Source: an uncultured Lentimicrobiaceae bacterium (GTDB lineage Bacteria > Bacteroidota > Bacteroidia > Bacteroidales > JAGONC01). Taken from it: a stretch of 64,000 nucleotides of DNA. Where the stretch lies: contig CAZVNP010000013.1 in NCBI GenBank assembly GCA_964628285.1, forward strand, positions 931 through 64,930, given 5' to 3'. Positions 1 to 64,000 of this stretch are shown here, piece after piece. How positions within the stretch are numbered: position 1 is the first letter of the stretch; every line of letters starts with the position of its first letter. Under the pieces are notes generated by a model. That model saw nothing but the letters and a program-made list of their open reading frames with translations. It did no database searches and was not told where the DNA came from. The position numbers and the translations under genes were made by a program.

Positions 1-3000
1 TTCCGACTTATTTCGGTGATATGCCGGATTATATCATTATTACAGGCAGGGAACTTCACCCCTATTTTGAGCCTTTGGCTGAATGGAAGACTCAAAAAGG
101 AGTTCCTGCTTTAATAGTAGATAAAGAGGATATTGAAACGGTTTACTCAGGTATCGATACACCTGAAAAGATCAGAAACTATCTAAAGGATGTTTATAAT
201 GAATGGGGATATGGTATTTTTATACTCCTTGGTGGGGATATTGAAATAATTCCTTCTAGGCAGATATACAGATCTGTTTATAAGGGCATTGTATGTTATG
301 ATTCTTATTATAGTCGAATTAGTGGCACATGGAATAATAATGGCAACCATATTTTTGGCGAAGATGATGATGAAATAGATATTAGTGCTGATTTTTTTGT
401 TGGAAGAGCCCCAGTTGATATTTCTGAGGTTGAAAATTTTGTAAATAAAACAATGTCATATGAAAAATTTAGTTCAACTGATTTTGATAGTACTTATGTT
501 AAAAATTCTCTTTTTATTCATGCTTTTTTGGTAAAAGAAGATAATATTTATTCTGTTTTACAGTCAAACATTATTCAAGATGTTTTTTCTTGTCAACCAC
601 ATGTTTTTTGGGGACATCAATGGAAAATATATGATAATTATGATTGTTCTGATCCTAATTGTTCATATGATGGGTTTAATTGTATAAATGGAAATGAAGA
701 ATTGTATAGGACAACAGTATTAAATGATTTAAGTAATAATGAAAATAGTCAGGCATCACGCTTTTTTCATATTATATATCATTTAGATCATTCGGGTTAC
801 AGTTCATTCGGTACTTCTTATTATTATCATGGTGAAAATATCAATCGTGAAGATGTAGGTGGATTAGATAACTTACGTAATAATAGACCTTATCACCAAA
901 TAATGATTAGCAATGGCTGTGATGTTAATGATTTTCAAATTAATGACTGTATTGGAGAAAAGTATATTAATAATTTAAATGGAGGAGGGATTATTTTCAT
1001 TGGACCTTCTACTAAAGGGTTTAATCTGGATATTAATTATTTAGACGAATTTTGGAATTGCCTTTCAAAGGCGTACGAGATTGGAAATAATATTGGAATA
1101 GTATATATATCTTCATTTCAACATATATTTAGGTATAATTTACTTGGTGATCCGGAACTTGGTGTATGGACTAATACTCCGAATTATAATGGTAATCTAA
1201 TAGTTAATATTAATCCTCAAACATTAATGACCGGTGAAAACATTATAACAATTGAAAGTATCGAAAATTTACCAGAAGATACTAAAGCCAGATTATGTTT
1301 TTACAAAAAAAATGATGTTTACTTCTGTAAGGATGTTACAACTTCAATGTTGCCAATCAATATAAACCTTAATCCGGATACTCTTGGGGATGTACGATTA
1401 ACCGTTACTGCTCTTAATTTCAAACCTGTTTCAAAGACATTAATAGTCGAGAGTAATATTAACAGCCCTCATCTATATGTTTCAAATATCATAATAGATG
1501 ATCAAGCTGGCGGAAATGGCGATGGTCGAATTGATGCTGGTGAAGAAATTCTTATGCAAATTGAGTTGACTAATACTGGTGTTACTGCTCAAAATATCAA
1601 TTCTCAATTAACACATGAAATTATTGGTGTTAGTGAAAGTTTTGAAAATGGCTTTCCACCAGCAGGCTGGCAAAATCCTTCACCTCAGTACTGGTTCCAA
1701 AATGAAGGAACGCACCACCCACTAAATTATGAATCATTCGATGGTGATAAATTAACTTATTTTGCAGCATATCAGAATCAAGGTATAATGGATATTCTTC
1801 TAACCAATGGAGTCTACATATTAAACTCTACGATTAAACTACGGATGTTTCATGATAATGGTTATCCAAACTGTCATGATTTATTAAATGTCGTTTTAAT
1901 GGGAAATTTTGGTTCATTTACAAATATTGCTCAATATGAAAGATATAATAATGGTTCTCCTAATTGGGATCCCCCCATCAATATAAATCTTAATTCCATT
2001 CTACCATCGGTAAATAACTCGAACCAAGTGATTGGTTTTATGGGCATATCAGACAATGGTAACGATATTCATATAGATTCAGTTCAAATATCATCGTATT
2101 TCGCAACAATTGATGAAAATCAGAATACTTCGAATTTCGGAAGCATTCAATCAGGTTCATCTTCCTTATCACAATCCAATTATTTAACAACAATTTATGA
2201 AAATGTTAATGATCAAGCAGAGTTTCCATATGATTTAGGAATATCTGTTGAAAATCCAGAATTAAATATTACAGATAATTTTGATGTAAGAGTTAAAGCA
2301 CCTGTAATCCAATTAGAGCGTATTACCTTTCAAGATCAAGATGGTGATCACACAATTGGCCCTAATGATACAATTTCTTTATATATTGATCTTCTCAATA
2401 AAGGTTTTGGGGAAGCAATGGCTTTAAGTGATACTCTTGAAACATTTAATCCTGATTTAATAGAAATTATAACCGGTAAAGTAGAAACAGGTGATATCCC
2501 TTCATTTGAAAATTCTCAGAATGCTGAGCCTCTTAAATTTTATGTGGATGAAAACTATAATGGAGAATCATTAACATTTACACTGACAGTTAGAAATTCA
2601 TATGGGAAGGAATGGAAATTTGAATTTGTCCTTGATAAACCAACGATTGAATGCAATGTCAATTATCTCTGTGATCAAAATGAGATATTTATTTACTGGC
2701 CCCCGAGTGAAAACGTCAAAGGATATAATATTTATCGCTGGGAAGATAACTCATGGGTTAGATTAAATGACAGAGTTATTGAAAATTATTCGGGCTATAC
2801 TGAAACTGATCTCGAAGTAAATACTGAGTACAAATATCAGTTATGTTCGGTTTCAAATGATGGTGTTGAAAGCGATCCCTGTGAATTTACAGCATGGACC
2901 TCTATACCTTGTCATGATGGTTGGCCAGTTGAAACCGATCCTTCATTAGGCAGTTTGACAAAAGGCTGTCCAGCTACCGGAGATATTGATCAGGACGGTA

Positions 3001-6000
3001 CTAAAGAAATATTTGTCACTACTTATCAAAACGATAATTCTGCCGGTAGCGTATTAGGATATTATGAAGACGGAACGAAAATTTTTGATAACGATGCAGG
3101 ATTTTATATATTTGACGCGGCAGTCAAATCAACCCCGTCTTTAGCTCTGGTAAATGGTGATGATTCGCTTGACTTAATTGTAACAACTGCCGAAGGCTTA
3201 TCAGGCGGTACATCTATTGATCGTAGAAACATATTTATTTTTTCAACAGCGCACCAACAAATGCAGAGCAATCCGGAACTACTTTGTAATAAATGGATAA
3301 GTGGTCCGAATAGCAAAGGACCCGTAGTTGGAAATTTATGCCCAAATGTGGATAATAATCTTGAAATGACAAGTGTCAGTGAATATGGTGATAGTATGTA
3401 TGTTTTTAATTATCTGCCTAATCATACCGCATGTGAAATATTATATGAACCCGATTATCCCGAAAATGCCGAAAATGGCATGCCTGCTGTCGCTGATCTA
3501 GACAGTGATGGGAACCTTGAAATTATTGTTGGATACCGTTCAGGGATATATGTTTATACAGTTGATCAGGAAAACAATCAGATTGTTGATTATCGTCAAA
3601 ATCCTTTTTATAATGCCGGCTGCTCAGAGGGATGGGTCATAGATTCTCCACCGGTGGTGGCTGACCTTAACAATGATGGGAAAAATGATATTATTTTTAT
3701 TTCGGGCCTTCCTATTGTAGATTCAAATGGCATTGCAAAAATTGTTGCCATTAATTCATTAGGTTACACATTAACCGGTTGGGGCGATCAGGATCATGTT
3801 GTTGATTTAAGCTATGAAGTTAGTTCGATTAAATCCTCTGTATCGGTTGGCGATTTGAATAATGATAACCACCTTGAGGTTGTATTCGGTGATGCTTCAA
3901 AACTTTATATTTGGGATTACCAGGGTAACACTATCCTGGAAAAGAATATAACGAATGGCGTCTTGAATACTCAATTTATTGCACCTATACTTGCCGATCT
4001 TGATTCGGATGATGAAATCGAAATTTTACTTGCTTCCAGGACAGGTCAGATATTTGCATTTAACCCGGATGGGAGTGATGTCTTCGGATTTCCTTTTATG
4101 ATTGGAGATGGAATAGAAGCAACACCCTGTGTTGATGACATCGATTTTGACGGTAAGAATGAGATTATTGCAACAGCAGCCAGCATGAATCCGAACACCG
4201 GAATCATGACTAACAAGACGTTTGTATGGGATACGGAAGGAGATGCCGATAAGATTGAATGGGGATCATACAGGCATGATAATTATAATTCAGGATTTTA
4301 TGGCCTGAATTTATGCACATATAATGAATATCCATTGGAAATAAATGCAAATGTTACCTGGAACAACGATACTTGCATTTATCAGGATATTATTGTTAAT
4401 TCAGGCGCTACACTCACAATCCACAGTCGTGTTGCCTTACCCGGGGACGCTTCGATTATTGTAAAGAGAGGAGCAATGCTTGTCGTTGATGGTGGTACCA
4501 TCACCAATGCATGCAAAGGACTATGGCGGGGCATCGAGGTATATGGAACCTCTAATCAGCCACAGCAGCCCAATTACCAGGGAACGGTGGTGGTTGAAAA
4601 TGGGGGTACCATCGAACATGCTGAAACAGGTATCCGGGCATATCGGACTCTGACGGATGGCCACCCGGATTATGCATATACCGGAGGCATTGTCATAGGT
4701 GACAGCGGCAATTTCATAGATAACAAAACAGGGATTGAATTTCCGGATTACAGGTTATACAGCATGAGCTTATTTAAAAATTGTAACTTTATTACTACAG
4801 GTCTTCTTCCGGGTAAAGAAGAGCCGGACTATTTCATCAAAATGACCGGCATGACATATATCCATATCACCAGATGCACATTTGAGAACACCAGTGAATA
4901 TGGGTTTTATGGTGACGGCATCTATAGCCTGAACTCGACCTATTTTATCGATCATGGTTGCATTGTAGAACATTCACCATGCCCTGGTTATGAGACATGT
5001 AAATTTATTAAATTACATCGCGGTATCTACGCTACTGATGATGGAACAAATACCTATGTGGATATTCGTAATTCCGATTTTATTAATAATGAGCGTGGCA
5101 TTTACATAAGCGGTATTGATGGGGCAAGGATAACTTCGAATTATTTTCTTATTCCCACTCCAGATCGTTCATTGATTGAAATATACGGTCTTTATATGAA
5201 TGAGTCAACAGGATATCACGTTGAAGACGATGAATTCGTGCATGATGGTGATAATCTGGGATTTATGGGAATTTATGTCAGAAAATCTGGAACAGCATAT
5301 AACAGTATATATAATAATGTTTTCAATAATTTGAAATATGGGATAATCGCCGATGATAAAAACCGACATGCTAATTACGAAGGCTTATGCATTAAGTGCA
5401 ATGATTTTACAAATTGTGAATGGGATATTCTTATCACCGTTAATCCAAACCAGCCGGCGTCTCAGGATTATGGTATAGCCTATAATCAAGGTGTTTCATC
5501 CTTAATATCATCTGATGATACTGCTGCTGCTGGAAACAGGTTCTCAGATCCTCCGTGGTTATATGCTAATATTGATAATGCCCATTTTTGCAATTGGGTT
5601 AATTATTATTTTCACAGTCAAACACCTCCACCTTCTGATAAACTTATTCCTAATCCAGCATTAGGTGCTATATATCTTGAAGAAAATGAAAATTCGTTTT
5701 ATTCTAAGGAAGGTAGTTGTCCTTCAAAACTTGAAGGAGGCGGTGGTGAAGGAAAAGAAAAAATGGATGAGGCTTCTTACACTATTGAAATTAAAGAGTC
5801 CGCATTACAGGTTTTAGTCGATGGAGGGAATACAGAAGAGCTAAACAATGCTATTTTTACAAGTTTTCCTGATGAAGCTCTTGAGGTAACCCAGCAACTT
5901 CTTGATGATTCACCATATCTTTCCGACACTGTCATGAAATCAGCAATTTTTAAGGAGAATGTCTTTCCGAATGCAATGGTGCGAGATGTGTTGGTTGCGA

Positions 6001-6893
6001 ATCCCCATTCAGCTAAGTCTAAAGAAATATTGCAGGCGCTTGATGAAAAAACCAATCCTATGTCGGATGACATGATTGCAGAGATAATTCAGGGACAAAC
6101 TGTAACCGGAGCAAAAGAAGCATTGGAAAGTGAAATTGCCTTCTGGAGACAACAGCGCAGCAGAATATACGGCGAATTGTTCCACCTTTACAGAAATGAT
6201 ACAACCAACAGCTGGGCAAAAGATAGCTTGATCGATTTACTGCAAAATGTACCGGATTTACAGGCAAAATATTCTCTTGTCTATCAATTTCTTAAATCAA
6301 ATGAAATAAATCAGGCCAGTATTGTGCTATATAATATTCCCCAAAATATGGAAATGAATGGTGACGAACAGCAGGAATATGATTATTTTGTCGCTCTTTT
6401 CGATATTCTGTTACAAGAAAGGACTGATACCACGGGTCTTTGTAATATTGATAGTACACAAATCGAAACTTTATTTGTCCTGTCGGAGAATGATCAATAT
6501 TTACCAGGCGTTTATGCTCGCAATATCCTGATAAATTTAAAAAAAATGGTTTATGATGAGCCATTTAATATTCCAGATCCTCTGAAATTATTAAAGCCGA
6601 ATACAAATTTCCGTAATGAAACGAAACCGCAAGTAACCAATACATTATTGAAAGTCTTTCCAAATCCGGCAAAAAACTATATAGTTATTGATTATGATGC
6701 TGGAGAAATAGGGAATCATATTATGATTACCATTTCAGATATGACAGGGAAACTTATTTTTGTAAAAACGGTCAATAAGAATCATGATCAAATAATTGTT
6801 CCAATCATTAACTGGGATGAAGGTATCTATTTGGTTAGGTTAATCATTAATAATAAGATAGAAAATAATACTAAATTTGTTTTACTTAAATAA
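1..6893 (+). CDS. Large T9SS-secreted protein: gingipain-like C25 cysteine peptidase + FN3-like + FG-GAP/VCBS repeats + beta-helix region + T9SS C-terminal domain; 5'-partial
   Basis: Typical C25 start (YIIIT...LAEWKTQKG...ILLGGD), candidate catalytic His (LDHSG) and Cys (SNGCD), C25 end YNLLGDP. FG-GAP motifs such as GDIDQDG, ADLDSDG, ADLNNDG. C-terminal KVFPNP...GIYLVRL. The frame is open upstream of ATG 21 (PTYFGD), so the gene probably starts before the window. Confidence 0.85.
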   Translation, partial: PTYFGDMPDYIIITGRELHPYFEPLAEWKTQKGVPALIVDKEDIETVYSGIDTPEKIRNYLKDVYNEWGYGIFILLGGDIEIIPSRQIYRSVYKGIVCYDSYYSRISGTWNNNGNHIFGEDDDEIDISADFFVGRAPVDISEVENFVNKTMSYEKFSSTDFDSTYVKNSLFIHAFLVKEDNIYSVLQSNIIQDVFSCQPHVFWGHQWKIYDNYDCSDPNCSYDGFNCINGNEELYRTTVLNDLSNNENSQASRFFHIIYHLDHSGYSSFGTSYYYHGENINREDVGGLDNLRNNRPYHQIMISNGCDVNDFQINDCIGEKYINNLNGGGIIFIGPSTKGFNLDINYLDEFWNCLSKAYEIGNNIGIVYISSFQHIFRYNLLGDPELGVWTNTPNYNGNLIVNINPQTLMTGENIITIESIENLPEDTKARLCFYKKNDVYFCKDVTTSMLPININLNPDTLGDVRLTVTALNFKPVSKTLIVESNINSPHLYVSNIIIDDQAGGNGDGRIDAGEEILMQIELTNTGVTAQNINSQLTHEIIGVSESFENGFPPAGWQNPSPQYWFQNEGTHHPLNYESFDGDKLTYFAAYQNQGIMDILLTNGVYILNSTIKLRMFHDNGYPNCHDLLNVVLMGNFGSFTNIAQYERYNNGSPNWDPPININLNSILPSVNNSNQVIGFMGISDNGNDIHIDSVQISSYFATIDENQNTSNFGSIQSGSSSLSQSNYLTTIYENVNDQAEFPYDLGISVENPELNITDNFDVRVKAPVIQLERITFQDQDGDHTIGPNDTISLYIDLLNKGFGEAMALSDTLETFNPDLIEIITGKVETGDIPSFENSQNAEPLKFYVDENYNGESLTFTLTVRNSYGKEWKFEFVLDKPTIECNVNYLCDQNEIFIYWPPSENVKGYNIYRWEDNSWVRLNDRVIENYSGYTETDLEVNTEYKYQLCSVSNDGVESDPCEFTAWTSIPCHDGWPVETDPSLGSLTKGCPATGDIDQDGTKEIFVTTYQNDNSAGSVLGYYEDGTKIFDNDAGFYIFDAAVKSTPSLALVNGDDSLDLIVTTAEGLSGGTSIDRRNIFIFSTAHQQMQSNPELLCNKWISGPNSKGPVVGNLCPNVDNNLEMTSVSEYGDSMYVFNYLPNHTACEILYEPDYPENAENGMPAVADLDSDGNLEIIVGYRSGIYVYTVDQENNQIVDYRQNPFYNAGCSEGWVIDSPPVVADLNNDGKNDIIFISGLPIVDSNGIAKIVAINSLGYTLTGWGDQDHVVDLSYEVSSIKSSVSVGDLNNDNHLEVVFGDASKLYIWDYQGNTILEKNITNGVLNTQFIAPILADLDSDDEIEILLASRTGQIFAFNPDGSDVFGFPFMIGDGIEATPCVDDIDFDGKNEIIATAASMNPNTGIMTNKTFVWDTEGDADKIEWGSYRHDNYNSGFYGLNLCTYNEYPLEINANVTWNNDTCIYQDIIVNSGATLTIHSRVALPGDASIIVKRGAMLVVDGGTITNACKGLWRGIEVYGTSNQPQQPNYQGTVVVENGGTIEHAETGIRAYRTLTDGHPDYAYTGGIVIGDSGNFIDNKTGIEFPDYRLYSMSLFKNCNFITTGLLPGKEEPDYFIKMTGMTYIHITRCTFENTSEYGFYGDGIYSLNSTYFIDHGCIVEHSPCPGYETCKFIKLHRGIYATDDGTNTYVDIRNSDFINNERGIYISGIDGARITSNYFLIPTPDRSLIEIYGLYMNESTGYHVEDDEFVHDGDNLGFMGIYVRKSGTAYNSIYNNVFNNLKYGIIADDKNRHANYEGLCIKCNDFTNCEWDILITVNPNQPASQDYGIAYNQGVSSLISSDDTAAAGNRFSDPPWLYANIDNAHFCNWVNYYFHSQTPPPSDKLIPNPALGAIYLEENENSFYSKEGSCPSKLEGGGGEGKEKMDEASYTIEIKESALQVLVDGGNTEELNNAIFTSFPDEALEVTQQLLDDSPYLSDTVMKSAIFKENVFPNAMVRDVLVANPHSAKSKEILQALDEKTNPMSDDMIAEIIQGQTVTGAKEALESEIAFWRQQRSRIYGELFHLYRNDTTNSWAKDSLIDLLQNVPDLQAKYSLVYQFLKSNEINQASIVLYNIPQNMEMNGDEQQEYDYFVALFDILLQERTDTTGLCNIDSTQIETLFVLSENDQYLPGVYARNILINLKKMVYDEPFNIPDPLKLLKPNTNFRNETKPQVTNTLLKVFPNPAKNYIVIDYDAGEIGNHIMITISDMTGKLIFVKTVNKNHDQIIVPIINWDEGIYLVRLIINNKIENNTKFVLLK

Positions 6894-6943
6894 ATTATAG
6901 GAATTCTAATTTTATATGATAAAATCTAAAATATTTATATTAA

Positions 6944-8548
6944 ATGCATAGAGTTTTTATTTTGACTCTGTTATTTATTTTATCTTATTTCGTCTCTTAT
7001 TCGCAAGAATGGATTCGAATATATGGAAATAATATCAATGCACATGGAAATTGGGTGATTGAAACATATGATAATGGATATGTCATTATTAGTGAAATTA
7101 AACTTGAAGGAACATCAAAATTGGGATGGATAATAAAAACAGATATAAATGGAGAGATCCTATGGGATAAAAAAATTGGAAATGGTAGTTTTCTTATCGG
7201 CCCTTCTGGTATTCAACAAACCTCGGATGGTGGCTATATAATTATTGGCACAACAGGTATATCTGATCCTGCAGGAGATGCATTTATTCTGAAATTGGAC
7301 AAATGTGGTGAAAAGGAGTGGTGCAAAATTTTTAATACCTGGGGTGATTCTGATTATGGTAGAAGTATAAAACAATTACCAGATAGTAATTATATTGGAA
7401 TTATAAGATATTTTGGGTATGATATAATTAACAAGCGCATTTGGTTATTTAAACTTAATCAAAATGGTGAAATAATCTGGACTAACTACTATGCTCAAAA
7501 TGATCCGAATATTATTAATGAAGAAGGATATTTTTTGACTATAACAAGTGATTCAAATTATTTGATTACAGGCAAGAATTATTATCAACTTGTTCCCGGT
7601 TCAGGGCTTTATTGGAGACAACCATACTGGATAAAAGTTGATAAAAACGGAGAGCAAGTCTGGGATCTGACATGGGGCCTTTATTATGACCAATTTACAG
7701 GAGAGGCATCTCAATCTGTTATTAATTCAAGTGGTGATTTCTATAGTACGGGGAGACATGAAACACTTACAAATGGGGATAAGCCATGCCTATTTAAATT
7801 TGATAGAAATGGGAATCCAATATTTTATAAAAATACAATGGAAGACACTGACTTAGGTGTCTCAGGTACAATCACCTGGCTTAATGATTCGTCGTTGGTA
7901 ATGGGAACAGTTTGGAAATATGAAGAAGGAGACTGCCAGGTAGGTGTTATAGAAACAGATACTATGGGTAATCTAATTAAAATTAAGGAATTAATAAATG
8001 AAGATAACAATATAGGCTGTAGTCTTTTGACTTTTGATAAGAAACTCTTGCTGCTCGGAAGTTTTTATAACGGACCTGGTTGGGATATTTATCTATTTAA
8101 ACTTAATCAGGATCTCGAATATGACTCCATTTACACACAGTCTTTTACTTATGACAGCCTTTGTGAACATGCCATCGTATCCGATACAATAGATCTGGAT
8201 TGTGATGTGGTGGTCAATATTCCCAAAGGGCCGGAGAAAGAAACAACCGCTCCTTTGAAAATATGGCCAAATCCAACAACCGGCGAGCTGCATATCGACC
8301 TGCCTGAGTGCATCGTCAGCCAAAGCACAGATGGCTTCTTCCAAATCTCTCACTTCAATCATCAATACCAGGATAAGTCCATGCTACAGTTTTTCAATAT
8401 CTTCGGAAGAAAAGTATACGAATTCCCACTTGCCAAAGGTCAAAGAAAAATCACACTAGACGTATCCTTTCTTACAAATGGAATTTACATTATCCGGTTG
8501 GTATACAAAGGTGGGACAGTCAGCAGCGGGCGGTTTGTGAAGCGGTGA
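6944..8548 (+). CDS. T9SS-sorted beta-propeller-type protein
   Basis: Signal peptide ending SYS/Q, repeated W-x-K/R and DGGYII-type blades, C-terminal KIWPNP...GIYIIRL. Confidence 0.8.
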   Translation: MHRVFILTLLFILSYFVSYSQEWIRIYGNNINAHGNWVIETYDNGYVIISEIKLEGTSKLGWIIKTDINGEILWDKKIGNGSFLIGPSGIQQTSDGGYIIIGTTGISDPAGDAFILKLDKCGEKEWCKIFNTWGDSDYGRSIKQLPDSNYIGIIRYFGYDIINKRIWLFKLNQNGEIIWTNYYAQNDPNIINEEGYFLTITSDSNYLITGKNYYQLVPGSGLYWRQPYWIKVDKNGEQVWDLTWGLYYDQFTGEASQSVINSSGDFYSTGRHETLTNGDKPCLFKFDRNGNPIFYKNTMEDTDLGVSGTITWLNDSSLVMGTVWKYEEGDCQVGVIETDTMGNLIKIKELINEDNNIGCSLLTFDKKLLLLGSFYNGPGWDIYLFKLNQDLEYDSIYTQSFTYDSLCEHAIVSDTIDLDCDVVVNIPKGPEKETTAPLKIWPNPTTGELHIDLPECIVSQSTDGFFQISHFNHQYQDKSMLQFFNIFGRKVYEFPLAKGQRKITLDVSFLTNGIYIIRLVYKGGTVSSGRFVKR

Positions 8549-8610
8549 GCGGGGGAATAACAGGCGCTGATGCAGTTGAAATGGTGGTTCCACGAAGAAT
8601 ATGAGGAGAA

Positions 8611-8658
8611 AACGAAGTAACGAAGTAACGAAGTAACGAGGTAGCGATGTAACGAAGT
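8611..8658. repeat. Octamer tandem repeat (AACGAAGT)x6, two units degenerate
   Basis: Read directly: aacgaagt x3, aacgaggt, agcgatgt, aacgaagt. Confidence 0.9.
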
Positions 8659-8692
8659 CATCAGAAGGAAAAACGATTGTTATTGTAAAGAG

Positions 8693-8832
8693 AGGCCTTA
8701 TAAAAATTCAGCAACAAATCAAGGCGAAAGGAGTGTAGAGATTTGTGCTGTCCGATTCCCGCCGTCAGGCGGGAAGAGTTCACAAATTTCAGCGCAGTGA
8801 GCCGTAGATTTGTCTGAATTTTTATGAAGCCT
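8693..8832. mobile_element. MITE-like 140-bp element with imperfect terminal inverted repeats and an internal hairpin
   Basis: Left end aggccttataaaaattcagcaacaaatc (8693-8720). The reverse complement of 8807-8832 is aggcttcataaaaattcagacaaatc. Internal hairpin tcccgcc-gtca-ggcggga at 8757-8774. Confidence 0.5.
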
Positions 8833-8899
8833 TGACTTTTACTCATGTAATTGTTTAATTTTTAAGGTATTCGTGAACTCGCTTCGCTCGTTTCTTTAT

Positions 8900-8954
8900 G
8901 TTCTTTTCGGCGCCTGTCCCGCCAAAGGCGGGATGTCAAGACAAAGAAAAGAAC
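8900..8954. repeat. REP-like nested hairpin
   Basis: gttcttttc (8900-8908) pairs with gaaaagaac (8946-8954) around tcccgcc-aaa-ggcggga (8917-8933), the same arms as at 8757-8774. Confidence 0.6.
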
Positions 8955-9022
8955 ACAATAAAATCCAAAATTATTTTCAACACTAATTTTGATATAATAT
9001 AGTCTTGCCTTAAATTTATGGA

Positions 9023-11671
9023 GTGAAAAAAACGATCATAACCGTTGGCATCTCATTTCTGTTTCGGGCATTTGTACTGGGTCAGCCCGATAGCGTTTTC
9101 TATTGTATTACGGATTCCTCCCCTCTCGTCATCAGTGAAAATCAACGCTGGAATGATAACATCGACATCGACAGAAACATTGTCATTGAAAAAGGTGCAA
9201 CTCTCACAATTCATAGTCGTGTAGCCTTATCCCAGGATGCCTCGATCATCGTGAAAAGAGGAGCGATGCTCATCGTTGACGGAGGGACAATCACCAACGC
9301 CTGCAAAGGACTTTGGCGGGGCATCGAGGTACACGGAACCTCTGATCAGCCACAGCAGCCCAATTACCAGGGAACGGTGGTGGTAGAGAATGGCGGCACT
9401 ATCGAGCATGCCGAGACAGGTATCAGAGCTTACCGGTTACTTGCTAATGGACAACCGGATTACGCCTACACCGGAGGTATTGTCATCTGTGACAGCGCTA
9501 ATTTTATCGATAACAGGGTTGCCGTGGAATTTCTCGCCTACCGCAATCCCAATATGGGCTCATTCAATAACTGCCATTTCCTTAACACTACCGGTTACCT
9601 GCCCGGCAGAACCCTTGCTGATTACTTTATCAGGATGACCGATGTGACGGATATACACATTACCCGGTGCACCTTTGAAAATACCTGCGAACAAGCCGCT
9701 GCCGGCAATGGGATATACAGTCTGGGCTCAACCTTTTCGGTGGACCAGGGATGCACTTCTTCCTTAAGGCCCTGCCCCTCGTACGAGCCGTGCAAATTTA
9801 TCAGGTTGAGGCGCGGGATATACGCCACGGATTACAGTACAAACAGCCATGTTTACATCCACGGGTGTGAATTTACAAATACCAAACGTTGCGTTTACAT
9901 AAGCGGCATTGACGGAGCTCAGGTCACATCCAACGTCTTCATGCTGCCGCTAAATGATACAATTGCGGCGGAAAAGTATGGCATCTATCTGAATGAGTCG
10001 ACGGGCTACCATATCGAAGACAACTACTTCACACAGGATGGCGAGCGTTTTGGCAGATGCGGGATATATGTGCGTAATTCCGGCCCTTATTACAACAGCA
10101 TTTACAATAACACCTTTGATCATGTGGGATATGGCATCATTGCAGAGGGAGAGAACCGCAACGGAAATTATGAAGGCTTATGCATCAAATGCAATGATTT
10201 TTCAAATAATATTGAAGATTATTCGGTTGTCAGCCCCATTGGTCCTTATCCTGCTCAAAATAGAGGAATAGCTTATCACCAGGGGTACAGAATAGCTAAT
10301 GATACGGCTCCGGCAGGAAACACCTTCACCCATCCTCCAATTGATTACAATATCATTAACGGTACAGGGTGCAATTATTTTGAATATGTTTATCATGATC
10401 TTCATCCAGATACGGTTGAGGTTTATCCCGATTCTGTTTCAGGAAATCTTTCCAGATATAAACAAGATAATATAACTTACAATAAACTCACTAGTTGTCC
10501 TTCAAAACTGGAAGGTGGTGGTGAAGGCGGTAAAGAGATGATGCAACAATCTTCAATGGAGATTGAAACAAGAGAAGCCCAACTTACATCAATGGTTGAC
10601 GGAGGCAATACGGAAGAAATAAACACCGAGGTTCAGACCAGCTTTCCGGATGAGGCTGAAGAGTTAAGGCAAGACCTGCTCAATGAATCGCCCTATCTTT
10701 CCGATACGGTCATGAAATCGGCTATTTACAAAGAAGAGGTTCTGCCAAGTGCCATGATACGAGATGTGCTGGTTGCAAATCCCCAATCGGCCAAATCCCA
10801 GGATCTGCTTGATGCTTTGGATGACCGTTTTGTTACCATCCCCGATTACATGATGGATGAGATCATGCAGGGACGCAATATTATCGGCTCCAAAGAGGCT
10901 CTTGAAGCTGACATTGCCTGGTGGAGGCAGGAGTACGGCAAAACATTCGATAAACTCTTCTATTTATACAGGAACGATACCATAAACAGTTATGCGAATG
11001 ACAGCCTTATCGACCTTCTTGTCAGTGAACCGTCTTTAAGAGGTAAATACCGTCTGGCATATGCATATTTTTATCAGGATAATATAGACGATATGAACAG
11101 TGTTTTGGATGATATTCCTTTTAGTTTTAACTTTGATGATGCCGGGCAGATGGAGTATGACAACTATGTGACACTCTTTGGAATATTGGAGCAACTGCAA
11201 ACCGATACATCCGGATTGCAGGATATGGATTCTATGTCAGTAAATACCTTGTTAACAATGGCAAATGACGATTATATAATGCCGGGAGTCTATGCACGGA
11301 ATATATTAATTGCACTGGATAAACTTCAATATGATGAGCCGTTTAATTTTCCTGAAAACCTGAAATCATCTGTGATGGATTACTCTTTTTCGAAAAATGA
11401 GTCATCTGTTCAAGACAAACCATATTTGAAGGTTTTTCCCAATCCTGCCGGAGATTATATCATCATTGAATTCGAATCAATTAACGATTCAAACAATATC
11501 ACTTTTAGAATTACAGATACATACGGGAAGTTAATTCAGGAAATGAATTTGAATAAAATGAGAGATCAGGTCGTTATTAAAACAAAAAACTGGAAACAGG
11601 GATTGTATTTGATACAAATGATTAGGAATAATAAAGTTCAAAACCAGACAAAGTTCATTTTATCAAGATAA
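9023..11671 (+). CDS. T9SS-sorted beta-helix protein, paralog of the C-terminal ~860 aa of the 21-6893 protein
   Basis: GTG start and signal peptide. Shares GATLTIHSRVAL...ITNACKGLWRGIEV...QQPNYQGTVVVENGGTIEHAETGIRAYR, SCPSKLEGGG and KVFPNP with the first ORF. Confidence 0.85.
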   Translation: MKKTIITVGISFLFRAFVLGQPDSVFYCITDSSPLVISENQRWNDNIDIDRNIVIEKGATLTIHSRVALSQDASIIVKRGAMLIVDGGTITNACKGLWRGIEVHGTSDQPQQPNYQGTVVVENGGTIEHAETGIRAYRLLANGQPDYAYTGGIVICDSANFIDNRVAVEFLAYRNPNMGSFNNCHFLNTTGYLPGRTLADYFIRMTDVTDIHITRCTFENTCEQAAAGNGIYSLGSTFSVDQGCTSSLRPCPSYEPCKFIRLRRGIYATDYSTNSHVYIHGCEFTNTKRCVYISGIDGAQVTSNVFMLPLNDTIAAEKYGIYLNESTGYHIEDNYFTQDGERFGRCGIYVRNSGPYYNSIYNNTFDHVGYGIIAEGENRNGNYEGLCIKCNDFSNNIEDYSVVSPIGPYPAQNRGIAYHQGYRIANDTAPAGNTFTHPPIDYNIINGTGCNYFEYVYHDLHPDTVEVYPDSVSGNLSRYKQDNITYNKLTSCPSKLEGGGEGGKEMMQQSSMEIETREAQLTSMVDGGNTEEINTEVQTSFPDEAEELRQDLLNESPYLSDTVMKSAIYKEEVLPSAMIRDVLVANPQSAKSQDLLDALDDRFVTIPDYMMDEIMQGRNIIGSKEALEADIAWWRQEYGKTFDKLFYLYRNDTINSYANDSLIDLLVSEPSLRGKYRLAYAYFYQDNIDDMNSVLDDIPFSFNFDDAGQMEYDNYVTLFGILEQLQTDTSGLQDMDSMSVNTLLTMANDDYIMPGVYARNILIALDKLQYDEPFNFPENLKSSVMDYSFSKNESSVQDKPYLKVFPNPAGDYIIIEFESINDSNNITFRITDTYGKLIQEMNLNKMRDQVVIKTKNWKQGLYLIQMIRNNKVQNQTKFILSR

Positions 11672-11680
11672 TAACGGGAT

Positions 11681-13291
11681 ATGATTGGGAAATACCTTTT
11701 TTCATTATTACTGACAGTCAGCTCTTTCCATGTATTCTCACAGGATTGGATCAGGGTTTTTGGAGATAATATAAGTGTCAGAGGAAGTAATGTAATCGAA
11801 ACCTATGATAAAGGTTATGTTATTGGCGCATACATTCTGCCGGATAATATTACACCGAAGTGGGGCTGGATCCTAAAAACAGATATAAATGGGGAAATGT
11901 TATGGGAAAAAAAAATCTATGACGGCATGCACCAGGCACCAATTTCTGAAATACGCCAGACTAATGACGGTGGTTATATTATTTGTGGTTCAACTAGTAA
12001 GTATGATCCTATGATGGATCCATACATCATGAAACTAAATAAATGCGGTGAAAAGGAATGGTGTAAAATTTACAATACGCCCGATAATATGGATTTTGCA
12101 AGAAATATCCTTCAACTTGAAGATAGTGGTTACATATCTTATTTTGCATATTATGCAGAATATGATACGAGAAATAGGATATGGCTGTTCAGACTGGATA
12201 AAAATGGAGAACTGCTATGGAACAATGTCTACCGTGATACTCTATCGAGCACTATTAATGAGGATTGTGCCGACCTGCTGGTTACTCATAATAAGAAGTA
12301 TGTTTTAACGGGTAATATTTATCATGAAGATCAACCAGGCTCTAATATTTTTATAATAAAACCATATTGGGCTATAGTTGATGAGGATATGAAACAATGG
12401 AGCCAGACAATTTGGGGAGCTTTCGAATTTATGTGCGGAGAAGCATTTGACTCAGAAGGAGATTCGTTTACTAACATTTATGGTTGTGGTCAAAACAGAT
12501 CATATCAATATAATCATCGCCCAATCTTATTTAAGTTAAATGCGTATGGAGATACTCTTTGGCATAAAGATGTGATGGAAAATACAAAATATGCTAATGC
12601 TGCAAAACTAACTTTTCTCAATGATTCCGCAATTGTGATAGGTGGGGGATGGATGCTTCCTTATGAAACATATTACCATAGTGGTGTATTTAAGACCGAC
12701 TCAATAGGCTACCTTTTAAAAACAAAGACTCTGATTGACAATGACTATAGTCCCCGGGCATTAACCAAAACCTTTGATAATAAGATAGTAATTATTGGTA
12801 ATTATTTCGTAGGAGCTCTCAATTGGGATCTTTACATGTTTAAAGTTAACAGCGATCTTGAATATGATTCTATTTACACTCAGCCCTTCACATACGACAG
12901 CTTATGTGAAACTGGCATCATTTCCGACACAATTAATCTTGACTGTGATGTAGTGGTCAATATTCCCGAAGAGCCGGAGAAAGAAACAACCGCTCCCTTA
13001 AAGATATGGCCAAATCCAACCACTTGTGATTTACATATAGGCTTACCTGAATGTATTGTCAGCCAAAGCACAGATGGCTTTTTCCATATCTCTCACTTCA
13101 ACCATCAGTACCAGGATAAGTCCGCGCTACAGTTCTTCGATATCTTTGGAAGGAAAGTGTTTGAAGCCTCGCTTGCCAAAGGTCAAAGAGAGGCCATTGC
13201 CGATGTATCCTTCCTTACAAACGGAATATATATCGTCCGGTTGGTATACAAAGGTGGGACAGTCAGCAGCGGGCGGTTTGTGAAGCGGTGA
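11681..13291 (+). CDS. T9SS-sorted beta-propeller protein, paralog of 6944-8548
   Basis: Same architecture. The last ~150 aa are nearly identical (…GTVSSGRFVKR). Confidence 0.85.
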   Translation: MIGKYLFSLLLTVSSFHVFSQDWIRVFGDNISVRGSNVIETYDKGYVIGAYILPDNITPKWGWILKTDINGEMLWEKKIYDGMHQAPISEIRQTNDGGYIICGSTSKYDPMMDPYIMKLNKCGEKEWCKIYNTPDNMDFARNILQLEDSGYISYFAYYAEYDTRNRIWLFRLDKNGELLWNNVYRDTLSSTINEDCADLLVTHNKKYVLTGNIYHEDQPGSNIFIIKPYWAIVDEDMKQWSQTIWGAFEFMCGEAFDSEGDSFTNIYGCGQNRSYQYNHRPILFKLNAYGDTLWHKDVMENTKYANAAKLTFLNDSAIVIGGGWMLPYETYYHSGVFKTDSIGYLLKTKTLIDNDYSPRALTKTFDNKIVIIGNYFVGALNWDLYMFKVNSDLEYDSIYTQPFTYDSLCETGIISDTINLDCDVVVNIPEEPEKETTAPLKIWPNPTTCDLHIGLPECIVSQSTDGFFHISHFNHQYQDKSALQFFDIFGRKVFEASLAKGQREAIADVSFLTNGIYIVRLVYKGGTVSSGRFVKR

Positions 13292-13295
13292 GCGG

Positions 13296-13446
13296 GGGAA
13301 TATCCAATAATGAATATCGACCACAGAACAACAATATCCAACGGTGAATAAGAATGAGAATGTCGAAGTGTTCTTCATTCACGTTCTCATTCTCATTCTT
13401 ATTCAGGATTCATCATTCACGTTCCTTGTTCTGTATTGGATATTCA
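13296..13446. repeat. Degenerate short-unit repeat tract with an inverted repeat
   Basis: tgaataagaatgagaatg is inverted relative to cattctcattcttattca. Shares tcattcacgttctcattc (13375-13392) with 17126-17143. Confidence 0.65.
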
Positions 13447-14316
13447 TTATTCGCCTGATTTCTTCTCAATTTCTCCGGTTGTAAAAACATCCTCTTTGCC
13501 ATTCATGCAGGCGATGTGCATGGCATCCTGGCGCTGCATGATATTCTCAGGATAGGATGCAAAATCAAAAACATAGGGATGCTGAAACCAGTTTTCAATG
13601 TTCATAATGACGGGGTCGACTATGGTGTCGGACTTCACGGTGAAGGACGATGCGGGAAGGACAACCTCGAAATCATTGTGGACGAAGCCGATGATATCAG
13701 GCACATAGATGCTGTCGTGAGCGTATATCTGACCGATACCCAGGTGAAATTCAAAGGGACGGTTTTGGATCATGGTGTCGTTAAGCCATTTGCCGTTCAA
13801 CTTCAGATAGTGATAGCCTCCGCCAAGCACGTCGGGCCAGAACATATCCCTTTCAGGCGGATTGACATACATCAGTGAGATGTTCTTTGCCGCCGGGATG
13901 CCAAAGGTGAAAGAGACAGAATCGTAGTCTCCGTTGGGGATATCATCAAAGACATCCCATTGCATGGTGGAAGGAATGTCATCGTCGACATACCAGATAT
14001 CTTTCCATTGGTGAATGACATAGTCCTCTCCGTCATGCCTGTGAAGGGTCACATCCGAAATAAAATACTGCACTTCCGTCACTAAGTAATGGTTTCCCGC
14101 AGCGTTGGTATAAGCCATGGTATCCTTCATCAAAGGGGCTCCATTCACATGATGTTCAAAGCGGAAAATGATTTTTCCCGTCTGAACGGCCACAGGCTCT
14201 TCATGATCAGGCCGGCATCCTGAATATACGCTTATGATTAAGGCTATGAGAATATAACATATCACCGGGCCTTTAAGGCCGACATCCAAGCTGTATATAT
14301 GAATTTTCCCTTTCAT
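13447..14316 (-). CDS. MbnP-family lipoprotein (copper-associated)
   Basis: Lipobox-like SGC and MbnP-like blocks FEHHVNG...YTNAAGNHY.V...QYFISDVTL, SFTFGI, MFW...GYHYLKLNG. Confidence 0.7.
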   Translation of the reverse strand: MKGKIHIYSLDVGLKGPVICYILIALIISVYSGCRPDHEEPVAVQTGKIIFRFEHHVNGAPLMKDTMAYTNAAGNHYLVTEVQYFISDVTLHRHDGEDYVIHQWKDIWYVDDDIPSTMQWDVFDDIPNGDYDSVSFTFGIPAAKNISLMYVNPPERDMFWPDVLGGGYHYLKLNGKWLNDTMIQNRPFEFHLGIGQIYAHDSIYVPDIIGFVHNDFEVVLPASSFTVKSDTIVDPVIMNIENWFQHPYVFDFASYPENIMQRQDAMHIACMNGKEDVFTTGEIEKKSGE

Positions 14317-14331
14317 TTCATGAATATACTC

Positions 14332-14700
14332 TCATTCATCATGATAAGGCACTGTCCCCGATACGATGACAAAATTTGCCGTGTCATGCTTACTGAAAGC
14401 CTCCTTATAAACCTTGTTGTCAATCAGTATCTTTGCTTTCAGGGACGAATTGATATCATCATAAATGGCTGAGATGAAAACAATATCTCCCTCCTCCACA
14501 ACAAAGTTGTACTTCCATTCATCCTCCTCACTGGCAGGGATGATTCTTTTATGTATCAGATCCGTGTTTTCATTGCGGTACCAGATGTCAAATCCGGAGC
14601 TACAATCCGTCACTAAGTAAGTGACCCGGTACGATTTGTTCACCTCACATGAAAAAGGCATCAGAACTATCAATAACAGCAATATACGCAACTTCTTCAT
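14332..14700 (-). CDS. Small hypothetical lipoprotein
   Basis: Signal peptide with FSC lipobox, tightly coupled between the TonB receptor and MbnP genes. Confidence 0.7.
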   Translation of the reverse strand: MKKLRILLLLIVLMPFSCEVNKSYRVTYLVTDCSSGFDIWYRNENTDLIHKRIIPASEEDEWKYNFVVEEGDIVFISAIYDDINSSLKAKILIDNKVYKEAFSKHDTANFVIVSGTVPYHDE

Positions 14701-14701
14701 C

Positions 14702-17050
14702 TCATATTGTAACGATCAGGTTAATATAAAAATTTCTTCCGGGTTCGTATAAATTAAGGCTTGAACCGATGATCCTCCTGTTCAGATGCTCATAATATAA
14801 CACATTAAAAATATTATTAACGCCTCCGTAAATCTGTAACATTGATTTAAACATATAGCTCACGCGTAAATCGGCCACGACAAAGCCCGGCGTCTTTTTT
14901 TCATAAAAAGCCTGTGAAACATAATTCTGCGGGGCGGTGACCCGTATGGCGGCGATGGGTATAAGCCTGGATCCAAACAATTTATAGCTGAAGGAAAGCG
15001 TGCTTTCAAAAGGGGGCACCTCTGCCAGAGGATCATGTCTGATCTCCTCCTCGCCGGTGATCTGGCTTTGGTCATCCAATACAAGCCTTGTCATTTTCGA
15101 TATGGTCGCCCTGGTATACGCGGCTGTCAAAGTGAATTCCCAGAGGCTCTCTGCCGGTGTTTTCATGCTGAACTCCATGCCGCGAAAAAGCACCGGCTCA
15201 ATATTCTGAAAACGTTTCACGCCCAACACCCCGTCGGATAATGGTTTTTGCTCGGCCGGAGGCACGATCACGCCGGTAATGAATCCGGTCACATAAGAAC
15301 AGAACAGGTTAAATTCAGCCGCACCGGCAAGGGGATGATTAAAGCGCACGGTCAGGTCTATTTCATTGTTCTTTTCCGGTTTAAGTTGGGGATTGCCCAG
15401 ATAATCAAAATTATCGTAGCCCACCGGAAGCAGGGTGATAAAGCGTTCTATCATGTCAGGGCTCCGGACACCCCTGCCGATCATGATTCCTGCCGAAAAA
15501 TAACGGCTGAGGTCATGGTACAGTCCCATGCTCACTCCCGGGTTAAGAAAGTCAGATGTATTATTCCTGCAGGAATAGATCACCTTATCCATCTTCCTGA
15601 TTTCAATATCATCCGAAGTGGCTTTGTTGTCATCCAACCGTGCCGATACGATCCATTCAACATGCTTATGTCTGCCGCGGTATTCGGCAAAGATGCCGGC
15701 ATTTTGGATGACCGCGTTGTTCCATATCTGTTCGACGTATACCGGGAGTGTGGGCTGCATGATAGCGCTTTTGGTACGCTGGCCGTCTTTTGAGATGTTG
15801 CGGTAATCCACGCCGAAGTAAACATCTTGATTTCCCGATTGCCAGTGGCTCTCAGCCCTTAATCCTGTGGTGGCTGACAGCACGTGGGTGACCGCTACCA
15901 TCGTATCGGAGATCGACCTGTTCTTGTTGTCCATCAAATGGTCCACATTAGTTTGGTAGAGTTTCACCTTCAGTGTTTTCCACGGGCTTGCAAGAATGTG
16001 CCATGTATAATCCAGTGATGTCAGGGAGGTGTTGTCTTCCCTCTCATCCATAGGCAGGGTCGGAAAAAGGATTCCCCTGCCATAGGAACGGTCATAGGAG
16101 AGAAGAAGCTCATGTTGACGGGCAACCTTCAATCCTAATTGTCCTGTCAGATTATATTTATGACTTTTTGCTTCAACGGTCTCCCCATTGCCTGCCTTAT
16201 AATCCTCATTCTTTTTGTCATTGGCAGAAAATCTGAAAAAGAGGGTACGATTGCCGCCTTCGACAGCCAGATGCTCTTTCCGGCCGGCGGGATTACCGGT
16301 ATATCCAAGATAAACCGTCGCATCTGCGGTAAAGGTCTCAAAGGGACGGGGTCTGATGGTCCTGATGTTGATCACGCCCCCGAGCGAAGAACCATAGCGC
16401 ATGGCATAAGGACCTTTGATCACTTCCAGCGACTCGATGTCTTCCGGTTCGATGTGTGACACGGCCGGATCCATACGGTTCGGGCATCCGCCTTCGATGG
16501 TCATGCCGTCATCTATCACGACCAGCAGCTGACTGTATTTGAATCCGCGGATGACAGGATCGATGTTGCATCCGCCCTTCCGGATGCCCGCTATATTGGG
16601 TAAGGTCCGCAAGTACTCCCCGACATCACTGAAGCCCGACTGCCTGACCTGTTTCTTTAATTCTATCTGTTTCAAATAAGGCAGATGCTCCGCCGCACCG
16701 TCACGGATCAGGGTGTCCCTGACCTCCACTCCCCTCAGGATATGGACAGCAGGGAACATCTCCAGTGTCATCACCCGATCTCTTCCCGGTTGTATTTGAA
16801 TTTTCCTGGTTATCTCATTGTATCCGAGATGCCGCAGATGCAAGACGTAACTCCCCGGCGGGATGCGGTCCAGTTTGAATGTACCCCATATGTCGGACAC
16901 TGTTCCTGCCGGATGTGTTTCTAAAGTGATCTCCACACCGGCCAAAGGCTGATGGGATTGTCCGTCCACCACATGACCTGTAAGGGATCCCGTTTCCTGA
17001 GCCAACGCCAGCAAAGGGAACAACAGAAAGACCAGTGTAACTAACTTCAT
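14702..17050 (-). CDS. TonB-dependent copper receptor (OprC-like) with N-terminal carboxypeptidase-regulatory-like domain
   Basis: GGCPNRMDP (CxxxM) in the plug and DHLMDN (HxM) in the barrel, matching the OprC copper-binding motif pair. C-terminal PGRNFYINL. Confidence 0.8.
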   Translation of the reverse strand: MKLVTLVFLLFPLLALAQETGSLTGHVVDGQSHQPLAGVEITLETHPAGTVSDIWGTFKLDRIPPGSYVLHLRHLGYNEITRKIQIQPGRDRVMTLEMFPAVHILRGVEVRDTLIRDGAAEHLPYLKQIELKKQVRQSGFSDVGEYLRTLPNIAGIRKGGCNIDPVIRGFKYSQLLVVIDDGMTIEGGCPNRMDPAVSHIEPEDIESLEVIKGPYAMRYGSSLGGVINIRTIRPRPFETFTADATVYLGYTGNPAGRKEHLAVEGGNRTLFFRFSANDKKNEDYKAGNGETVEAKSHKYNLTGQLGLKVARQHELLLSYDRSYGRGILFPTLPMDEREDNTSLTSLDYTWHILASPWKTLKVKLYQTNVDHLMDNKNRSISDTMVAVTHVLSATTGLRAESHWQSGNQDVYFGVDYRNISKDGQRTKSAIMQPTLPVYVEQIWNNAVIQNAGIFAEYRGRHKHVEWIVSARLDDNKATSDDIEIRKMDKVIYSCRNNTSDFLNPGVSMGLYHDLSRYFSAGIMIGRGVRSPDMIERFITLLPVGYDNFDYLGNPQLKPEKNNEIDLTVRFNHPLAGAAEFNLFCSYVTGFITGVIVPPAEQKPLSDGVLGVKRFQNIEPVLFRGMEFSMKTPAESLWEFTLTAAYTRATISKMTRLVLDDQSQITGEEEIRHDPLAEVPPFESTLSFSYKLFGSRLIPIAAIRVTAPQNYVSQAFYEKKTPGFVVADLRVSYMFKSMLQIYGGVNNIFNVLYYEHLNRRIIGSSLNLYEPGRNFYINLIVTI

Positions 17051-17072
17051 CCGAAAGATTGTTATGTTATCA

Positions 17073-17103
17073 TTATGAACTTAAGTTCATAACTACAAAG
17101 TTA
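17073..17103 (-). promoter_or_regulatory. Bacteroidota -7 box (TAACTTTG, 17096-17103, minus strand) plus a perfect 20-bp palindrome, candidate operator (17073-17092)
   Basis: TTATGAACTTAAGTTCATAA is its own reverse complement and lies between the -7 box and the start codon at 17050. Confidence 0.6.
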
Positions 17104-17119
17104 ATTCTTTATTGTGAAT

Positions 17120-17195
17120 TGTTTGTCATTCACGTTCTCATTCATCATTCGTGATTGATGTTCTGTATTCTGTGTTGAATATTGGATATTTTCAT
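17120..17195. repeat. Degenerate repeat tract related to 13296-13446
   Basis: Exact 18-mer tcattcacgttctcattc, plus shared gttctgtatt and attggatatt segments. Confidence 0.6.
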
Positions 17196-17202
17196 AATTT
17201 TG
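17195..17202 (+). promoter_or_regulatory. Candidate -7 promoter box for tRNA-Leu/tig/clpPX
   Basis: TAATTTTG matches the TAnnTTTG consensus about 90 bp upstream of the tRNA. Confidence 0.5.
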
Positions 17203-17292
17203 CACCCCCGGGAAACATATATTTACGGACAATGTCCGTAAGATACTGACCATGTGCTTCACACGTCTCAGAGTGGTTATTTCCCGGCATAT

Positions 17293-17374
17293 GCGGATGT
17301 GGCGGAATTGGTAGACGCTCCAGATTTAGGATCTGGTGCCGCAAGGCGTGGGGGTTCGAGTCCCTTCATCCGCA
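17293..17374 (+). tRNA. tRNA-Leu (anticodon TAG)
   Basis: GCGGATG acceptor pairs with CATCCGC-A. D-loop GGAATTGGTAGAC, anticodon arm CCAGA-TTTAGGA-TCTGG, long variable arm, T-loop GGTTCGAGTCC. CCA is not encoded. Confidence 0.95.
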
Positions 17375-17416
17375 CTTTTTATGTATTTAACTGTTTATAA
17401 TCAAAAATAATCCCTG

Positions 17417-18808
17417 ATGAACGTCACACATGAAGCCACGGGCGAGCTCACGGCGACCATTAAGATCGAGATACAGGCCGGAGATTACCAGGAAGAGGTG
17501 GAGAAAAAACTGAAAGAGCTGCGGCGCAAGGCCAACCTCCCCGGTTTCCGGCCCGGCCACCTGCCGCTGGGCATGGTGCGTAAGATATATGGCAGGAGCG
17601 TTATCTCGGAAGAACTCAACAAACGCCTGTCCGACTCACTCGACGAATATATCAAGCAGAATGAGCTCGACCTGCTGGGCACGCCGCTGGCCAACAAGGA
17701 GAAAGGCAAAGAGATCGACCCGGATAACCAGAAAGACTTTGAGTTTTATTTCGACATTGCCCTGACACCTCACTTCGACATTGAGCTGTCGGACCAGATG
17801 AAAGTCGACTTTTACAAGGTCAAGATCGAGGATGAGATGATCGACAACCAAATTAAAGAGTACAGCTACAGGTTTGGGACGACCTCCCCGGCAGAAGCGG
17901 CCGGTGAGGATGATGTGGTGAAAGGCGAACTCGTCGAGCTGGATGAAAACGGGAACGAAAAAGAGAAAGGCATCCGTAAAACAACTACGATATCGGTACA
18001 TTTCATCAAGGATCCCGACACCAGGAACCAGTTCATTGGTGCCGCGCCGGACCAGCAGATCATATACCATCCCATGAGGGCCACGGGCAGCGCCGCCGAC
18101 ACAGCCTCCATGCTGGGCATCAAAAAGGAAGAAGCCGAACACCTCGAGTCACCCTTTCGATTCACCGTCAACGAAATCTCGCACTTCGAACCTGCCCCCG
18201 TCGATAGCGTGTTATTCGAAAAAGTTTACCCTAACCACTTGTTTGCATCGGAAGAAGAATTCAGGCAGCATGTAAGAAATGACTTAGAGGCATCACTGGC
18301 TTCCAGCAGCGAGCGGCTGTTCATGTCGAACATCAAAGACCTGCTCATTAAGGAAACCAACATCAGCCTTCCTGTGGATTTCCTGAAACGTTACCTGCTT
18401 GAGACATCTGAAAAAAAGATGACGATGGAACAGGTCGAGGCCGATTTTGAGCTTTATGCCCGGTCGTTGCGGTGGCAACTCATCGAGAACAAACTCTTTA
18501 AAAACTACGACATCAAAGTGACCGATGCCGACATCCGGTCTTACATCCGTCATTATTTCAGCCCGGAGCCACATGAACATGACACTGAACAGGGTCACGG
18601 GCATGAACCTGCCGGTGATACGGAACGGGACCAGCGGCTCGACAGGCTGGTCGACATGGTAATGGAAAACAAGGAAGAGGTGGAAAAGATCAACGATTAC
18701 CTTTACGACACCAAGCTGAGAGACTTGTTGCGGTCGCGGCTTTCTGTGACCACGAGCGTCGTATCCTACGAAGAATTTATTAAATTTGCAGGACAAACGA
18801 AATACTAA
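17417..18808 (+). CDS. tig: Trigger factor
   Basis: Ribosome-binding motif NLPGFRPG, and position upstream of clpP-clpX. Confidence 0.95.
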   Translation: MNVTHEATGELTATIKIEIQAGDYQEEVEKKLKELRRKANLPGFRPGHLPLGMVRKIYGRSVISEELNKRLSDSLDEYIKQNELDLLGTPLANKEKGKEIDPDNQKDFEFYFDIALTPHFDIELSDQMKVDFYKVKIEDEMIDNQIKEYSYRFGTTSPAEAAGEDDVVKGELVELDENGNEKEKGIRKTTTISVHFIKDPDTRNQFIGAAPDQQIIYHPMRATGSAADTASMLGIKKEEAEHLESPFRFTVNEISHFEPAPVDSVLFEKVYPNHLFASEEEFRQHVRNDLEASLASSSERLFMSNIKDLLIKETNISLPVDFLKRYLLETSEKKMTMEQVEADFELYARSLRWQLIENKLFKNYDIKVTDADIRSYIRHYFSPEPHEHDTEQGHGHEPAGDTERDQRLDRLVDMVMENKEEVEKINDYLYDTKLRDLLRSRLSVTTSVVSYEEFIKFAGQTKY

Positions 18809-18818
18809 AATCAGCTCT

Positions 18819-19502
18819 ATGAACAACGACGAATTCCGCAAGTATGCCATCAAACACCGGGGCATCAGCAGTCTGAACCTCGACAGGTACATACGTCTCG
18901 AGGGGGGTTACATCTCCCCCACCATCATCGAGGAGAGGCAGCTGAACATAGCGACGATGGATGTCTTCTCCCGGCTGATGATGGACCGCATCATTTTTCT
19001 GGGTGTACTCATCGATGATTATGTTGCCAACATCATCCAGGCGCAGCTTCTGTTTCTGGAGTCGACCGATTCGCGCAAGGATATTCAGATCTACCTGAAC
19101 ACGCCCGGTGGCGGCGTTTATGCCGGTCTGGGCATCTACGACACGATGCAGTATATTGCTCCTGACATTGCGACTATCTGCACGGGTGTGGCCGCCTCCA
19201 TGGGTGCCATCCTGCTGTGTGCCGGCACCAAGGGCAAACGCACGGCGCTGACGCATGCCCGCATCCTTATCCACCAGCCTGCCGGCGGCGCAGAAGGGGT
19301 GGCCTCCGACATCGAGATCACGGCGCGGGAGATACAGAAACTGAAAAAAGAACTTTATGACATCATCGCCGTCCATTCAGGTCAGGACTATAAAAAGATA
19401 TGGAAGGATGCCGACAGGGACTTCTGGATGACAGCCGATGAAGCCAAGGAATACGGTATGATCGATGAGGTGCTGCACCGCAATAAAATGGAAAAAAGCT
19501 GA
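18819..19502 (+). CDS. clpP: ATP-dependent Clp protease proteolytic subunit
   Basis: DVFSRLMMDRIIFLG, YLNTPGG, GVAASMGA, LIHQP. The start is placed at ATG 18819 to avoid overlap with tig. Confidence 0.95.
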   Translation: MNNDEFRKYAIKHRGISSLNLDRYIRLEGGYISPTIIEERQLNIATMDVFSRLMMDRIIFLGVLIDDYVANIIQAQLLFLESTDSRKDIQIYLNTPGGGVYAGLGIYDTMQYIAPDIATICTGVAASMGAILLCAGTKGKRTALTHARILIHQPAGGAEGVASDIEITAREIQKLKKELYDIIAVHSGQDYKKIWKDADRDFWMTADEAKEYGMIDEVLHRNKMEKS

Positions 19503-19543
19503 CAAGGTATCCAACGTTTAATTTTTTACGTATAATCTGAATC

Positions 19544-20782
19544 ATGGCCCGTACTTATGAACGATGCTCTTTCTGCGGCCGCTCCAAGAAGGACACCAAC
19601 GTCCTTATCGCCGGCCTCGACGCTCACATCTGTGATTATTGTGTGGCTCAGGCGCAGTCGATCATAAACGAGGAGTTCGCCGCCAGGACGCCGGTGCACA
19701 CCGGTCGTCTGGAGCTGCGTAAGCCTGCTGAGATCAAAGCGTACCTCGACCAGTACGTCATCGGGCAGGAAGAGGCCAAGAAGATCATCTCTGTTGCCGT
19801 TTACAACCATTACAAACGCATCTCACAGCCGTTCGATGCCAATGACAAGAACGAGGTGGAGATAGAAAAGTCGAACATCATCCTTGTGGGTGAGACGGGT
19901 ACGGGCAAGACTTTGCTGGCCCGCACCATTGCCAAGATGCTGCACGTACCCTTCTGCATCGCCGATGCCACTGTGCTCACCGAGGCCGGATATGTGGGTG
20001 AGGATGTGGAGAGCATCCTCACTCGTCTGCTGCAGGTGGCCGATTACAATGTGGCGGCGGCCGAGAGAGGTATTATCTTCATCGACGAGATCGACAAGAT
20101 ATCGCGCAAAAGCGACAATCCCTCCATCACCCGTGACGTGTCGGGAGAAGGTGTGCAGCAGGCTTTGCTCAAGCTGCTCGAAGGCTCTTTCGTGAACGTG
20201 CCGCCGCAGGGTGGCCGCAAGCATCCCGAGCAGAGAATGATACAGGTCAACACGCAGAACATCCTGTTCATCGCCGGCGGCGCTTTCGACGGCATTGAAA
20301 AGAAAATAGCCTCACGGCTGGAGACCCATCTTATCGGTTACAATACCGCCAGGGTGAAGGATGCCATCAACAAGGACAACCTCATGCAGTTCGTCGCCCC
20401 CATGGACCTGCGCAGTTACGGGCTCATACCCGAGATCGTCGGCCGTCTGCCCGTGATCACCTTCATGAACCCCTTAGATAAAGCAACACTGAGAAGAATA
20501 CTCATCGAGCCTAAAAATTCAATCATCAAGCAGTTCATCAAGCTGTTCGCCATGGATCACATCAAGCTGACCTTTGACGATGCCGTGCTGGACTATATCG
20601 TCGACAAGTCGATTGAATTTCGCCTGGGGGCCCGGGGGTTGCGTTCCATCCTCGAAGCCATCATGACCGATGCCATGTTCGAGCTGCCGTCGGACAATTC
20701 GGTTAAAGCCGTTCATATTACCGTTGACTATGCCGAAGAGAAGATGCGCAAAACGAATGTGGCCCGGCTGAAAGTTGCCTAA
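19544..20782 (+). CDS. clpX: ATP-dependent Clp protease ATP-binding subunit
   Basis: Zinc finger CSFCG...CDYC, Walker [23 protein letters not shown]. Confidence 0.97.
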
Positions 20783-20804
20783 TCATCCCCATGGGGATAG
20801 CAGA

Positions 20805-21386
20805 ATGAAAACTTTCCTCGTTACGGTTTTATTTTCCTGCTGTGCCGTCACCGTTTTTTCGCAGGAGCCCCGTTCCGCTCCGGCCATGATCATAGACGTC
20901 AATGGCGACACCCTTTACATCATCAACTTACCCCAGCTTAACGTCATCGGCAAAGCCTACTATAGAAATGGCCGTGCCGAGAGGCGTTACGGCCGTCTGG
21001 TGCGCAATGTGATAAAGGTTTACCCCTATGCCGTGATCGCCAGGGAGAAGCTGGAGGAGTACAGCACGGAGCTGGCAGGGGTCACCGACGAAAAGGAAAA
21101 AAAACGCATCCTCAGGCAGGCTGAACAGGAGCTGATGGACCGCTATGGTGATGAGATAAAAGATCTTAATTTTACGCAGGGCACCATACTCATCAAGCTG
21201 GTAGACCGCGAGACCGGCTCTTCCTCCTATGAACTGGTCGGGGAACTGCGGGGACAGTTTGTCGCTTTTTTCTGGCAATCGCTGGCGCGGATATTCGGGT
21301 ACAACCTGAAGGTTAGATACGATCCCACAGGCGAGGACAGGGATATTGAGATGATCGTGCAGATGATTGAGAAGGGGGAGCTGTGA
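20805..21386 (+). CDS. DUF4294-like exported protein
   Basis: Signal peptide and the motifs RLVRNVIKVYPYA and GTILIKLVDRETG...FFWQSLARIFG. Confidence 0.7.
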   Translation: MKTFLVTVLFSCCAVTVFSQEPRSAPAMIIDVNGDTLYIINLPQLNVIGKAYYRNGRAERRYGRLVRNVIKVYPYAVIAREKLEEYSTELAGVTDEKEKKRILRQAEQELMDRYGDEIKDLNFTQGTILIKLVDRETGSSSYELVGELRGQFVAFFWQSLARIFGYNLKVRYDPTGEDRDIEMIVQMIEKGEL

Positions 21387-21404
21387 GATAAGCTGCGAAC
21401 TGTA

Positions 21405-21625
21405 CAGCCCCCTACCCCACTCCTTCTCCTATGTTGGGGAAGGAATCAGGGGGATAGGGGCAAATCATTGAATGTTCGTTAATGTGTGTTGAAAATTGGG
21501 AAGAGAAAGGTTTTATTTAACCACGGAGGGACACTGGGGAAAAACGGAGGTTCACTGAGGATTAAAAAATTTATTTATTTTCCTCTGCGCCCTCTGGACC
21601 TCCTCTGTGCCCTCAGTGGTTAAAA
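21405..21625. repeat. Intact composite intergenic repeat: hairpin A (21405-21461) + segment B (21466-21528) + hairpin C (21516-21625)
   Basis: Hairpin A recurs at 34810-34867 and 46012-46069. Segment B recurs split at 46073-46094 and 49333-49391. Hairpin C arms are tttaaccacggagggacac and gtgccctcagtggttaaaa. Confidence 0.8.
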
Positions 21626-21710
21626 GAAACATATCAATCCGAACATCATCTCTTATTCCGGCACGCGTTGCAAACGTGCGCAAGCAAAGACTAATCAGCT
21701 CATCCTCACC

Positions 21711-21738
21711 CGACTGACGACTGACGACTGACGACTGG
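21711..21738. repeat. Heptamer tandem repeat (CGACTGA)x4
   Basis: Read directly; the last unit is cgactgg. Confidence 0.9.
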
Positions 21739-21772
21739 ACGGAGGTCGGTTAAAGGTGGAACATAAAAGATG

Positions 21773-23197
21773 TTACTTCCCTCGTCCCTGGATGACGATA
21801 AGGATGGTGTATATCAATATTTTCAAGTCCATGGCTAAGGACATGTTCTCGATGTAAAGGAGGTCGAATTTAAGGCGTTCGACCATCTGCTCCACATTTT
21901 CAGCATAACCGTATTTGACCTGGCCCCATGAGGTAATGCCGGGTTTGACCTTGTGAAGCATCTTATAGTGAGGGGCTATCTTCACGATCTGGTCGATAAA
22001 ATACTGGCGTTCGGGTCGTGGCCCGACGATGCTCATGTCGCCCACCAGCACGGAATAAAACTGAGGGATCTCATCGAGCCTCACTTTCCTGATGAACTTA
22101 CCGAAGGGGGTGACGCGCGTGTCATTGCTGGATGACAGCATGGGTGTGCCATTTTCCGCATTATGGTACATCGAACGGAACTTATGCATTTTAAACGGCT
22201 TGCCGTGCAGGCCTATGCGCTCCTGGGAATAAATGACCGGACCCGGTGATGACAACCTCACGCCGATCGCCGTGATCACATAAAAGGGTATCAGAAGGAT
22301 CATGGCGGCGAGCGACACGACGATATCGAAAATTCTCTTCACCGACTGTTGCCAGGGCGGCATCAGCTCCGCCGTGATCTGAATGAGGGCGGCGCCGAAG
22401 ATGGAGGATATCTTGACGACGCCCATGATGATGTCCTGCATGTCGGGGATCACCTTGATGACCAGCGGCATATCCTCCAGGTCGGTGATGATCTGCTGGA
22501 CGATCTTATGTTCCGTCTCCTCTACGGCGATGATCACCTCTTCGATTTCATGGTTCTGAATGATCCGGCGTAAATCCTTATAAGGACCCAGGTATGGCAG
22601 GAACTCACCGAGCTTATAGTCATGGTCATCGAGCACGCTGACAAAACCGACGAACTTGTTGCCACTCGATTTCACCTGGCCCTCGATCTCTTTGTAAATA
22701 TCCACTGCGTTGCCGTTGCTTCCTATGATGATGGTGTTGAATCCAATAAGCCGGCGGTGAATCTTTTTTACCGTCACCGTAGTGAGGATAAGCCTGAAGG
22801 CATAGGTGAACGAAAAATGCAGCCCGTAAAGCACAAGAAACGACTGGTAATAGGTCTTATATGAGATAACGACATCGTCGAGGATGAGGGCAAAGAAGAT
22901 GAAGACGACCCCGATGAGAGTGATGAGCAATGTCTGACCCAGCTCACGCAACCTGGCTTTACGGAAAATATCCTTATATGTTCCGACGAGAACGTAAAGA
23001 ATCAGCCAGAAAACGGGTACGATCATGACGCCATAATAAAAATTGACGTCGGAGAAAATCTGTTCAAGGTTATAGAATATCTGGTGGTCGAGCTTATACT
23101 TCCTGTAAAGAAAGAACAGGCTCCAGGCCAGGGCGGCAGCCACAATGTCGGCAATGATGTATTTTGCGACCTGTTTATGTTTATTTTTCCGTGTCAT
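21773..23197 (-). CDS. Polyprenyl-phosphate sugar phosphotransferase (WcaJ/CpsE type)
   Basis: N-terminal TM helices, CoA-binding-like middle region, and Bac_transf motifs KFRSM, RLDEIPQF, SIVGPRPER, KPGITSWGQV. Confidence 0.9.
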   Translation of the reverse strand: MTRKNKHKQVAKYIIADIVAAALAWSLFFLYRKYKLDHQIFYNLEQIFSDVNFYYGVMIVPVFWLILYVLVGTYKDIFRKARLRELGQTLLITLIGVVFIFFALILDDVVISYKTYYQSFLVLYGLHFSFTYAFRLILTTVTVKKIHRRLIGFNTIIIGSNGNAVDIYKEIEGQVKSSGNKFVGFVSVLDDHDYKLGEFLPYLGPYKDLRRIIQNHEIEEVIIAVEETEHKIVQQIITDLEDMPLVIKVIPDMQDIIMGVVKISSIFGAALIQITAELMPPWQQSVKRIFDIVVSLAAMILLIPFYVITAIGVRLSSPGPVIYSQERIGLHGKPFKMHKFRSMYHNAENGTPMLSSSNDTRVTPFGKFIRKVRLDEIPQFYSVLVGDMSIVGPRPERQYFIDQIVKIAPHYKMLHKVKPGITSWGQVKYGYAENVEQMVERLKFDLLYIENMSLAMDLKILIYTILIVIQGRGK

Positions 23198-23200
23198 GGG

Positions 23201-24082
23201 TCAATGCAATAATTTCAAGTTATCAATGAGGATAACCGGGTCATTCACCGTTCCATCATATAAAGCCCCGATGAAAACATTGTAATCCAGTGCCGAATTA
23301 TAATACAGATCGACCGCGTTGGTCAGGTCGATATAGATCTTTTTCCATTGTTGTGCCGGATTTAATATGCAGACGGCCTGCTGCACCGACTGGTCGTACT
23401 CATTGGCGAAGACACCCGCCGTAAAGGGAATGCCTGTCTTAAAGTTCATCTCGAGGTACACCTTGCTGCCATCCTGAGGCAGATCATAGGCTTCCTGCGT
23501 CAACGCCTCAAAGAATGTGTGCATGTCATCGAGGTGCACAATGCCTGAGTAATTGCCCTCGAACACCAGGGCAGGATCGGAGGTCACCAGCACCGACGTA
23601 TCGCTGCGGCTGCTTTTAACCAGCGAGGAGTGGCCGTTCTCAAAATCCTCCATCCAGTCAAAGATGGTGTTGTCCTTGTACTGCACCACCGGGGAGACGG
23701 TGATGACGCTGTCCCTGACCAGGGTAACATCCCTGGCATACGACGTATAGAAAGGATAATCGGCGCGGCTGCCGGCGATGCCATCGACCTTAATGCCGGC
23801 ACGCACCGTCAAAGTATGGGGGCCTTCCTTGAGGACAGGAAAACGGGCCGGCAGCTCAAAGGCACCTATCAGATCATTATCCACATACACCCAGGCATCG
23901 ACGATGTTACCCGACAAGGAGCCTTCCTGTGATGCCAGCGCCGGATTGACGGTAAGCCGGATGGTGTCGATGCGGATATAGCAGGGGACGAGATATTTAT
24001 CATCGTTCTTGCAACAGGAAAAGAAGAACAAAGAAGAGAAAAAGATAAAAATGAAGAAAATGTGTAGACTTCTGCCTATCAT
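23201..24082 (-). CDS. Hypothetical lipoprotein
   Basis: Hydrophobic N-terminus with SCC lipobox; beta-rich. Confidence 0.7.
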   Translation of the reverse strand: MIGRSLHIFFIFIFFSSLFFFSCCKNDDKYLVPCYIRIDTIRLTVNPALASQEGSLSGNIVDAWVYVDNDLIGAFELPARFPVLKEGPHTLTVRAGIKVDGIAGSRADYPFYTSYARDVTLVRDSVITVSPVVQYKDNTIFDWMEDFENGHSSLVKSSRSDTSVLVTSDPALVFEGNYSGIVHLDDMHTFFEALTQEAYDLPQDGSKVYLEMNFKTGIPFTAGVFANEYDQSVQQAVCILNPAQQWKKIYIDLTNAVDLYYNSALDYNVFIGALYDGTVNDPVILIDNLKLLH

Positions 24083-24192
24083 TATAAAAACCTGACCAAT
24101 GACCTGAATCGACTGCTGAAATTAAACGGAAAACGACGTTTTATATTGCCGGGCATGGCCGTATTAATTAAATGTCGACCTTCATATCCCTG

Positions 24193-25179
24193 TCAGAGAT
24201 TCCCGGGAGCCATTTGTATCTTGTCCATGATCTGATAGGCCACCTCTATGGCCCTGTAACCGTCGAAGATGGTCACCGGCGGCACCGTGTTGTGGATGAT
24301 GGCCTGAGCGAAGGATTCGAGCTCGAGCTTGATGGCATTCACATGTTTTATCTCTGGTTTCTCAAAATAGATCTCCTTTTTACCTTTGCCGCCACCCAGG
24401 TCGATGATCATCGACAGAGGATCCGTTTTCCCGTGTGTCACATCTTTCAGGCGAATGATCTCGAGCGATTTCTCGAGGAAGTCCACGGCGATGTACGCAT
24501 CTTTCTGAAAGAACCGTGATTTCCTCATGTTCTTCATGGAAATGCGGCTTGCCGTGAGGTTGGCGACGCAGCCGTTGTCGAATTCCAGTCTGGCGTTGGC
24601 GATGTCGGGTATGTCACTGACGACGCCCACTCCGCTGGCGTTAATTTTTTTCAGGTTCGAATTGACCACGCTCAGCACGATGTCAATATCATGTATCATC
24701 AGATCAAGGATGACGGGCACGTCGGTGCCGCGCGGATTAAACTGGGCGAGGCGGTGTGCCTCGATGAACATGGGTTGATGCAGGTATGGACGCACCGCCA
24801 TAAAGGCTGGATTGAAACGCTCGACATGACCGACCTGCACCTTCACATGGGCTTCCTCGGCTATCTTGATCAGCTCCTTGGCCTCGGCAGGCGTAGCCAC
24901 CACAGGCTTCTCAATGAAGACATGCTTGGACCTTTTCAAAGCCATGGAAGAACAGCTGAAATGCGACACCGTCGGTGTGACGATATCCACGACATCCACC
25001 GCTTCGATCAAATCGCTGACGGAATGGAAATTCACCAGGCCAAATTCGTTTTTGACCTGTTCCGTCGTCAGGTGATCGGGATCATAGAATCCGGCCAGGA
25101 AATAGTCATCGATCTCGCGAATGCATCTGATATGTATCTTGCCCAGATGACCGGCTCCCAGCACACCTATCTTCAACAT
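24193..25179 (-). CDS. Gfo/Idh/MocA family oxidoreductase
   Basis: GVLGAGHLG Rossmann motif, HVFIEKP, VGHVERFNP, DLMIHDID. Confidence 0.9.
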   Translation of the reverse strand: MLKIGVLGAGHLGKIHIRCIREIDDYFLAGFYDPDHLTTEQVKNEFGLVNFHSVSDLIEAVDVVDIVTPTVSHFSCSSMALKRSKHVFIEKPVVATPAEAKELIKIAEEAHVKVQVGHVERFNPAFMAVRPYLHQPMFIEAHRLAQFNPRGTDVPVILDLMIHDIDIVLSVVNSNLKKINASGVGVVSDIPDIANARLEFDNGCVANLTASRISMKNMRKSRFFQKDAYIAVDFLEKSLEIIRLKDVTHGKTDPLSMIIDLGGGKGKKEIYFEKPEIKHVNAIKLELESFAQAIIHNTVPPVTIFDGYRAIEVAYQIMDKIQMAPGNL

Positions 25180-25274
25180 GACCTAAAATTTTAGCAAATG
25201 TAAAAATTTGGACGGACGAAATTAGTAATTTCGTATGAATTTTATTATCCTGTTATTCCTCTGGTCATTTGGAA

Positions 25275-25919
25275 ATGATCGATTCATACAAGCACAAAGG
25301 GCTCCGTAAACAGCTTATTGACGGTATACGTTACAAGGGCATCAGGGACGAGAAGGTGCTGAAAGCCATGGAGGATGTCCCGCGGCATTTCTTCTTCGAT
25401 TCGTCTTTTCTGAAATATGCTTATGAGGATAAGCCTTTCCCTATCGGTGCCGGCCAAACGATCTCACAACCTTATACGGTAGCTTATCAGACGGAGCTTC
25501 TGCAGATTGAAAAAGGCGACAAAGTCCTGGAGATAGGCACAGGCTCAGGATACCAGGCCTGCATCCTTTCACTTCTTGGCGCCAAGGTGTTCACCGTCGA
25601 ACGTATAAAAAGCCTTTACCAGAAGTCGAAAAGCCTCCTGGCCGAGATGGGCTACAACACCATCAAAGTGTTTTACGGTGACGGATACAAGGGACTGCCT
25701 GCCTTCGCTCCCTTCGATAAGATACTGGTCACCGCCGCCGCACCGGTCATACCCGCGACTCTTAAGGAGCAAATGAAGGTCGGGGGAATGCTTGTACTGC
25801 CTCTTGGCGGCGGTGATGTTCAGGTCATGACCCGTGTCATCAAATTATCGGAGGATGAATACAAGACCGAGGAACATGGCCTGTTCCGTTTCGTCCCGCT
25901 CCTCAGCGAGAAAGAATGA
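25275..25919 (+). CDS. pcm: Protein-L-isoaspartate O-methyltransferase
   Basis: GQTISQPY, VLEIGTGSGYQA, APFDKILVTAAA. Confidence 0.95.
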   Translation: MIDSYKHKGLRKQLIDGIRYKGIRDEKVLKAMEDVPRHFFFDSSFLKYAYEDKPFPIGAGQTISQPYTVAYQTELLQIEKGDKVLEIGTGSGYQACILSLLGAKVFTVERIKSLYQKSKSLLAEMGYNTIKVFYGDGYKGLPAFAPFDKILVTAAAPVIPATLKEQMKVGGMLVLPLGGGDVQVMTRVIKLSEDEYKTEEHGLFRFVPLLSEKE

Positions 25920-25927
25920 CAGCCCTG

Positions 25928-28900
25928 TCATAAAGCGGGGTGTTTCCCGCCTTTCTTCAATGCTTCATAGAACATTTTCTGTAACGTGGTCCTGATATCT
26001 CTGTCGATCAACTTATTATTGAGTGATGACGGGTGCACCCGGTTGGAGAGGAAGACGAATATAAGGTCGTTGACGGGATCGGCCCATATGTATGTCCCTG
26101 TGAAGCCGGTGTGTCCGAAGCTTTCCGGTGAGGCCAGCGTGCAGGCAGGGCCTTTGTCTTTCAGCAACGGGTCGGGTTTGTCGAAGCCCAGTCCCCGCCG
26201 GTTGCCGTTCCCGGGAAACTGGCGCCGTGTGAACCCGGCCACCGTCGCGCTGTCGATGTATTGCTTTCCGGCATAACGACCGTGCTGCAACAGCATCTGC
26301 ATGATCACCATCAGGTCGTTCGCATCGGAGAAGAGACCGGCGTGACCCGACACGCCGCCCAGCATGGCTGCGCCGGGATCATGGACGTCGCCCCACAGAA
26401 GCTGGTGCCGGAACACGGTATCCATCTCCGTCGGAACAATGTCGTCACGGATTGTGTGCTCCAGAGGTCTGAAACACATGGTAGTGAGTCCCAGCGGACG
26501 GTAAAAATTTCTCTCAACGTAATTTTCGAGCGGCTTGTTGGTAATGTCTTCGATGATGCGTTTGAGGAAATAAAAGCCCAGGTCGCTGTAAAGGTATTTT
26601 TTCTGCTTTATCAGAGGGGAGACAACGATAGTGTCATAAAGGATATCAGGGTAATCACGCCGGATGTAAAGACTTTCGGCCACTCTGTAAGGAAAGCGCA
26701 CGGAAACGGCATGGCTGAAAACATTCGTGTCGGGTATGCCGTCATGCACCACCTCCTGGTAAAACGGTATCCAGGCTTTCAGGCGGGCCTGATGGGTCAT
26801 TATGTCACGCAGAAGGATCGCCTCCTTATCGGTGCCCCTGATAAAAGGCAGGTAATCCGATAGTGTCTTGTCCAAGTCTATCCGGCCTTCGTCGTACAGT
26901 TTCATCACGGCCAGCGTTGTGGCGGCCACTTTGGTTATTGATGCCAGATCATAAAGGTCCGTGTTCTTCACCGGCCGGGAGCGATCGTAGCGGTGGTACC
27001 CGAACGATCGCTGGTAAAAGACCTTTCCGTCTTTCGCGGCCATCACCTGGCACCCGGGAAAAACGGAATCGGCCATGCACCTGTTGATGAGGCTGTCGAT
27101 ACCATACAGGTCCTCCCGGCTGACTCCCGCTTCATCAGGGATCACATAGGCCAGTTTTCCGGTTTCACGTGTCACGATACCGCTGTTCAAAGGGAACGCC
27201 CCGGAGCCTGTCACCGGCAGATGACCCCGGGCCGGCAAGCTGCCGAAGATGATCTGTGCCGATACCTCCTGTGCGTCAGGGGTATCCTGGTAGGAGACCA
27301 GGATAGCCGCGGCATGCCGCAGGCTGTCCAGCCACGCCAGTGCATAAGGGCTGCCAAAAACATCGAGGATGACGCTTTTTTGTTCCTGAAGACGTGACAG
27401 CAGGGACAGTAACTCCGGTGTCATGCCGTAGTTCATCTGTGGCCGGTAAGAGAGACCATGAAGTGAAATGATGATCAGGTTATATGGTTTCAATGCATTC
27501 AGAAGGCTGTCGGCCAAGCTGTCCAGACCTTCATAGGGATGGTAAAAATGAGCGGCGGCGGCGAAATTGTCCGACATATCCTGAAAAAGTGTCGTTCCGT
27601 CCGTACCCAGGGAGAGCGTGGCTATGTGCAGTGTGTCGTTAAGTTTCAGCGGGATCAGGTCACCGTCGTTGCGGACCAGTGTGACGGCCTTCTCAAAGAT
27701 CTGACGTGTGATCAGCCTGGCCTCGCCCCTGTCGAGATCGCGTATGACATGAGCGGTGTCGGCCGGCTTATAATGACTCAGACCGGCGAGGTATTTATAT
27801 GTCAGGATCTTGCGGCACCGCGCATCAATATCTGACTGGCTGATGATCCCATCGTTGACAGCCTGTTTAAAACGGCGGACAGCCTTAGGCACATCATGCG
27901 GCAGCAACAGAATGTCATTGCCGGCAAGGAAAGCCCTTATTTCAATGTCGCCCGGCGCAAAATATCCGGTGACCCCTTTCATATCTAAGGCATCGGTGAT
28001 GGTCAGTCCGTTGAAGCCGAGCGAGTTGTGCAGCAGTGTTGTCACCACGGAGGGTGACAGTGTGGCGGCGACGTTCGGTGAGGAGTCATATGCGGGCACG
28101 AACAGGTGGGCGGTCATGACGCCACCGACACCATTTTGTATCAGACGGCGGAAGGGCACCAGCTCGACACTATCCAGCCTGTCGCCGGAATGGGTGATGA
28201 CAGGCAGTGTATAGTGCGAGTCCTCGCCCGTGTCGCCATGGCCTGGAAAATGTTTGGCCACGGCGATGACACCATGGTCCTGCAAGCCACGCATATACTG
28301 AAGGCCCAGGGCCGCCACACGGTGTTTGTCTTCACCGAACGACCGGTAACCGATCACCGGATTTGCCGGATTGCTGTTGATATCGACCACCGGGGCGAGG
28401 TTCATTTGTATGCCCAGGCGTTTGCACTGCCTGGCGATCTCACCGGCCATTCTGTATACGAGCGAATCATCAGCGGCGGCTCCCAACGTCATCTGCCAGG
28501 GAAACGACCAGGTGCTGTCGAGCCGCATGCCCAAGCCCCATTCGGCATCAATGGATATCAGCAGGGGCACTTTGGCCAGTCTCTGGTAATAATTGGTGAG
28601 TAGCACCTGCCGCACCGGCCCGCCCTGGAAAAAGGTCAGCCCTCCGATAGCGTATCTGTTCAGCAGGTCGCCGATCTTTTTCATCTCATCCCTGTCCCCC
28701 CTTGAATAAGCCCTGACTGAAAAAAGCTGTGCAATCCTCTCCTCGGGCGTCAGGGTCCGCAATACCGAATCGACCCACCGGTTATCCACATGCCTGTCAA
28801 ATCCATAAAGGATTTGGCGGGGCTGCGCATATAACCTCAATCCGTGACAGGTAAAAAAACATAGCAATGAAAAAAAGAGGAGCAGGATATTTTTTTTCAT
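25928..28900 (-). CDS. GH3 beta-N-acetylglucosaminidase fused to a beta-lactamase-like serine hydrolase
   Basis: KHFPGHGDT and ITDALDM (GH3), DLASITK (SxxK), YSDLGF, GHTGFTG. Confidence 0.9.
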   Translation of the reverse strand: MKKNILLLFFSLLCFFTCHGLRLYAQPRQILYGFDRHVDNRWVDSVLRTLTPEERIAQLFSVRAYSRGDRDEMKKIGDLLNRYAIGGLTFFQGGPVRQVLLTNYYQRLAKVPLLISIDAEWGLGMRLDSTWSFPWQMTLGAAADDSLVYRMAGEIARQCKRLGIQMNLAPVVDINSNPANPVIGYRSFGEDKHRVAALGLQYMRGLQDHGVIAVAKHFPGHGDTGEDSHYTLPVITHSGDRLDSVELVPFRRLIQNGVGGVMTAHLFVPAYDSSPNVAATLSPSVVTTLLHNSLGFNGLTITDALDMKGVTGYFAPGDIEIRAFLAGNDILLLPHDVPKAVRRFKQAVNDGIISQSDIDARCRKILTYKYLAGLSHYKPADTAHVIRDLDRGEARLITRQIFEKAVTLVRNDGDLIPLKLNDTLHIATLSLGTDGTTLFQDMSDNFAAAAHFYHPYEGLDSLADSLLNALKPYNLIIISLHGLSYRPQMNYGMTPELLSLLSRLQEQKSVILDVFGSPYALAWLDSLRHAAAILVSYQDTPDAQEVSAQIIFGSLPARGHLPVTGSGAFPLNSGIVTRETGKLAYVIPDEAGVSREDLYGIDSLINRCMADSVFPGCQVMAAKDGKVFYQRSFGYHRYDRSRPVKNTDLYDLASITKVAATTLAVMKLYDEGRIDLDKTLSDYLPFIRGTDKEAILLRDIMTHQARLKAWIPFYQEVVHDGIPDTNVFSHAVSVRFPYRVAESLYIRRDYPDILYDTIVVSPLIKQKKYLYSDLGFYFLKRIIEDITNKPLENYVERNFYRPLGLTTMCFRPLEHTIRDDIVPTEMDTVFRHQLLWGDVHDPGAAMLGGVSGHAGLFSDANDLMVIMQMLLQHGRYAGKQYIDSATVAGFTRRQFPGNGNRRGLGFDKPDPLLKDKGPACTLASPESFGHTGFTGTYIWADPVNDLIFVFLSNRVHPSSLNNKLIDRDIRTTLQKMFYEALKKGGKHPAL

Positions 28901-28915
28901 GAAACGTAAAAACAG

Positions 28916-30499
28916 TTGAAAGCTTCAAAAGTAATAAAAGGTACGACAACACCACCGGATATTATCTCTTTTATCAAATCAGCACATTTCAACAGGAATA
29001 TCATCATTTTTTCGTTATTTTTGAACACTATCATTCATTATATTACGTTAAACAGACATCAGGGTCATATATCAACCGACATTATCAGCGCGCATTCATA
29101 TGGTATTTTACGTAGCCTCGTGCCGGCGGTCATCACCTCTCTTTTTCTGATGAGCCCTGGGGCAGGTTTTTCCCAAAACAAGGGTGAGAAAGAGGCTATT
29201 CCGCCGACCACGCGTATCCTGTTTGTCTTCGATGCTTCTCAAAGCATGGGAGGGCAATGGCAAAGCGGCATCAAGTTCAACATTGCCCGCGATCTGCTGG
29301 CGCGCATGCTTGACAGCTTGCGGGGTGTTCCCAACCTGGAGATGGGCCTGCGTGTTTATGGGCACCAGAAACCCGTGCCGCCGCAAGATTGCAACGACAC
29401 CCGGCTGGAAGTTCCGATCGGTAAGAATAATATCTCACGCATTGAAAGCATCCTCAAAAATCTGGTGCCCCGCGGCACCACGCCGATCGCTTATTCTCTG
29501 GAACAGACAGAGAAGGACTTCACGCCCTGCGAAAACTGCCGCAACATCATTGTTCTGATCACCGACGGCGATGAAGAGTGCGGTGGCGATCCCTGCGCCG
29601 TGTCGAGGGCACTCCAGCAAAAAGGGATCATGCTCAAGCCATTCATCATAGGCATAGGGCGTGATTTCAGGGCCGACTTTGAATGCGTCGGGAATTATTT
29701 CGATGCCTCCACCGAACACAACTTCCAGACGGTTTTAAAAGTGGTCATCTCACAGGCCCTTAATTCGACGACAGCCCAGGTCAACCTTCTCGATGCCGAC
29801 GGTAATCCCACCGAGACCAATGTCAACATGACCTTCTATGACAACCTCACGGGTGCCGTCAAGTACAATTTCATACATACTTTGAACAACAAGGGATTAC
29901 CTGACACCATCCTCATCGATCCGCTGATCACTTACGACATCGTGGTTCACACCCTGCCACCGGTGAGGGCCGACAGTCTGAGGCTGACACCGGGGCAGCA
30001 CACCATCATCCCGATCAGCACACCCCAGGGTTACCTCCGGCTGAAGGTAGGAAACAACGACCTGACGCTGCGCGACCTGAACTGTATCATACGGCAGAAC
30101 GGCAAGATGGAGACCCTCAATGTACAGCCTTTCGGGACCACAGCCAAATACCTCACTGGTAAATACGACCTGGAGATTCTGTGCCTGCCACGCATCATGG
30201 TACCGGATGTCGACATCAGCCAGAGTCACACCACCACCGTCGAAATACCGTCGCCGGGCATTGTCATCATCCAGAAATCGGTGTACGGTTACGGCAGCCT
30301 TTATTCAAAAATAAATAACCGGATGCAATGGATCTATGACCTGCGTGAAAACACATTGCAGGAATCGCTAATGCTTCAGCCGGGGACCTATGCTGTTGTA
30401 TTCCGTTCCAAATACCTCAACCATTCATTGTATACAATTGAAAAAACTTTTAAGATTGAATCCGGTGTAAGCACCACCGTCAATCTTTATTCCAATTGA
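28916..30499 (+). CDS. VWA-domain protein; true start uncertain and probably downstream
   Basis: MIDAS motif FDASQSM, GTTPIA, LITDGDEECGGDPC. Confidence 0.8.
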   Translation: MKASKVIKGTTTPPDIISFIKSAHFNRNIIIFSLFLNTIIHYITLNRHQGHISTDIISAHSYGILRSLVPAVITSLFLMSPGAGFSQNKGEKEAIPPTTRILFVFDASQSMGGQWQSGIKFNIARDLLARMLDSLRGVPNLEMGLRVYGHQKPVPPQDCNDTRLEVPIGKNNISRIESILKNLVPRGTTPIAYSLEQTEKDFTPCENCRNIIVLITDGDEECGGDPCAVSRALQQKGIMLKPFIIGIGRDFRADFECVGNYFDASTEHNFQTVLKVVISQALNSTTAQVNLLDADGNPTETNVNMTFYDNLTGAVKYNFIHTLNNKGLPDTILIDPLITYDIVVHTLPPVRADSLRLTPGQHTIIPISTPQGYLRLKVGNNDLTLRDLNCIIRQNGKMETLNVQPFGTTAKYLTGKYDLEILCLPRIMVPDVDISQSHTTTVEIPSPGIVIIQKSVYGYGSLYSKINNRMQWIYDLRENTLQESLMLQPGTYAVVFRSKYLNHSLYTIEKTFKIESGVSTTVNLYSN

Positions 30500-30511
30500 T
30501 TTTCAACACCT

Positions 30512-31063
30512 GTGACTTCCGACCGGCCCGACAAGGAGATTTTGGATTTGTTCCGTGATGAGGTCACCAGGCACTCCGGTTTCGAGCTTCTGGTGAACAC
30601 CTACCAGAAACCCGTGTACTGGCATATCAGGAGGTTGGTCATCGACCATGACGATACGAACGATCTTGTTCAGAATGTCTTTCTGAAGATCTGGGAGAAC
30701 TTAGACCGTTTCAGGGAGCAGTCGCGACTGTTCACGTGGATTTACAGCATTGCCACCAATGAGGCCATCAGCTTCCTGAAACATAAACGCACCCGCTTTC
30801 TCCTGCCCCTGGGTGACGTTGAAAGCGATCTGGCGCAATCGCTTCATGATGATCCGTACTTCAGCGGTGATGAGGTGCAAACCACACTCCATCAGGCTAT
30901 CCTGACATTGCCGCTGAAACAGCGCATCGTCTTCACGATGAGGTATTATGATGAGCTGCCCTATGAGGAGATGTCAGCGATACTGAAGACATCGGCGGGA
31001 GCTCTTAAAGCATCCTATCACCATGCGGCGAAAAAAATAGAGAAATACATTATGAACCATTAA
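30512..31063 (+). CDS. ECF sigma-70 factor
   Basis: DLVQNVFLKIW, FTWIYSIATN, region 4 YEEMSAILKTSAGALKASYH. Confidence 0.92.
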   Translation: MTSDRPDKEILDLFRDEVTRHSGFELLVNTYQKPVYWHIRRLVIDHDDTNDLVQNVFLKIWENLDRFREQSRLFTWIYSIATNEAISFLKHKRTRFLLPLGDVESDLAQSLHDDPYFSGDEVQTTLHQAILTLPLKQRIVFTMRYYDELPYEEMSAILKTSAGALKASYHHAAKKIEKYIMNH

Positions 31064-31097
31064 ACCTTAAGGCGATTTTTCACTCTTATAATATAAA

Positions 31098-31589
31098 ATG
31101 ACAAAAATCAGAAAAATAGATCCCCAGGAATCTGATCATGATAAGCAGTCTTTGCTTTCCAGATTGAAGGATGTGAATCCTTTCATTACGCCCGAAGGTT
31201 ATTTTGACACGCTGCCGCGCATCATCCTTGACAAGATTCATCAGGGGCGTCCCACAACACGGCGTCAACACCGGCATTTGCAGCTCGCGCCGGCACGTCT
31301 GGCCGTGGCAGCCGTTATCTTACTATTCCTGGCAGCTGCCGTTTACTGGTTATTGTCGTCAAAGAGAACGTTTAACATGTCGTCGGCCGGCATGACCACC
31401 TGGGATCTGGTGTTTGACGAGAACGGCCGGCAGGTCATCAACTTTGACGATGCCATTCTGATGGAAACGCTGGCACATGAGATGACCTCCTTCGTTCCGT
31501 CAGTCCCCGGCGACAGCCTCACCGGTGAGGATATCATCAACTACCTGGTGAAGGATTATAACAATGAAGATCTGATCTATGATCTCTGA
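31098..31589 (+). CDS. Membrane-anchored protein, putative anti-sigma factor
   Basis: PFITPEGYFD motif followed by one TM helix, directly after the ECF sigma gene. Confidence 0.6.
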   Translation: MTKIRKIDPQESDHDKQSLLSRLKDVNPFITPEGYFDTLPRIILDKIHQGRPTTRRQHRHLQLAPARLAVAAVILLFLAAAVYWLLSSKRTFNMSSAGMTTWDLVFDENGRQVINFDDAILMETLAHEMTSFVPSVPGDSLTGEDIINYLVKDYNNEDLIYDL

Positions 31590-31633
31590 GCCGTAAACAC
31601 AGATCTTTAATATTAACCCAAATATTCCTTACA

Positions 31634-32122
31634 ATGACGAACACATATCATAACCTGTTAAAGGCAGGCCTCATCGCCATCCTGTTAACGGGCGCGACAG
31701 GTTTATTATCCGCCCAGCATGACCGTGATTTTCAAAAGAAAAGGGAGGAGATCAGGGCTCAGAAGATAGCTTTTATCACCACCCGTCTTAACCTCACCCC
31801 CGAGGAAGCCCAGAAGTTCTGGCCCGTGTATAATGAATACGAATCGAAAAAGGAAGCCATAAAAAGAGAATTCCGCAAAGAGGCTGACCTGCATGATATC
31901 GATATTGACACCCTGACCGATGCCGAAGCGTCCAGGATCGCCGATGATCAGATCATCCAGGAGCAGCGTTTGCTCGATCTGGAAAAGGAATATTACATCA
32001 AATACAAAAGCGTGTTACCCATCAAAAAAGTCGTGCTTCTTTTCCAGGCCGATAAGGACTTCCAGCGGGTGCTGCTGCAGAAGATCAGGGAACAGGGGCC
32101 GCCGAACGTCCGCCACCGGTGA
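31634..32122 (+). CDS. Spy/CpxP-like helical exported protein
   Basis: Signal peptide and KIAFITTRLNLTPEEAQKFWPVYNEY. Confidence 0.65.
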   Translation: MTNTYHNLLKAGLIAILLTGATGLLSAQHDRDFQKKREEIRAQKIAFITTRLNLTPEEAQKFWPVYNEYESKKEAIKREFRKEADLHDIDIDTLTDAEASRIADDQIIQEQRLLDLEKEYYIKYKSVLPIKKVVLLFQADKDFQRVLLQKIREQGPPNVRHR

Positions 32123-32124
32123 TC

Positions 32125-32682
32125 CTATTCGTTCTTCCAGTTATTGTATTGCTCTATGAGACTCACACAGGATTCGTCGGGGATGGTGACCTGTGTGGTG
32201 AGGCTCAGGGTCGTCGTACCTTCCGGCCAAAACACCACGGGCATGACCTCGCCACCATATGTGCCGTTGGCATCGAGGAAGGTCTCATTCTCCCAGGCAC
32301 TGCATAACGAGTACATGACAGGGCTCTTGCGGTCATATTGAAACAGCCTCACGGCATCAAGATGGTCGAATTGCATGGTCACCTCGGCACACAACATGCC
32401 ATTTTCCTCATACAACTTTTTTTGAATGTCGGTAGCTTCCGGAAAATCATTTTCCAGCTGATCACCATACAGGTATGTGTTGATCAATTCGTCGAAATCT
32501 TCAGAGGACACGTCATTGCCTTCATCCATCACCGACATGATGTTGATAAACCGGATAGTGAGCTTACCTGAATTCTTACCTGTCATCTCAAAGGAATATT
32601 CTTTCTTTTCGCATGTGAGGCACCCGCTGAGAAGAAAAGCCACCGACGCAAGGATCATCAGATAGGAACATGTTTTTTTCAT
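32125..32682 (-). CDS. Hypothetical lipoprotein
   Basis: LSGC lipobox. Confidence 0.7.
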   Translation of the reverse strand: MKKTCSYLMILASVAFLLSGCLTCEKKEYSFEMTGKNSGKLTIRFINIMSVMDEGNDVSSEDFDELINTYLYGDQLENDFPEATDIQKKLYEENGMLCAEVTMQFDHLDAVRLFQYDRKSPVMYSLCSAWENETFLDANGTYGGEVMPVVFWPEGTTTLSLTTQVTIPDESCVSLIEQYNNWKNE

Positions 32683-32725
32683 AGCCTGAGCTGTTTAAGT
32701 GAATATCACCATTCGCTATAAATTG

Positions 32726-32745
32726 TAATTTTGTTCTCAAATATA
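32726..32745. promoter_or_regulatory. Back-to-back candidate -7 boxes for the divergent lipoprotein and pnuC genes
   Basis: TAATTTTG on + (32726-32733) and TATATTTG on - (32738-32745). Confidence 0.45.
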
Positions 32746-32855
32746 GAAAGGTTCTTTGCATTTTCAAAATAAATTCACAGGTATCTTTCTGAATGCCCGG
32801 TCGGAAGTAAAAATAAGACCGGCCTGACAGCCATGACGGAGTTATTTTTCCTGCC

Positions 32856-33467
32856 ATGTTTGAACAACTCTATCAAAACACCCTCCACACCTCCTGGGTG
32901 GAAATCATCGCCGTTATCTTCGGCATCCTGAGCGTGTGGTTTGCCAGGAAAGAGAATATTCTGGTCTATCCCACCGGCATCATCAATGTGCTCATCTATG
33001 TCTACCTCAGCTTTAAGGCGGGGCTGTATGCTCTGATGGGCATCAATTTCTTCTATTTCATCATGAGCGTTTACGGGTGGTACAGCTGGACTCACAAGGA
33101 TACCGACAGGCAGGTTCTGGCCATCACGTGGTGCAACCTCACCTATCACATCATCAACGTGATAGCCTTAGCCGTATTCTTCGTGCTGCTGCGTTATATC
33201 CTCATGTATTTCACCGACAGCACGGTGCCCAACCTGGATGCCCTGACCACCTCCATTTTCATCGTGGCTATGTGGCTTATGGCCCGCAAGAAAGTGGAAA
33301 ACTGGATCGGATGGATCGTCGGTGATGTCATCTGTATTCCGCTGTACGCATCGAAAGGATTGGTTTTCACCAGCGTGCAATATATTGTCTTTCTCATCAT
33401 CGCCGTGATGGGATTCATCGAATGGCGCAGGAAAACCATTGAAAAGGCCAGGAAGGCGGGAGCATGA
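32856..33467 (+). CDS. pnuC: Nicotinamide riboside transporter, PnuC family
   Basis: Hydrophobic protein with SVYGWYSW, LDALTTSIF..AMWLMARKKVENW. Confidence 0.9.
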   Translation: MFEQLYQNTLHTSWVEIIAVIFGILSVWFARKENILVYPTGIINVLIYVYLSFKAGLYALMGINFFYFIMSVYGWYSWTHKDTDRQVLAITWCNLTYHIINVIALAVFFVLLRYILMYFTDSTVPNLDALTTSIFIVAMWLMARKKVENWIGWIVGDVICIPLYASKGLVFTSVQYIVFLIIAVMGFIEWRRKTIEKARKAGA

Positions 33468-34000
33468 TACGGCGTGTGGCCATCACCGGACCTGAATCGA
33501 CAGGCAAGTCGACACTGGCACAGCGCCTGGCCGACCACTATCACACGTTGTGGGTGCCGGAGTATGCCAGGGATTATATTGATCATCTTGAAAGGCCCTA
33601 TGATTTGAACGATATCATTGAGATTGCCAAAGAACAGTATAAGCGTGAAGAAGCGATGGCCGCCGTAGCCAACGGCCTTCTTTTCTGCGACACCGATTTT
33701 ATCGTGCTGAAAATCTGGTGTGAGTTCAAATACAAGAGCTGCCCGCCCTGGATCCTCGACAAGGTCAACCATCATATCTACGATCTGTATCTGCTGCCCG
33801 ATATCGATCTTCCCTGGAGCTATGATCCCCAGCGTGAGCACCCCCATCTAAGGGAGTTGCTTTTTTCGCTCTATGAAAACGAGCTGAAAGACCGTCATCT
33901 GAATTATACCATCATCAGAGGTGAAGGGGACGACAGGATAAAAAAGGCCATCGTGGCCGTAAAGGGATTGTTAGAAGGGAAAAAGCATCAGCGGCGATAA
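33464..34000 (+). CDS. NadR-like P-loop kinase domain (AAA_28)
   Basis: AITGPESTGKS, VPEYAR, LFCDTD, DLPWSYDPQRE; 4-bp overlap with pnuC. Confidence 0.85.
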   Translation: MIRRVAITGPESTGKSTLAQRLADHYHTLWVPEYARDYIDHLERPYDLNDIIEIAKEQYKREEAMAAVANGLLFCDTDFIVLKIWCEFKYKSCPPWILDKVNHHIYDLYLLPDIDLPWSYDPQREHPHLRELLFSLYENELKDRHLNYTIIRGEGDDRIKKAIVAVKGLLEGKKHQRR

Positions 34001-34018
34001 CAACACCTTGCCGATGCC

Positions 34019-34660
34019 TTATGGCTCACCGGCATTCGTTATCCTGTAAAATGTGCCTTTTTCGGTGACGATCATCTCAACGATCTTCAGCACGACGAGG
34101 TTGACCAGTATGGTCTCCCCTTTTTTCCGTGATACTTTGGCCTGGCGGCAGAATGCCGACAGGGTGATGGATCCTTTTTTCCCGAGATAGTCAAGCAGCC
34201 ACCGTTCCTTGTCGGAGTAACGCAGGACGACACCCTGCTTTTGCTTCTGTTTCTCCCACACTTTCAATAACACTGAGTTAGCGAGAAGATTCTGGTCTTT
34301 TACGCGGATGTAGACAAACCACCGGCCGTCTTTATCCTGGGCATAATGCGGCAGGGTATGGCTTTTAGGTATTGTCACCTCCACGACGGTCTTACCTTCC
34401 AGTTCCCACTCCTTGGTGGTGAAGAGCACCGGCGGTTTGCTGTAAAGGTTGGCGGCGGCTTCGACCATGAAAAGCTCTTCGTCGGAGCGGACGCCTGCGA
34501 TGGCGCCGTTATCCTTCACGCCGACGAGCAGCGTGCCGCCGTCGGTGTTGGCAAAAGCCACCAGGCTGCGCGCGATCTTGCGCGAGTCGGCGATCTCAAA
34601 CTTGAAATCCAGCTGCTGGTGCTCGCCCTGTTCGATGAGTTTTTTAATGTAATGGGTCAT
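34019..34660 (-). CDS. AlbA_2 (Schlafen-like) domain protein with C-terminal winged helix
   Basis: GEHQQLDFK, SLVAFANTDGGTLLVGVKDNG. Confidence 0.85.
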   Translation of the reverse strand: MTHYIKKLIEQGEHQQLDFKFEIADSRKIARSLVAFANTDGGTLLVGVKDNGAIAGVRSDEELFMVEAAANLYSKPPVLFTTKEWELEGKTVVEVTIPKSHTLPHYAQDKDGRWFVYIRVKDQNLLANSVLLKVWEKQKQKQGVVLRYSDKERWLLDYLGKKGSITLSAFCRQAKVSRKKGETILVNLVVLKIVEMIVTEKGTFYRITNAGEP

Positions 34661-34809
34661 GGAAATGGTGGTCAAATGATCGTAACATCGGGCCGGCCGG
34701 ATTGCTAAAATATAAAATTAATGGTTCCCGTCATGATGGGCAATGTGCACTTGCTAATTTTATTTGAAAAAATAACAGGCGAAGGCGGGATTGCGGGTTG
34801 CAGGCCGCA

Positions 34810-34867
34810 CAGCCCCCTACCCAATCCTTCCCCCATGTTGGGGGAAGGGATCAGGGGACAGGGGCTG
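34810..34867. repeat. Hairpin A, copy 2
   Basis: cagccccctacccaatccttccccc-atgtt-gggggaagggatcaggggacaggggctg. Confidence 0.85.
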
Positions 34868-34883
34868 ATCATTGGATGTGAAA

Positions 34884-34951
34884 ATGGGACTCCATCCACA
34901 TGCATAGTAAAATCTTTTTTCCGTTATCCGTTTGAGTGGATGGAGTCCCAT
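34884..34951. repeat. Palindrome P, copy 1
   Basis: Perfect arms atgggactccatccac (34884-34899) and gtggatggagtcccat (34936-34951) with a 36-nt loop. Confidence 0.9.
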
Positions 34952-34986
34952 CCGGAGTGGCGAAGATGCACCTTGAGCGCTCCCGC

Positions 34987-36216
34987 TCATTTCAGCAGGA
35001 TCATCTTCTTCACATCTTTCCGCTCATTGTTTACCTCAAGGGCGCAATAATAAATTCCTTCCGGTAGATCCTGTGGTGTAAAAGTAAACCGGTGTTCGCC
35101 TGATTCAGTATAATCATCATAAGGTACCGCCACCAGGGCACCCAGGAGGTTATAAACTTTCACCGAAACCTGGGCGGCCACAGGAACACGGAAAATAATG
35201 ACGGTGCTTTCTTTAAAAGGATTCGGCACATTTTGAGATACTTCTAATCTCTTTTTGATGCTATCATCATTTATCCCCACAAAATCGCCCAAATCATGAA
35301 AATAGGTGGTGAACGTTTCTCCATAATCCGTGCTGAAATCAATATATAGTAACACATGAGAACCCGTTGGGTCGGCTGTACTTCTTATGACATAAAAAGT
35401 ACCCGGTTCCCGTCCGGCGGTGTACTGAACTCCCCAGGAAGATAAATTGATATCATTGGATTCGTATTTTAAAACAAAGTTTTGCCCGGTATCGGTGCTG
35501 TGATAGATGCGGTATTTTGCGTAAAGCCACCAGGATACCAGATATATTTCGCCCGGCCCGGTGCCTCTGTGAATCTCAGGGTAGTTGCCTTCAATGGAAT
35601 AAAATGCAACTGAGGTATCAATGGGGATATCGGTAAAAGTACTACCGTAATCATGACTATAATGTAAAAAATATTGGACACCTGCCAATCCGTCCAAACC
35701 ATAAACTTCACCGGGTTCAGAGCCAACTTCTAACACATATTTTGCACTATCTCTTACCGGAATGAAATTATTTCCATAATCTATACTCCGCCATATGGTT
35801 CCCTGAGTATTTACACAGCATTTATATATTTCCCCATTTATGCAGCCGCTTGTAAATCTGCCGCTGGAGCCATAATTCTCTATATAGTTCCAGCTGACGC
35901 CATAGTCATAGCTTACCCATAATTCATTCCAGCCATAGTTGTACAGAACACCTGGTGTTGCATCACCTTTGGGAACGGCGATTGACATTGTTCCCGGTTC
36001 CGGCGGGCGCGTGCTGGAATACATTAATTGTATGGTCTGACCGTTATCTTGGGAGAAAAAAATCGCAAAATAATCTACTTCTGACCAATACCAATTATCA
36101 GTAATATAAATTTCACCGGGTTCAGCTCCGCGGGTGATTTGAGCAAAAGCAGGGATGCTGCAGAGAACTAAAATAATTGCCGATACGAATGAAAGGAAAA
36201 TATTTTTCATCATCAA
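34987..36216 (-). CDS. T9SS-sorted BNR/Asp-box propeller protein
   Basis: Signal peptide, six SxDxGxx(F/W/I) boxes, repeated GxxPGE(I/V)Y, C-terminal QNVPNPF...GIYYCAL. Confidence 0.85.
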   Translation of the reverse strand: MMMKNIFLSFVSAIILVLCSIPAFAQITRGAEPGEIYITDNWYWSEVDYFAIFFSQDNGQTIQLMYSSTRPPEPGTMSIAVPKGDATPGVLYNYGWNELWVSYDYGVSWNYIENYGSSGRFTSGCINGEIYKCCVNTQGTIWRSIDYGNNFIPVRDSAKYVLEVGSEPGEVYGLDGLAGVQYFLHYSHDYGSTFTDIPIDTSVAFYSIEGNYPEIHRGTGPGEIYLVSWWLYAKYRIYHSTDTGQNFVLKYESNDINLSSWGVQYTAGREPGTFYVIRSTADPTGSHVLLYIDFSTDYGETFTTYFHDLGDFVGINDDSIKKRLEVSQNVPNPFKESTVIIFRVPVAAQVSVKVYNLLGALVAVPYDDYTESGEHRFTFTPQDLPEGIYYCALEVNNERKDVKKMILLK

Positions 36217-36503
36217 TATTCTAATTTATATCGTTAATTATCTATCTTCAATTTATAAGCTGCAAAACAGATCATTATGATAATCTCACGATTATTTTTT
36301 GATTCAGACAATGTATTATTATCAAAAATCTTTATTAAGTAATTCAGGATTTAAAGATACAAAATATTCCAATATCAACTATTGATAAAAATAAAACAGA
36401 TAGTCATTTGGAATGATTAACGACTCGATCAGACCAGTTTATTCTTAAAAATCGTTATTCTGATTTTTCAGCATTAAGGATGTTTATTCTGGAAACATCC
36501 CTG

Positions 36504-38897
36504 TCAATATTCGACGATGATCCCCACTGTCGGTATCACCGTGCCGCTGAGGACATGCACCTGCTTAAGGATATACCGTGACGGGTCGTCGGGATCGATC
36601 ATGGGATTGCCGTTGGCGTCGAGGTTGGTGTATTCGGGCGGTGTGTCGACTTTAAAATTGTACACATTCTGCACGTCGACGTAAAGCATGAGTGACCATT
36701 TCCTGAAAAAAAATGCCTTATCCACTCTGACGTCGAGCTGATGGAATGATTTAAGACGGTTCCGGTTATAACGTGTGTAGTCAGGATAAGCCTGGTTACG
36801 GACATCCCATGCCGTGCGCAGGCTTGATTTATTCAGATCGGCGGGGGTATAAGGTGCACCGCCCACATAGCGCCACTTCAGGCCGGCTTCCCAGTGGCCA
36901 TTGAATTTCTTCAAAACGGTGATGTTGAAAAGATTGATGTTATCCCACGCCGACGGGATGTAGGCAGCCGTGGCGTTGGTAAACTCGCTCCTGACGAGGG
37001 TATAGGATAACAGCAGGTTAAAGCCCATCAAATCGGTATTCCTGTACAGAAGCTCCAGCCCGTAGGCCCGGCCCTCGGAGGTGGAGACAACGGGCTCGGC
37101 ACCGTAAACGCCGTAGTCGGCGCTCTTGCTGGCCATGGAGACCGAGTCGGCCAGCGAAAAAGGATAATGCCTGTAATATTTATAAAATCCTTCGAGGGAT
37201 AATTTGGAATGTTCATCAGGCAGCAGCTCAAGGCCGCCGACCACATGATCGACGGAGATATACGTCAGCCCGTTGATCTTGTTGATAAGCCGGGCCTGAT
37301 CGTCACGGTATCCCATCATGGTATAGGGAGGCAACTGGTAATAGCGTCCTGTATTGAAATTAAAAAAGAGCTTTGGCGTAAGCGCATAAGAGGCCGAGAA
37401 ACGCGGTGACACCTGCCTGAACAGATACGACATCTCGTCTGAATAACTGCCGGCATCCATTCTGACGCCCAACGAAAGGGCCAGCCTCTCTTTTATCAGG
37501 TTTCTGCTGACCTGCCCGAAGAGGCTCCATCTGTACATGTCGATGTACGAGTTATAATCCAGCACCTCAAGTTGATTCCAGATGTAGAGTTTTTGATAGG
37601 TGTCGTTGGTATATTTATCATACTCCGCCCCTGCCCCAATGTTGACATTGTAATTGCCCCACCGGGTGTTGTTCTCGTACCTGAACTTGTTCTCCATTTC
37701 CTGTGACCGAAGGTTCAGTATCAGCTTGCTTGGGTCATCCTCCACATTGTCCTCGTATTTATAAATTCTGTTGTTAAGCATGTTACGGCTGAGCACCCAG
37801 GTGTCGTAACCTTTTTGGCGGAAATGGCGGTACACGGCGCCGATGGCATAGCTCCACTGTTTATTGACAGGGAGGTAACCGAGGATATAGCGCTGCGATT
37901 CATCGGGATTTTTTATGCCCGTATTAAGCTTGGAATTATCTAAGGCACCGATGCTGATGATGCTCAACTGGTCTTTCAGGTTAAAATCATGTTTCACCTT
38001 GAACTGGTAATCGTTATATGTGGGCAGAAAAGGCAGTCCCAGGGCATTGAACAGGAACTGCAGGTAGGAGCGGCGGAGGGAGAAAATGCAGGTGGTCTTC
38101 TCTCCCAGGGGTCCGTCGAGTGTCAGGCCCAGGTCGGAGGCGCCGACGATAGCCCTGATATGCGCATGATCCCTGTTGCCGTCTTTCTGCTCAAATTCGA
38201 TCACCGAGCTCAGGGCGTTGCCGCGGTCGGCAGGGAAAGCGCCGGAATAGAAATTGACCTCACGGATGAAATCAACGTTGATGATGCCTACAGGTCCGCC
38301 GGAGGCGCCCTGTGTGGAGAAGTGATTGAGATAAGGTATTTCCACGCCGTCGAGGAAGAACCTGTTCTCGCTGGCGCCGCCGCCTCTGACGATCAGGTCG
38401 TTGCGGTAAGCGGGCGTGGATCCCACACCGGGGAGGATCTGTACGACCTTCGAAATGTCGCGGTTGCTGCCGGGGTTCTTCTCGATCTCGGCAATGCCCA
38501 AGGTTTGCATCGATAAGGGGCTCTCTTCATTCCGGACAAAGGGCGAGGCCTTGACGACCACGGCGTTGAGATCATAGGTCTTCTCCACCATCGGAATGTC
38601 AACGTATTCAATTTTGGCATTGGTCACCATCACCTCTTCGGTGAATTTATCCTCAAAGCCGACAGCGGTGGCTTTCAACCTGACGAAGCCGGGCTGCAGC
38701 CCCCGGATCGTATAATTACCGTCAAGGTCACTCGTGGCACCCGTTTCAGGCTGTTCCCACACGATGATATTGGTAAACGGCATCGGCTCATTGGTGGCGG
38801 CATTATATACCCTTCCCCTGATGGAGCCTGTCTGTCCGAAGGCAAAAAATTCTGTAGCCGATATCAATAAAAAGGTCAGTAATTGTCTCATCTTCAT
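36504..38897 (-). CDS. TonB-dependent receptor
   Basis: N-terminal carboxypeptidase-like domain, plug LIVRGG...ENRFFLDGVEIP..NHF, C-terminal PTVGIIVEY. Confidence 0.88.
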   Translation of the reverse strand: MKMRQLLTFLLISATEFFAFGQTGSIRGRVYNAATNEPMPFTNIIVWEQPETGATSDLDGNYTIRGLQPGFVRLKATAVGFEDKFTEEVMVTNAKIEYVDIPMVEKTYDLNAVVVKASPFVRNEESPLSMQTLGIAEIEKNPGSNRDISKVVQILPGVGSTPAYRNDLIVRGGGASENRFFLDGVEIPYLNHFSTQGASGGPVGIINVDFIREVNFYSGAFPADRGNALSSVIEFEQKDGNRDHAHIRAIVGASDLGLTLDGPLGEKTTCIFSLRRSYLQFLFNALGLPFLPTYNDYQFKVKHDFNLKDQLSIISIGALDNSKLNTGIKNPDESQRYILGYLPVNKQWSYAIGAVYRHFRQKGYDTWVLSRNMLNNRIYKYEDNVEDDPSKLILNLRSQEMENKFRYENNTRWGNYNVNIGAGAEYDKYTNDTYQKLYIWNQLEVLDYNSYIDMYRWSLFGQVSRNLIKERLALSLGVRMDAGSYSDEMSYLFRQVSPRFSASYALTPKLFFNFNTGRYYQLPPYTMMGYRDDQARLINKINGLTYISVDHVVGGLELLPDEHSKLSLEGFYKYYRHYPFSLADSVSMASKSADYGVYGAEPVVSTSEGRAYGLELLYRNTDLMGFNLLLSYTLVRSEFTNATAAYIPSAWDNINLFNITVLKKFNGHWEAGLKWRYVGGAPYTPADLNKSSLRTAWDVRNQAYPDYTRYNRNRLKSFHQLDVRVDKAFFFRKWSLMLYVDVQNVYNFKVDTPPEYTNLDANGNPMIDPDDPSRYILKQVHVLSGTVIPTVGIIVEY

Positions 38898-38961
38898 ATT
38901 AATTCATTTATTCTCCGATTGAATGACGTTCTATGTTTGTTTAACTTTTTACAACAAAAAG

Positions 38962-39870
38962 TTAAACAATTTTGTTCATCCTTTCAAGAATAAATGCCAT
39001 TTTTTTTTCATCTTCGAGTGTCCCGTCAATCCAGTTGATGCGGTGCCCATGACGCTCCATCCGGCGGAACCATGTCATCTGGCGTTTCGCATATTGATGG
39101 ATGGCCGTATTAAGACGTTCGAACATATCGTCGAACGACAGTTCCCCGAGGATATAGCGTGTGATGTATTTATATTCCAGACCATAATATATAAGCTTCT
39201 GAGGCTTCAAGCCGCTGTCGAGGAGGTGCCGCACCTCGTCGGTCATACCGGCATCAAGTCTATTCTTCAGTCTTTCGGTGATCCTTGCCCGGATGACAGG
39301 ACGTGGGAAGGAGATGCCGAAAATGACCGAATCGATGGCAGGTAGCGGCGGTGGTGTTTCGGGATGTGACCTGTAAAATTCCTGTATCTCGAGGGCACGT
39401 ATGAGCCTTTGCCTGTCGGAGGTGTCGCTGACGTTATGAGGCGTAGTATAGGATGCCAGCAGGGCGACCAGTTCATCACCGGACAGTGTTTTGAAGTAAG
39501 CCCTCCGCCGAGTGTCCACGGGCACCTGCAACAGGCGGTAGCGGTCCAGAACTGCCTCGAGGTAAAGGCCTGTCCCGCCGCACAGCACAGGCATCCGGCC
39601 ACGGGAGAGCACGGTACGGTATACCTTCAGAAAATCCCTCTGGTAGTCATAGACACTGTATTCCACGCCGGGATCCACGATATCGACCAGATGAAAGGGT
39701 ACCTGCTTACCGTCGACGGTATAATCACCATAGTCTTTGCCTGTGCCCAGGTTCATGCCGCGGTAAACCTGGCGTGAGTCGGCTGAGATGACCTCGCCGT
39801 TGAGGCGTGAGGCTGCCAGGGCGGCCAAAGCCGTTTTGCCCGAGGCGGTGGGGCCGAGGATAGTTATCAT
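38962..39870 (-). CDS. miaA: tRNA dimethylallyltransferase
   Basis: ILGPTASGKT, ISADSRQVYRGM, CGGTGLY, YAKRQMTWFR. The true start is ATG 39870; the track's SEKRIAN extension comes from the tandem repeat. Confidence 0.9.
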   Translation of the reverse strand: MITILGPTASGKTALAALAASRLNGEVISADSRQVYRGMNLGTGKDYGDYTVDGKQVPFHLVDIVDPGVEYSVYDYQRDFLKVYRTVLSRGRMPVLCGGTGLYLEAVLDRYRLLQVPVDTRRRAYFKTLSGDELVALLASYTTPHNVSDTSDRQRLIRALEIQEFYRSHPETPPPLPAIDSVIFGISFPRPVIRARITERLKNRLDAGMTDEVRHLLDSGLKPQKLIYYGLEYKYITRYILGELSFDDMFERLNTAIHQYAKRQMTWFRRMERHGHRINWIDGTLEDEKKMAFILERMNKIV

Positions 39871-39892
39871 GTAGTAAAGATAATAAATTGGG

Positions 39893-39969
39893 CGATTGTC
39901 GATTTTCGATTTTCGCTTCTCGCTATTCGCTATTCGCTTCTCGCTATTCGCTATTCGCTTCTCGCTTTT
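39893..39969. repeat. Heptamer tandem array, 11 units (CGCTATT/CGCTTCT/CGATTTT variants)
   Basis: Read directly, with a higher-order 21-bp period (cgcttct-cgctatt-cgctatt)x2. Confidence 0.9.
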
Positions 39970-39985
39970 CAATGTGAATAGGAGC

Positions 39986-41224
39986 TTAGGTTACCGTGAA
40001 GTGTCCGGATTGGCGGCAGTGGTCCTCGTGGGAAGAGAGGAAATCGCGCAGATGATTCAGGCCGGCGGGATCCATTTTTCCGAAATCGATGGCGTCGGGA
40101 TCAATATTCCATGACTGTAAGTGTTCAGGAGGGTAAAACTTTCTGATGAATGCCTTCAGGTTTTCCTCATCGCTGTGAAGCACTTTCTTTTGTTCCGTTT
40201 TGAGATACTGCAGTATCCTCAGTCCGTCCACCCTGGCGGTGCAGGCTCTGATGAACGGCTCACGGCTCCGGTAATTGTGGCGGAGGCGGCGCCAGGTGTC
40301 ATCCTTCCCGAACAGGGCGTAAAGAAAATCATCCATGGGTGTGGCGACATCTTTTTTAAAAAGAACATCAAAACGGTCATAGGTCTCCCTGACCTTATCG
40401 AAAAGGCTGTAATGATAAATGGGATAGCCGGACCAGTCGCCTGAGCGGCCTCTGATCATAGCGGGGCCGGTGCCGAAGAACACGCGGTCGGAGAAACGGG
40501 CCGCAGGATACACACGTTCTTCATTCCAATGAATGATACGGCCCTGTTTGCAGAGCTTCTGCATAAAATAAAAATCCTCCCCGCTTCTGTGTGGCGTGAT
40601 CCCTCCCACTTTTCTGTAGGCCCACACAGGCAGGGCCATGGCCGAGCCGAGGGCGGTGAAGGCATAGGGGTTGGTGATGCGCCACATGTTAAGGAAATAA
40701 TAACGCATGTATATCTCATAGCGCAGCATGCACCTGTCGGTGTCGCCATCTCCGGTCAAGTGGTGGTAATAAGGTAAAGATAGTGCCATGGCCTCGGGAT
40801 GACTCTTCAGGGTCCGGCAAACCGACTGTAAATAGTTCTCATGGAAGGTGGTGTCGGCATCGATGCTGATGATGATGTCCTCATTATTGGCTTTGCTGAC
40901 GATGGCGTCCATGGCTGTCTTACGTGCCCAGCCCACGCCCAGGTTCTTGCCCTGCCAGCCCCGGCCCGGTGTGGAACGGTCGAGGAGGGTGAGGCGGATG
41001 CCTTCGAGACCCTCAAGGTATTCAAGGGTCCGGCTGTTCCTTAGACAGATTTCCCTTTTCTCCTGGTCATACCACCAGCGGTCGGGCTGATTGACGCAGA
41101 CAACCAGCTCATATGACGTCAGTGATTGTTTCCGCAAGACGGCGATGAGCCGGGGCAGAAGCTCCGTTTCATCCATCACGGGCAAGGCCAGGTAAACGAA
41201 AGGTGTCGATACGGTTGACGACAT
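39986..41224 (-). CDS. GT-A fold (GT2-like) glycosyltransferase
   Basis: ISIDADT (DxD), YRKVGG...SGEDFYF, SDRVFFGTG. Confidence 0.7.
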   Translation of the reverse strand: MSSTVSTPFVYLALPVMDETELLPRLIAVLRKQSLTSYELVVCVNQPDRWWYDQEKREICLRNSRTLEYLEGLEGIRLTLLDRSTPGRGWQGKNLGVGWARKTAMDAIVSKANNEDIIISIDADTTFHENYLQSVCRTLKSHPEAMALSLPYYHHLTGDGDTDRCMLRYEIYMRYYFLNMWRITNPYAFTALGSAMALPVWAYRKVGGITPHRSGEDFYFMQKLCKQGRIIHWNEERVYPAARFSDRVFFGTGPAMIRGRSGDWSGYPIYHYSLFDKVRETYDRFDVLFKKDVATPMDDFLYALFGKDDTWRRLRHNYRSREPFIRACTARVDGLRILQYLKTEQKKVLHSDEENLKAFIRKFYPPEHLQSWNIDPDAIDFGKMDPAGLNHLRDFLSSHEDHCRQSGHFTVT

Positions 41225-41225
41225 G

Positions 41226-42218
41226 TCACTCGATGCCGGCGAAGTGCTTCATGAACTGCACCCGTTCATAAGGTGCCGGGTTTTCGGCCTTTTTAAAGCT
41301 CATCAGACCGATGAAATCGCTGAGGTGCTCAAAACGGTGTTTCTGCATCCAGGCTTCGATATCATTAAGCATCTCCCCTATGCGTCCGAGGCCGTTCTTG
41401 TAAAAGGTGGTGACACACTGCACAGCTTTGGCACCGGCGAGGAGTTGTTTGATGACGGCTTTTCCGTCGTGGATACCCGTTGAGGCGGCGATATCGCAGT
41501 GCACCCTGTCGGAGAGGATAGCCACCCAGCGCAGCGAGATGGCTATCTCGTCAGGGGTGCTGAAAATATTGGAAGGCACCACTTTAAACCGGTCGACATC
41601 AATGTCGGGAGAGTAAAAGCGGTTGAAGAGGACCATGCCGGCGATGCCTGTCCAGGAGATGCGGAGGGCAAACTTGGCCAGGCCGGAGAAATAATAGCTT
41701 ATTTTGATTGACAGCGGGATGGATATTTGCCTGATGACATTCTGCACGATCTCAAAGTAGAGGTTTTGATTTTCCTCACCGCTGCGCTGAGGGTCAGACG
41801 GCAGGATGAAAATGTTCAGTTCGAGGGCATCGGCGCCGGCATCTTCTATCCGTCGTGCAAAGGTGGTCCACTCATGGGTGCTGACACAGTTGATGCTCGC
41901 GATCACCGGTATCTTGACCGCCAGTTTGCAGTCCCTGATAAAATCAAGGTATTCATTCAATGAATGATCCCTGGAATAGGTCGCAATGTAGTCGTTGGCC
42001 TCGGCATAGGCATAGGGCGTATCATGGCCGCTGCCGTTGAAGGCGTGGCTGATCTCATAGCGTATCTGTTCTTCGAAAAGTGACTTTAAAACAACAGCTG
42101 CAGCGCCCTTCTTTTCAATCTCGGTGATGCTGTCGACGGCCATCGTCAGCCCCGAGCTGCCCACGATGATGGGATTCTTCAGCTGAAGCCCCATGTACCT
42201 CGTTGAAAGATCGATCAT
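41226..42218 (-). CDS. Dihydroorotate dehydrogenase-like flavoprotein
   Basis: GLQLKNPIIVGSS, VVLKSLFEEQI, VLFNRFY, ASTGIHDG. Confidence 0.85.
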   Translation of the reverse strand: MIDLSTRYMGLQLKNPIIVGSSGLTMAVDSITEIEKKGAAAVVLKSLFEEQIRYEISHAFNGSGHDTPYAYAEANDYIATYSRDHSLNEYLDFIRDCKLAVKIPVIASINCVSTHEWTTFARRIEDAGADALELNIFILPSDPQRSGEENQNLYFEIVQNVIRQISIPLSIKISYYFSGLAKFALRISWTGIAGMVLFNRFYSPDIDVDRFKVVPSNIFSTPDEIAISLRWVAILSDRVHCDIAASTGIHDGKAVIKQLLAGAKAVQCVTTFYKNGLGRIGEMLNDIEAWMQKHRFEHLSDFIGLMSFKKAENPAPYERVQFMKHFAGIE

Positions 42219-42313
42219 AAGACCATCAGGTTAAAAGATTCAAAACCGTATAAATTCAATGTGCCAGGCAAATTTAACGATTCATATCCAAAAACGGATA
42301 AAAATGTCGAATA

Positions 42314-43750
42314 TTAACGGCAGATCTTCCGGTCTTCTTCGGTGAAGCCATTGGTTTTGATCTTGACGATCTCCCTGATGTCATTGATTATCTTGGATGC
42401 GAGGGTTTCTGCCTTGACGATCGAATCGCTTTCGGAGAATATCCTGATGACCGGTTCGGTGTTGGATTTGCGTAAATGGACCCATTCATCGTTGAACTCG
42501 ATGCGGATGCCGTCGGTATTGTCAACCGGCTGTTTGCTGTACCTTTCCCTCATTTTCTGCATGATATCATCCACATCCATCTCAGGGTCGAGGGTCAGTT
42601 TATTTTTAGAGATAAAATAATTGGGGTAGGCATTACGAAGCACCGAGCAGCTCTTTCCCGAAGTGGCGAGATATGACAGGAACAGGGCTATGCCGGCGAG
42701 GGCGTCGCGGCCGTAATGCAGGTCGGGGTATATGACGCCGCCGTTGCCTTCGCCGCCGATGACGGCTTTCCTGGCTTTCATCATCTTCACCACATGGGGC
42801 TCACCCACAGCCGAAGCGAAGTATTCACCGCCGGCTTTGAGGGTGATGTCGCGCAAGGCCATCGTGGAAGACAGATTGGAGACGGTATTGCCTTTTTTAT
42901 GCTGAAGGATATAATCGGCGACGGCGACGAGCGTGTATTCCTCGCCGAACATTTCGCCGTCTTCCATCACAATGGCCAACCTGTCGACGTCGGGGTCGAC
43001 GGCAAAGCCGACATGGGCATTGCTCTTAATGACCATTTCCGACAGCTCGCCGAGGTTCTCCGCCAGGGGCTCGGGGTTATGAGGAAACTCACCCGTGGGC
43101 TCGCAATAGAGACATTCGATGTCTTCCACACCCAGCCGCCGGAGCAACGCCGGTACGGCCATACCGCCGCCGGAGCTGATGCCGTCAACGGCCACCCTGA
43201 AACGTGCCGCCCTGATGGCTTCCACATTGACGAGAGGAAGGGCCAAGATCTTATCCAGATGCCGTTCCAGAGCGGCGGCATCATTATGATACCTGCCAAG
43301 GGAAGAAGGGGATGCATATTCAAAATCGTCCAGGCGTGAGAGCTCATGCACTACCGAAGCTTCCTTCGCCGACAGGAACTCGCCCCGGTGATTGAGCAGC
43401 TTCAGGGCATTCCATTGTTTGGGATTATGACTGGCGGTAATGGCTATACCACCTTCGCCCTGTAAATCGACGACGGCTATTTCAAGTGTCGGTGTTGTGG
43501 TCAGACCCACGTTGACCACATCAATGCCACAGGCCGTCAGGGTAGCCGCCACGATGTTGCTGACCATCACTCCCGAAGGACGGGCATCACGCCCTATGAT
43601 GACCCTGGCTTTGCCGTCACCCCTCCTGTTCTGCAGAATAAAGCGTGCAAATGCTGTCGTGAACTTCACTGTATCTACTGGCGTTAACCCCTCACCGGAC
43701 CGGGCACCTATCGTACCCCTGATCCCTGAAACCGAATTGATCAATACCAT
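42314..43750 (-). CDS. glmM: Phosphoglucosamine mutase (alpha-phosphohexomutase)
   Basis: SGIRG, ITASHNP, DPDVDR, GGEGNGG, RKSNTEP. Confidence 0.85.
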   Translation of the reverse strand: MVLINSVSGIRGTIGARSGEGLTPVDTVKFTTAFARFILQNRRGDGKARVIIGRDARPSGVMVSNIVAATLTACGIDVVNVGLTTTPTLEIAVVDLQGEGGIAITASHNPKQWNALKLLNHRGEFLSAKEASVVHELSRLDDFEYASPSSLGRYHNDAAALERHLDKILALPLVNVEAIRAARFRVAVDGISSGGGMAVPALLRRLGVEDIECLYCEPTGEFPHNPEPLAENLGELSEMVIKSNAHVGFAVDPDVDRLAIVMEDGEMFGEEYTLVAVADYILQHKKGNTVSNLSSTMALRDITLKAGGEYFASAVGEPHVVKMMKARKAVIGGEGNGGVIYPDLHYGRDALAGIALFLSYLATSGKSCSVLRNAYPNYFISKNKLTLDPEMDVDDIMQKMRERYSKQPVDNTDGIRIEFNDEWVHLRKSNTEPVIRIFSESDSIVKAETLASKIINDIREIVKIKTNGFTEEDRKICR

Positions 43751-44021
43751 CGTGACGGATGTAAAAACGATTCACTGTTAAAACAACTCACTGCTGAAAA
43801 GGTTAATTCGTAGATTTGTGCATAAAAATAACTTTTTATTCAGGCTTTTGGGTGGTGTTGTTAATAAGTGCTAACATTTTTTAACATCCCGTCACGTAAA
43901 AACATGATGGAATTGATAATTTTCACAAATAAAACCGGGATCTTTGAAAATATTTTTATGTTTCACTTTTCTATACCTTTGCATCGTGTATTAAATAACG
44001 CTTTTTCGGGCATCAGATTGT

Positions 44022-45437
44022 ATGGAAGAGAATTTTGAGTTTTATAATAATGAGGAAGACATCATGACGGTCATTTACCGTTTTGAAAAGATGGTGGGGA
44101 CAGACAGTAATATTTTCTTCGACGTGGAGGATTTTGAGGCCATCATTGATTATTACCTCGGCAGGAATGACATGGAAAAAGCGGCATTAGCCATCGACCG
44201 TGCGCTGTCGCAGCATCCCGGCGCGGTCGTTTTCCTGCTGAAGAAAGTGCAATATTTTATCTCTTCCAACAATACCAAAAAAGCGCTACAGATGCTCGGT
44301 GAATTAGAAGACCTTGAACCTGACAATACGGAGATCCATATGACCAAAGGCTCTGTTTACAGCCAGCTTAAAAAGTACGACAAAGCCATTGAAGAATATC
44401 ATAAAGCCCTCGAAGACAGCGATGAACCGGAAGACATCTACACCAACATTGCCTTTGAGTACGAAAATCTCGGCAATTATCAGAAAGCCGTTGAATACCT
44501 GAGAAAAGTCGTCGAGAGTGATCCTGAAAATGAAACGGCCCTTTATGAGATCTCCTTTTGTTTTGAGATCACCAACCGTCCCGAGGAAAGCATTGATTTC
44601 TTCCGGCGGCATATTGACAAATTCCCCTATTCCAAGACGGCCTGGTTCAACCTGGGCATTGCTTACAACAACCTTGAGAAGTACGACAAAGCCATCCAGG
44701 CCTATGACTATGCCCTGGCCATCGATGAAACGTTCTCCTCGGCTTATTTCAACAAAGCCAACTCATATGCCAACCTTAAAGATTACAAACAGGCCATTAG
44801 CACATATGAAGAGACGTTCCGGTACGAACAGCCCGAGGCCATGACCTATTATTATATCGGCGAGTGTTATGAGAAGATGGAAGACTACCGCCGGGCCTTA
44901 CGCAGTTACAACGAAGCACTGCGTCTCGACGATGAGCTGGCCGACGCGTGGCTGGGCAAGGGGCTGGCCTACGACGTCATGAAACTGCCTGATAAAGCCA
45001 TCGATTGTGTCCAGAAAGCCGTCGACCTCAACCCCCTTAACACGGAATACTGGTATTTCCTCGGTGACATGCAGTATAAGTGCGGTCTCCTGAAAATGGC
45101 CCTTTTCTCATACCGTCAGGTGACGCAGCTCAACCCCGATGATCCCGACATATGGCTGGATTACTCCAACGTTTATTTCGAGATGGGCGACATCCGAAGC
45201 GCCATCAAAGTGCTCGAAGAAGGCATTGAGCTGCAACCCGACCATGCCGACATGCTGTACCGGCTGACCGTATACAAACATGTCTCAGGCAAGAGCAAAT
45301 CGGCTTACGAGCTGCTCGGCAAAGCCCTCAGGCTGAACTTCCAGAACCATAAACAACTGTTCAAATACTATCCGAAACTCAGGAATGATCCCCATATCAT
45401 CGAGATCATCGACCTGTACAAAGAAAGCGAAGAATGA
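44022..45437 (+). CDS. Tetratricopeptide repeat protein
   Basis: Many TPR units (AWFNLGIAY, AYFNKANSY, AWLGKG). Candidate -7 box TACCTTTG at 43974-43981. Confidence 0.9.
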   Translation: MEENFEFYNNEEDIMTVIYRFEKMVGTDSNIFFDVEDFEAIIDYYLGRNDMEKAALAIDRALSQHPGAVVFLLKKVQYFISSNNTKKALQMLGELEDLEPDNTEIHMTKGSVYSQLKKYDKAIEEYHKALEDSDEPEDIYTNIAFEYENLGNYQKAVEYLRKVVESDPENETALYEISFCFEITNRPEESIDFFRRHIDKFPYSKTAWFNLGIAYNNLEKYDKAIQAYDYALAIDETFSSAYFNKANSYANLKDYKQAISTYEETFRYEQPEAMTYYYIGECYEKMEDYRRALRSYNEALRLDDELADAWLGKGLAYDVMKLPDKAIDCVQKAVDLNPLNTEYWYFLGDMQYKCGLLKMALFSYRQVTQLNPDDPDIWLDYSNVYFEMGDIRSAIKVLEEGIELQPDHADMLYRLTVYKHVSGKSKSAYELLGKALRLNFQNHKQLFKYYPKLRNDPHIIEIIDLYKESEE

Positions 45438-45438
45438 C

Positions 45439-45960
45439 ATGAAAAAGACAGCTCTTGTTTACTGGCCGCGCAGAGGCAGCGTGGAAAAGAATGCCAGAAG
45501 GATCGCTGACCGTCTCGGACACGATCATGTCCATCTGATCCCGCTGAAAGATCTTGATCCTGATATGTTAAGAGATTATCCTGTCATCCTGTTCGGTTGT
45601 TCCACTGTGGGTGCCGACTCGTGGCGCAATGCCTGGACCGGCAACCAGTGGTTCAAGTTTTTCGTGAAGATGCATGATAAAAATACCGACCTGACAGGCA
45701 AAACGGCGGCCATCTTCGGTTTGGGCGACCAGATACTCTACCCTGCCGATTTTGTCAATGAGATCGCTGAGATCAGGAAAGAGCTCAAGTCGCGCGGAGC
45801 CACTGTCATAGGCAATTGGCCTGCAGAAGGGTATGAGAATACCGACAGCCAAGCCCTTGAGGGTGGCCATTTCATGGGTCTGGCCCTCGACGAGCACAAC
45901 CAATCCGAACTCAGCGAAGAGAGAATAAGCCGGTGGCTGGAGATGCTGAAGCAGGGATAG
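45439..45960 (+). CDS. Long-chain flavodoxin
   Basis: LFGCSTVG, AIFGLGDQILY, FMGLALDEHNQSELSEERI. Start set at ATG 45439. Confidence 0.85.
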   Translation: MKKTALVYWPRRGSVEKNARRIADRLGHDHVHLIPLKDLDPDMLRDYPVILFGCSTVGADSWRNAWTGNQWFKFFVKMHDKNTDLTGKTAAIFGLGDQILYPADFVNEIAEIRKELKSRGATVIGNWPAEGYENTDSQALEGGHFMGLALDEHNQSELSEERISRWLEMLKQG

Positions 45961-45963
45961 AAA

Positions 45964-46005
45964 GTTGCAGGTTACAGGTTGCGGGTTGCAAGTTGCGAGT
46001 TGCAA
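45964..46005. repeat. Heptamer tandem array (GTTGCAR-like)x6
   Basis: gttgcag gttacag gttgcgg gttgcaa gttgcga gttgcaa, directly before hairpin A. Confidence 0.85.
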
Positions 46006-46011
46006 GCTACG

Positions 46012-46069
46012 CAGCCCCCTACCCATCCCTTCCCCCAACATTGGGGAAGGGGTCAGGGGATAGGGGCTG
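46012..46069. repeat. Hairpin A, copy 3
   Basis: cagccccctacccatcccttcccccaacattggggaaggggtcaggggataggggctg. Confidence 0.85.
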
Positions 46070-46099
46070 AACATTGAATGTTCGTCAATGAGTGAAAAA

Positions 46100-46163
46100 G
46101 GGACTCCATCCACCTGCATGGTAAAATCTTTTTTCCGCTATCTGTTTGAGTGGATGGAGTCCC
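46100..46163. repeat. Palindrome P, copy 2
   Basis: gggactccatccac (46100-46113), 36-nt loop, gtggatggagtccc (46150-46163). Confidence 0.9.
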
Positions 46164-46572
46164 ATTCGAACTGATTCATAAAATTATATGTGAAATGAGT
46201 TGGATACCAATTGCTTGAATCATATAAACCGGACACGTCAAAATCCCTTAACCTGTTAATTTCATAAGTGTAGTTATAACTTACACATGCGGCAGGGCCA
46301 CAACTTGAATAAAGTTGCCGAAAAATCGGGTGCATGTATTTTTCCTCTGAATTGTCAATGACAAAAGGTAATGGGGTTTGAGAAGACACTGATGTAAGTT
46401 CCAGTTCCGGAATTTCATCCAGTTTGGCAATGTATTCAGGGGTGTAATCGGGGATTTTCCCAGCGATCCAGGGGTCACCATTCGGATCAGGATTTAAGTT
46501 CCTGACCTGAGCATGCGCCATCTTGAACATCGTCAAGGTTAAGAATGCTAAAAGAAAGTAAATGTTTTTCAT
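46138..46572 (-). pseudogene. Truncated papain-like (C1) cysteine peptidase, N-terminal fragment only
   Basis: Signal peptide, LPFVIDNS...PIFRQLYSSCG (Gln and catalytic Cys), YTYEIN, YPTHFTYNF. The last codons WDSIHSNR* are read from palindrome P. Confidence 0.7.
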
Positions 46573-46580
46573 AATGCAGT

Positions 46581-47831
46581 TTATTTAATGATCATTTTAC
46601 CTGAACATTTATTATTGTCATTAAATATTTCATAAAGATATACTCCCGGAACCAATCCTGTTGAATTGAACGGTATTCTGTTATTTGATAAAGAATTTCG
46701 TATTATTTTAGAACTTCTGACGATATCCCCTTTAAGATCAAATATATTTAAATATATTTGCCCGGAAGAATTCGTTTGCATAGAATAATAGATATATGTT
46801 TTACAGGAAAATGGATTGGGATAATTATAGGTAGCAGGTTGTTGAATGCTGATTTCCGGATCCGTTCCCACTGTTGGATTGATACTTCTATGAATTGTAT
46901 TTGTACTATATCCGCTTATTGTATAAATATATTCACCCGGAGTTAAGATTAATTCTTTCATATTATCTGTACCTAAGCCCGAGTCAAGAAGCTGCCAGTT
47001 ATTTCCATCATCATATGATACCAGAACACCTCCCTGACCACCAAAGTCATTTGAACGGCCGATATAGATTTCATCTTCCGAATTGATGACCATTGTCGTT
47101 ACAATGAGGCTGTCCTTTATCTGTACCCATTCTTGCTGATCTTTATTATATTTATAAATACCTGCTCCGGTCAGATTTAACAATTGATGTCCCTGTGCTC
47201 CGGCGAATAGTTCGTTGTTTGAATTAACCGCGAGTGATGAAACATATACATTGTGCAATCCGAAATACTCCCACGAGTCCCCGTGATCTAACGACCGGAA
47301 GGCTCCCTCACCACCCATAAAATTGGTTGCTCCTGCGTATAGAATACTGTCAGAGTCTTCAACGATTGAGAGAATAACAGCAGTTGTTGTTATAATTAAA
47401 GTTTGAGTCCAGGTTTCACCATTGCTAGCTGACTTATAAATGCCTCCCCAAGTTCCAGCATAAATGTTTCCATTTGAATCTTCATATAATATGGAGACTC
47501 CCATAGGCAAATAAAAAAGAAGGCTCCAATTGTTATTTTGATACTTATATATATATCTAACAGCCGAAAGAAATATTGTATCAGTCAATGTAATTAGAAT
47601 ATTACCCACTATAGTATCTGTTAAACCAATATTTTCCCACGAACCACAATTATCATAGGACACATAAATTCCGCTATTTGTTCCCAAATAAAAAATATTC
47701 TCTTCTATACTGGTAATAAAAGCCGGTGTCAAACCTTCCGGCCCATTCACAGGTTCCCAGAAATCCTGGGAAAAGGAAGGCTTGTTAATCAATACTGCAA
47801 ATAATAAAAGAAAACAGGTAATGAATTTCAT
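46581..47831 (-). CDS. T9SS-sorted Asp-box propeller protein
   Basis: Signal peptide ending SFS/Q, SxDxGxxW boxes, C-terminal NYPNPFS...GVYLYEI. Confidence 0.85.
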   Translation of the reverse strand: MKFITCFLLLFAVLINKPSFSQDFWEPVNGPEGLTPAFITSIEENIFYLGTNSGIYVSYDNCGSWENIGLTDTIVGNILITLTDTIFLSAVRYIYKYQNNNWSLLFYLPMGVSILYEDSNGNIYAGTWGGIYKSASNGETWTQTLIITTTAVILSIVEDSDSILYAGATNFMGGEGAFRSLDHGDSWEYFGLHNVYVSSLAVNSNNELFAGAQGHQLLNLTGAGIYKYNKDQQEWVQIKDSLIVTTMVINSEDEIYIGRSNDFGGQGGVLVSYDDGNNWQLLDSGLGTDNMKELILTPGEYIYTISGYSTNTIHRSINPTVGTDPEISIQQPATYNYPNPFSCKTYIYYSMQTNSSGQIYLNIFDLKGDIVRSSKIIRNSLSNNRIPFNSTGLVPGVYLYEIFNDNNKCSGKMIIK

Positions 47832-47916
47832 TGTGTATGCTATTATTTGATAGACTTAAAGATACAAATTATAAAAAACAAGGTTATAAAAATAAAAACT
47901 CCTTATAATCAGATTG

Positions 47917-49173
47917 TTATTTAATGATCATTTTACCTGAACATTTATAATTGTCACTGATTATTTCATAAAGATATACTCCCGGAGTCAATCCCGTTGA
48001 ATTAAACAGTATCCGGTTATTCGACAAAGAATTTTGAATGATCTTTTTACTCCTGACGATATCCCCGTTAAGATCAAATACATTTAAATATATTTGCCCG
48101 GAAGAATTCATTTGCATAGGATAATAGATATATGTTTTACCGGAAAACGGATTGGGATAATTATAGGTAACAGGTTGTTGAACTTTGATTTCCGGACTGA
48201 TTCCTACTGTAGAATTAACACTTCTATGGATCGTATTCGAACTGAATCCGCTTATGGTATAAATATGTTCATCAGGCGTCAGGGTTAATTGTTTCATGTT
48301 GTCCGTTCCTAAACCCGAGTCAAGAAGCTGCCAGTTATAGCCGTCATCATAGGATACAAGTACGCATCCCTGCCCGCCAAAATCATTTGAACGACCAATA
48401 TATATCTCATCTTCGGAATTGATGACCATTGTCGACACGATGAGGCTATCCTTTATCTGTATCCATTCCTGCTGATCTTTATCATATTTATACACACCGG
48501 CTCCGGTCAGGTTTAACAGTTGATGTCCCTGTGCCCCGGCAAACAGTTCGTTGATTGAATTAACCGCAAGGGATGACACATATACGTTATGCAATCCGAA
48601 GTACTCCCACGTATCACCGTGATCCAAGGACCGGAAGGCGCCTTCACCTCCCATGTAATTGGTCGCTCCGGCATAAAGAATTCCGTCATGGTCTTCAACG
48701 ATTGAAAAAACTGCAGCAGTTGTGGTTATTGTTAGAGTTTGAATCCAATTTTCGCCAAAATCTAATGATTTGAAGATCCCTCCCCAAGTTCCGGCAAATA
48801 AATTATTATCAGTATCAGAAAATAAAATTAAAATATTATCTGAAGTAAGAACCTTTGTCCAAAATCCATTATTGTATTTATAAATTCCACTTCCAATACT
48901 CATCACACCAGCAAAAATTATATTTTGAAAAGGTAAAACTGAGATAACAGCCATATCGCTAAGCCCAAGATTTTGCCATGAAGTACAACTATCATAAGAA
49001 ATGTAAACTCCATTATTTGACCCTAAATTAAATACGTTATCTGCTGAAATATTAATATATGCTGGGGAAGCATCTGATGGACTATTAACTATTTCCCAGA
49101 AATCCTGGGAAAAGGAAGGATTAGTAATCAATGCAAGTAATGACAACAAAATGTAACAGGCTATATTTTTCAT
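47917..49173 (-). CDS. T9SS-sorted Asp-box propeller protein, close paralog of 46581-47831
   Basis: True start MKNIACY at 49173; the track's MDGVPF extension is read from palindrome P. The C-terminal two-thirds are nearly identical to the neighbour. Confidence 0.85.
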   Translation of the reverse strand: MKNIACYILLSLLALITNPSFSQDFWEIVNSPSDASPAYINISADNVFNLGSNNGVYISYDSCTSWQNLGLSDMAVISVLPFQNIIFAGVMSIGSGIYKYNNGFWTKVLTSDNILILFSDTDNNLFAGTWGGIFKSLDFGENWIQTLTITTTAAVFSIVEDHDGILYAGATNYMGGEGAFRSLDHGDTWEYFGLHNVYVSSLAVNSINELFAGAQGHQLLNLTGAGVYKYDKDQQEWIQIKDSLIVSTMVINSEDEIYIGRSNDFGGQGCVLVSYDDGYNWQLLDSGLGTDNMKQLTLTPDEHIYTISGFSSNTIHRSVNSTVGISPEIKVQQPVTYNYPNPFSGKTYIYYPMQMNSSGQIYLNVFDLNGDIVRSKKIIQNSLSNNRILFNSTGLTPGVYLYEIISDNYKCSGKMIIK

Positions 49174-49261
49174 TATATAGATATTTATTTGGTTGGTTGG
49201 GCTAAAAGTACAAATTTCTATGGTCAGATGCAAGAAATGTTTATAACTGGATAATGAAAAA

Positions 49262-49327
49262 GGGACTCCATCCACCTGGGTAATAGAATCCTTTTTCAGT
49301 TATTCGTATTTGAGTGGATGGAGTCCC
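49262..49327. repeat. Palindrome P, copy 3
   Basis: gggactccatccac (49262-49275), 38-nt loop, gtggatggagtccc (49314-49327). Confidence 0.9.
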
Positions 49328-49332
49328 AACCG

Positions 49333-49391
49333 GAATGTTCGTCAATGAGTGTTGAAAATTGGAAAGAGAGAGGTTTTGTTTAACCACGGAG
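49333..49391. repeat. Segment B, right part of the split composite repeat
   Basis: 49352-49391 matches 21489-21528 at 37/40 positions. Confidence 0.85.
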
Positions 49392-49457
49392 TTATACCGT
49401 TAATTTTTATTCCCCATTGCCAAATGGCATAAACGTAGGAGAAGGGACTTCCATTGA

Positions 49458-49513
49458 AAACCTGCAGATCCATTGACCCGAAGACCTGTAGACCTGAAGA
49501 CCTGTAGACCTTA
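49458..49513. repeat. Octamer tandem array (AGACCTGW-like)x7, left units degenerate
   Basis: agacctgt agacctga agacctgt agacctta, preceded by three degenerate units. Confidence 0.75.
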
Positions 49514-49530
49514 AACTGATGGTTGCCGAC

Positions 49531-51778
<2,248 letters not shown>

Positions 51779-51783
51779 ATGCT

Positions 51784-52374
51784 CTATACCGTCAGCAGAC
51801 GGCTTTTGAGTATCTTTTGTGAAGACTTGGAAAGGTTCTCCTCATCCTCGAGAAAACGTTTTATCTTTCTGATGGCCTCCTGATACCCCGGTATCTGAAC
51901 CTTCTCATAAAGGTTGACCTTCTGCGTTGTTTTCCTTCTGGCTTTATCGAGGAGTCTCATTTTTAACAGGAAAACCTCCTGCTCGATGCCGATGGCAGCG
52001 AGCTCCTTCAATATATCGATCCCGTCGGGAAACCATGAAGGGATGCCAAAGAGGCTGAATTTCTTCACTGAGAAATCAATACCTTTAAACACAGGGGTCT
52101 TGACGCCGGCAATTTTTTTCACGTCCAGTTTGACATCCTCCACTTTGATAAGGGTGGCATCGAATTCGCCCCATAAACTGACCATATCGTCGTAACGGTG
52201 CATCTTCTCCAGCAGCCTTTCTTCCAGTGAAGCGGCCGTATCCTTTGCTTTCTTTACCTCCATGCGCAGCGCCGTCTCCTTGTTCTTGATCGTCGGCAGC
52301 GCCCGTTCACGGATGGCCAGCTGCTTGTTCATCTCCTGAAGCGAGATTTTATTGTATTGAAATTTTATGGGCAC
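51784..52374 (-). CDS. ntpD: V-type ATPase subunit D
   Basis: RALPTIKNKE, KTTQKVNLYEKVQIP. Confidence 0.92.
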   Translation of the reverse strand: MPIKFQYNKISLQEMNKQLAIRERALPTIKNKETALRMEVKKAKDTAASLEERLLEKMHRYDDMVSLWGEFDATLIKVEDVKLDVKKIAGVKTPVFKGIDFSVKKFSLFGIPSWFPDGIDILKELAAIGIEQEVFLLKMRLLDKARRKTTQKVNLYEKVQIPGYQEAIRKIKRFLEDEENLSKSSQKILKSRLLTV

Positions 52375-52430
52375 AGTGAAAGACTTATCAATTGTTGCAA
52401 TGAATGATCTTTTGCATCATCAATATATTA

Positions 52431-53753
52431 TCAGTTCACCCAGTATTTATCGACAAACTCTTTTTTGATCCCCACCTCTTCGGGTTCGAAATAGGCGCTG
52501 AACAGCTCCCAGGCCGTGTCGAGCATGACATTGATGTCGATGTTCACGTCGATGGCGAGCAGTTTCTCCGAGTAAGCCCTGGCAAATTTCAATGTTCTTT
52601 CGTCGTAAGCCGTGATATCAAATCCATTCTCCAGCTTAGTCCTGGCGTTGGCGGCGTCGGCATACAGCCTGACGGCGGCGTTCATGACCTGCGGGTGGTC
52701 GGCGCGTGTCTGCTTGCCGATGACGAGGTTTTTCAGCCGTGACAGGCTGCGGAAGGGATCCACGATGACTTTCCCGATGTCGGTATCCCGGCGCAGAAAA
52801 AGCTGTCCCTCGGTGATATAGCCTGTATTGTCGGGTATGGCATGGGTGATGTCGCCGCCGGAGAGGGTGGTGACGGCGATGATGGTGATGGAGCCGCCGG
52901 TGGGGAACTGCACCGCTTTCTCGTAGATCTTGGCCAGGTCGCTGTAAAGTGAACCAGGCATGCTGTCGCGTGTCGGTATCTGGTCCATGCGGTTTGAGAC
53001 GATGCTCAGCGCGTCGGCGTATAGTGTCATGTCGGTGAGCAGCACGAGCACTTTTTCATCCTTGCCGGCAGCGAAGTATTCGGCGGTGGTCAGCGCCATG
53101 TCGGGCACCAGCAAACGCTCTACGGGCGGGTCTTCGGTGGTGTTGACGAAGCTGATGATGCGGTCGAGGGCGCCGGCGTTGTCAAAGATATTTTTAAAGA
53201 AGAGGTAGTCATCGTTGGTGAGGCCCATGCCTCCGAGGATAATCTTGTCGGCTTTGGCACGCAGGGCCACGATGGCGATGACCTGGTTATAGGGCTGGTC
53301 GGGATCGGCGAAGAAAGGTATCTTCTGCCCCGTGACAATGGTGTTGTTGAGGTCGATGCCCGCGATGCCGGTGGCGATGAGCTTCGACGGCTGTTCCCGC
53401 TTGACGGGATTGACCGAGGGGCCGCCGATCTGGCGCTCCTCGCCGTCGATGTCAGGGCCGCCGTCGATGGGTTGTCCATAGGCGTTGAAATAACGTCCCG
53501 CCAGCTCGTCGCTCACCTTCAGCGTCGGCGGCCGGCCCAGGAACACCACCTCGGCATTGGTGGGGATACCCTCGGTGCCGGCAAAGACCTGCAGCGTCAC
53601 GTCATCACCTATGATCTTAACTACCTGCGCCAACCGGCCATGGACCACCGCCATCTCCTCATTGCCCACACCGGTGGCTTGCAGTGAACAGGTGGCCTTG
53701 GTGACCCTCGAGATACGGGTATATATTTTCTGGAAGGCTTTCGTTTCCATCAT
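52431..53753 (-). CDS. ntpB: V-type ATPase subunit B
   Basis: TGIAGID, GQKIPFF, LTDMTLYADAL, HAIPDNTGYITEGQ. Confidence 0.95.
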   Translation of the reverse strand: MMETKAFQKIYTRISRVTKATCSLQATGVGNEEMAVVHGRLAQVVKIIGDDVTLQVFAGTEGIPTNAEVVFLGRPPTLKVSDELAGRYFNAYGQPIDGGPDIDGEERQIGGPSVNPVKREQPSKLIATGIAGIDLNNTIVTGQKIPFFADPDQPYNQVIAIVALRAKADKIILGGMGLTNDDYLFFKNIFDNAGALDRIISFVNTTEDPPVERLLVPDMALTTAEYFAAGKDEKVLVLLTDMTLYADALSIVSNRMDQIPTRDSMPGSLYSDLAKIYEKAVQFPTGGSITIIAVTTLSGGDITHAIPDNTGYITEGQLFLRRDTDIGKVIVDPFRSLSRLKNLVIGKQTRADHPQVMNAAVRLYADAANARTKLENGFDITAYDERTLKFARAYSEKLLAIDVNIDINVMLDTAWELFSAYFEPEEVGIKKEFVDKYWVN

Positions 53754-55519
53754 GCTTTCCTTTCAAGAATTAAAGTATCGCATTGTTTTTCAAAATCCTC
53801 GAATTCGGGAGAATGGAATTCGGAATAGTTCATCTGTTTAAGAAAGTTGATGATCTTCTTAAAAAAAGTTATGACCTCCTCGAAGTTGTCGAATTCAAAT
53901 GTTGTGTCGCATATCGCCAGGAGCTTGTCCAGCATGTATTTCTGACGTTCGAGGGGCGTAGAGGCATCCACCTTGTCATAGGCATCCTGCTGCAGGATGA
54001 TGAAATCAATGATCTCGGAAAACCAGAAACGGACATGATAATCCACCGGCACGCCGTCGTCTCCCAGGATGTTGATCTGTTCATGTGCTTCCTTGCCCCG
54101 CAATAAAATATCCTTGGCATGCATGACATTATCGAACCAATGCGGGGAGATATGCTCCCTGAACCACTCCTGCACCTCGGGGTATTCGAGGTATTTCGAA
54201 TAGCTGTCGATGGGGTCTATCGCAGGGTAACGTTTGCTGTCGGAACGCTGTTGTGAGAGGGCGTAGAAAGAGCGTGCCGTTTTTTTTGTGGACTCGGTCA
54301 CCGGCTCTTTCAGGTTACCGCCGGCGGGTGACACCGTGCCTATAAATGTGATGGATCCGGTCTGGCCGTTATTCAGGACGACATATCCCGCCCGTGAATA
54401 AAAATTGGAGATGATGGCCGGCAGGTCCATGGGGTAGGCGTCGGGTCCGGGGAGTTCCTCCATGCGGTTTGACATCTCACGCAGGGCCTGGGCCCAGCGT
54501 GAGGTGGAGTCGGCCAGCAGCAGGACGCGGTGACCCATGGAGCGGTAATATTCGGCAAGGGTCATGGCCGTATACACCGACGCCTCACGTGCCGCCACCG
54601 GCATGTTGGAAGTGTTGGCGACGATGGTGGTGCGTTCTTTCAGCTTACGGCCTGTGCGGGCGTCGACGAGCTCGGGGAATTCCTTGAATATCTCCACGAC
54701 CTCATTGGCGCGCTCGCCACAGGCCGCCACGATGACCATGTCGGCGTCGGCCTGGCGTGAGATGGCGTGCTGCAACACCGTCTTGCCGCAGCCGAAGGGT
54801 CCCGGGATGAAGCCCGTGCCGCCGACGGTGATGGGGTTGAGCGTGTCGATGACGCGCACACCCGTCTCCAGTACCTTGAAAGGCCTGGGTTTCTCACGGT
54901 ATGCTTTGATGGGTATCTTCACCGGCCATTTCTGCATCATAGTGACGGGCTGCTCCACATCCTGCCCGTTAACAAGGACGGCGACAGTATCGCTGATCTT
55001 ATGGTCACCCTCCGCAATGATGTCACCGACGGTATATGTCCCTTCAAAAGTGAATGGCACCATGATTTTATGCACCATCCAGTTTTCCTTCACCTCGCCG
55101 AGCCAGTCGCCGGCGATGACCTGATCGCCGCGGTGGGCCAGCGGTTTAAAGTGCCACAGCGAGTCGTGATCCAGAGGGAAGGTGGCTTCGCCACGCACCA
55201 GGAAGACATCCTCCATTTTGTCGAGGTCGTTCTGCAGACCGTCATAGTTCTTCGACAGAATGCCGGGGCCCAGAGTCACCTCCAGCATATGACCGCTAAA
55301 CTCCACACGGGCTCCCGTGGTCAGCCCCCGGGTGCTCTCAAACACCTGGACATAAGCCTTGATGCCCAGCACCTTGATCACCTCGGCCCTGAGCCTGACA
55401 TCGCCCAGAAAAATGGAACAAATCTCATTCTGATGCACAGGACCCGAGATGTCGACGATGACGAGGTTGGCGACGATGCCTGCGACCTTACCCGTTGTCA
55501 AAGTTTTATCTTCATTCAT
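53750..55519 (-). CDS. ntpA: V-type ATPase subunit A
   Basis: Walker A GPFGCGKT, ACGERANE, NTSNMPVAAREAS. Start MNEDK overlaps the upstream stop. Confidence 0.96.
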   Translation of the reverse strand: MNEDKTLTTGKVAGIVANLVIVDISGPVHQNEICSIFLGDVRLRAEVIKVLGIKAYVQVFESTRGLTTGARVEFSGHMLEVTLGPGILSKNYDGLQNDLDKMEDVFLVRGEATFPLDHDSLWHFKPLAHRGDQVIAGDWLGEVKENWMVHKIMVPFTFEGTYTVGDIIAEGDHKISDTVAVLVNGQDVEQPVTMMQKWPVKIPIKAYREKPRPFKVLETGVRVIDTLNPITVGGTGFIPGPFGCGKTVLQHAISRQADADMVIVAACGERANEVVEIFKEFPELVDARTGRKLKERTTIVANTSNMPVAAREASVYTAMTLAEYYRSMGHRVLLLADSTSRWAQALREMSNRMEELPGPDAYPMDLPAIISNFYSRAGYVVLNNGQTGSITFIGTVSPAGGNLKEPVTESTKKTARSFYALSQQRSDSKRYPAIDPIDSYSKYLEYPEVQEWFREHISPHWFDNVMHAKDILLRGKEAHEQINILGDDGVPVDYHVRFWFSEIIDFIILQQDAYDKVDASTPLERQKYMLDKLLAICDTTFEFDNFEEVITFFKKIINFLKQMNYSEFHSPEFEDFEKQCDTLILERKA

Positions 55520-56342
55520 TGATCTGAAATTCATTTGAAAATTCCACACCTTTTTTCAAGTCTTCGTTCAGCCGTTCGAACATGGCTCTCCCTGTGGTGG
55601 CATCCAAGGGTATCCAGCGCGCCAGGATGGTCATTTTAATAATATAGCTGAGGATCACCTCGACGGTAAAATACTCAAAAACCGTCAGCTCATCGAGGAA
55701 TCGCCATTTCATCTGGTCGATATCCCTTTCTCTCTGCAACAGGTTCTTGTTTTCCATGATACCGGCAACCCTTTCCACGAAAGGGACCTCGGCCATAATG
55801 CCAAAGTCACGTGCCTGACTGCGTTTCATGGTGGCTATGACCTCGTCATCGCCGATGAGTTCGTTCTCCATGTCGTACTTCCATCTCCGGGCGTTGTAAG
55901 CTGCCAGTATGTTGTTCAGCATCAGGTTGAAGTTGAACCAGTCTTTCAGGAAAAGGGTAGCCGTGTGACGAACGGTGTCGTACCACAATCCCGCCAGCCT
56001 GTCGGCCCAGCCCTGTGCCGGCGGCACGCCGCCGCTTTCCCTGAACTCCCCTATCAGCACTCTCATATACCCGTTCAATATGTCCGGATCACGGAGGCCT
56101 TCGTCAAATGTATCACGGCTGATGTTTCCCAGGCTGTTGAAAGGTTTGTCGTTGCGAAGGAGCAGATTCAACAGGTTTTCGTTGTCCGCATCCTGAAAGA
56201 GCAGCTGCACCAGATCATAATCATCGGGATGGAGTGTTGTGCGCAGCTCCTCTTTAAAATCAGCCAGTGTCAGCGTAAGTTTCTGCTGATCGAAGAAGAC
56301 CTCGGGAAGGCCTGCGATGAGGCAATAATAGTGACGGCGCAT
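55512..56342 (-). CDS. DUF2764-like V-ATPase subunit C homolog
   Basis: YYCLIAGLP N-terminus, position between subunits E and A. Confidence 0.8.
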   Translation of the reverse strand: MRRHYYCLIAGLPEVFFDQQKLTLTLADFKEELRTTLHPDDYDLVQLLFQDADNENLLNLLLRNDKPFNSLGNISRDTFDEGLRDPDILNGYMRVLIGEFRESGGVPPAQGWADRLAGLWYDTVRHTATLFLKDWFNFNLMLNNILAAYNARRWKYDMENELIGDDEVIATMKRSQARDFGIMAEVPFVERVAGIMENKNLLQRERDIDQMKWRFLDELTVFEYFTVEVILSYIIKMTILARWIPLDATTGRAMFERLNEDLKKGVEFSNEFQINE

Positions 56343-56343
56343 C

Positions 56344-56961
56344 TTATTCCCCTCCGTAAAGAAGACGGTTGGTACGCGGGCGCAGGTAGGCCTTCAGAAA
56401 ATTGGCGAAGTCCTCATCGGTGAAGCTGAACTTGTAATTTCCTTCTTTGGGACTGATCCTGAATCCCGATGTCAGGGTTTCATCGTATTGTATATTGAGC
56501 CCTTTACTAAGCAGACTGTGCTGTTCCTTCATCAGCCACTGCGTGAGGTTGTTTTCCTCTGTGGGCGGCAGGGAGATGGTCAGGCCTTCACCACCCAGAC
56601 CGGACAGAGACCAGTTCTTAATCAGTATCTCAATGATATGCCTGAGAAACTCACTGTCGTTGTACGCTTTCCGCACCGGCTCGTCGACGATCTTCAGCAG
56701 GATCAGGTCGGTGATGCGCTGCTTGAGGGAACTGATCATCTGGCCGGCCGACAGTTTCAGCTCAGCATCGACGTTCTTGCGGATCTCACAGGCACGTTCC
56801 TCAGCGCCGGCAATGATGGCGGAAGCTTCCTTATGTGCCTTAGCGATGATATCGGCCGCTTCCTTCTGTGATTTTTCCCTGATGCTCTCCGCCTCCTGTT
56901 CCGCTTTTAAAACACCCTCGGAATAAATCTTCTGAGTTAATTCCTCAAGTTTATTTTCCAT
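56344..56961 (-). CDS. ntpE: V-type ATPase subunit E
   Basis: MENKLEELTQKIYSEGV coiled coil, YKFSFTDEDF...YLRPR. Confidence 0.88.
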   Translation of the reverse strand: MENKLEELTQKIYSEGVLKAEQEAESIREKSQKEAADIIAKAHKEASAIIAGAEERACEIRKNVDAELKLSAGQMISSLKQRITDLILLKIVDEPVRKAYNDSEFLRHIIEILIKNWSLSGLGGEGLTISLPPTEENNLTQWLMKEQHSLLSKGLNIQYDETLTSGFRISPKEGNYKFSFTDEDFANFLKAYLRPRTNRLLYGGE

Positions 56962-57063
56962 GGTAAATCCAATTGTTTGAATTATACAGGAAGTCGACAA
57001 AAGTATTAAAAATAGCGTTTAATAAAAAGTGATGGCAGGAAAATGAACATAAATAGTACGACT

Positions 57064-58533
57064 TCACAACGGTTTCATACGGTATATGTGACACTCCCAT
57101 GGTTCAAGGCTGAAAGCCAGCCCCCTTTCGAGCATGTCATCGCCTGCTGCCTTGAACTCCGGATCCGACAGGATGTCGGTCAAATGCCATTGCAATCCCC
57201 TGAGATCCTCGAGTGGTATGGTGATGTGTGACCGTGTGGTAACGGACGAAAAGTTAATGATGACCAGGCGGTGTTCGGGCCATGCGGACCACAGCCATGC
57301 CAGGATGTTACCGTTATTTTCACCGGTATCGGCTTCCGTGCTCCGGCACAGGAGCCATTGTCCGTCGTGAAAAATGTCGTGATGCACGGCGGTGATCAGA
57401 TGGCGATAAAACGTTCTGAGTTGCTTATCGGGAGCTTCTACGGGGCCACGTTGCAGGAAAACGGGCAGGTGTATCGTGGCGCCTTCGGTCTGGCCATGAT
57501 GCAGCAGTCTGGCGCCGGGCAGCGTCAGGGTTACCACTGCGGCGGCGCGTTCCCTTACCGGTGTAAGAAGAGCGGCAGCCCGGGGCTCATCGTGGTTCTC
57601 AAGGAAACGGATAAGCTTATTCTGGAATGTGAGGTCCGCGGTAAGATGCATCCGGATATCACGGGCGTTGTCGCGCAGGACCCTGTCGTAGAGACGTTTG
57701 TCATAGCAATAGTCAAAACCCTGCTGCTGTAATGTCCACTCCATGTCCCAGTACACTTCGGCGATAAAGAAAAATCCGGGGTGTGCCTTTTTCACGGCGG
57801 GAATGACCGTCGTCCAGAAATCGTCGCGTGGTTTCACCCCGGCACGTTCACCCCATGTGCGTTCAAAGACGTCGTTAAGCATCAGCATGGCCATGTCGCA
57901 GCGTATGCCGTCGCATTGGGCGGCGATGTCAGTGACCGTGGCAATGACCTGGCGGCGGTATTCCTTGCTGAAGGCATTGAGTTGCAGCACATCGGGCCAG
58001 GCAGGGTAATAGGGATCACGTGCACGGGCGAAGACGGTCTTGCCGGAGGCATAAAAAGAGGCGGGGTCGCGCTGCATATCGGCGGCGGCGCCCCGAATGA
58101 AATAGCCGGGGTGCTCCAGGGTCCAGGGATGATCAGGAGCGGCATGGTTGGGCACAAAATCCAGTATCAACGCCAGACCCAGATGATCCAGGGCCTCACG
58201 TGCCACCGCCAGACCGTCGTTGCCGCCAAGGCGGTCATCCACCACATAGCTTCTCACGCAATAGGGCGAGCCGGCCACATCGCCGGGAGTGAAATCGGGC
58301 AGGACACGCCTGAACTCCGACAGCAGCTTCTCATCAGCCATCACAATAGCCCGGCCTGCCTCACTGCGCCGCCACACACCCATCAGCCAGACGGCATCCA
58401 CACCCAACCTGGCAAAGACTTCCCATTCATGCTCGGGCACTGTCGCCAGCGTCACATGGCGGCCGTATGTCCGGCTGAGCTCATGCAACCACAACCAGGT
58501 GTTGATTTCATAAATAAGTGGATTCCTGCGCAT
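57064..58533 (-). CDS. GH13 alpha-amylase family protein, no signal peptide
   Basis: LILDFVPNH, GIRCDMA (nucleophile), FIAEVYW (acid/base), FLENHDE. Confidence 0.9.
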   Translation of the reverse strand: MRRNPLIYEINTWLWLHELSRTYGRHVTLATVPEHEWEVFARLGVDAVWLMGVWRRSEAGRAIVMADEKLLSEFRRVLPDFTPGDVAGSPYCVRSYVVDDRLGGNDGLAVAREALDHLGLALILDFVPNHAAPDHPWTLEHPGYFIRGAAADMQRDPASFYASGKTVFARARDPYYPAWPDVLQLNAFSKEYRRQVIATVTDIAAQCDGIRCDMAMLMLNDVFERTWGERAGVKPRDDFWTTVIPAVKKAHPGFFFIAEVYWDMEWTLQQQGFDYCYDKRLYDRVLRDNARDIRMHLTADLTFQNKLIRFLENHDEPRAAALLTPVRERAAAVVTLTLPGARLLHHGQTEGATIHLPVFLQRGPVEAPDKQLRTFYRHLITAVHHDIFHDGQWLLCRSTEADTGENNGNILAWLWSAWPEHRLVIINFSSVTTRSHITIPLEDLRGLQWHLTDILSDPEFKAAGDDMLERGLAFSLEPWECHIYRMKPL

Positions 58534-58734
58534 AACGTAAACTTCACAATAATAACAGATAACATCCCAAAAAGTCAGATAAGAAATGAAATAAAAAATG
58601 CTTTTCTCCGGATAAACTGAATTAAATTCAGGAAATTTAACCGGGATTTTTCAAAATTCTTTATTTTTATCACAAAATAATACGTTACAAAAACTCATAG
58701 CTCAACATCACTTGAAAAACAGAAAGGACGAATT

Positions 58735-59247
58735 ATGGGAAAACATGGTATCGAAATCCTGAACATCGATGTAAAAGAGCTGTTAAAGATGCTCAATGCG
58801 GCCCTCAGTGAAGAATGGCTGGCTTACTACCAATACTGGATCGGTTCCAAGGTCATGGTCGGTCCCATGAGGGGAGAGATTGTACCCGAATTACTTGTTC
58901 ATGCCAACCAGGAACTCAACCACGCGGTGCTGATCGTCGACAGGATCATCCAGCTGGGAGGGGATCCTGTGCTCGATCCTGCGGACTGGCCGAAGCTGGC
59001 ACGCTGTGTATACGATGCGCCTGCCGATCCCTATGTGGAAGTCATCCTGGATCAGAACCTCAAGGGTGAACGTTGCGCGATCCAACGCTATAAAGAGATA
59101 GCCGATTTCACTGCAGGAAAGGATCACACGACTTACCAGATAGCGACTACCATCCTCAATGAAGAGATCGAGCACGAACAGGATATCGAAGAGTGGATGG
59201 CCGACCTTGAGAGGCTCAAGGAAGACATTAAAAAATTCCGTCTGTAA
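58735..59247 (+). CDS. DPS-like / bacterioferritin-like ferritin (DPSL type)
   Basis: EEWLAYYQYW, QELNHA...DRIIQLGG, GERCAI..Y, EEIEHE. Confidence 0.88.
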   Translation: MGKHGIEILNIDVKELLKMLNAALSEEWLAYYQYWIGSKVMVGPMRGEIVPELLVHANQELNHAVLIVDRIIQLGGDPVLDPADWPKLARCVYDAPADPYVEVILDQNLKGERCAIQRYKEIADFTAGKDHTTYQIATTILNEEIEHEQDIEEWMADLERLKEDIKKFRL

Positions 59248-59329
59248 GTTAAATAGCACATTTTGTCGACCCGGCTGATTTCAGTTGAATTCATATTGAT
59301 CAAAGGCCCATGAGCTAAAGCATATCCTT

Positions 59330-60772
59330 ATGTTATTTAACTCGGTTGAATTTGCTATATTCTTTCCACTGATCGTCCTGCTCTATTTCATAATCCCTTT
59401 CAAATGGAGGTGGGTGCTTCTTTTGGCTGCCAGCTATTATTTTTACATGTGCTGGAAGGTGGAGTATGTCATACTGCTGATCGTCTGCACCTTCGTCAAT
59501 TACTTTGCCGCACTGCAGATAGCCCGCCATGATGAAAAACGAAAGAAAAAGTGGTTCCTCTACCTGAGCCTTTTCACCAGCCTGGGGATGCTGTTTGCCT
59601 TCAAGTATTTCAATTTCTTCAACGAGAACGTCCATCTCCTATTCACTCATTTCAACATTTTTTACAAGGCGCCAGCCTTTCGTGTCCTATTACCCATCGG
59701 CATCTCCTTTTATACCTTTCAAACTTTATCATACACCATCGATGTTTACTGTGGCACTGTGCCACCGGAAAAGCACCCCGGCATTTTCGCCCTTTACGTA
59801 TCGTTTTTCCCCCAGCTGGTGGCAGGGCCCATCGAGCGGCCGAAAAACCTCATTCCCCAGTTTTATGAACGGCATCAGTTTGATTATTCAAACTTCACCA
59901 ACGGATTGAAACGCATAGCCTGGGGTTACTTCAAAAAACTGGTCGTTGCCGACAGGCTGGCTGTTTTCGTGGAGCAGGTTTTCACTACGCCCTAGCAATT
60001 CCATGGCTTCGAGGTGGCGGTGGGGGCGGTGTTTTTCATGTTTCAGCTCTATGCTGATTTTTCTGGTTATTCCGACATCGCCATCGGCACCGCCAAAGTG
60101 ATGGGTTTCAGGCTCATGGAGAACTTCGACCGGCCTCACATGTCACGGTCGGTGACGGAGTTCTGGCAACGCTGGCATATTTCACTCTCCACCTGGATAA
60201 AGGATTATGTCTTCATGCCGCTGGCGTCATGGCTGCGCCGTGGTAAGATGTGGGGTATCGCCTTGGCCGGTTTCATAAGCCTGGTGGCCTTCGGCGTGTG
60301 GCACGGCGCCGGATGGAATTTCTTCGCCTTCGGCGTCATTTTCGGTCTTTTTTATTCGTTCGAGATACTGACCTTCAGGGTGAGAAAACGCCTCTGGCGC
60401 AATATCCCTCAAACGGTACTGAATGTGGCCGGCGCCGTTTTCACCTTCTCACTCATCACCCTGTCGTCAATCTTTTTCAGGGCGGCACGGGTGAGCGACG
60501 CTTTCACCCTCTTCGGTAACCTCTGGCACTTCAGTGCCGACCAGATCAGGATGAGCATGATCGCCAACGACCCTTACAACCTTCTGTTTTCTTTTATCTT
60601 CGTGGCGATGCTGGTGGCTGTGCAGCGTTTTCAGGGGAAATACAAAAACGTGGAGCAATTTATTTCGGATAAAAGCTTTATTTTACGCTGGTCATTTTAT
60701 ATCTTGCTGGTTTATATCATATTCAACTTCGGTATTTTCAACAACAAAGAGTTCTATTATTTTCAGTTTTAG
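59330..60772 (+). pseudogene. AlgI/DltB-type MBOAT O-acyltransferase, 480 codons with one in-frame TAG at 59993-59995
   Basis: Track ORFs 59330-59995 and 60014-60772 are in the same frame (…TTP*QFHGFEVAVGAVFFMFQLYADFSGYSD). Motifs LPIGISFYTFQ, FFPQLVAGPIER, FWQRWHISLS, GVWHGAGW. Confidence 0.8.
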
Positions 60773-60780
60773 TAACATCC

Positions 60781-61782
60781 ATGACATCGGGCTGCGCCAT
60801 CGAACATCTTGAAACCTTCCTTCCCGACAGGGAGGTGACCAATGCCGATCTGAAGAAAGAGTTCCCTGACTGGAACATGGATCTCTTCGAGAAAACGGTT
60901 GGCGTGAAGACGCGTCACGAAGTGAAGGCCGGCGAAACGGCCTCCGACCTAGCACAAAAAGCCGCTGTGAAGCTGTTCAGAAAGGTTGACATGCAGCGTG
61001 TTGATTTTCTGATCTTCTGCACGCAGTACCCTGATTATTACAAGCCGACCACGGCCTGCCTGCTGCAGCAGCGGCTGGGGCTGAAGAACAGCATCGGCGC
61101 ATATGACATGAACCTGGGCTGCTCCGGTTTCGTATACGGCCTGGCCGTAGCCAAAGGGCTGATCAAGGCGAATGTTGCGAGTCATGTCCTCCTGCTCACC
61201 TCCACCTCGGCATCAAAATATATTTACAATAAGGACCGCTCCAAGAAGAGCCTCTTCGGCGACGGCGCCAGCGCCTGTCTTGTCACGGCATCGGAAAAAG
61301 AAAAGATCATGGCGTTCGAATTCGGCACCGACGGCAATAACACCGACCTGGTCATCCCCAACGGGGCTTTCAGAAAACGCTATGATCCCCAGGCGCCGGA
61401 GTTTGAATATGAACCGGGCAGTTATACCACCGATAACCATGTGCAGATGAACGGCCATGAGATCATGAATTTCACCCTGCGCGTGGTGCCCCCGCTGGTG
61501 CGTCAGGTCTTGAAGAAGAACGGTCTGACCCCCGCCGATATCGACTACACCGTCTTCCATCAGGCCAATCCTTTCATTCTGGATCACCTGCGGAAACGTT
61601 GCGGACTGCCTAAAGACAGATTTTTCAACGACATCAGCGACACGGGAAACACCAGCTCCTCATCGGTACCTATTGGCATCAGAAAGCTGGCTGACCGGGG
61701 TATCATCAAACCCGGGTACAAACTGTTACTGGCCGGCTTTGGCGTGGGATTGTCATGGGCGGCTACCGTCATCGAATATTGA
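60781..61782 (+). CDS. 3-oxoacyl-ACP synthase III-like (FabH family) no. 1
   Basis: LGCSGF (Cys), FHQAN (His), GNTSS (Asn), AGFGVGLSW. Confidence 0.9.
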   Translation: MTSGCAIEHLETFLPDREVTNADLKKEFPDWNMDLFEKTVGVKTRHEVKAGETASDLAQKAAVKLFRKVDMQRVDFLIFCTQYPDYYKPTTACLLQQRLGLKNSIGAYDMNLGCSGFVYGLAVAKGLIKANVASHVLLLTSTSASKYIYNKDRSKKSLFGDGASACLVTASEKEKIMAFEFGTDGNNTDLVIPNGAFRKRYDPQAPEFEYEPGSYTTDNHVQMNGHEIMNFTLRVVPPLVRQVLKKNGLTPADIDYTVFHQANPFILDHLRKRCGLPKDRFFNDISDTGNTSSSSVPIGIRKLADRGIIKPGYKLLLAGFGVGLSWAATVIEY

Positions 61783-61791
61783 AACGAATAC

Positions 61792-62790
61792 ATGGGTGCG
61801 ACCATACAACATATCACGGTTTTTTTACCTGAACAGGTCCTGACAAATGAGGATCTGGCCCTTCAATTACCCGGCTGGCATCCTGAAGATATCTACCAGA
61901 AAGTGGGTATCCGCCAGCGTCATATCACCGGTGAGCATGAGACCGCCCTGGACATGGCACAGAAAGTCTGTGAGAAGCTCTTCGAAAGCTATGACAGACA
62001 GCAGGTCGATTTCATCCTGTTATGCACGCAGAGTCCTGACCACTTTCTTCCCACCAGTGCCTGTCTGCTGCAAAAAAGGCTCGGTCTGTCTACCTCGGTA
62101 GGGGCTCTGGATTTCGCTCTGGGCTGCTCGGGGTATGTTTACGGTCTGGCCACCGCCAAAGGGCTCCTCGCCGGCGGTCTGGCTTCGACGGTGCTGCTGG
62201 TGACCGCCGAAACGCTGTCGAAACACATCCATCCCCGCGACAAAGCCAACCGCAGCCTCGCCGGCGACGCCGCCACGGCATCCATCATTACCCTCAGCGA
62301 TGACAACCATATCGGTGAATTTGTGCTGGGTACCGAAGGCAACGACAGGGACATGATCGTACCTAACGGTGCCTGCCGCCACCCTTATGAAATGAATCCC
62401 GCGGAATATACCGACAAGAACGGCAACGTCAGGACAGATAACCACTATTTCATAAACGGCCACGAGGTGTTCAACTTCACCATGAAGAAAGTGCCGGTGC
62501 TGGTGAAGGCGGTCATGGCCAAAAACAACCTGACCATGAACACCGTCGATTATTTCGTTTTCCATCAGGCCAATAAGTTCATCATCGACCATCTGCGCAA
62601 GATGTCGGGTATACCGTCCGAAAAATTTTACCTGAACATGGAGAACACAGGCAACACTTCGTCGTGTACTATTCCGATAGCATTGCGTGATGCCCTCGAC
62701 AGGCATCTGATAAAGAAAAACGACCGCGTACTGCTGGCCGGCTTCGGCATAGGCTATTCCTGGGCCGGAACGGTCATCACCATATCCTGA
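61792..62790 (+). CDS. 3-oxoacyl-ACP synthase III-like (FabH family) no. 2
   Basis: LGCSGY, FHQAN, GNTSS, AGFGIGYSW. Confidence 0.9.
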   Translation: MGATIQHITVFLPEQVLTNEDLALQLPGWHPEDIYQKVGIRQRHITGEHETALDMAQKVCEKLFESYDRQQVDFILLCTQSPDHFLPTSACLLQKRLGLSTSVGALDFALGCSGYVYGLATAKGLLAGGLASTVLLVTAETLSKHIHPRDKANRSLAGDAATASIITLSDDNHIGEFVLGTEGNDRDMIVPNGACRHPYEMNPAEYTDKNGNVRTDNHYFINGHEVFNFTMKKVPVLVKAVMAKNNLTMNTVDYFVFHQANKFIIDHLRKMSGIPSEKFYLNMENTGNTSSCTIPIALRDALDRHLIKKNDRVLLAGFGIGYSWAGTVITIS

Positions 62791-62814
62791 GTATGAACCT
62801 TAACAAGTAAAAAT

Positions 62815-63057
62815 ATGGAAGAAAAATTTATCGCACTCATGAATAAAACCCTCGAAGTGGGGGAAGGCTCCGTGGAGATGAATGAATTTCTGGAGAGCAA
62901 CCCGCGCTTCGACTCACTGGGTACCCTGATGATCCTCCTGATGCTCGAGGATGAATACGGTATCATCATCTCATCGGATGAGTTCCGGAAATTCAAGTAT
63001 GTGAAGGATCTCTACGACTATGTCATGAAGAATGCCACGAAACACCCTGAAGAGTAA
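62815..63057 (+). CDS. Acyl carrier protein
   Basis: 80 aa, acidic, FDSLG phosphopantetheine site, LEDEYGI.I. Confidence 0.85.
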   Translation: MEEKFIALMNKTLEVGEGSVEMNEFLESNPRFDSLGTLMILLMLEDEYGIIISSDEFRKFKYVKDLYDYVMKNATKHPEE

Positions 63058-63123
63058 GCCGGCTTTTCTGCCTGTGACCGGAACAGTATGCCCGGTCATC
63101 GGTGGTCATCAAGTATATCACAC

Positions 63124-64000
63124 ATGGTCAAAAAAGGGCTCATAAAGCTAGCGGCACTGATCGTCATCATCATCGCCCTGAATTTTATTACACGGCTGTT
63201 CTTTACCGATTACATCTGGGGCGATGATGTCCTGAATAAAAAACGGACCTACCTGCTGGAGAACCGTGGCCGTTACAATGCCATCTTCCTGGGTTCGAGT
63301 CTCACCAACTATCACATCATACCTCCCCTCTTCGACAGCCTGGTCACACCGGTAACCTTACGGTCGTTTAACATGGGAACGGGCATATTTACGAACCCTG
63401 AGGTGTATTATATCGGCACGCGTCTCACCGGCCATGATGCCATTAAACCACGCTACCTCTTCATAGAGCTCCATAACGTGCTGATACCAAAAAAAGATGA
63501 CTGGCACAAGGTGCGTTTCAAGTACATCATGGATCTGCCGACGTGGTCCTTTGCCTTTAACGCCATGTGGCATCAGAAACACATCGACAGGAAAGCGTAC
63601 ATCCTGAAAAACTATACCGCCCAGTTTCTTGAGCATACGCTGAACATGGACCTCCCGGTCAATTACCTGAAGCGGGAAAAAGGTCATGATTTCCCGCCCT
63701 ATTACCGGATTGACGCCGGCTTTATCTCGGCCATCCGGTTTCCACAGGGCAGGGACAATTTCGACTCGGCAAGGTATGAGCGGTCATGGAGTTCCTGGAG
63801 AAAAGAGTATGCCATGTATAAGGATGAGAAGGAAGTGAATGCCGTTGAGCTGAAGAAGGTCCACGACCTGATCCGTTGCTTCAGGGAGGAAGGTATTCAC
63901 GTCATTTACATCCTGCCGCCCAAATCGGATTATTCATCGTTGCAGATACAAATGGGATTGTTCAACAACATCCCGGCCGCCAACAAGATAAACATGGCCG
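63124..64000 (+). CDS. Membrane-anchored DltD/SGNH-like protein, 3'-partial and absent from the ORF track
   Basis: Translated by hand and open to the window end: MVKKGLIKLAALIVIIIALNF (TM), AIFLGSS, RSFNMG, GIHVIYILPP. Confidence 0.7.
   Translation, partial: MVKKGLIKLAALIVIIIALNFITRLFFTDYIWGDDVLNKKRTYLLENRGRYNAIFLGSSLTNYHIIPPLFDSLVTPVTLRSFNMGTGIFTNPEVYYIGTRLTGHDAIKPRYLFIELHNVLIPKKDDWHKVRFKYIMDLPTWSFAFNAMWHQKHIDRKAYILKNYTAQFLEHTLNMDLPVNYLKREKGHDFPPYYRIDAGFISAIRFPQGRDNFDSARYERSWSSWRKEYAMYKDEKEVNAVELKKVHDLIRCFREEGIHVIYILPPKSDYSSLQIQMGLFNNIPAANKINMA

Follow-up and report, generated by a model that had tools for sequence, protein, structure and literature searches.

REP/RAYT systems are widespread; their cellular role is a matter of debate, and outside Proteobacteria they are not well described. 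Classical REP families comprise hundreds of copies (typically >100 per genome). In REPtrons, for example E. coli YafM/RayT with its REP (PDB 4ER8) and the RAYT-REPIN systems of Pseudomonas fluorescens, a single-copy HUH/Y1 gene lies between copies of a short palindrome; this palindrome is dispersed intergenically as well, mostly at gene 3′ ends, and is lineage-specific, changing along with the enzyme. The hairpins described here, from a 3.35-Mb MAG of an uncultured Bacteroidales (family label Lentimicrobiaceae; 48% G+C), share each of these traits; they also resemble Y and Z REPs in having two stem subtypes (CCG-type and CAC-type), and BIMEs in that the palindromes are joined with modules A, B and C into mosaics. 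They differ from REPtrons in numbering about 21 copies rather than hundreds, in their perfect 14-bp stems without a GTAG/CGTC tag, and in one subtype, here called P, whose loop measures 36 to 38 nt and whose 7-nt flanks are conserved; half of all copies have a T9SS cargo gene as neighbor. The Bacteroidetes RAYT-like proteins make up subclasses 2.6 and 2.4 of TnpA-Y1 class 2 (Quentin et al. 2018, PMC6006769), which the present system matches in host phylum (Bacteroidota), protein length (about 180 to 195 aa), NH-u-H and Y-x3-NP motifs, patchy distribution, and a gene flanked by “atypical secondary structures” with further copies in the genome. Long-loop derivatives and a link to cargo genes, both present here, do not feature in that account (PMC6006769). 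P is thus a further example of an already known type of bacterial repeat; we consider it likely to be the long-loop subfamily of a species-specific REP family whose cognate RAYT is encoded on contig C64 (2065-2655).

Hairpin P in the window and across the genome

The window, a 64,000-nt stretch of one contig of the MAG, contains exactly six occurrences of the arm GGGACTCCATCCAC, which form three inverted pairs; with two mismatches allowed, seven matches were found where 0.56 were expected, a number reached by none of 100 shuffles. The three copies and the gene beside the first are as follows.

34879-34956, minus strand: P copy 1; hairpin 34886-34949, 14-bp arms 34886-34899 and 34936-34949, loop 36 nt; conserved 7-nt flanks TGAAAAT and ATCCGGA, with ATTTTCA following the hairpin on the minus strand
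34987-36216, minus strand: fam1 T9SS cargo gene, 409 aa, BNR/Asp-box repeats and Por_Secre_tail, 42% G+C
46093-46170, minus strand: P copy 2; hairpin 46100-46163, arms 46100-46113 and 46150-46163, loop 36 nt; flanks TGAAAAA and ATTCGAA
49255-49334, minus strand: P copy 3; hairpin 49262-49327, arms 49262-49275 and 49314-49327, loop 38 nt (subtype b); flanks TGAAAAA and AACCGGA

The original prediction of three hairpins with identical 14-bp arms was confirmed, at a measured length of 64 to 66 nt, as were the related loops in the same orientation (36, 36, and 38 nt) and the conserved left flank TGAAAA(A/T). The right flank does diverge as described, but only beyond a 7-nt A-Y-Y-Y-R-R-A-like block (ATCCGGA, ATTCGAA, AACCGGA). 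Over 82 ungapped nt, copies 2 and 3 are 90% and 61% identical to copy 1, respectively, and the loop of copy 2 is 100% identical to those of copies on contigs C9 and C88. All three neighbor minus-strand genes with a C-terminal Por_Secre_tail (34987-36216, 46581-47831, and 47917-49275): copy 1 lies 38 nt downstream of the fam1 stop codon, copy 2 provides the final eight codons and the stop of a truncated ORF (46138-46572), and copy 3 follows a V-type ATPase K gene and precedes the first T9SS gene of a cassette.

Genome-wide, the family consists of 21 hairpins on 16 contigs plus one cut by a contig edge, a count that did not change when three substitutions per arm were allowed. All 21 are intergenic or at ORF edges and have a common stem base that hardly varies (GGGACTCCATCC/GGATGGAGTCCC); 11 are full long-loop copies like P, 6 are short (32 to 47 nt) and 4 are odd or degenerate. 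The association with T9SS genes, proposed to hold for every copy, does so for the three in the window and for 11 of the 21 family members. This is an enrichment over the 11.3% of intergenic gaps that have a T9SS neighbor (binomial P = 5 × 10−6), also seen with paralogous contexts collapsed (6/16, P = 0.006), and the link of P to variable T9SS cargo is real. The same stem also occurs beside unrelated genes (phosphate acetyltransferase, S46 peptidase, M48-like protease, as well as T9SS cargo), some copies of P follow housekeeping genes (V-ATPase K in the window, alcohol dehydrogenase on C66), and two long copies (C18 and C88) lie between divergent genes. A generic terminator or REP found mostly after housekeeping genes and unconnected to variable cargo had been named as the result that would count against the original prediction; half of that description applies, since P is a REP and some copies do follow housekeeping genes, yet the T9SS link stands.

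The long form was detected neither in seven family relatives nor in a collection of species-representative genomes, and a sister-genus genome carries one short hairpin. Among 22 matching metagenome contigs, 20 map to the source genome, nearly all at 98 to 100% identity; the other two (L044 and L046, both short) match P but do not map to it. No match to P was found in plasmid and phage collections. The hairpins constitute a small, species-specific, REP-like family.

Sequence constraint lies in the stem. Both arms carry the 12-bp core without a mismatch in 19 of the 21 hairpins, and position 13 covaries across copies (A-T, G-C, or C-G), whereas loops diverge by 30 to 40% between subtypes; the original argument for a recognition site from the conserved loop was thus not supported. 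The loop sequence does not occur outside P, the outer stem is the sole structure predicted by RNAalifold, and a possible inner helix pairs in 72% of cells, not above shuffles; there is no sign of selected structure in the loop. The G-T pairs of this inner helix fit one strand only, which is antisense to all neighboring genes. Set against a REPIN, in which an inverted REP doublet is the unit of replication, P has two inverted 14-nt arms with a 36- to 38-nt spacer, but each arm is half of a short REP stem and not a complete REP, and its flanks are asymmetric.

A RAYT gene between short members of the family

A candidate enzyme is encoded on contig C64, enclosed by two short members.

C64:1954-1989: short hairpin, 76 nt upstream of the RAYT gene
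C64:2065-2655: RAYT gene, 196 aa, single copy (one match in the genome), 33% G+C
C64:2661-2695: short hairpin, 6 nt downstream of the RAYT gene

By sequence, motifs and predicted fold, the product of this gene is a RAYT. It matches NCBIfam NF047646 (“REP-associated tyrosine transposase”; E = 6 × 10−14, profile positions 8 to 146 of 146) with a score of 52.1 bits, below the equivalog cutoff of 80, and has no match to PF01797 or any other Pfam family, PF01797 being found in some homologues. The HuH motif is NHFH (residues 60 to 63) and the Y-x3-NP motif is YIHFNP (residues 127 to 132), compared with published YIH[QN]NP in subclass 2.6 and YIxNNP in subclass 2.4 (PMC6006769). Across 40 homologues, H61, H63, Y127, I128, H129, and P132 are invariant and N131 is at least 90% conserved; more than 1,900 homologues were found, many carrying the JGI name RayT. 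The sole PDB match of the family profile was 4ER8_A (E = 5.4 × 10−6). The AlphaFold model (pLDDT 89.4) likewise had 4ER8_A (TnpA-REP) as its top PDB match in Foldseek (E = 9.7 × 10−7, TM 0.63/0.73), followed by ISDra2 and IS608 TnpA structures, although at 14% identity in the structural alignment the protein is only distantly related to its REPtron counterpart.

Within the source genome, only short-loop members bracket the RAYT gene and long-loop P never adjoins it; the two are linked by the shared stem and by the REPs of a sister species, not by adjacency. In that species, an ortholog (72% identity) occupies the syntenic position, next to the same GH2 mannosidase gene, with arrays of related REPs around it, for example GGGACTCAATCCAC-GAA-GTGGTTGGAGTCCC, which is the CAC-type arm of P with a 3-nt loop. 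At ten homologous loci from other genomes, one 25- to 37-nt hairpin sequence occurs on both sides of the gene in eight, and a hairpin on the downstream side only in the remaining two; RAYT homologues of other Bacteroidales have bracketing hairpins of their own. No GTAG or CGTC 5′ tetranucleotide is present at the hairpin foot, where flanks are A-rich (..AAA|GGGA); the long form has TGAAAAW at one side and, on the opposite strand, TYYRRAT.

Taken together, the shared stem base, the bracketing of the RAYT gene and the REPs of the sister species point to P as a long-loop subfamily of this REP/RAYT system. Very probably, judging from sequence, P is a recognition element of a DNA-processing enzyme, as originally predicted, because the same stem brackets the single-copy RAYT gene; the two other parts of that proposal, the argument from the loop and the exclusion of a terminator, were not supported. 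The RAYT would bind the folded stem on single-stranded DNA and cut and rejoin at its foot, an activity that would both hold the stem sequence constant and give rise to further copies, with P moving or being copied as a unit of ∼78 nt (TGAAAAW, hairpin, AYYYRRA).

A probable terminator function and the borders of T9SS cassettes

The original proposal favored a recognition site over a simple terminator. Read along the T9SS gene strand, however, nine of the 11 full long copies have a run of four to six T after the hairpin, most long copies lie just 3′ of a gene, and predicted stabilities range from −29 to −48 kcal/mol. A G+C-rich stem followed by a T-run, placed a few to 40 nt past stop codons and often between convergent genes, is shared with Rho-independent (bidirectional) terminators, whereas a single stem sequence in all copies and a loop of 36 to 38 nt are not. 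Intrinsic terminators do not typically have a loop of this size, and P was not called in a scan for the intrinsic-terminator consensus (usual loop, 3 to 8 nt). Given the T-run on the gene strand, P most likely also serves as a terminator, and would terminate or stabilize transcripts of the preceding T9SS cargo genes and insulate the next promoter.

That P is nothing else, an ordinary intrinsic terminator copied passively as T9SS genes duplicated and resembling the RAYT hairpins without functional meaning, appears improbable. Such a history would account for the T-runs, for the short members positioned 2 to 21 nt past stop codons between convergent genes, and for two fixed units that recur as a whole: the fam1 3′ end with P (C16, C106/L038, L045, and L033) and P with the fam2A 5′ leader (C88, C66/L040, L033, and L054). 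It would not lead one to expect one invariant 12-bp stem across unrelated genes while loops diverge by 30 to 40%, and the presence of the same stem on both sides of a RAYT gene is the defining REPtron arrangement. Co-duplication also leaves unexplained the re-assortment of flanks (one left flank is paired with four different right flanks, and the converse is also seen) and a gene cut exactly at the border of P.

This cut gene belongs to a cassette (46095-49332) with a same-oriented copy of P at each end.

45385-45960, plus strand: flavodoxin gene, likely start 45439
46076-46094, plus strand: module B, first copy, GAATGTTCGTCAATGAGTG, within a small palindrome (CATTGA-ATGTTCG-TCAATG), abutting P copy 2
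46138-46572, minus strand: remnant of a papain-like/T9SS gene, 144 aa; full-length paralogues have 898 to 1,145 aa (C88:5125-, L036, and L050)
46581-47831, minus strand: fam2B T9SS cargo gene, 416 aa, beta-propeller/BNR and Por_Secre_tail, 35% G+C
47917-49275, minus strand: fam2A T9SS cargo gene, 452 aa from a GTG inside P, Por_Secre_tail, 36.5% G+C
49333-49351, plus strand: module B, second copy, identical to the first, abutting P copy 3
49531-50049, minus strand: V-type ATPase K (proteolipid) subunit gene, with flavodoxin the other ancestral neighbor of the insertion site
21409-21528, plus strand: A+B+C intergenic mosaic without P and cassette

Flavodoxin and V-ATPase K genes are 43 to 70 nt apart in two related genera, compared with 3.5 kb in the source genome. 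Homology of the remnant to its paralogues ends at codon 136, the outer edge of the 7-nt flank of P. The two fam2 proteins are 73% identical, and 49173 (418 aa) is the more likely true start of fam2A. Cassettes of fam2 with P on the 5′ side were found at no fewer than five loci, beside V-ATPase K, MutS, alcohol dehydrogenase, and methyltransferase genes. The window T9SS genes have 35 to 42% G+C compared with 48% for the genome, and the RAYT gene (33%) and the fam2 and papain-like genes (35 to 37%) fall in the lowest 1 to 3% of genes. As near-identical copies of P stand at both ends of multicopy 3- to 5-kb units (P, fam2, papain-like gene, P), we infer from these sequences that P borders were joints of T9SS cassette shuffling, at which units may have been duplicated, deleted, and re-assorted, whether by RAYT action or by ordinary homologous recombination. 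Across some 40 contigs from the population, no copy of P and no cassette varied in presence or absence, so this mobility is deduced from paralogous contexts only.

It seems unlikely that pairs of long-loop REPs are the ends of transposase-less elements by which whole T9SS cassettes (P, fam2, papain-like gene, P) are copied and relocated around the chromosome, with a domesticated-looking RAYT acting in trans. In its specific form, also improbable, two same-oriented copies of P would delimit a nonautonomous IS200/IS605-like (PATE-like) element, and 3- to 5-kb cassettes would transpose as single-stranded circles. Likenesses to IS200/IS605 and PATEs are the same-orientation hairpins at both segment ends, the lack of target duplication at hairpin borders, and a Y1 HUH enzyme, which in IS200/IS605 recognizes folded single-stranded hairpins and may do so here. 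Consistent with such an element are the position of the 46095-49332 cassette between genes adjacent in relatives, the five or more fam2 loci beside unrelated housekeeping genes, a P-B-P′ arrangement (C66:39-210) that resembles a circle junction, and the very low G+C common to cassette genes and the RAYT gene. Differences are an enzyme gene outside the segment and a cargo of 3 kb of secreted-protein genes, and there were no signs of excision, with neither an empty site nor a circle junction in the population contigs. Y1 transposition gives no target duplication, whereas the 3.2-kb cassette lies between the two copies of module B, a 19-nt direct repeat. Few independent events are available, and homologous recombination between 64- to 78-nt repeats would give the same picture. 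Furthermore, RAYTs are generally held to be domesticated enzymes that do not move genes (PMC6006769).

Still less probable is that module B is the crossover site of a site-specific recombinase, with P carried along as a terminator immediately within the ends of the cassette. B resembles a recombinase core in its 6-7-6 inverted-repeat layout, B or a shortened B abuts 8 of 12 long copies (11 full and the C106 contig-edge copy), and the order A-B-[P...P]-B-C around the cassette, next to the P-less A-B-C at 21409-21528, is the outcome expected from integration of a circle via B. After the second module B, the long “C” palindromic repeat is present in truncated form, to about 49391. The 21409-21528 site was considered as an orthologous empty site and rejected, being paralogous. 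Against a crossover at B, the consensus 19-mer also occurs on C39 and C16, which makes the identity of the two flanking copies weak evidence for duplication, B is normally just the 5′ part of a 190-nt B-C palindromic repeat, and no other copy of P has B at both of its sides. Only four tyrosine recombinase (Phage_integrase-domain) genes were found in the genome (C67, C50, C7, and C2), none on a contig bearing P. Neither an integrase nor an attI was found nearby. Integron attC sites and cassettes are similar in having imperfectly conserved palindromic sites between promoter-poor cargo genes of atypical composition; unlike integrons, there is no long array here, the stems pair perfectly and contain no extrahelical bases, and a RAYT gene is flanked by this hairpin too.

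P has perfectly inverted ends and a fixed unit length and recurs in several contexts, as would a MITE derived by deletion from a DDE-type insertion sequence whose terminal inverted repeats were the 14-bp arms. This origin is very improbable given that no target-site duplications or direct repeats lie at the borders of P, plasmid and phage collections contain no match, every arm lies within a hairpin, and no arm pair encloses a DDE transposase, the RAYT gene being the one enzyme gene so bracketed. A structured small RNA or cis-regulatory RNA element is hardly credible: the loop is conserved and oriented, and inner pairing would suit one strand only, but that strand is the antisense one, RNAalifold predicted the outer stem alone, the inner helix did no better than shuffles, and Rfam returned no match at gathering score in the window and none even at E ≤ 1 in 45900-49600.

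Implications for REP/RAYT systems and T9SS proteins

For a REP/RAYT system this family is tractable, with 21 copies, one enzyme, two stem subtypes, and a sister species for comparison, and its long-loop subtype sits precisely at the borders of multicopy T9SS cargo cassettes. Two questions thereby become directly testable: whether a RAYT recognizes the stem base or a GTAG tag, and whether REPs promote the duplication or relocation of neighboring genes. For annotation, copies of P interrupt assemblies, with five contigs ending at a copy or close to one; they also give ORFs spurious starts and stops (47917-49275 and 46138-46572) and are open to misreading as attC-like sites or MITEs. If the RAYT does move cassettes in trans, REP/RAYT would have a concrete role for the host, diversifying its secreted and surface proteome.

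Hairpin P as a genome-wide family

The 14-nt arm of P, GGGACTCCATCCAC, occurs at exactly six sites in the window (0.56 matches expected in shuffled window sequence with two mismatches permitted), and these sites form the three inverted pairs originally predicted, enclosing loops of 36, 36 and 38 nt that are related in sequence and identical in orientation. The claim that P borders minus-strand secreted-protein genes in the window likewise held: all three neighbors encode a Por_Secre_tail domain together with BNR/propeller repeats, at a G+C content of 35-42%, against 48% for the genome.

34886-34949, P copy 1
34987-36216, minus strand, T9SS cargo gene of family fam1
46100-46163, P copy 2
46581-47831, minus strand, T9SS cargo gene fam2B
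47917-49275, minus strand, T9SS cargo gene fam2A
49262-49327, P copy 3

The genome is a 3.35-Mb MAG of 135 contigs from an uncultured Bacteroidales, with one family-level relative labelled Lentimicrobiaceae; the window corresponds to C13:931-64930. It carries 21 hairpins (plus one truncated by a contig end) that share the stem base GGGACTCCATCC/GGATGGAGTCCC; no further members were found in the genome, even at three substitutions per arm. Of the flanks, the conserved left one, TGAAAA(A/T), is common to most long copies, and the right side, originally described as divergent past the arm, carries in most long copies a block of the form A-Y-Y-Y-R-R-A (ATCCGGA, ATTCGAA, AACCGGA). Because both flanks are conserved, the element spans ~78 nt, slightly more than first seen.

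Members of the hairpin family in the genome
Long-loop members: 11 full copies, P-like, in three loop subtypes
Short members: 6 hairpins of 32-47 nt, stems ending in CCG (CCC in one)
Remaining members: 4, either unrelated in the loop or degenerate in the stem

Of the 21 hairpins, 19 have both arms free of mismatches over the 12-bp stem core, so that the stem sequence is constrained. Covariation is confined to position 13 (A-T, G-C, C-G), and loops diverge by 30-40% between subtypes. The P loop sequence was not found elsewhere in the genome, RNAalifold returned the outer stem and no additional structure, and Rfam gave no match for P. A conserved inner helix (columns 21-26 with 38-43) found no support, being no better than shuffled controls. 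Given its restriction to P, the lack of inner structure and the absence of an Rfam match, we attribute loop conservation, from these comparisons, to a few copies having a recent shared ancestor rather than to function.

Two members differ in other ways. The one with an A/T-rich loop (C77:6119-6184) is single in the MAG and duplicated in tandem in L029 (391-531), a metagenomic contig from this population, the sole copy-number difference noted between assemblies. In the other (C44:25521-25583), the loop is filled by AATAGCGAGAAGCGAATA, the reverse complement of heptamers repeated at 39893-39970, where tandem 7-nt/21-nt repeats (CGATTTT CGCTTCT CGCTATT ...) occupy the 5' end of an ORF (38962-39972).

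A RAYT gene bracketed by short hairpins

Listing the genes beside every hairpin revealed that two short members (C64:1954-1989 and C64:2661-2695) enclose a 196-aa ORF (C64:2065-2655) with the motifs NHFH and YIHFNP. The protein had no Pfam match; it matched NCBIfam NF047646, “REP-associated tyrosine transposase” (RAYT), over almost the full profile (E = 6e-14, under the equivalog cut-off). It has more than 1900 homologues, many named RayT by JGI. Both HuH histidines and the tyrosine motif stay constant across 40 homologues, N131 of the latter in at least 90%. A PDB search with the family profile retrieved one entry only, Escherichia coli TnpA-REP (4ER8), which was also the best structural match to the AlphaFold model (pLDDT 89), followed by the ISDra2, IS608 and IS200 transposases. 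The gene is single-copy in this genome and patchily distributed (21 of 61 searched genomes, this one counted). At 8 of 10 homologous loci of other Bacteroidales, the gene is bracketed by a perfect, genome-specific hairpin of 25-37 nt. A metagenome-derived ortholog (72% identity) occupies the syntenic site, adjoining the same GH2 beta-mannosidase gene, and is flanked by arrays of two related REP types. One of these, GGGACTCAATCCAC-GAA-GTGGTTGGAGTCCC, is the CAC-type arm of P with a 3-nt loop; it is preceded by TTCGCAT, and P has TTCGAAT at the corresponding place on the same strand. The RAYT locus with its bracketing hairpins thus has the design of a REPtron. Recognition of P by a recombinase or transposase, originally proposed from the conserved loop, is supported in substance, with the stem that brackets the RAYT gene, and not the loop, as its basis.

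The other three Y1 genes of the genome were rejected as sources of the cognate enzyme, sharing <28% identity with the RAYT over short stretches:

C5:99596-100081, Pfam Y1_Tnp gene
C13:65186-65677, Pfam Y1_Tnp gene, single-copy Y1 HUH, ~250 nt past the right end of the window
C54:7690-8163, Pfam Y1_Tnp gene, single-copy Y1 HUH

No P-type hairpins were present in their observable flanks (contig ends deprive the C5 and C13 genes of their upstream flanks). In the C13 and C54 genes the motif is Y-x3-Q-x2-H(H) (YINNQFVHH, YIRNQTVH), the signature of non-IS subclass 1.2 (Quentin et al., PMC6006769). GACCTGCAGACCT is present 3' of the C13 gene; the motif GACCTGYAGACC has 39 sites in the genome, including a tandem at 49470-49510.

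T9SS cargo, with probable transcript ends and recombination joints

A T9SS cargo gene is the direct neighbor of 11 of the 21 hairpins, against a background of 11.3% of all intergenic gaps (p = 5e-6), in a genome with about 180 such genes; with paralogous contexts collapsed, the figure is 6 of 16 (p = 0.006). These neighbors comprise both window families and unrelated cargo genes (C17:21943-24078, C44:242-4999, C64:543-1952). Elsewhere in the window (4403-13122), two AT-rich paralogous T9SS blocks lie ~4.75 kb apart, with several segments (repeat families D2, D3, D8 and D10) 75-82% identical, and have no P at their borders.

Most hairpins lie a few to 95 nt 3' of a stop codon, often between convergent genes. 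The original prediction preferred a recognition site to a simple terminator, an opposition that finds no support: a run of 4-6 T follows 9 of the 11 full long copies on the T9SS-gene strand, leaving room for a terminator role. Stabilities are predicted at -29 to -48 kcal/mol. The loop is much longer than in textbook terminators, and a terminator consensus scan, which is blind to this loop length, makes no call at P. We infer that P probably also terminates or stabilizes transcripts.

Three further modules, A, B and C, make BIME-like mosaics together with P. Module A, a G/C-tract hairpin of the form CCCCCTACCC..CCTTCCCCCA-(A)CATT/TGTT-GGGGAAGG..GGGGATAGGGGC, precedes B or P at three sites. The 190-nt B-C repeat (about 12 copies) joins the 19-nt module B to a ~170-nt palindrome of CGGAGG / CCTCTG(C/T)G units, AACCACGGAGG ... 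CCTCTGCGGTT, and could serve a different Y1 gene as its REP/REPIN.

21409-21469, 34791-34878 and 45993-46075, module A
21470-21660, B-C copy
49333-49391, B-C copy beside P, ending after ~60 nt
C9:1314-1443, C4:36522-36648 and C82:8377-8592, B-C copies
C39, C10, C30 and C90, contigs with further B-C copies

In two related genera, 43-70 nt separate the flavodoxin gene from the V-ATPase K gene. In the window the distance is 3.5 kb, and the interval holds, in this order, hairpin A, module B, P, a gene remnant of 144 aa, two fam2 genes, a second P, a second module B and a C repeat that is truncated. This gene remnant encodes the N terminus of a papain-like T9SS protein (paralogues of 898-1145 aa), and its homology ends exactly at the outer edge of the 7-nt flank of P. 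The unit P / fam2 / papain-like gene / P occurs at no fewer than five loci (at least five), beside unrelated housekeeping genes. Across P, the fam2 leader meets four different sequences on the right, the fam1 3' end three different ones on the left and the A/B mosaic three on the right. This re-assortment of flanks argues that P borders are recombination joints, possibly made by the RAYT, by RecA on 64-78-nt identities or by a recombinase on module B. One metagenome contig (L054, ena:ERZ27245614:k141_1059701) starts in the V-ATPase operon, matches the window across P up to 49088 and continues, at 99.7% identity, into another fam2/papain-like cassette (L050), which elsewhere connects to contig C16. 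Either two cassette loci have been rearranged in a strain, or the assembly is chimeric over 150 nt that the two share.

Active mobilization of cargo by P pairs is improbable. No tyrosine recombinase or integrase gene was found on any P-bearing contig of the genome, and about 40 population contigs (JGI, ENA and Logan assemblies), each of which has the cassette or breaks at P, included no empty sites or circle junctions. As evidence for a target-site duplication, the 19-nt repeat of B on either side of the cassette is weak, because C39 and C16 have identical consensus copies and the B-C repeat normally starts with B.

Lineage specificity

In scans for the pattern beyond this genome, as originally suggested, a single short hairpin was found in G001, a genome of the same or a sister genus, and none among 40 order relatives scanned; the long form was found neither in seven other genomes of the family nor in the species-representative genome collection. 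Plasmid and phage collections gave no P match. The pattern was present in 22 metagenome contigs; 20 of these belong to this genome by mapping, almost all with 98-100% identity, and two short ones (L044 and L046) do not map to it. Outside the species, the nearest homologue of fam2 (G003:C209, from another genus, 61% identity) has a long-loop hairpin ~250 nt upstream (L177, 1192-1259); the arms of this hairpin, GAACAGAGGA/TCCTCTGTTC, and its 41-nt loop are unrelated in sequence to P.

Intergenic DNA of G001 carries a different, perfect hairpin, AGCCCACGACTTAAGTCGTGGGCT, and the intergenic palindrome seems to differ from lineage to lineage. Three tandem copies of AGCCCACGACTTAAGTCGTGGGCT lie 3' of the V-ATPase K gene of G001 (contig C3; L026, 1700-1880), where a shikimate-dehydrogenase-like gene separates K from flavodoxin. 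P is quite probably a lineage-specific, previously undescribed member of the REP/RAYT kind, within which it is unusual in its long-loop subtype with fixed flanks and in its marked association with multi-copy T9SS cargo cassettes, whose borders it forms.

Follow-up and report, generated by a model that had tools for sequence, protein, structure and literature searches.

A T9SS Operon Copy Bracketed by Short Intergenic Repeats in an Uncultured Freshwater-Sediment Bacteroidota

Introduction

Intergenic arrays in Neisseria combine several short repeat types, including units of about 20 bp with inverted ends, and hairpin MITEs known as Correia elements lie within the same arrays and carry transcription signals (PMC3898611). 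The NIME/dRS3 arrays are found beside surface-protein genes, and identical 20-bp dRS3 copies flank pilC1 as a proposed site of integration or deletion (PMC3898611). Whole-gene cassettes, referred to as 'minimal mobile elements', are furthermore exchanged between conserved flanks by homologous recombination (PMC3898611). The genome studied here likewise has mosaic arrays of recurring short modules that are associated with secreted-protein (T9SS) genes, although it belongs to another phylum, the repeat sequences are unrelated and the copies number tens, compared with hundreds for NIME.

Xer-dependent dif modules (IMEX) are enzyme-free, bounded by short recombination sites and moved by host XerC/XerD; most known examples come from Acinetobacter plasmids. 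Precedents for passenger genes carried between short elements are MIC231 of Bacillus cereus and the MITE-flanked integron mobilisation units; MIC231-type elements make short target duplications of fixed length and have ends that match a known IS. We know of no REPINs that bracket and carry multi-gene units.

The window analyzed here is a 64,000-nt stretch of DNA from an uncultured freshwater-sediment Bacteroidota with a genome rich in mosaic intergenic repeats. Between the flavodoxin gene and ntpK it contains a 3.2-kb block of secreted-protein genes, placed inside a bracket made of a hairpin repeat and a 19-base module.

The Split Composite Between Flavodoxin and ntpK

An uninterrupted copy of the mosaic repeat can be read directly at 21405–21528 (plus strand). 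It runs without a break from hairpin A through the 19-nt module H with two mismatches (gaatgttcgttaatgtgtg) into module B and the start of hairpin C (ttgaaaattgg...aaccacggag). This copy may be regarded as the 'empty' form of the composite. At 46–49 kb the composite is split, with A-H to the left and H-B-C to the right, and on rereading all the sequence claims of an earlier sequence-only reading hold (the 19-mer copies, the palindrome just inside each, the composite at 21.4 kb and the gene content). The left half, on the plus strand, consists of hairpin A (46012–46069; fold of −40 kcal/mol, z = −4.75), an 'aacatt' spacer (46070–46075) and the left H copy, GAATGTTCGTCAATGAGTG (46076–46094), which contains CATTGA-N7-TCAATG. 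Further copies of the hairpin A family are located at C9, C10, C13:22400, C13:35816, and C106. The right half, also on the plus strand, begins exactly at the first base of an identical H copy (49333–49351), which is followed by module B and a truncated hairpin C start (49352–49391) with 37/40 positions identical to 21489–21528.

Inside the two H copies lies the palindrome P, with the general form GGGACTCCATCCAC-loop-GTGGATGGAGTCCC (arms and loop at 46100–46163 and 49262–49327). P1 (46095–46170, plus strand) has a (G)AAAAA flank, 14-bp arms at 46100–46113 and 46150–46163, a 36-nt type-1 loop and an ATTCGAA flank, and on the minus strand it reads as a 15-bp stem followed by UUUUU. The last G of the left H can equally well be assigned to the GAAAAA flank of P1. 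P2 (49255–49332, plus strand) has a TGAAAAA flank, arms at 49262–49275 and 49314–49327, a 38-nt type-2 loop and an AACCG flank, and is 84% identical to P1 in the same orientation. A third P (34886–34949, plus strand) follows hairpin A and a shortened H (gatcattggatgt) without a second P; the 3′ end of a T9SS gene (408 aa) lies 36 bp away. This P, taken together with its flank and the 3′ end of the gene, shares 87% identity (406 nt) with the left end of the operon copy that carries an 1130-aa T9SS gene (cassette 2).

The insert genes encode two BNR/propeller proteins with Por_Secre_tail domains and a 144-aa N-terminal fragment; none of them is a transposase or recombinase gene. CargoA (46581–47831, minus strand, 416 aa; Pfam PF18962 and Reg_prop/BNR) and cargoB (47917–49173, minus strand, 418 aa) both have the T9SS C-terminal sorting domain and are 71% identical. 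Homologs of cargoB (52–61% identity) are found in other Bacteroidota in ordinary chromosomal contexts. Upstream of cargoB is a promoter and 5′ leader tract (49174–49254, minus strand) common to the paralogous operon copies. The tract and the first ∼16 codons of cargoB (to ∼49088) are 93% identical to variant ii of cassette 2 and 83% identical to the C88 copy, and contig C66 overlaps 49224–49278 of the window in the k=55 assembly graph.

The 144-aa ORF (46138–46572, minus strand), earlier labeled papain-like, has no Pfam match and is the 5′ remnant of a large T9SS protein gene that breaks off at codon ∼134, on the border of the P1 flank. Homology to the full-length paralogs stops at ∼46171, the outer edge of the 7-bp flank of P1, and the last ∼10 codons and the stop are supplied by P1 and its flank. 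The remnant shares 81% nucleotide identity with the 5′ end of the 1130-aa gene of cassette 2, 56% aa identity (residues 1–134) with a C88 protein of at least 777 aa, and 47% identity with a 307-aa protein beside a cargo homolog in GCA_030631045.1. The left end of the insert cuts the large T9SS gene. What the sequence-only reading described as an enzyme-free cassette is a paralogous operon copy in decay, not a designed cassette. The segment at 46–49 kb is one of three or more paralogous copies of this T9SS operon dispersed in the genome, in which the BNR-propeller cargo gene(s) are followed by the large T9SS protein gene. In the distant Bacteroidota GCA_034679125.1 and GCA_030631045.1 the operon is present without these repeats. 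The insert is AT-rich as first described (29–44% GC, with flanks of 50–60%), and such islands are common, 219 low-GC islands making up 14% of the genome.

The H Module and the P Hairpin

H is a 19-nt module of a BIME/NIME-like mosaic intergenic repeat in which the modules A, H, B, C, P and heptamer arrays occur in varying orders at 20 or more sites. The 3.35-Mb MAG contains four exact copies of H and ∼16 copies with up to three mismatches. The first base of H is a natural module boundary, as seen in the copy at C11:38119, and its 6-7-6 inverted repeat, CATTGA-N7-TCAATG, resembles a tyrosine-recombinase core in shape. In its exact form the 19-mer represents the family consensus and is also found at C16 and C39. 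The 19/19 identity of the two H copies around the insert is far above random expectation, yet it is no evidence in itself for a target duplication, given that this dispersed family has just this consensus. Six of 15 H copies lie within 600 bp of a T9SS-CTD ORF (16% for random positions), and composites are commonly found downstream of T9SS operons.

P is present in ∼15 copies of 64–78 bp with 14-bp arms and spacers of 36–43 nt. The arms GGGACTCCATCCAC and GTGGATGGAGTCCC are found in all strong copies, the arm starts with GGGACTCC, and the flanks are GAAAAA and ATYCRRA. The arms are either invariant or have paired changes (A>G with T>C in C66:145 and C17:15272, and a re-paired arm variant in C44:25521), and the loops vary while the stem is preserved, which points to a maintained hairpin. 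The 15-bp stem (−32 kcal/mol, z about −4 to −5) is followed by U5 on the minus strand. P is a species-specific hairpin with the shape of an intrinsic terminator on the operon strand, and resembles a REPIN or MITE. It was absent from 185k other species representatives, the same-genus genome and viral contigs. P1 matches the copy in C88 without a difference over 74 bp, and the copy in C9 at 99% identity.

Two subtypes of P could be distinguished. P adjoins H-type sequence at five or more positions, with its placement relative to H being after base 6, after base 18/19, before base 1 or 16 nt upstream. The expected association of P with accessory genes was seen in part, as 10/15 copies are found within 600 bp of a T9SS gene (8/15 in the MAG and two via contig L048; 16% for random positions), counts that are not fully independent because the P copies beside T9SS genes are partly paralogous; but many solo copies are located at the 3′ ends of unrelated genes. 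No target duplication was found around the solo copies in C18, C44, C88, and C9.

Like a REPIN, P is an inverted doublet of ∼14–21 nt with a spacer, forms a hairpin, and is extragenic and often placed at gene 3′ ends. The stem-preserving paired changes and the surrounding BIME-like mosaics are also REP/BIME-like. There are, however, only ∼15 copies of P, and it lacks the tetranucleotide end tag of REP sequences, GTAG or CGTC (PMC3733652). As an imperfect palindrome of 60–70 bp with conserved ends and a variable center that separates gene units, P is also similar to attC, but it differs in occurring alone beside unrelated genes and, as the sequence-only reading correctly stated, in lacking the RYYYAAC/GTTRRRY ends.

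A Second Bracketed Operon

An A-H-P...P-H bracket around the same operon type, not reported before, appears at a second locus, which we reconstructed by joining the MAG contigs C16 and C66 via public contigs. The order at this locus is methyltransferase, A-right-aacatt-H-aaaaa-P, T9SS1130, cargo425, promoter, P-(16 nt)-H′-P′, adh, with a methyltransferase and an alcohol dehydrogenase as flanking genes. The gene truncated in the window has its full-length homolog in T9SS1130. At the left junction (H|aaaaa-P) the two loci agree in every base, and the left ends are ∼97% identical over 113 bp and only ∼74% further out in hairpin A. The right junctions differ, with P-aaccg-19mer in the window and P-attcaaattgatcatt-19mer′ at the second locus, i.e., P-to-H gaps of 5 and 16 nt, and the flanking direct repeat is therefore 19 bp in the window and ∼27 bp (25/27) at the second locus. 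A single fixed staggered cut, or a single precise core site, would not give this pattern. The suggestion that the 19-bp duplication is more like an att core is weakened: the 19-mer is a family consensus, and the repeat has another length here.

A tandem P-unit-P-unit-P array is probably present at the second locus. The L048 contig path and the beginning of L044 coincide over 683 nt at 100% identity, the two units differ by four SNPs in 4.7 kb and a swapped 130-nt promoter tract, and the k-mer depth of a unitig specific to T9SS1130 is about two times the baseline. Alternatively, the array could be a strain chimera joined at P. The third operon copy, at the C88 locus, carries a single P, and its composite is uninterrupted. 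Whole P elements with their flanks are ∼97% identical between loci whose proteins are only ∼35% identical, and this patchwork, with high identity in P and the leader/promoter tract and low identity in the proteins, is the product expected of gene conversion. The window locus and the second locus share ancestry.

Recombinase Genes in the MAG

A PF00589 profile search of the MAG gave four hits, and the two full-length proteins among them are XerD (355 bits with the XerD model; cut-off 329.6) and XerC-like. No integron integrase was found in the MAG, where the models (including TIGR02249) reach 138 and 107 bits with a cut-off of 265. Three Y1_Tnp genes are present, one of IS200 type and two with weak RAYT similarity (40 and 35 bits; cut-off 80). 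There is no P in the visible flanks of the three genes, two of which sit at contig ends, and the sequence preceding the Y1 gene in C54 resembles module C and not P. A recombinase gene near other P copies, which the sequence-only reading proposed to look for, was likewise not seen, with no member of the Y1 and tyrosine-recombinase families adjoining P in the MAG, where no transposase-like ORF has a P arm beside it. As the MAG consists of 135 contigs and some P-linked contigs are unbinned, an enzyme gene could have escaped the search.

The presence of Y1 (IS200/RAYT-like) transposases is as in REPIN-RAYT systems, but a single-copy RAYT flanked by its own REP was not found in the sequence visible around the three Y1 genes. 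The second locus resembles an integron array in its P-unit-P-unit-P order and in units that encode no recombinase; in contrast to integrons, the MAG has no IntI (best hits XerD/XerC) and no attI platform. Integron cassettes are mostly promoterless with a single ORF, whereas the units here have 2–3 genes and a conserved promoter/leader just inside P. No full tyrosine recombinases other than XerD and the XerC-like protein were found, and H has an inverted repeat with a 7-nt spacer, as might suit a dif module; sites of the dif type have the layout 11-6-11. With regard to a tyrosine-integrase island, the direct 19-bp repeats are present and the insert has no integrase gene; neither a circle nor an empty joint was seen in the Logan contigs from seven runs, whose k=31 unitigs may miss rare forms.

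Origin of the Bracketed Operon

Flavodoxin and ntpK are 24 bp apart in a sister-genus genome, and aroE occupies the site instead of the operon in a same-genus species, which indicates that the operon arrived here. Locus content differs only in genus- and family-level genomes, and intermediate relatives were sought but none was found. All compared contigs represent one population with at least 99.85% identity. No empty allele, circle junction or depth difference was found in seven metagenome runs or ∼20 contigs, and the predicted excised circle (P3-P2 junction) or restored empty site was thus not recovered from the seven runs; this search used Logan contigs, whose k=31 unitigs may miss rare circle or empty-site forms.

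As the same bracket surrounds a second operon copy, the short repeats probably move or copy these genes. With middling confidence, we attribute the spread and reshaping of the operon to host recombination between short repeats, much as in the Neisseria NIME/dRS3 arrays. The operon may have looped out via H × H or P × P and re-entered at another H-bearing mosaic, which would leave the composite split as A-H-[P...P]-H-B-C. The tandem P-unit-P-unit-P array would result from unequal crossing-over at P, gene conversion would homogenize the anchors (P, promoter, and signal peptide at the 5′ side; CTD and P at the 3′ side), and the large T9SS protein gene would have lost most of its length to a deletion ending at the hairpin edge. 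We infer this route and the absence of a dedicated enzyme; no circle intermediates or polymorphism proving any route were seen in the seven runs and ∼20 contigs. Against host recombination, homologies of 19–27 bp are at or below the efficient length for RecA-type recombination, and a base-identical left junction at two loci is the product expected of a site-specific event. The shape of CATTGA-N7-TCAATG in H also speaks against it. In contrast to NIME, there is no known phage integrase acting on H or P, and the genes carried belong to a T9SS operon family.

A dedicated non-autonomous cassette system, in which P-bounded T9SS units are cut out as circles and inserted 3′ of the H core, seems to us unlikely. 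Its enzyme would be encoded elsewhere, either XerC/D as for dif modules or a Y1/HUH protein acting on the P hairpins, and every integration would duplicate H. The bracket at two loci with its identical left junction, the precise split relative to the 21.4-kb copy, the array-like P-unit-P-unit-P, the inverted repeat in H, the enrichment of P beside T9SS genes, and the presence of XerC, XerD and three Y1 transposases in the genome all agree with it. The sequence-only idea of a cassette moving into a repeat-defined site gains from the recurrence of the bracket, but loses by the differing right junctions (5 and 16 nt; repeats of 19 and ∼27 bp) and by the decayed state of the insert, with its gene truncated at the left end. 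In the third operon copy the composite is intact and P occurs only once, the two bracketed loci are not independent events because they share ancestry, no circle, empty site or presence/absence polymorphism was found in the seven runs and ∼20 contigs, and neither an integron integrase nor an enzyme adjoining any P was found. If true, H and P would constitute a previously undescribed non-autonomous cassette system of Bacteroidota that builds arrays and seeds new loci.

It is similarly doubtful that no genes moved, i.e., that the operon copies are old residents and P, as a MITE/REPIN-like element, landed independently on both sides with a preference for H-type heptamer arrays. The 19/19 identity would then merely reflect the family consensus, which agrees with the exact copies at C16 and C39. 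The module boundary at the first base of H, the five or more P positions at H-type sequence, the two P subtypes, the many solo P copies and the composites commonly lying downstream of T9SS operons fit as well. Old residence is at odds with the 24-bp gap in the sister genus and aroE in the same-genus species, and the left (A+H) and right (H+B+C) composites are exactly complementary halves. The bracket moreover recurs at the second locus, with its ∼97% identity over 113 bp at the left and ∼74% further out, and the low GC content suggests accessory DNA.

Quite improbable is a composite transposon or mobile insertion cassette, where a transposase acting in trans reads the 14-bp P arms as terminal inverted repeats and moves single P copies and P-cargo-P units alike. 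The outer arms of P1 and P2 are mutually inverted, P is young, species-specific and dispersed, and, as in the MIC231 and MITE-flanked precedents, passenger genes without a transposase lie between two short non-autonomous elements with inverted outer ends. The flanking repeats of 19 and ∼27 bp are unequal and outside the usual DDE range, however, and solo P copies have no target-site duplication. A search covering the Y1 and tyrosine-recombinase families gave neither a matching IS nor a transposase gene whose ends resemble P, and no P is visible beside any of the three Y1 genes.

A repeat-induced misjoin at the 19-mer/P repeat can be dismissed almost entirely, since about ten independent public assemblies have the identical structure: the left junction does lie in a ∼113-bp repeat shared with C16 where k=31 unitigs break, but both junctions are crossed in identical form by independent assemblies (MEGAHIT k141 and JGI) of different samples, the flavodoxin unitig always continues into the 19-mer and 'aa' towards P, and insert depth equals flank depth. 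The duplication, which the sequence-only reading had put up for this test, recurs in both the MEGAHIT and JGI assemblies. Ten contigs (ENA MEGAHIT k141, JGI, and Logan) match their own covered part of 44000–52000 at ≥99.85%. Four of them end inside the insert or at its left edge, and the filled arrangement is seen from end to end in five fully spanning contigs and in a sixth that reaches into ntpK.

An interrupted copy of a mosaic repeat

The 3.2-kb T9SS insert lies between a flavodoxin gene and ntpK (ATP-synt_C) and splits a composite repeat whose uninterrupted form is found in the same window at 21405-21528, where hairpin A is followed by gaatgttcgttaatgtgtg and ttgaaaattgg...aaccacggag. On the 46-kb side, hairpin A (46012-69) and 'aacatt' lead into the 19-nt module H, GAATGTTCGTCAATGAGTG (46076-94), and then, after 'aaaaa', into the left copy of the palindrome P (P1, 46100-163; GGGACTCCATCCAC, 36 nt, GTGGATGGAGTCCC). 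The order on the 49-kb side is the right copy (P2, 49262-327), 'aaccg', the identical 19-mer (49333-51) and the ttgaaaattgg...aaccacggag segment, which is identical to the 21.4-kb copy at 37 of 40 positions. Direct reading of the window thus bears out the layout of split and uninterrupted composites described in the sequence-only reading. The GC content is 29-44% within the insert vs 50-60% in the flanks. The minus strand of the insert encodes two BNR/propeller proteins with Por_Secre_tail domains (mutually 71% identical) and a 144-aa N-terminal ORF, and no recombinase genes were found inside the 3.2 kb.

A repeat census of the whole MAG (3.35 Mb, 135 contigs) identified four exact copies of H and about 16 with up to three mismatches. 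H usually comes after hairpin A or degenerate 'cattgaa' heptamer arrays and is itself usually followed by TTGAAAATTG(G.AAGAGA...TTTAACCACGGAGG); it belongs to a mosaic intergenic repeat as one of its modules. The exact 19-mer is the family consensus, with other exact copies at C16:55640 and C39:4238, and the first base of H is also a module boundary at C11:38119. Elsewhere the exact 19-mer has three matches in unrelated phyla, roughly the chance expectation for 596 Gb. P adjoins H-type sequence at several different positions.

Degenerate heptamer arrays flank the bracket on both sides (ttgcagg/ttgcgag at 45960-46010 on the left, cctgtag/acctgaa at 49460-49515 on the right). These arrays outside the bracket recur at many loci and are a source of spurious 'skip' joints in contig mapping. 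The stretch 'gagaagggacttccattgaaaacctgcag' at 49440-49470 looks like the left arm of P and the start of its loop (gaaaaagggactccatccacctgca) with the right arm absent, and may be a relic half-P between a truncated module C and ntpK.

P has the shape of a terminator

About 15 copies of P occur in the MAG. Their 14-bp arms are either invariant or altered on both sides together, and their loops are of two related types, with some divergent ones besides. On the minus strand, P1 and P2 each fold into a stem of 15 bp (-32 kcal/mol, z -4 to -5) with UUUUU after it. This predicted fold has the shape of a terminator, which would serve the cargo operon in the case of P1 and the upstream ntp operon in the case of P2, and P lends itself to direct tests as a candidate for a portable terminator or insulator. 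P escapes a simple terminator scan, as its loop is longer than 8 nt.

A T9SS-CTD ORF lies within 600 bp of 8 of the 15 MAG copies, and of two more via public contigs, compared with 16% for random positions. Other copies are solitary and lie where unrelated genes end (3'), and no target duplication was seen around the solo copies. P was absent from same-genus and family genomes, 185k species representatives and viral contigs, and an Rfam search of window 45900-49600 gave no match. The idea that AT-richness marks P-bounded DNA was rejected, as P touches only 5 of 219 low-GC islands.

The cargo is a decayed operon copy

Sequence comparison identifies the cargo of the insert as a decayed copy of an operon with paralogs elsewhere in the MAG. 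The 144-aa ORF corresponds to the 5' end of a gene for a large T9SS protein: residues 1-134 are 56% identical to a protein of at least 777 aa on C88, and the ORF shares 81% nucleotide identity with the start of a 1130-aa T9SS gene. The homology ends at ~46171, the outer edge of the 7-bp flank of P1, and the final codons and stop come from P1 and this flank.

The C88 locus (longer in the public contigs L038-L041) contains mutS, P, the same promoter tract, cargo424, the large T9SS gene and an inverted, uninterrupted C-B-H''-A, with one P and no duplication of H. Distant Bacteroidota have the same operon module in ordinary surroundings that contain none of A, H, B, C and P. It appears as cargo-cargo-Peptidase_C1 in GCA_034679125.1, and as cargo followed by a homolog of the 144-aa fragment in GCA_030631045.1.

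The MAG holds about 177 ORFs with a T9SS C-terminal domain, counted with a purpose-built HMM rather than a curated model, and these make up 11% of genome bases. For a genome of 3.35 Mb, such a cargo repertoire is unusually large. Two alternative promoter/first-codon tracts of ~70-130 nt (MKYITSY... and MKNIACY...) occur in shuffled fashion among cargo paralogs that are divergent in other respects (L048 11224-11320 vs 16090-16190; window 49174-49254; C88 3747-3830), and this shuffling suggests that P, promoter and signal peptide may form a portable unit. The mutS ORF upstream of the C88 operon (C88 745-3696 / L038-L041) varies by assembly (843, 946 or 953 aa) owing to a variable region of SRQSSVV-type repeats close to the N-terminus, immediately upstream of the P copy.

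A second bracketed locus

The public contigs L044 and L048 connect the MAG contigs C16 and C66 into a second bracketed locus (cassette 2). C16 stops 540 bp past a junction that is ~97% identical over 113 bp to the left junction in the window (A-right, aacatt, H, aaaaa, P). The first 55 bp of C66 are identical to window 49224-49278; with overlaps of k=55 in the MAG, this match marks a branch in the assembly graph rather than another variant of the locus in the window. In window orientation, cassette 2 reads methyltransferase(+), A-right-aacatt-H(exact)-aaaaa-P, T9SS1130(-), cargo425(-) and promoter, followed by P-attcaaattgatcatt-H'(18/19)-ttcaaat-P' and adh(-). With the natural left context included, the flanking direct repeat is about 27 bp (25/27).

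L048 runs from T9SS1130 via P into a second promoter and cargo425, and over 683 nt this stretch matches the beginning of L044 at 100%. Apart from a swapped 130-nt promoter/first-codon tract, 4 SNPs in 4.7 kb separate the two units, and the T9SS1130-specific Logan unitig has ~2x single-copy depth (20.1 vs ~12 in run X1, 22.3 vs ~9.3 in run X4). A tandem array P-unit-P-unit-P is therefore favoured over a strain chimera at P. Exact-protein look-ups of the cassette-2 genes returned one contig each, and hence no independent replicate of the array.

Mobility and history of the flavodoxin-ntpK site

Seven metagenome runs were analysed as Logan k=31 contigs. Insert depth equalled flank depth, and the flavodoxin unitig consistently continued into H and 'aa', towards P. 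An excised circle or a restored empty site, which the sequence-only reading had proposed to look for, did not appear: no joint of 46094 to 49352 (empty site) or of 49351 to 46095 (circle) was present in these contigs, and all joints found trace to other repeats (C66-like 46175>49333 +CATT; C9-like 49391>46092; heptamer arrays).

In the relative G006 the flavodoxin-ntpK gap is 24 bp. None of the fetched contigs of this species carries an empty site. The exact flavodoxin protein is found on 21 contigs, which derive from one population; ten were fetched, and those reaching the insert all have the filled form. A single metagenome scan for intermediate relatives gave only one 35%-identical relative. 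Between flavodoxin and ntpK, the same-genus genome G001 has aroE, and G007 has aroE followed by other genes. As the locus varies in this way at genus and family level, the operon did arrive at the site. No aroE-like shikimate dehydrogenase homolog was found anywhere in the 99.8%-complete MAG; relocation of aroE was thereby rejected, and the history of the site included loss or replacement rather than a clean insertion.

Origin of the bracketed loci

Identity between the loci is a patchwork: the leader/promoter and first ~16 codons are 93% identical and the CTD-stop-P-H tract 87-97%, with proteins at only about 35%. Such a pattern is what gene conversion leaves, together with ectopic recombination among short repeats, and unequal crossing-over at P would yield a P-unit-P-unit-P array. 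Because of the patchwork and the array we place host recombination among mosaic repeats first as the explanation of the operon copies, a reading for and against which we find the balance about even.

That a dedicated system moves the T9SS genes as a cassette into H sites with an enzyme encoded elsewhere, as first proposed, appears unlikely. The underlying observation is confirmed and the proposal is partly supported, in that the split composite and its recurrence at cassette 2 speak for insertion next to H. Several features are evidence against a single, precise reaction by a dedicated system: the right junctions differ (P-H gap of 5 vs 16 nt, repeats of 19 vs ~27 bp), P takes varied positions against H-type sequence, the third operon copy has a single P, a gene is cut at the edge of the P1 flank, and the two bracketed loci share ancestry rather than represent independent events. 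The only full-length tyrosine recombinases in the MAG are XerD and a XerC-like protein. Independent landing of P around resident operons, to be set beside the solo copies of P on one side and the split composite on the other, is no more probable than a dedicated system.

Mobilisation in trans of P...P composites is very improbable. The MAG has three genes for Y1 transposases (C13:65321-65665, C5:99653-100015 and C54:7711-8049); one of the three is of IS200 type, and the other two show weak RAYT similarity. The C13 gene is on the same contig ~400 bp past the right end of the window and about 15 kb right of the insert, and no P lies in the visible flanks of any of the three. The C54 gene is preceded by 'tttatttcatcccacggagggtcac', similar to module C (tttatttaaccacggaggg) of the mosaic repeat, and cacggagg-type hairpins may therefore be its REP partners.

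An assembly artefact, finally, is ruled out by ten fetched contigs from independent assemblies (ENA MEGAHIT k141, JGI, Logan; different samples) that match the covered part of window 44000-52000 at ≥99.85%, six of them containing the filled form end to end (five span all 8 kb and the sixth enters ntpK) and four ending within the insert or at its left edge.

Comparison with known repeat systems

The closest systems in behaviour are the NIME/dRS3 arrays, Correia elements and minimal mobile elements of Neisseria, in which mosaic arrays adjoin genes for surface proteins. There, pilC1 lies between identical 20-bp repeats, a site proposed for integration or deletion, and cassettes are swapped by homologous recombination (PMC3898611). 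For the integron, the DDE-composite and the integrative island, at least one tested defining feature is missing here; the integron was rejected, as the MAG has no integron integrase (IntI) and P no attC consensus. The present case is one of flux of secreted-protein genes associated with mosaic repeats; the genome is that of a T9SS-rich member of the Bacteroidota and carries a hairpin element specific to the species.

The repertoires of T9SS cargo are large and show rapid turnover, and the origin of new cargo loci is poorly understood. The recurrent architecture of mosaic repeat, hairpin element, operon, hairpin element and mosaic repeat ties species-specific short repeats to operon duplication or relocation, swapping of promoter tracts and decay, as in the truncated gene. 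If host recombination alone is responsible, this would be a Bacteroidota counterpart of the NIME and minimal-mobile-element phenomena of Neisseria; should there be a dedicated enzyme, genes for secreted proteins would have a new cassette system.

In form, P is nearest to REPINs (PMC3337134, PMC3116915), but differs from them in having neither RAYT linkage nor a GTAG tag. A different hairpin repeat, with four copies of (a)gcccacgacttaagtcgtgggct, occupies the ntpK-aroE spacer of G001 (L002 530-690), and each species therefore seems to have an extragenic palindrome family of its own.
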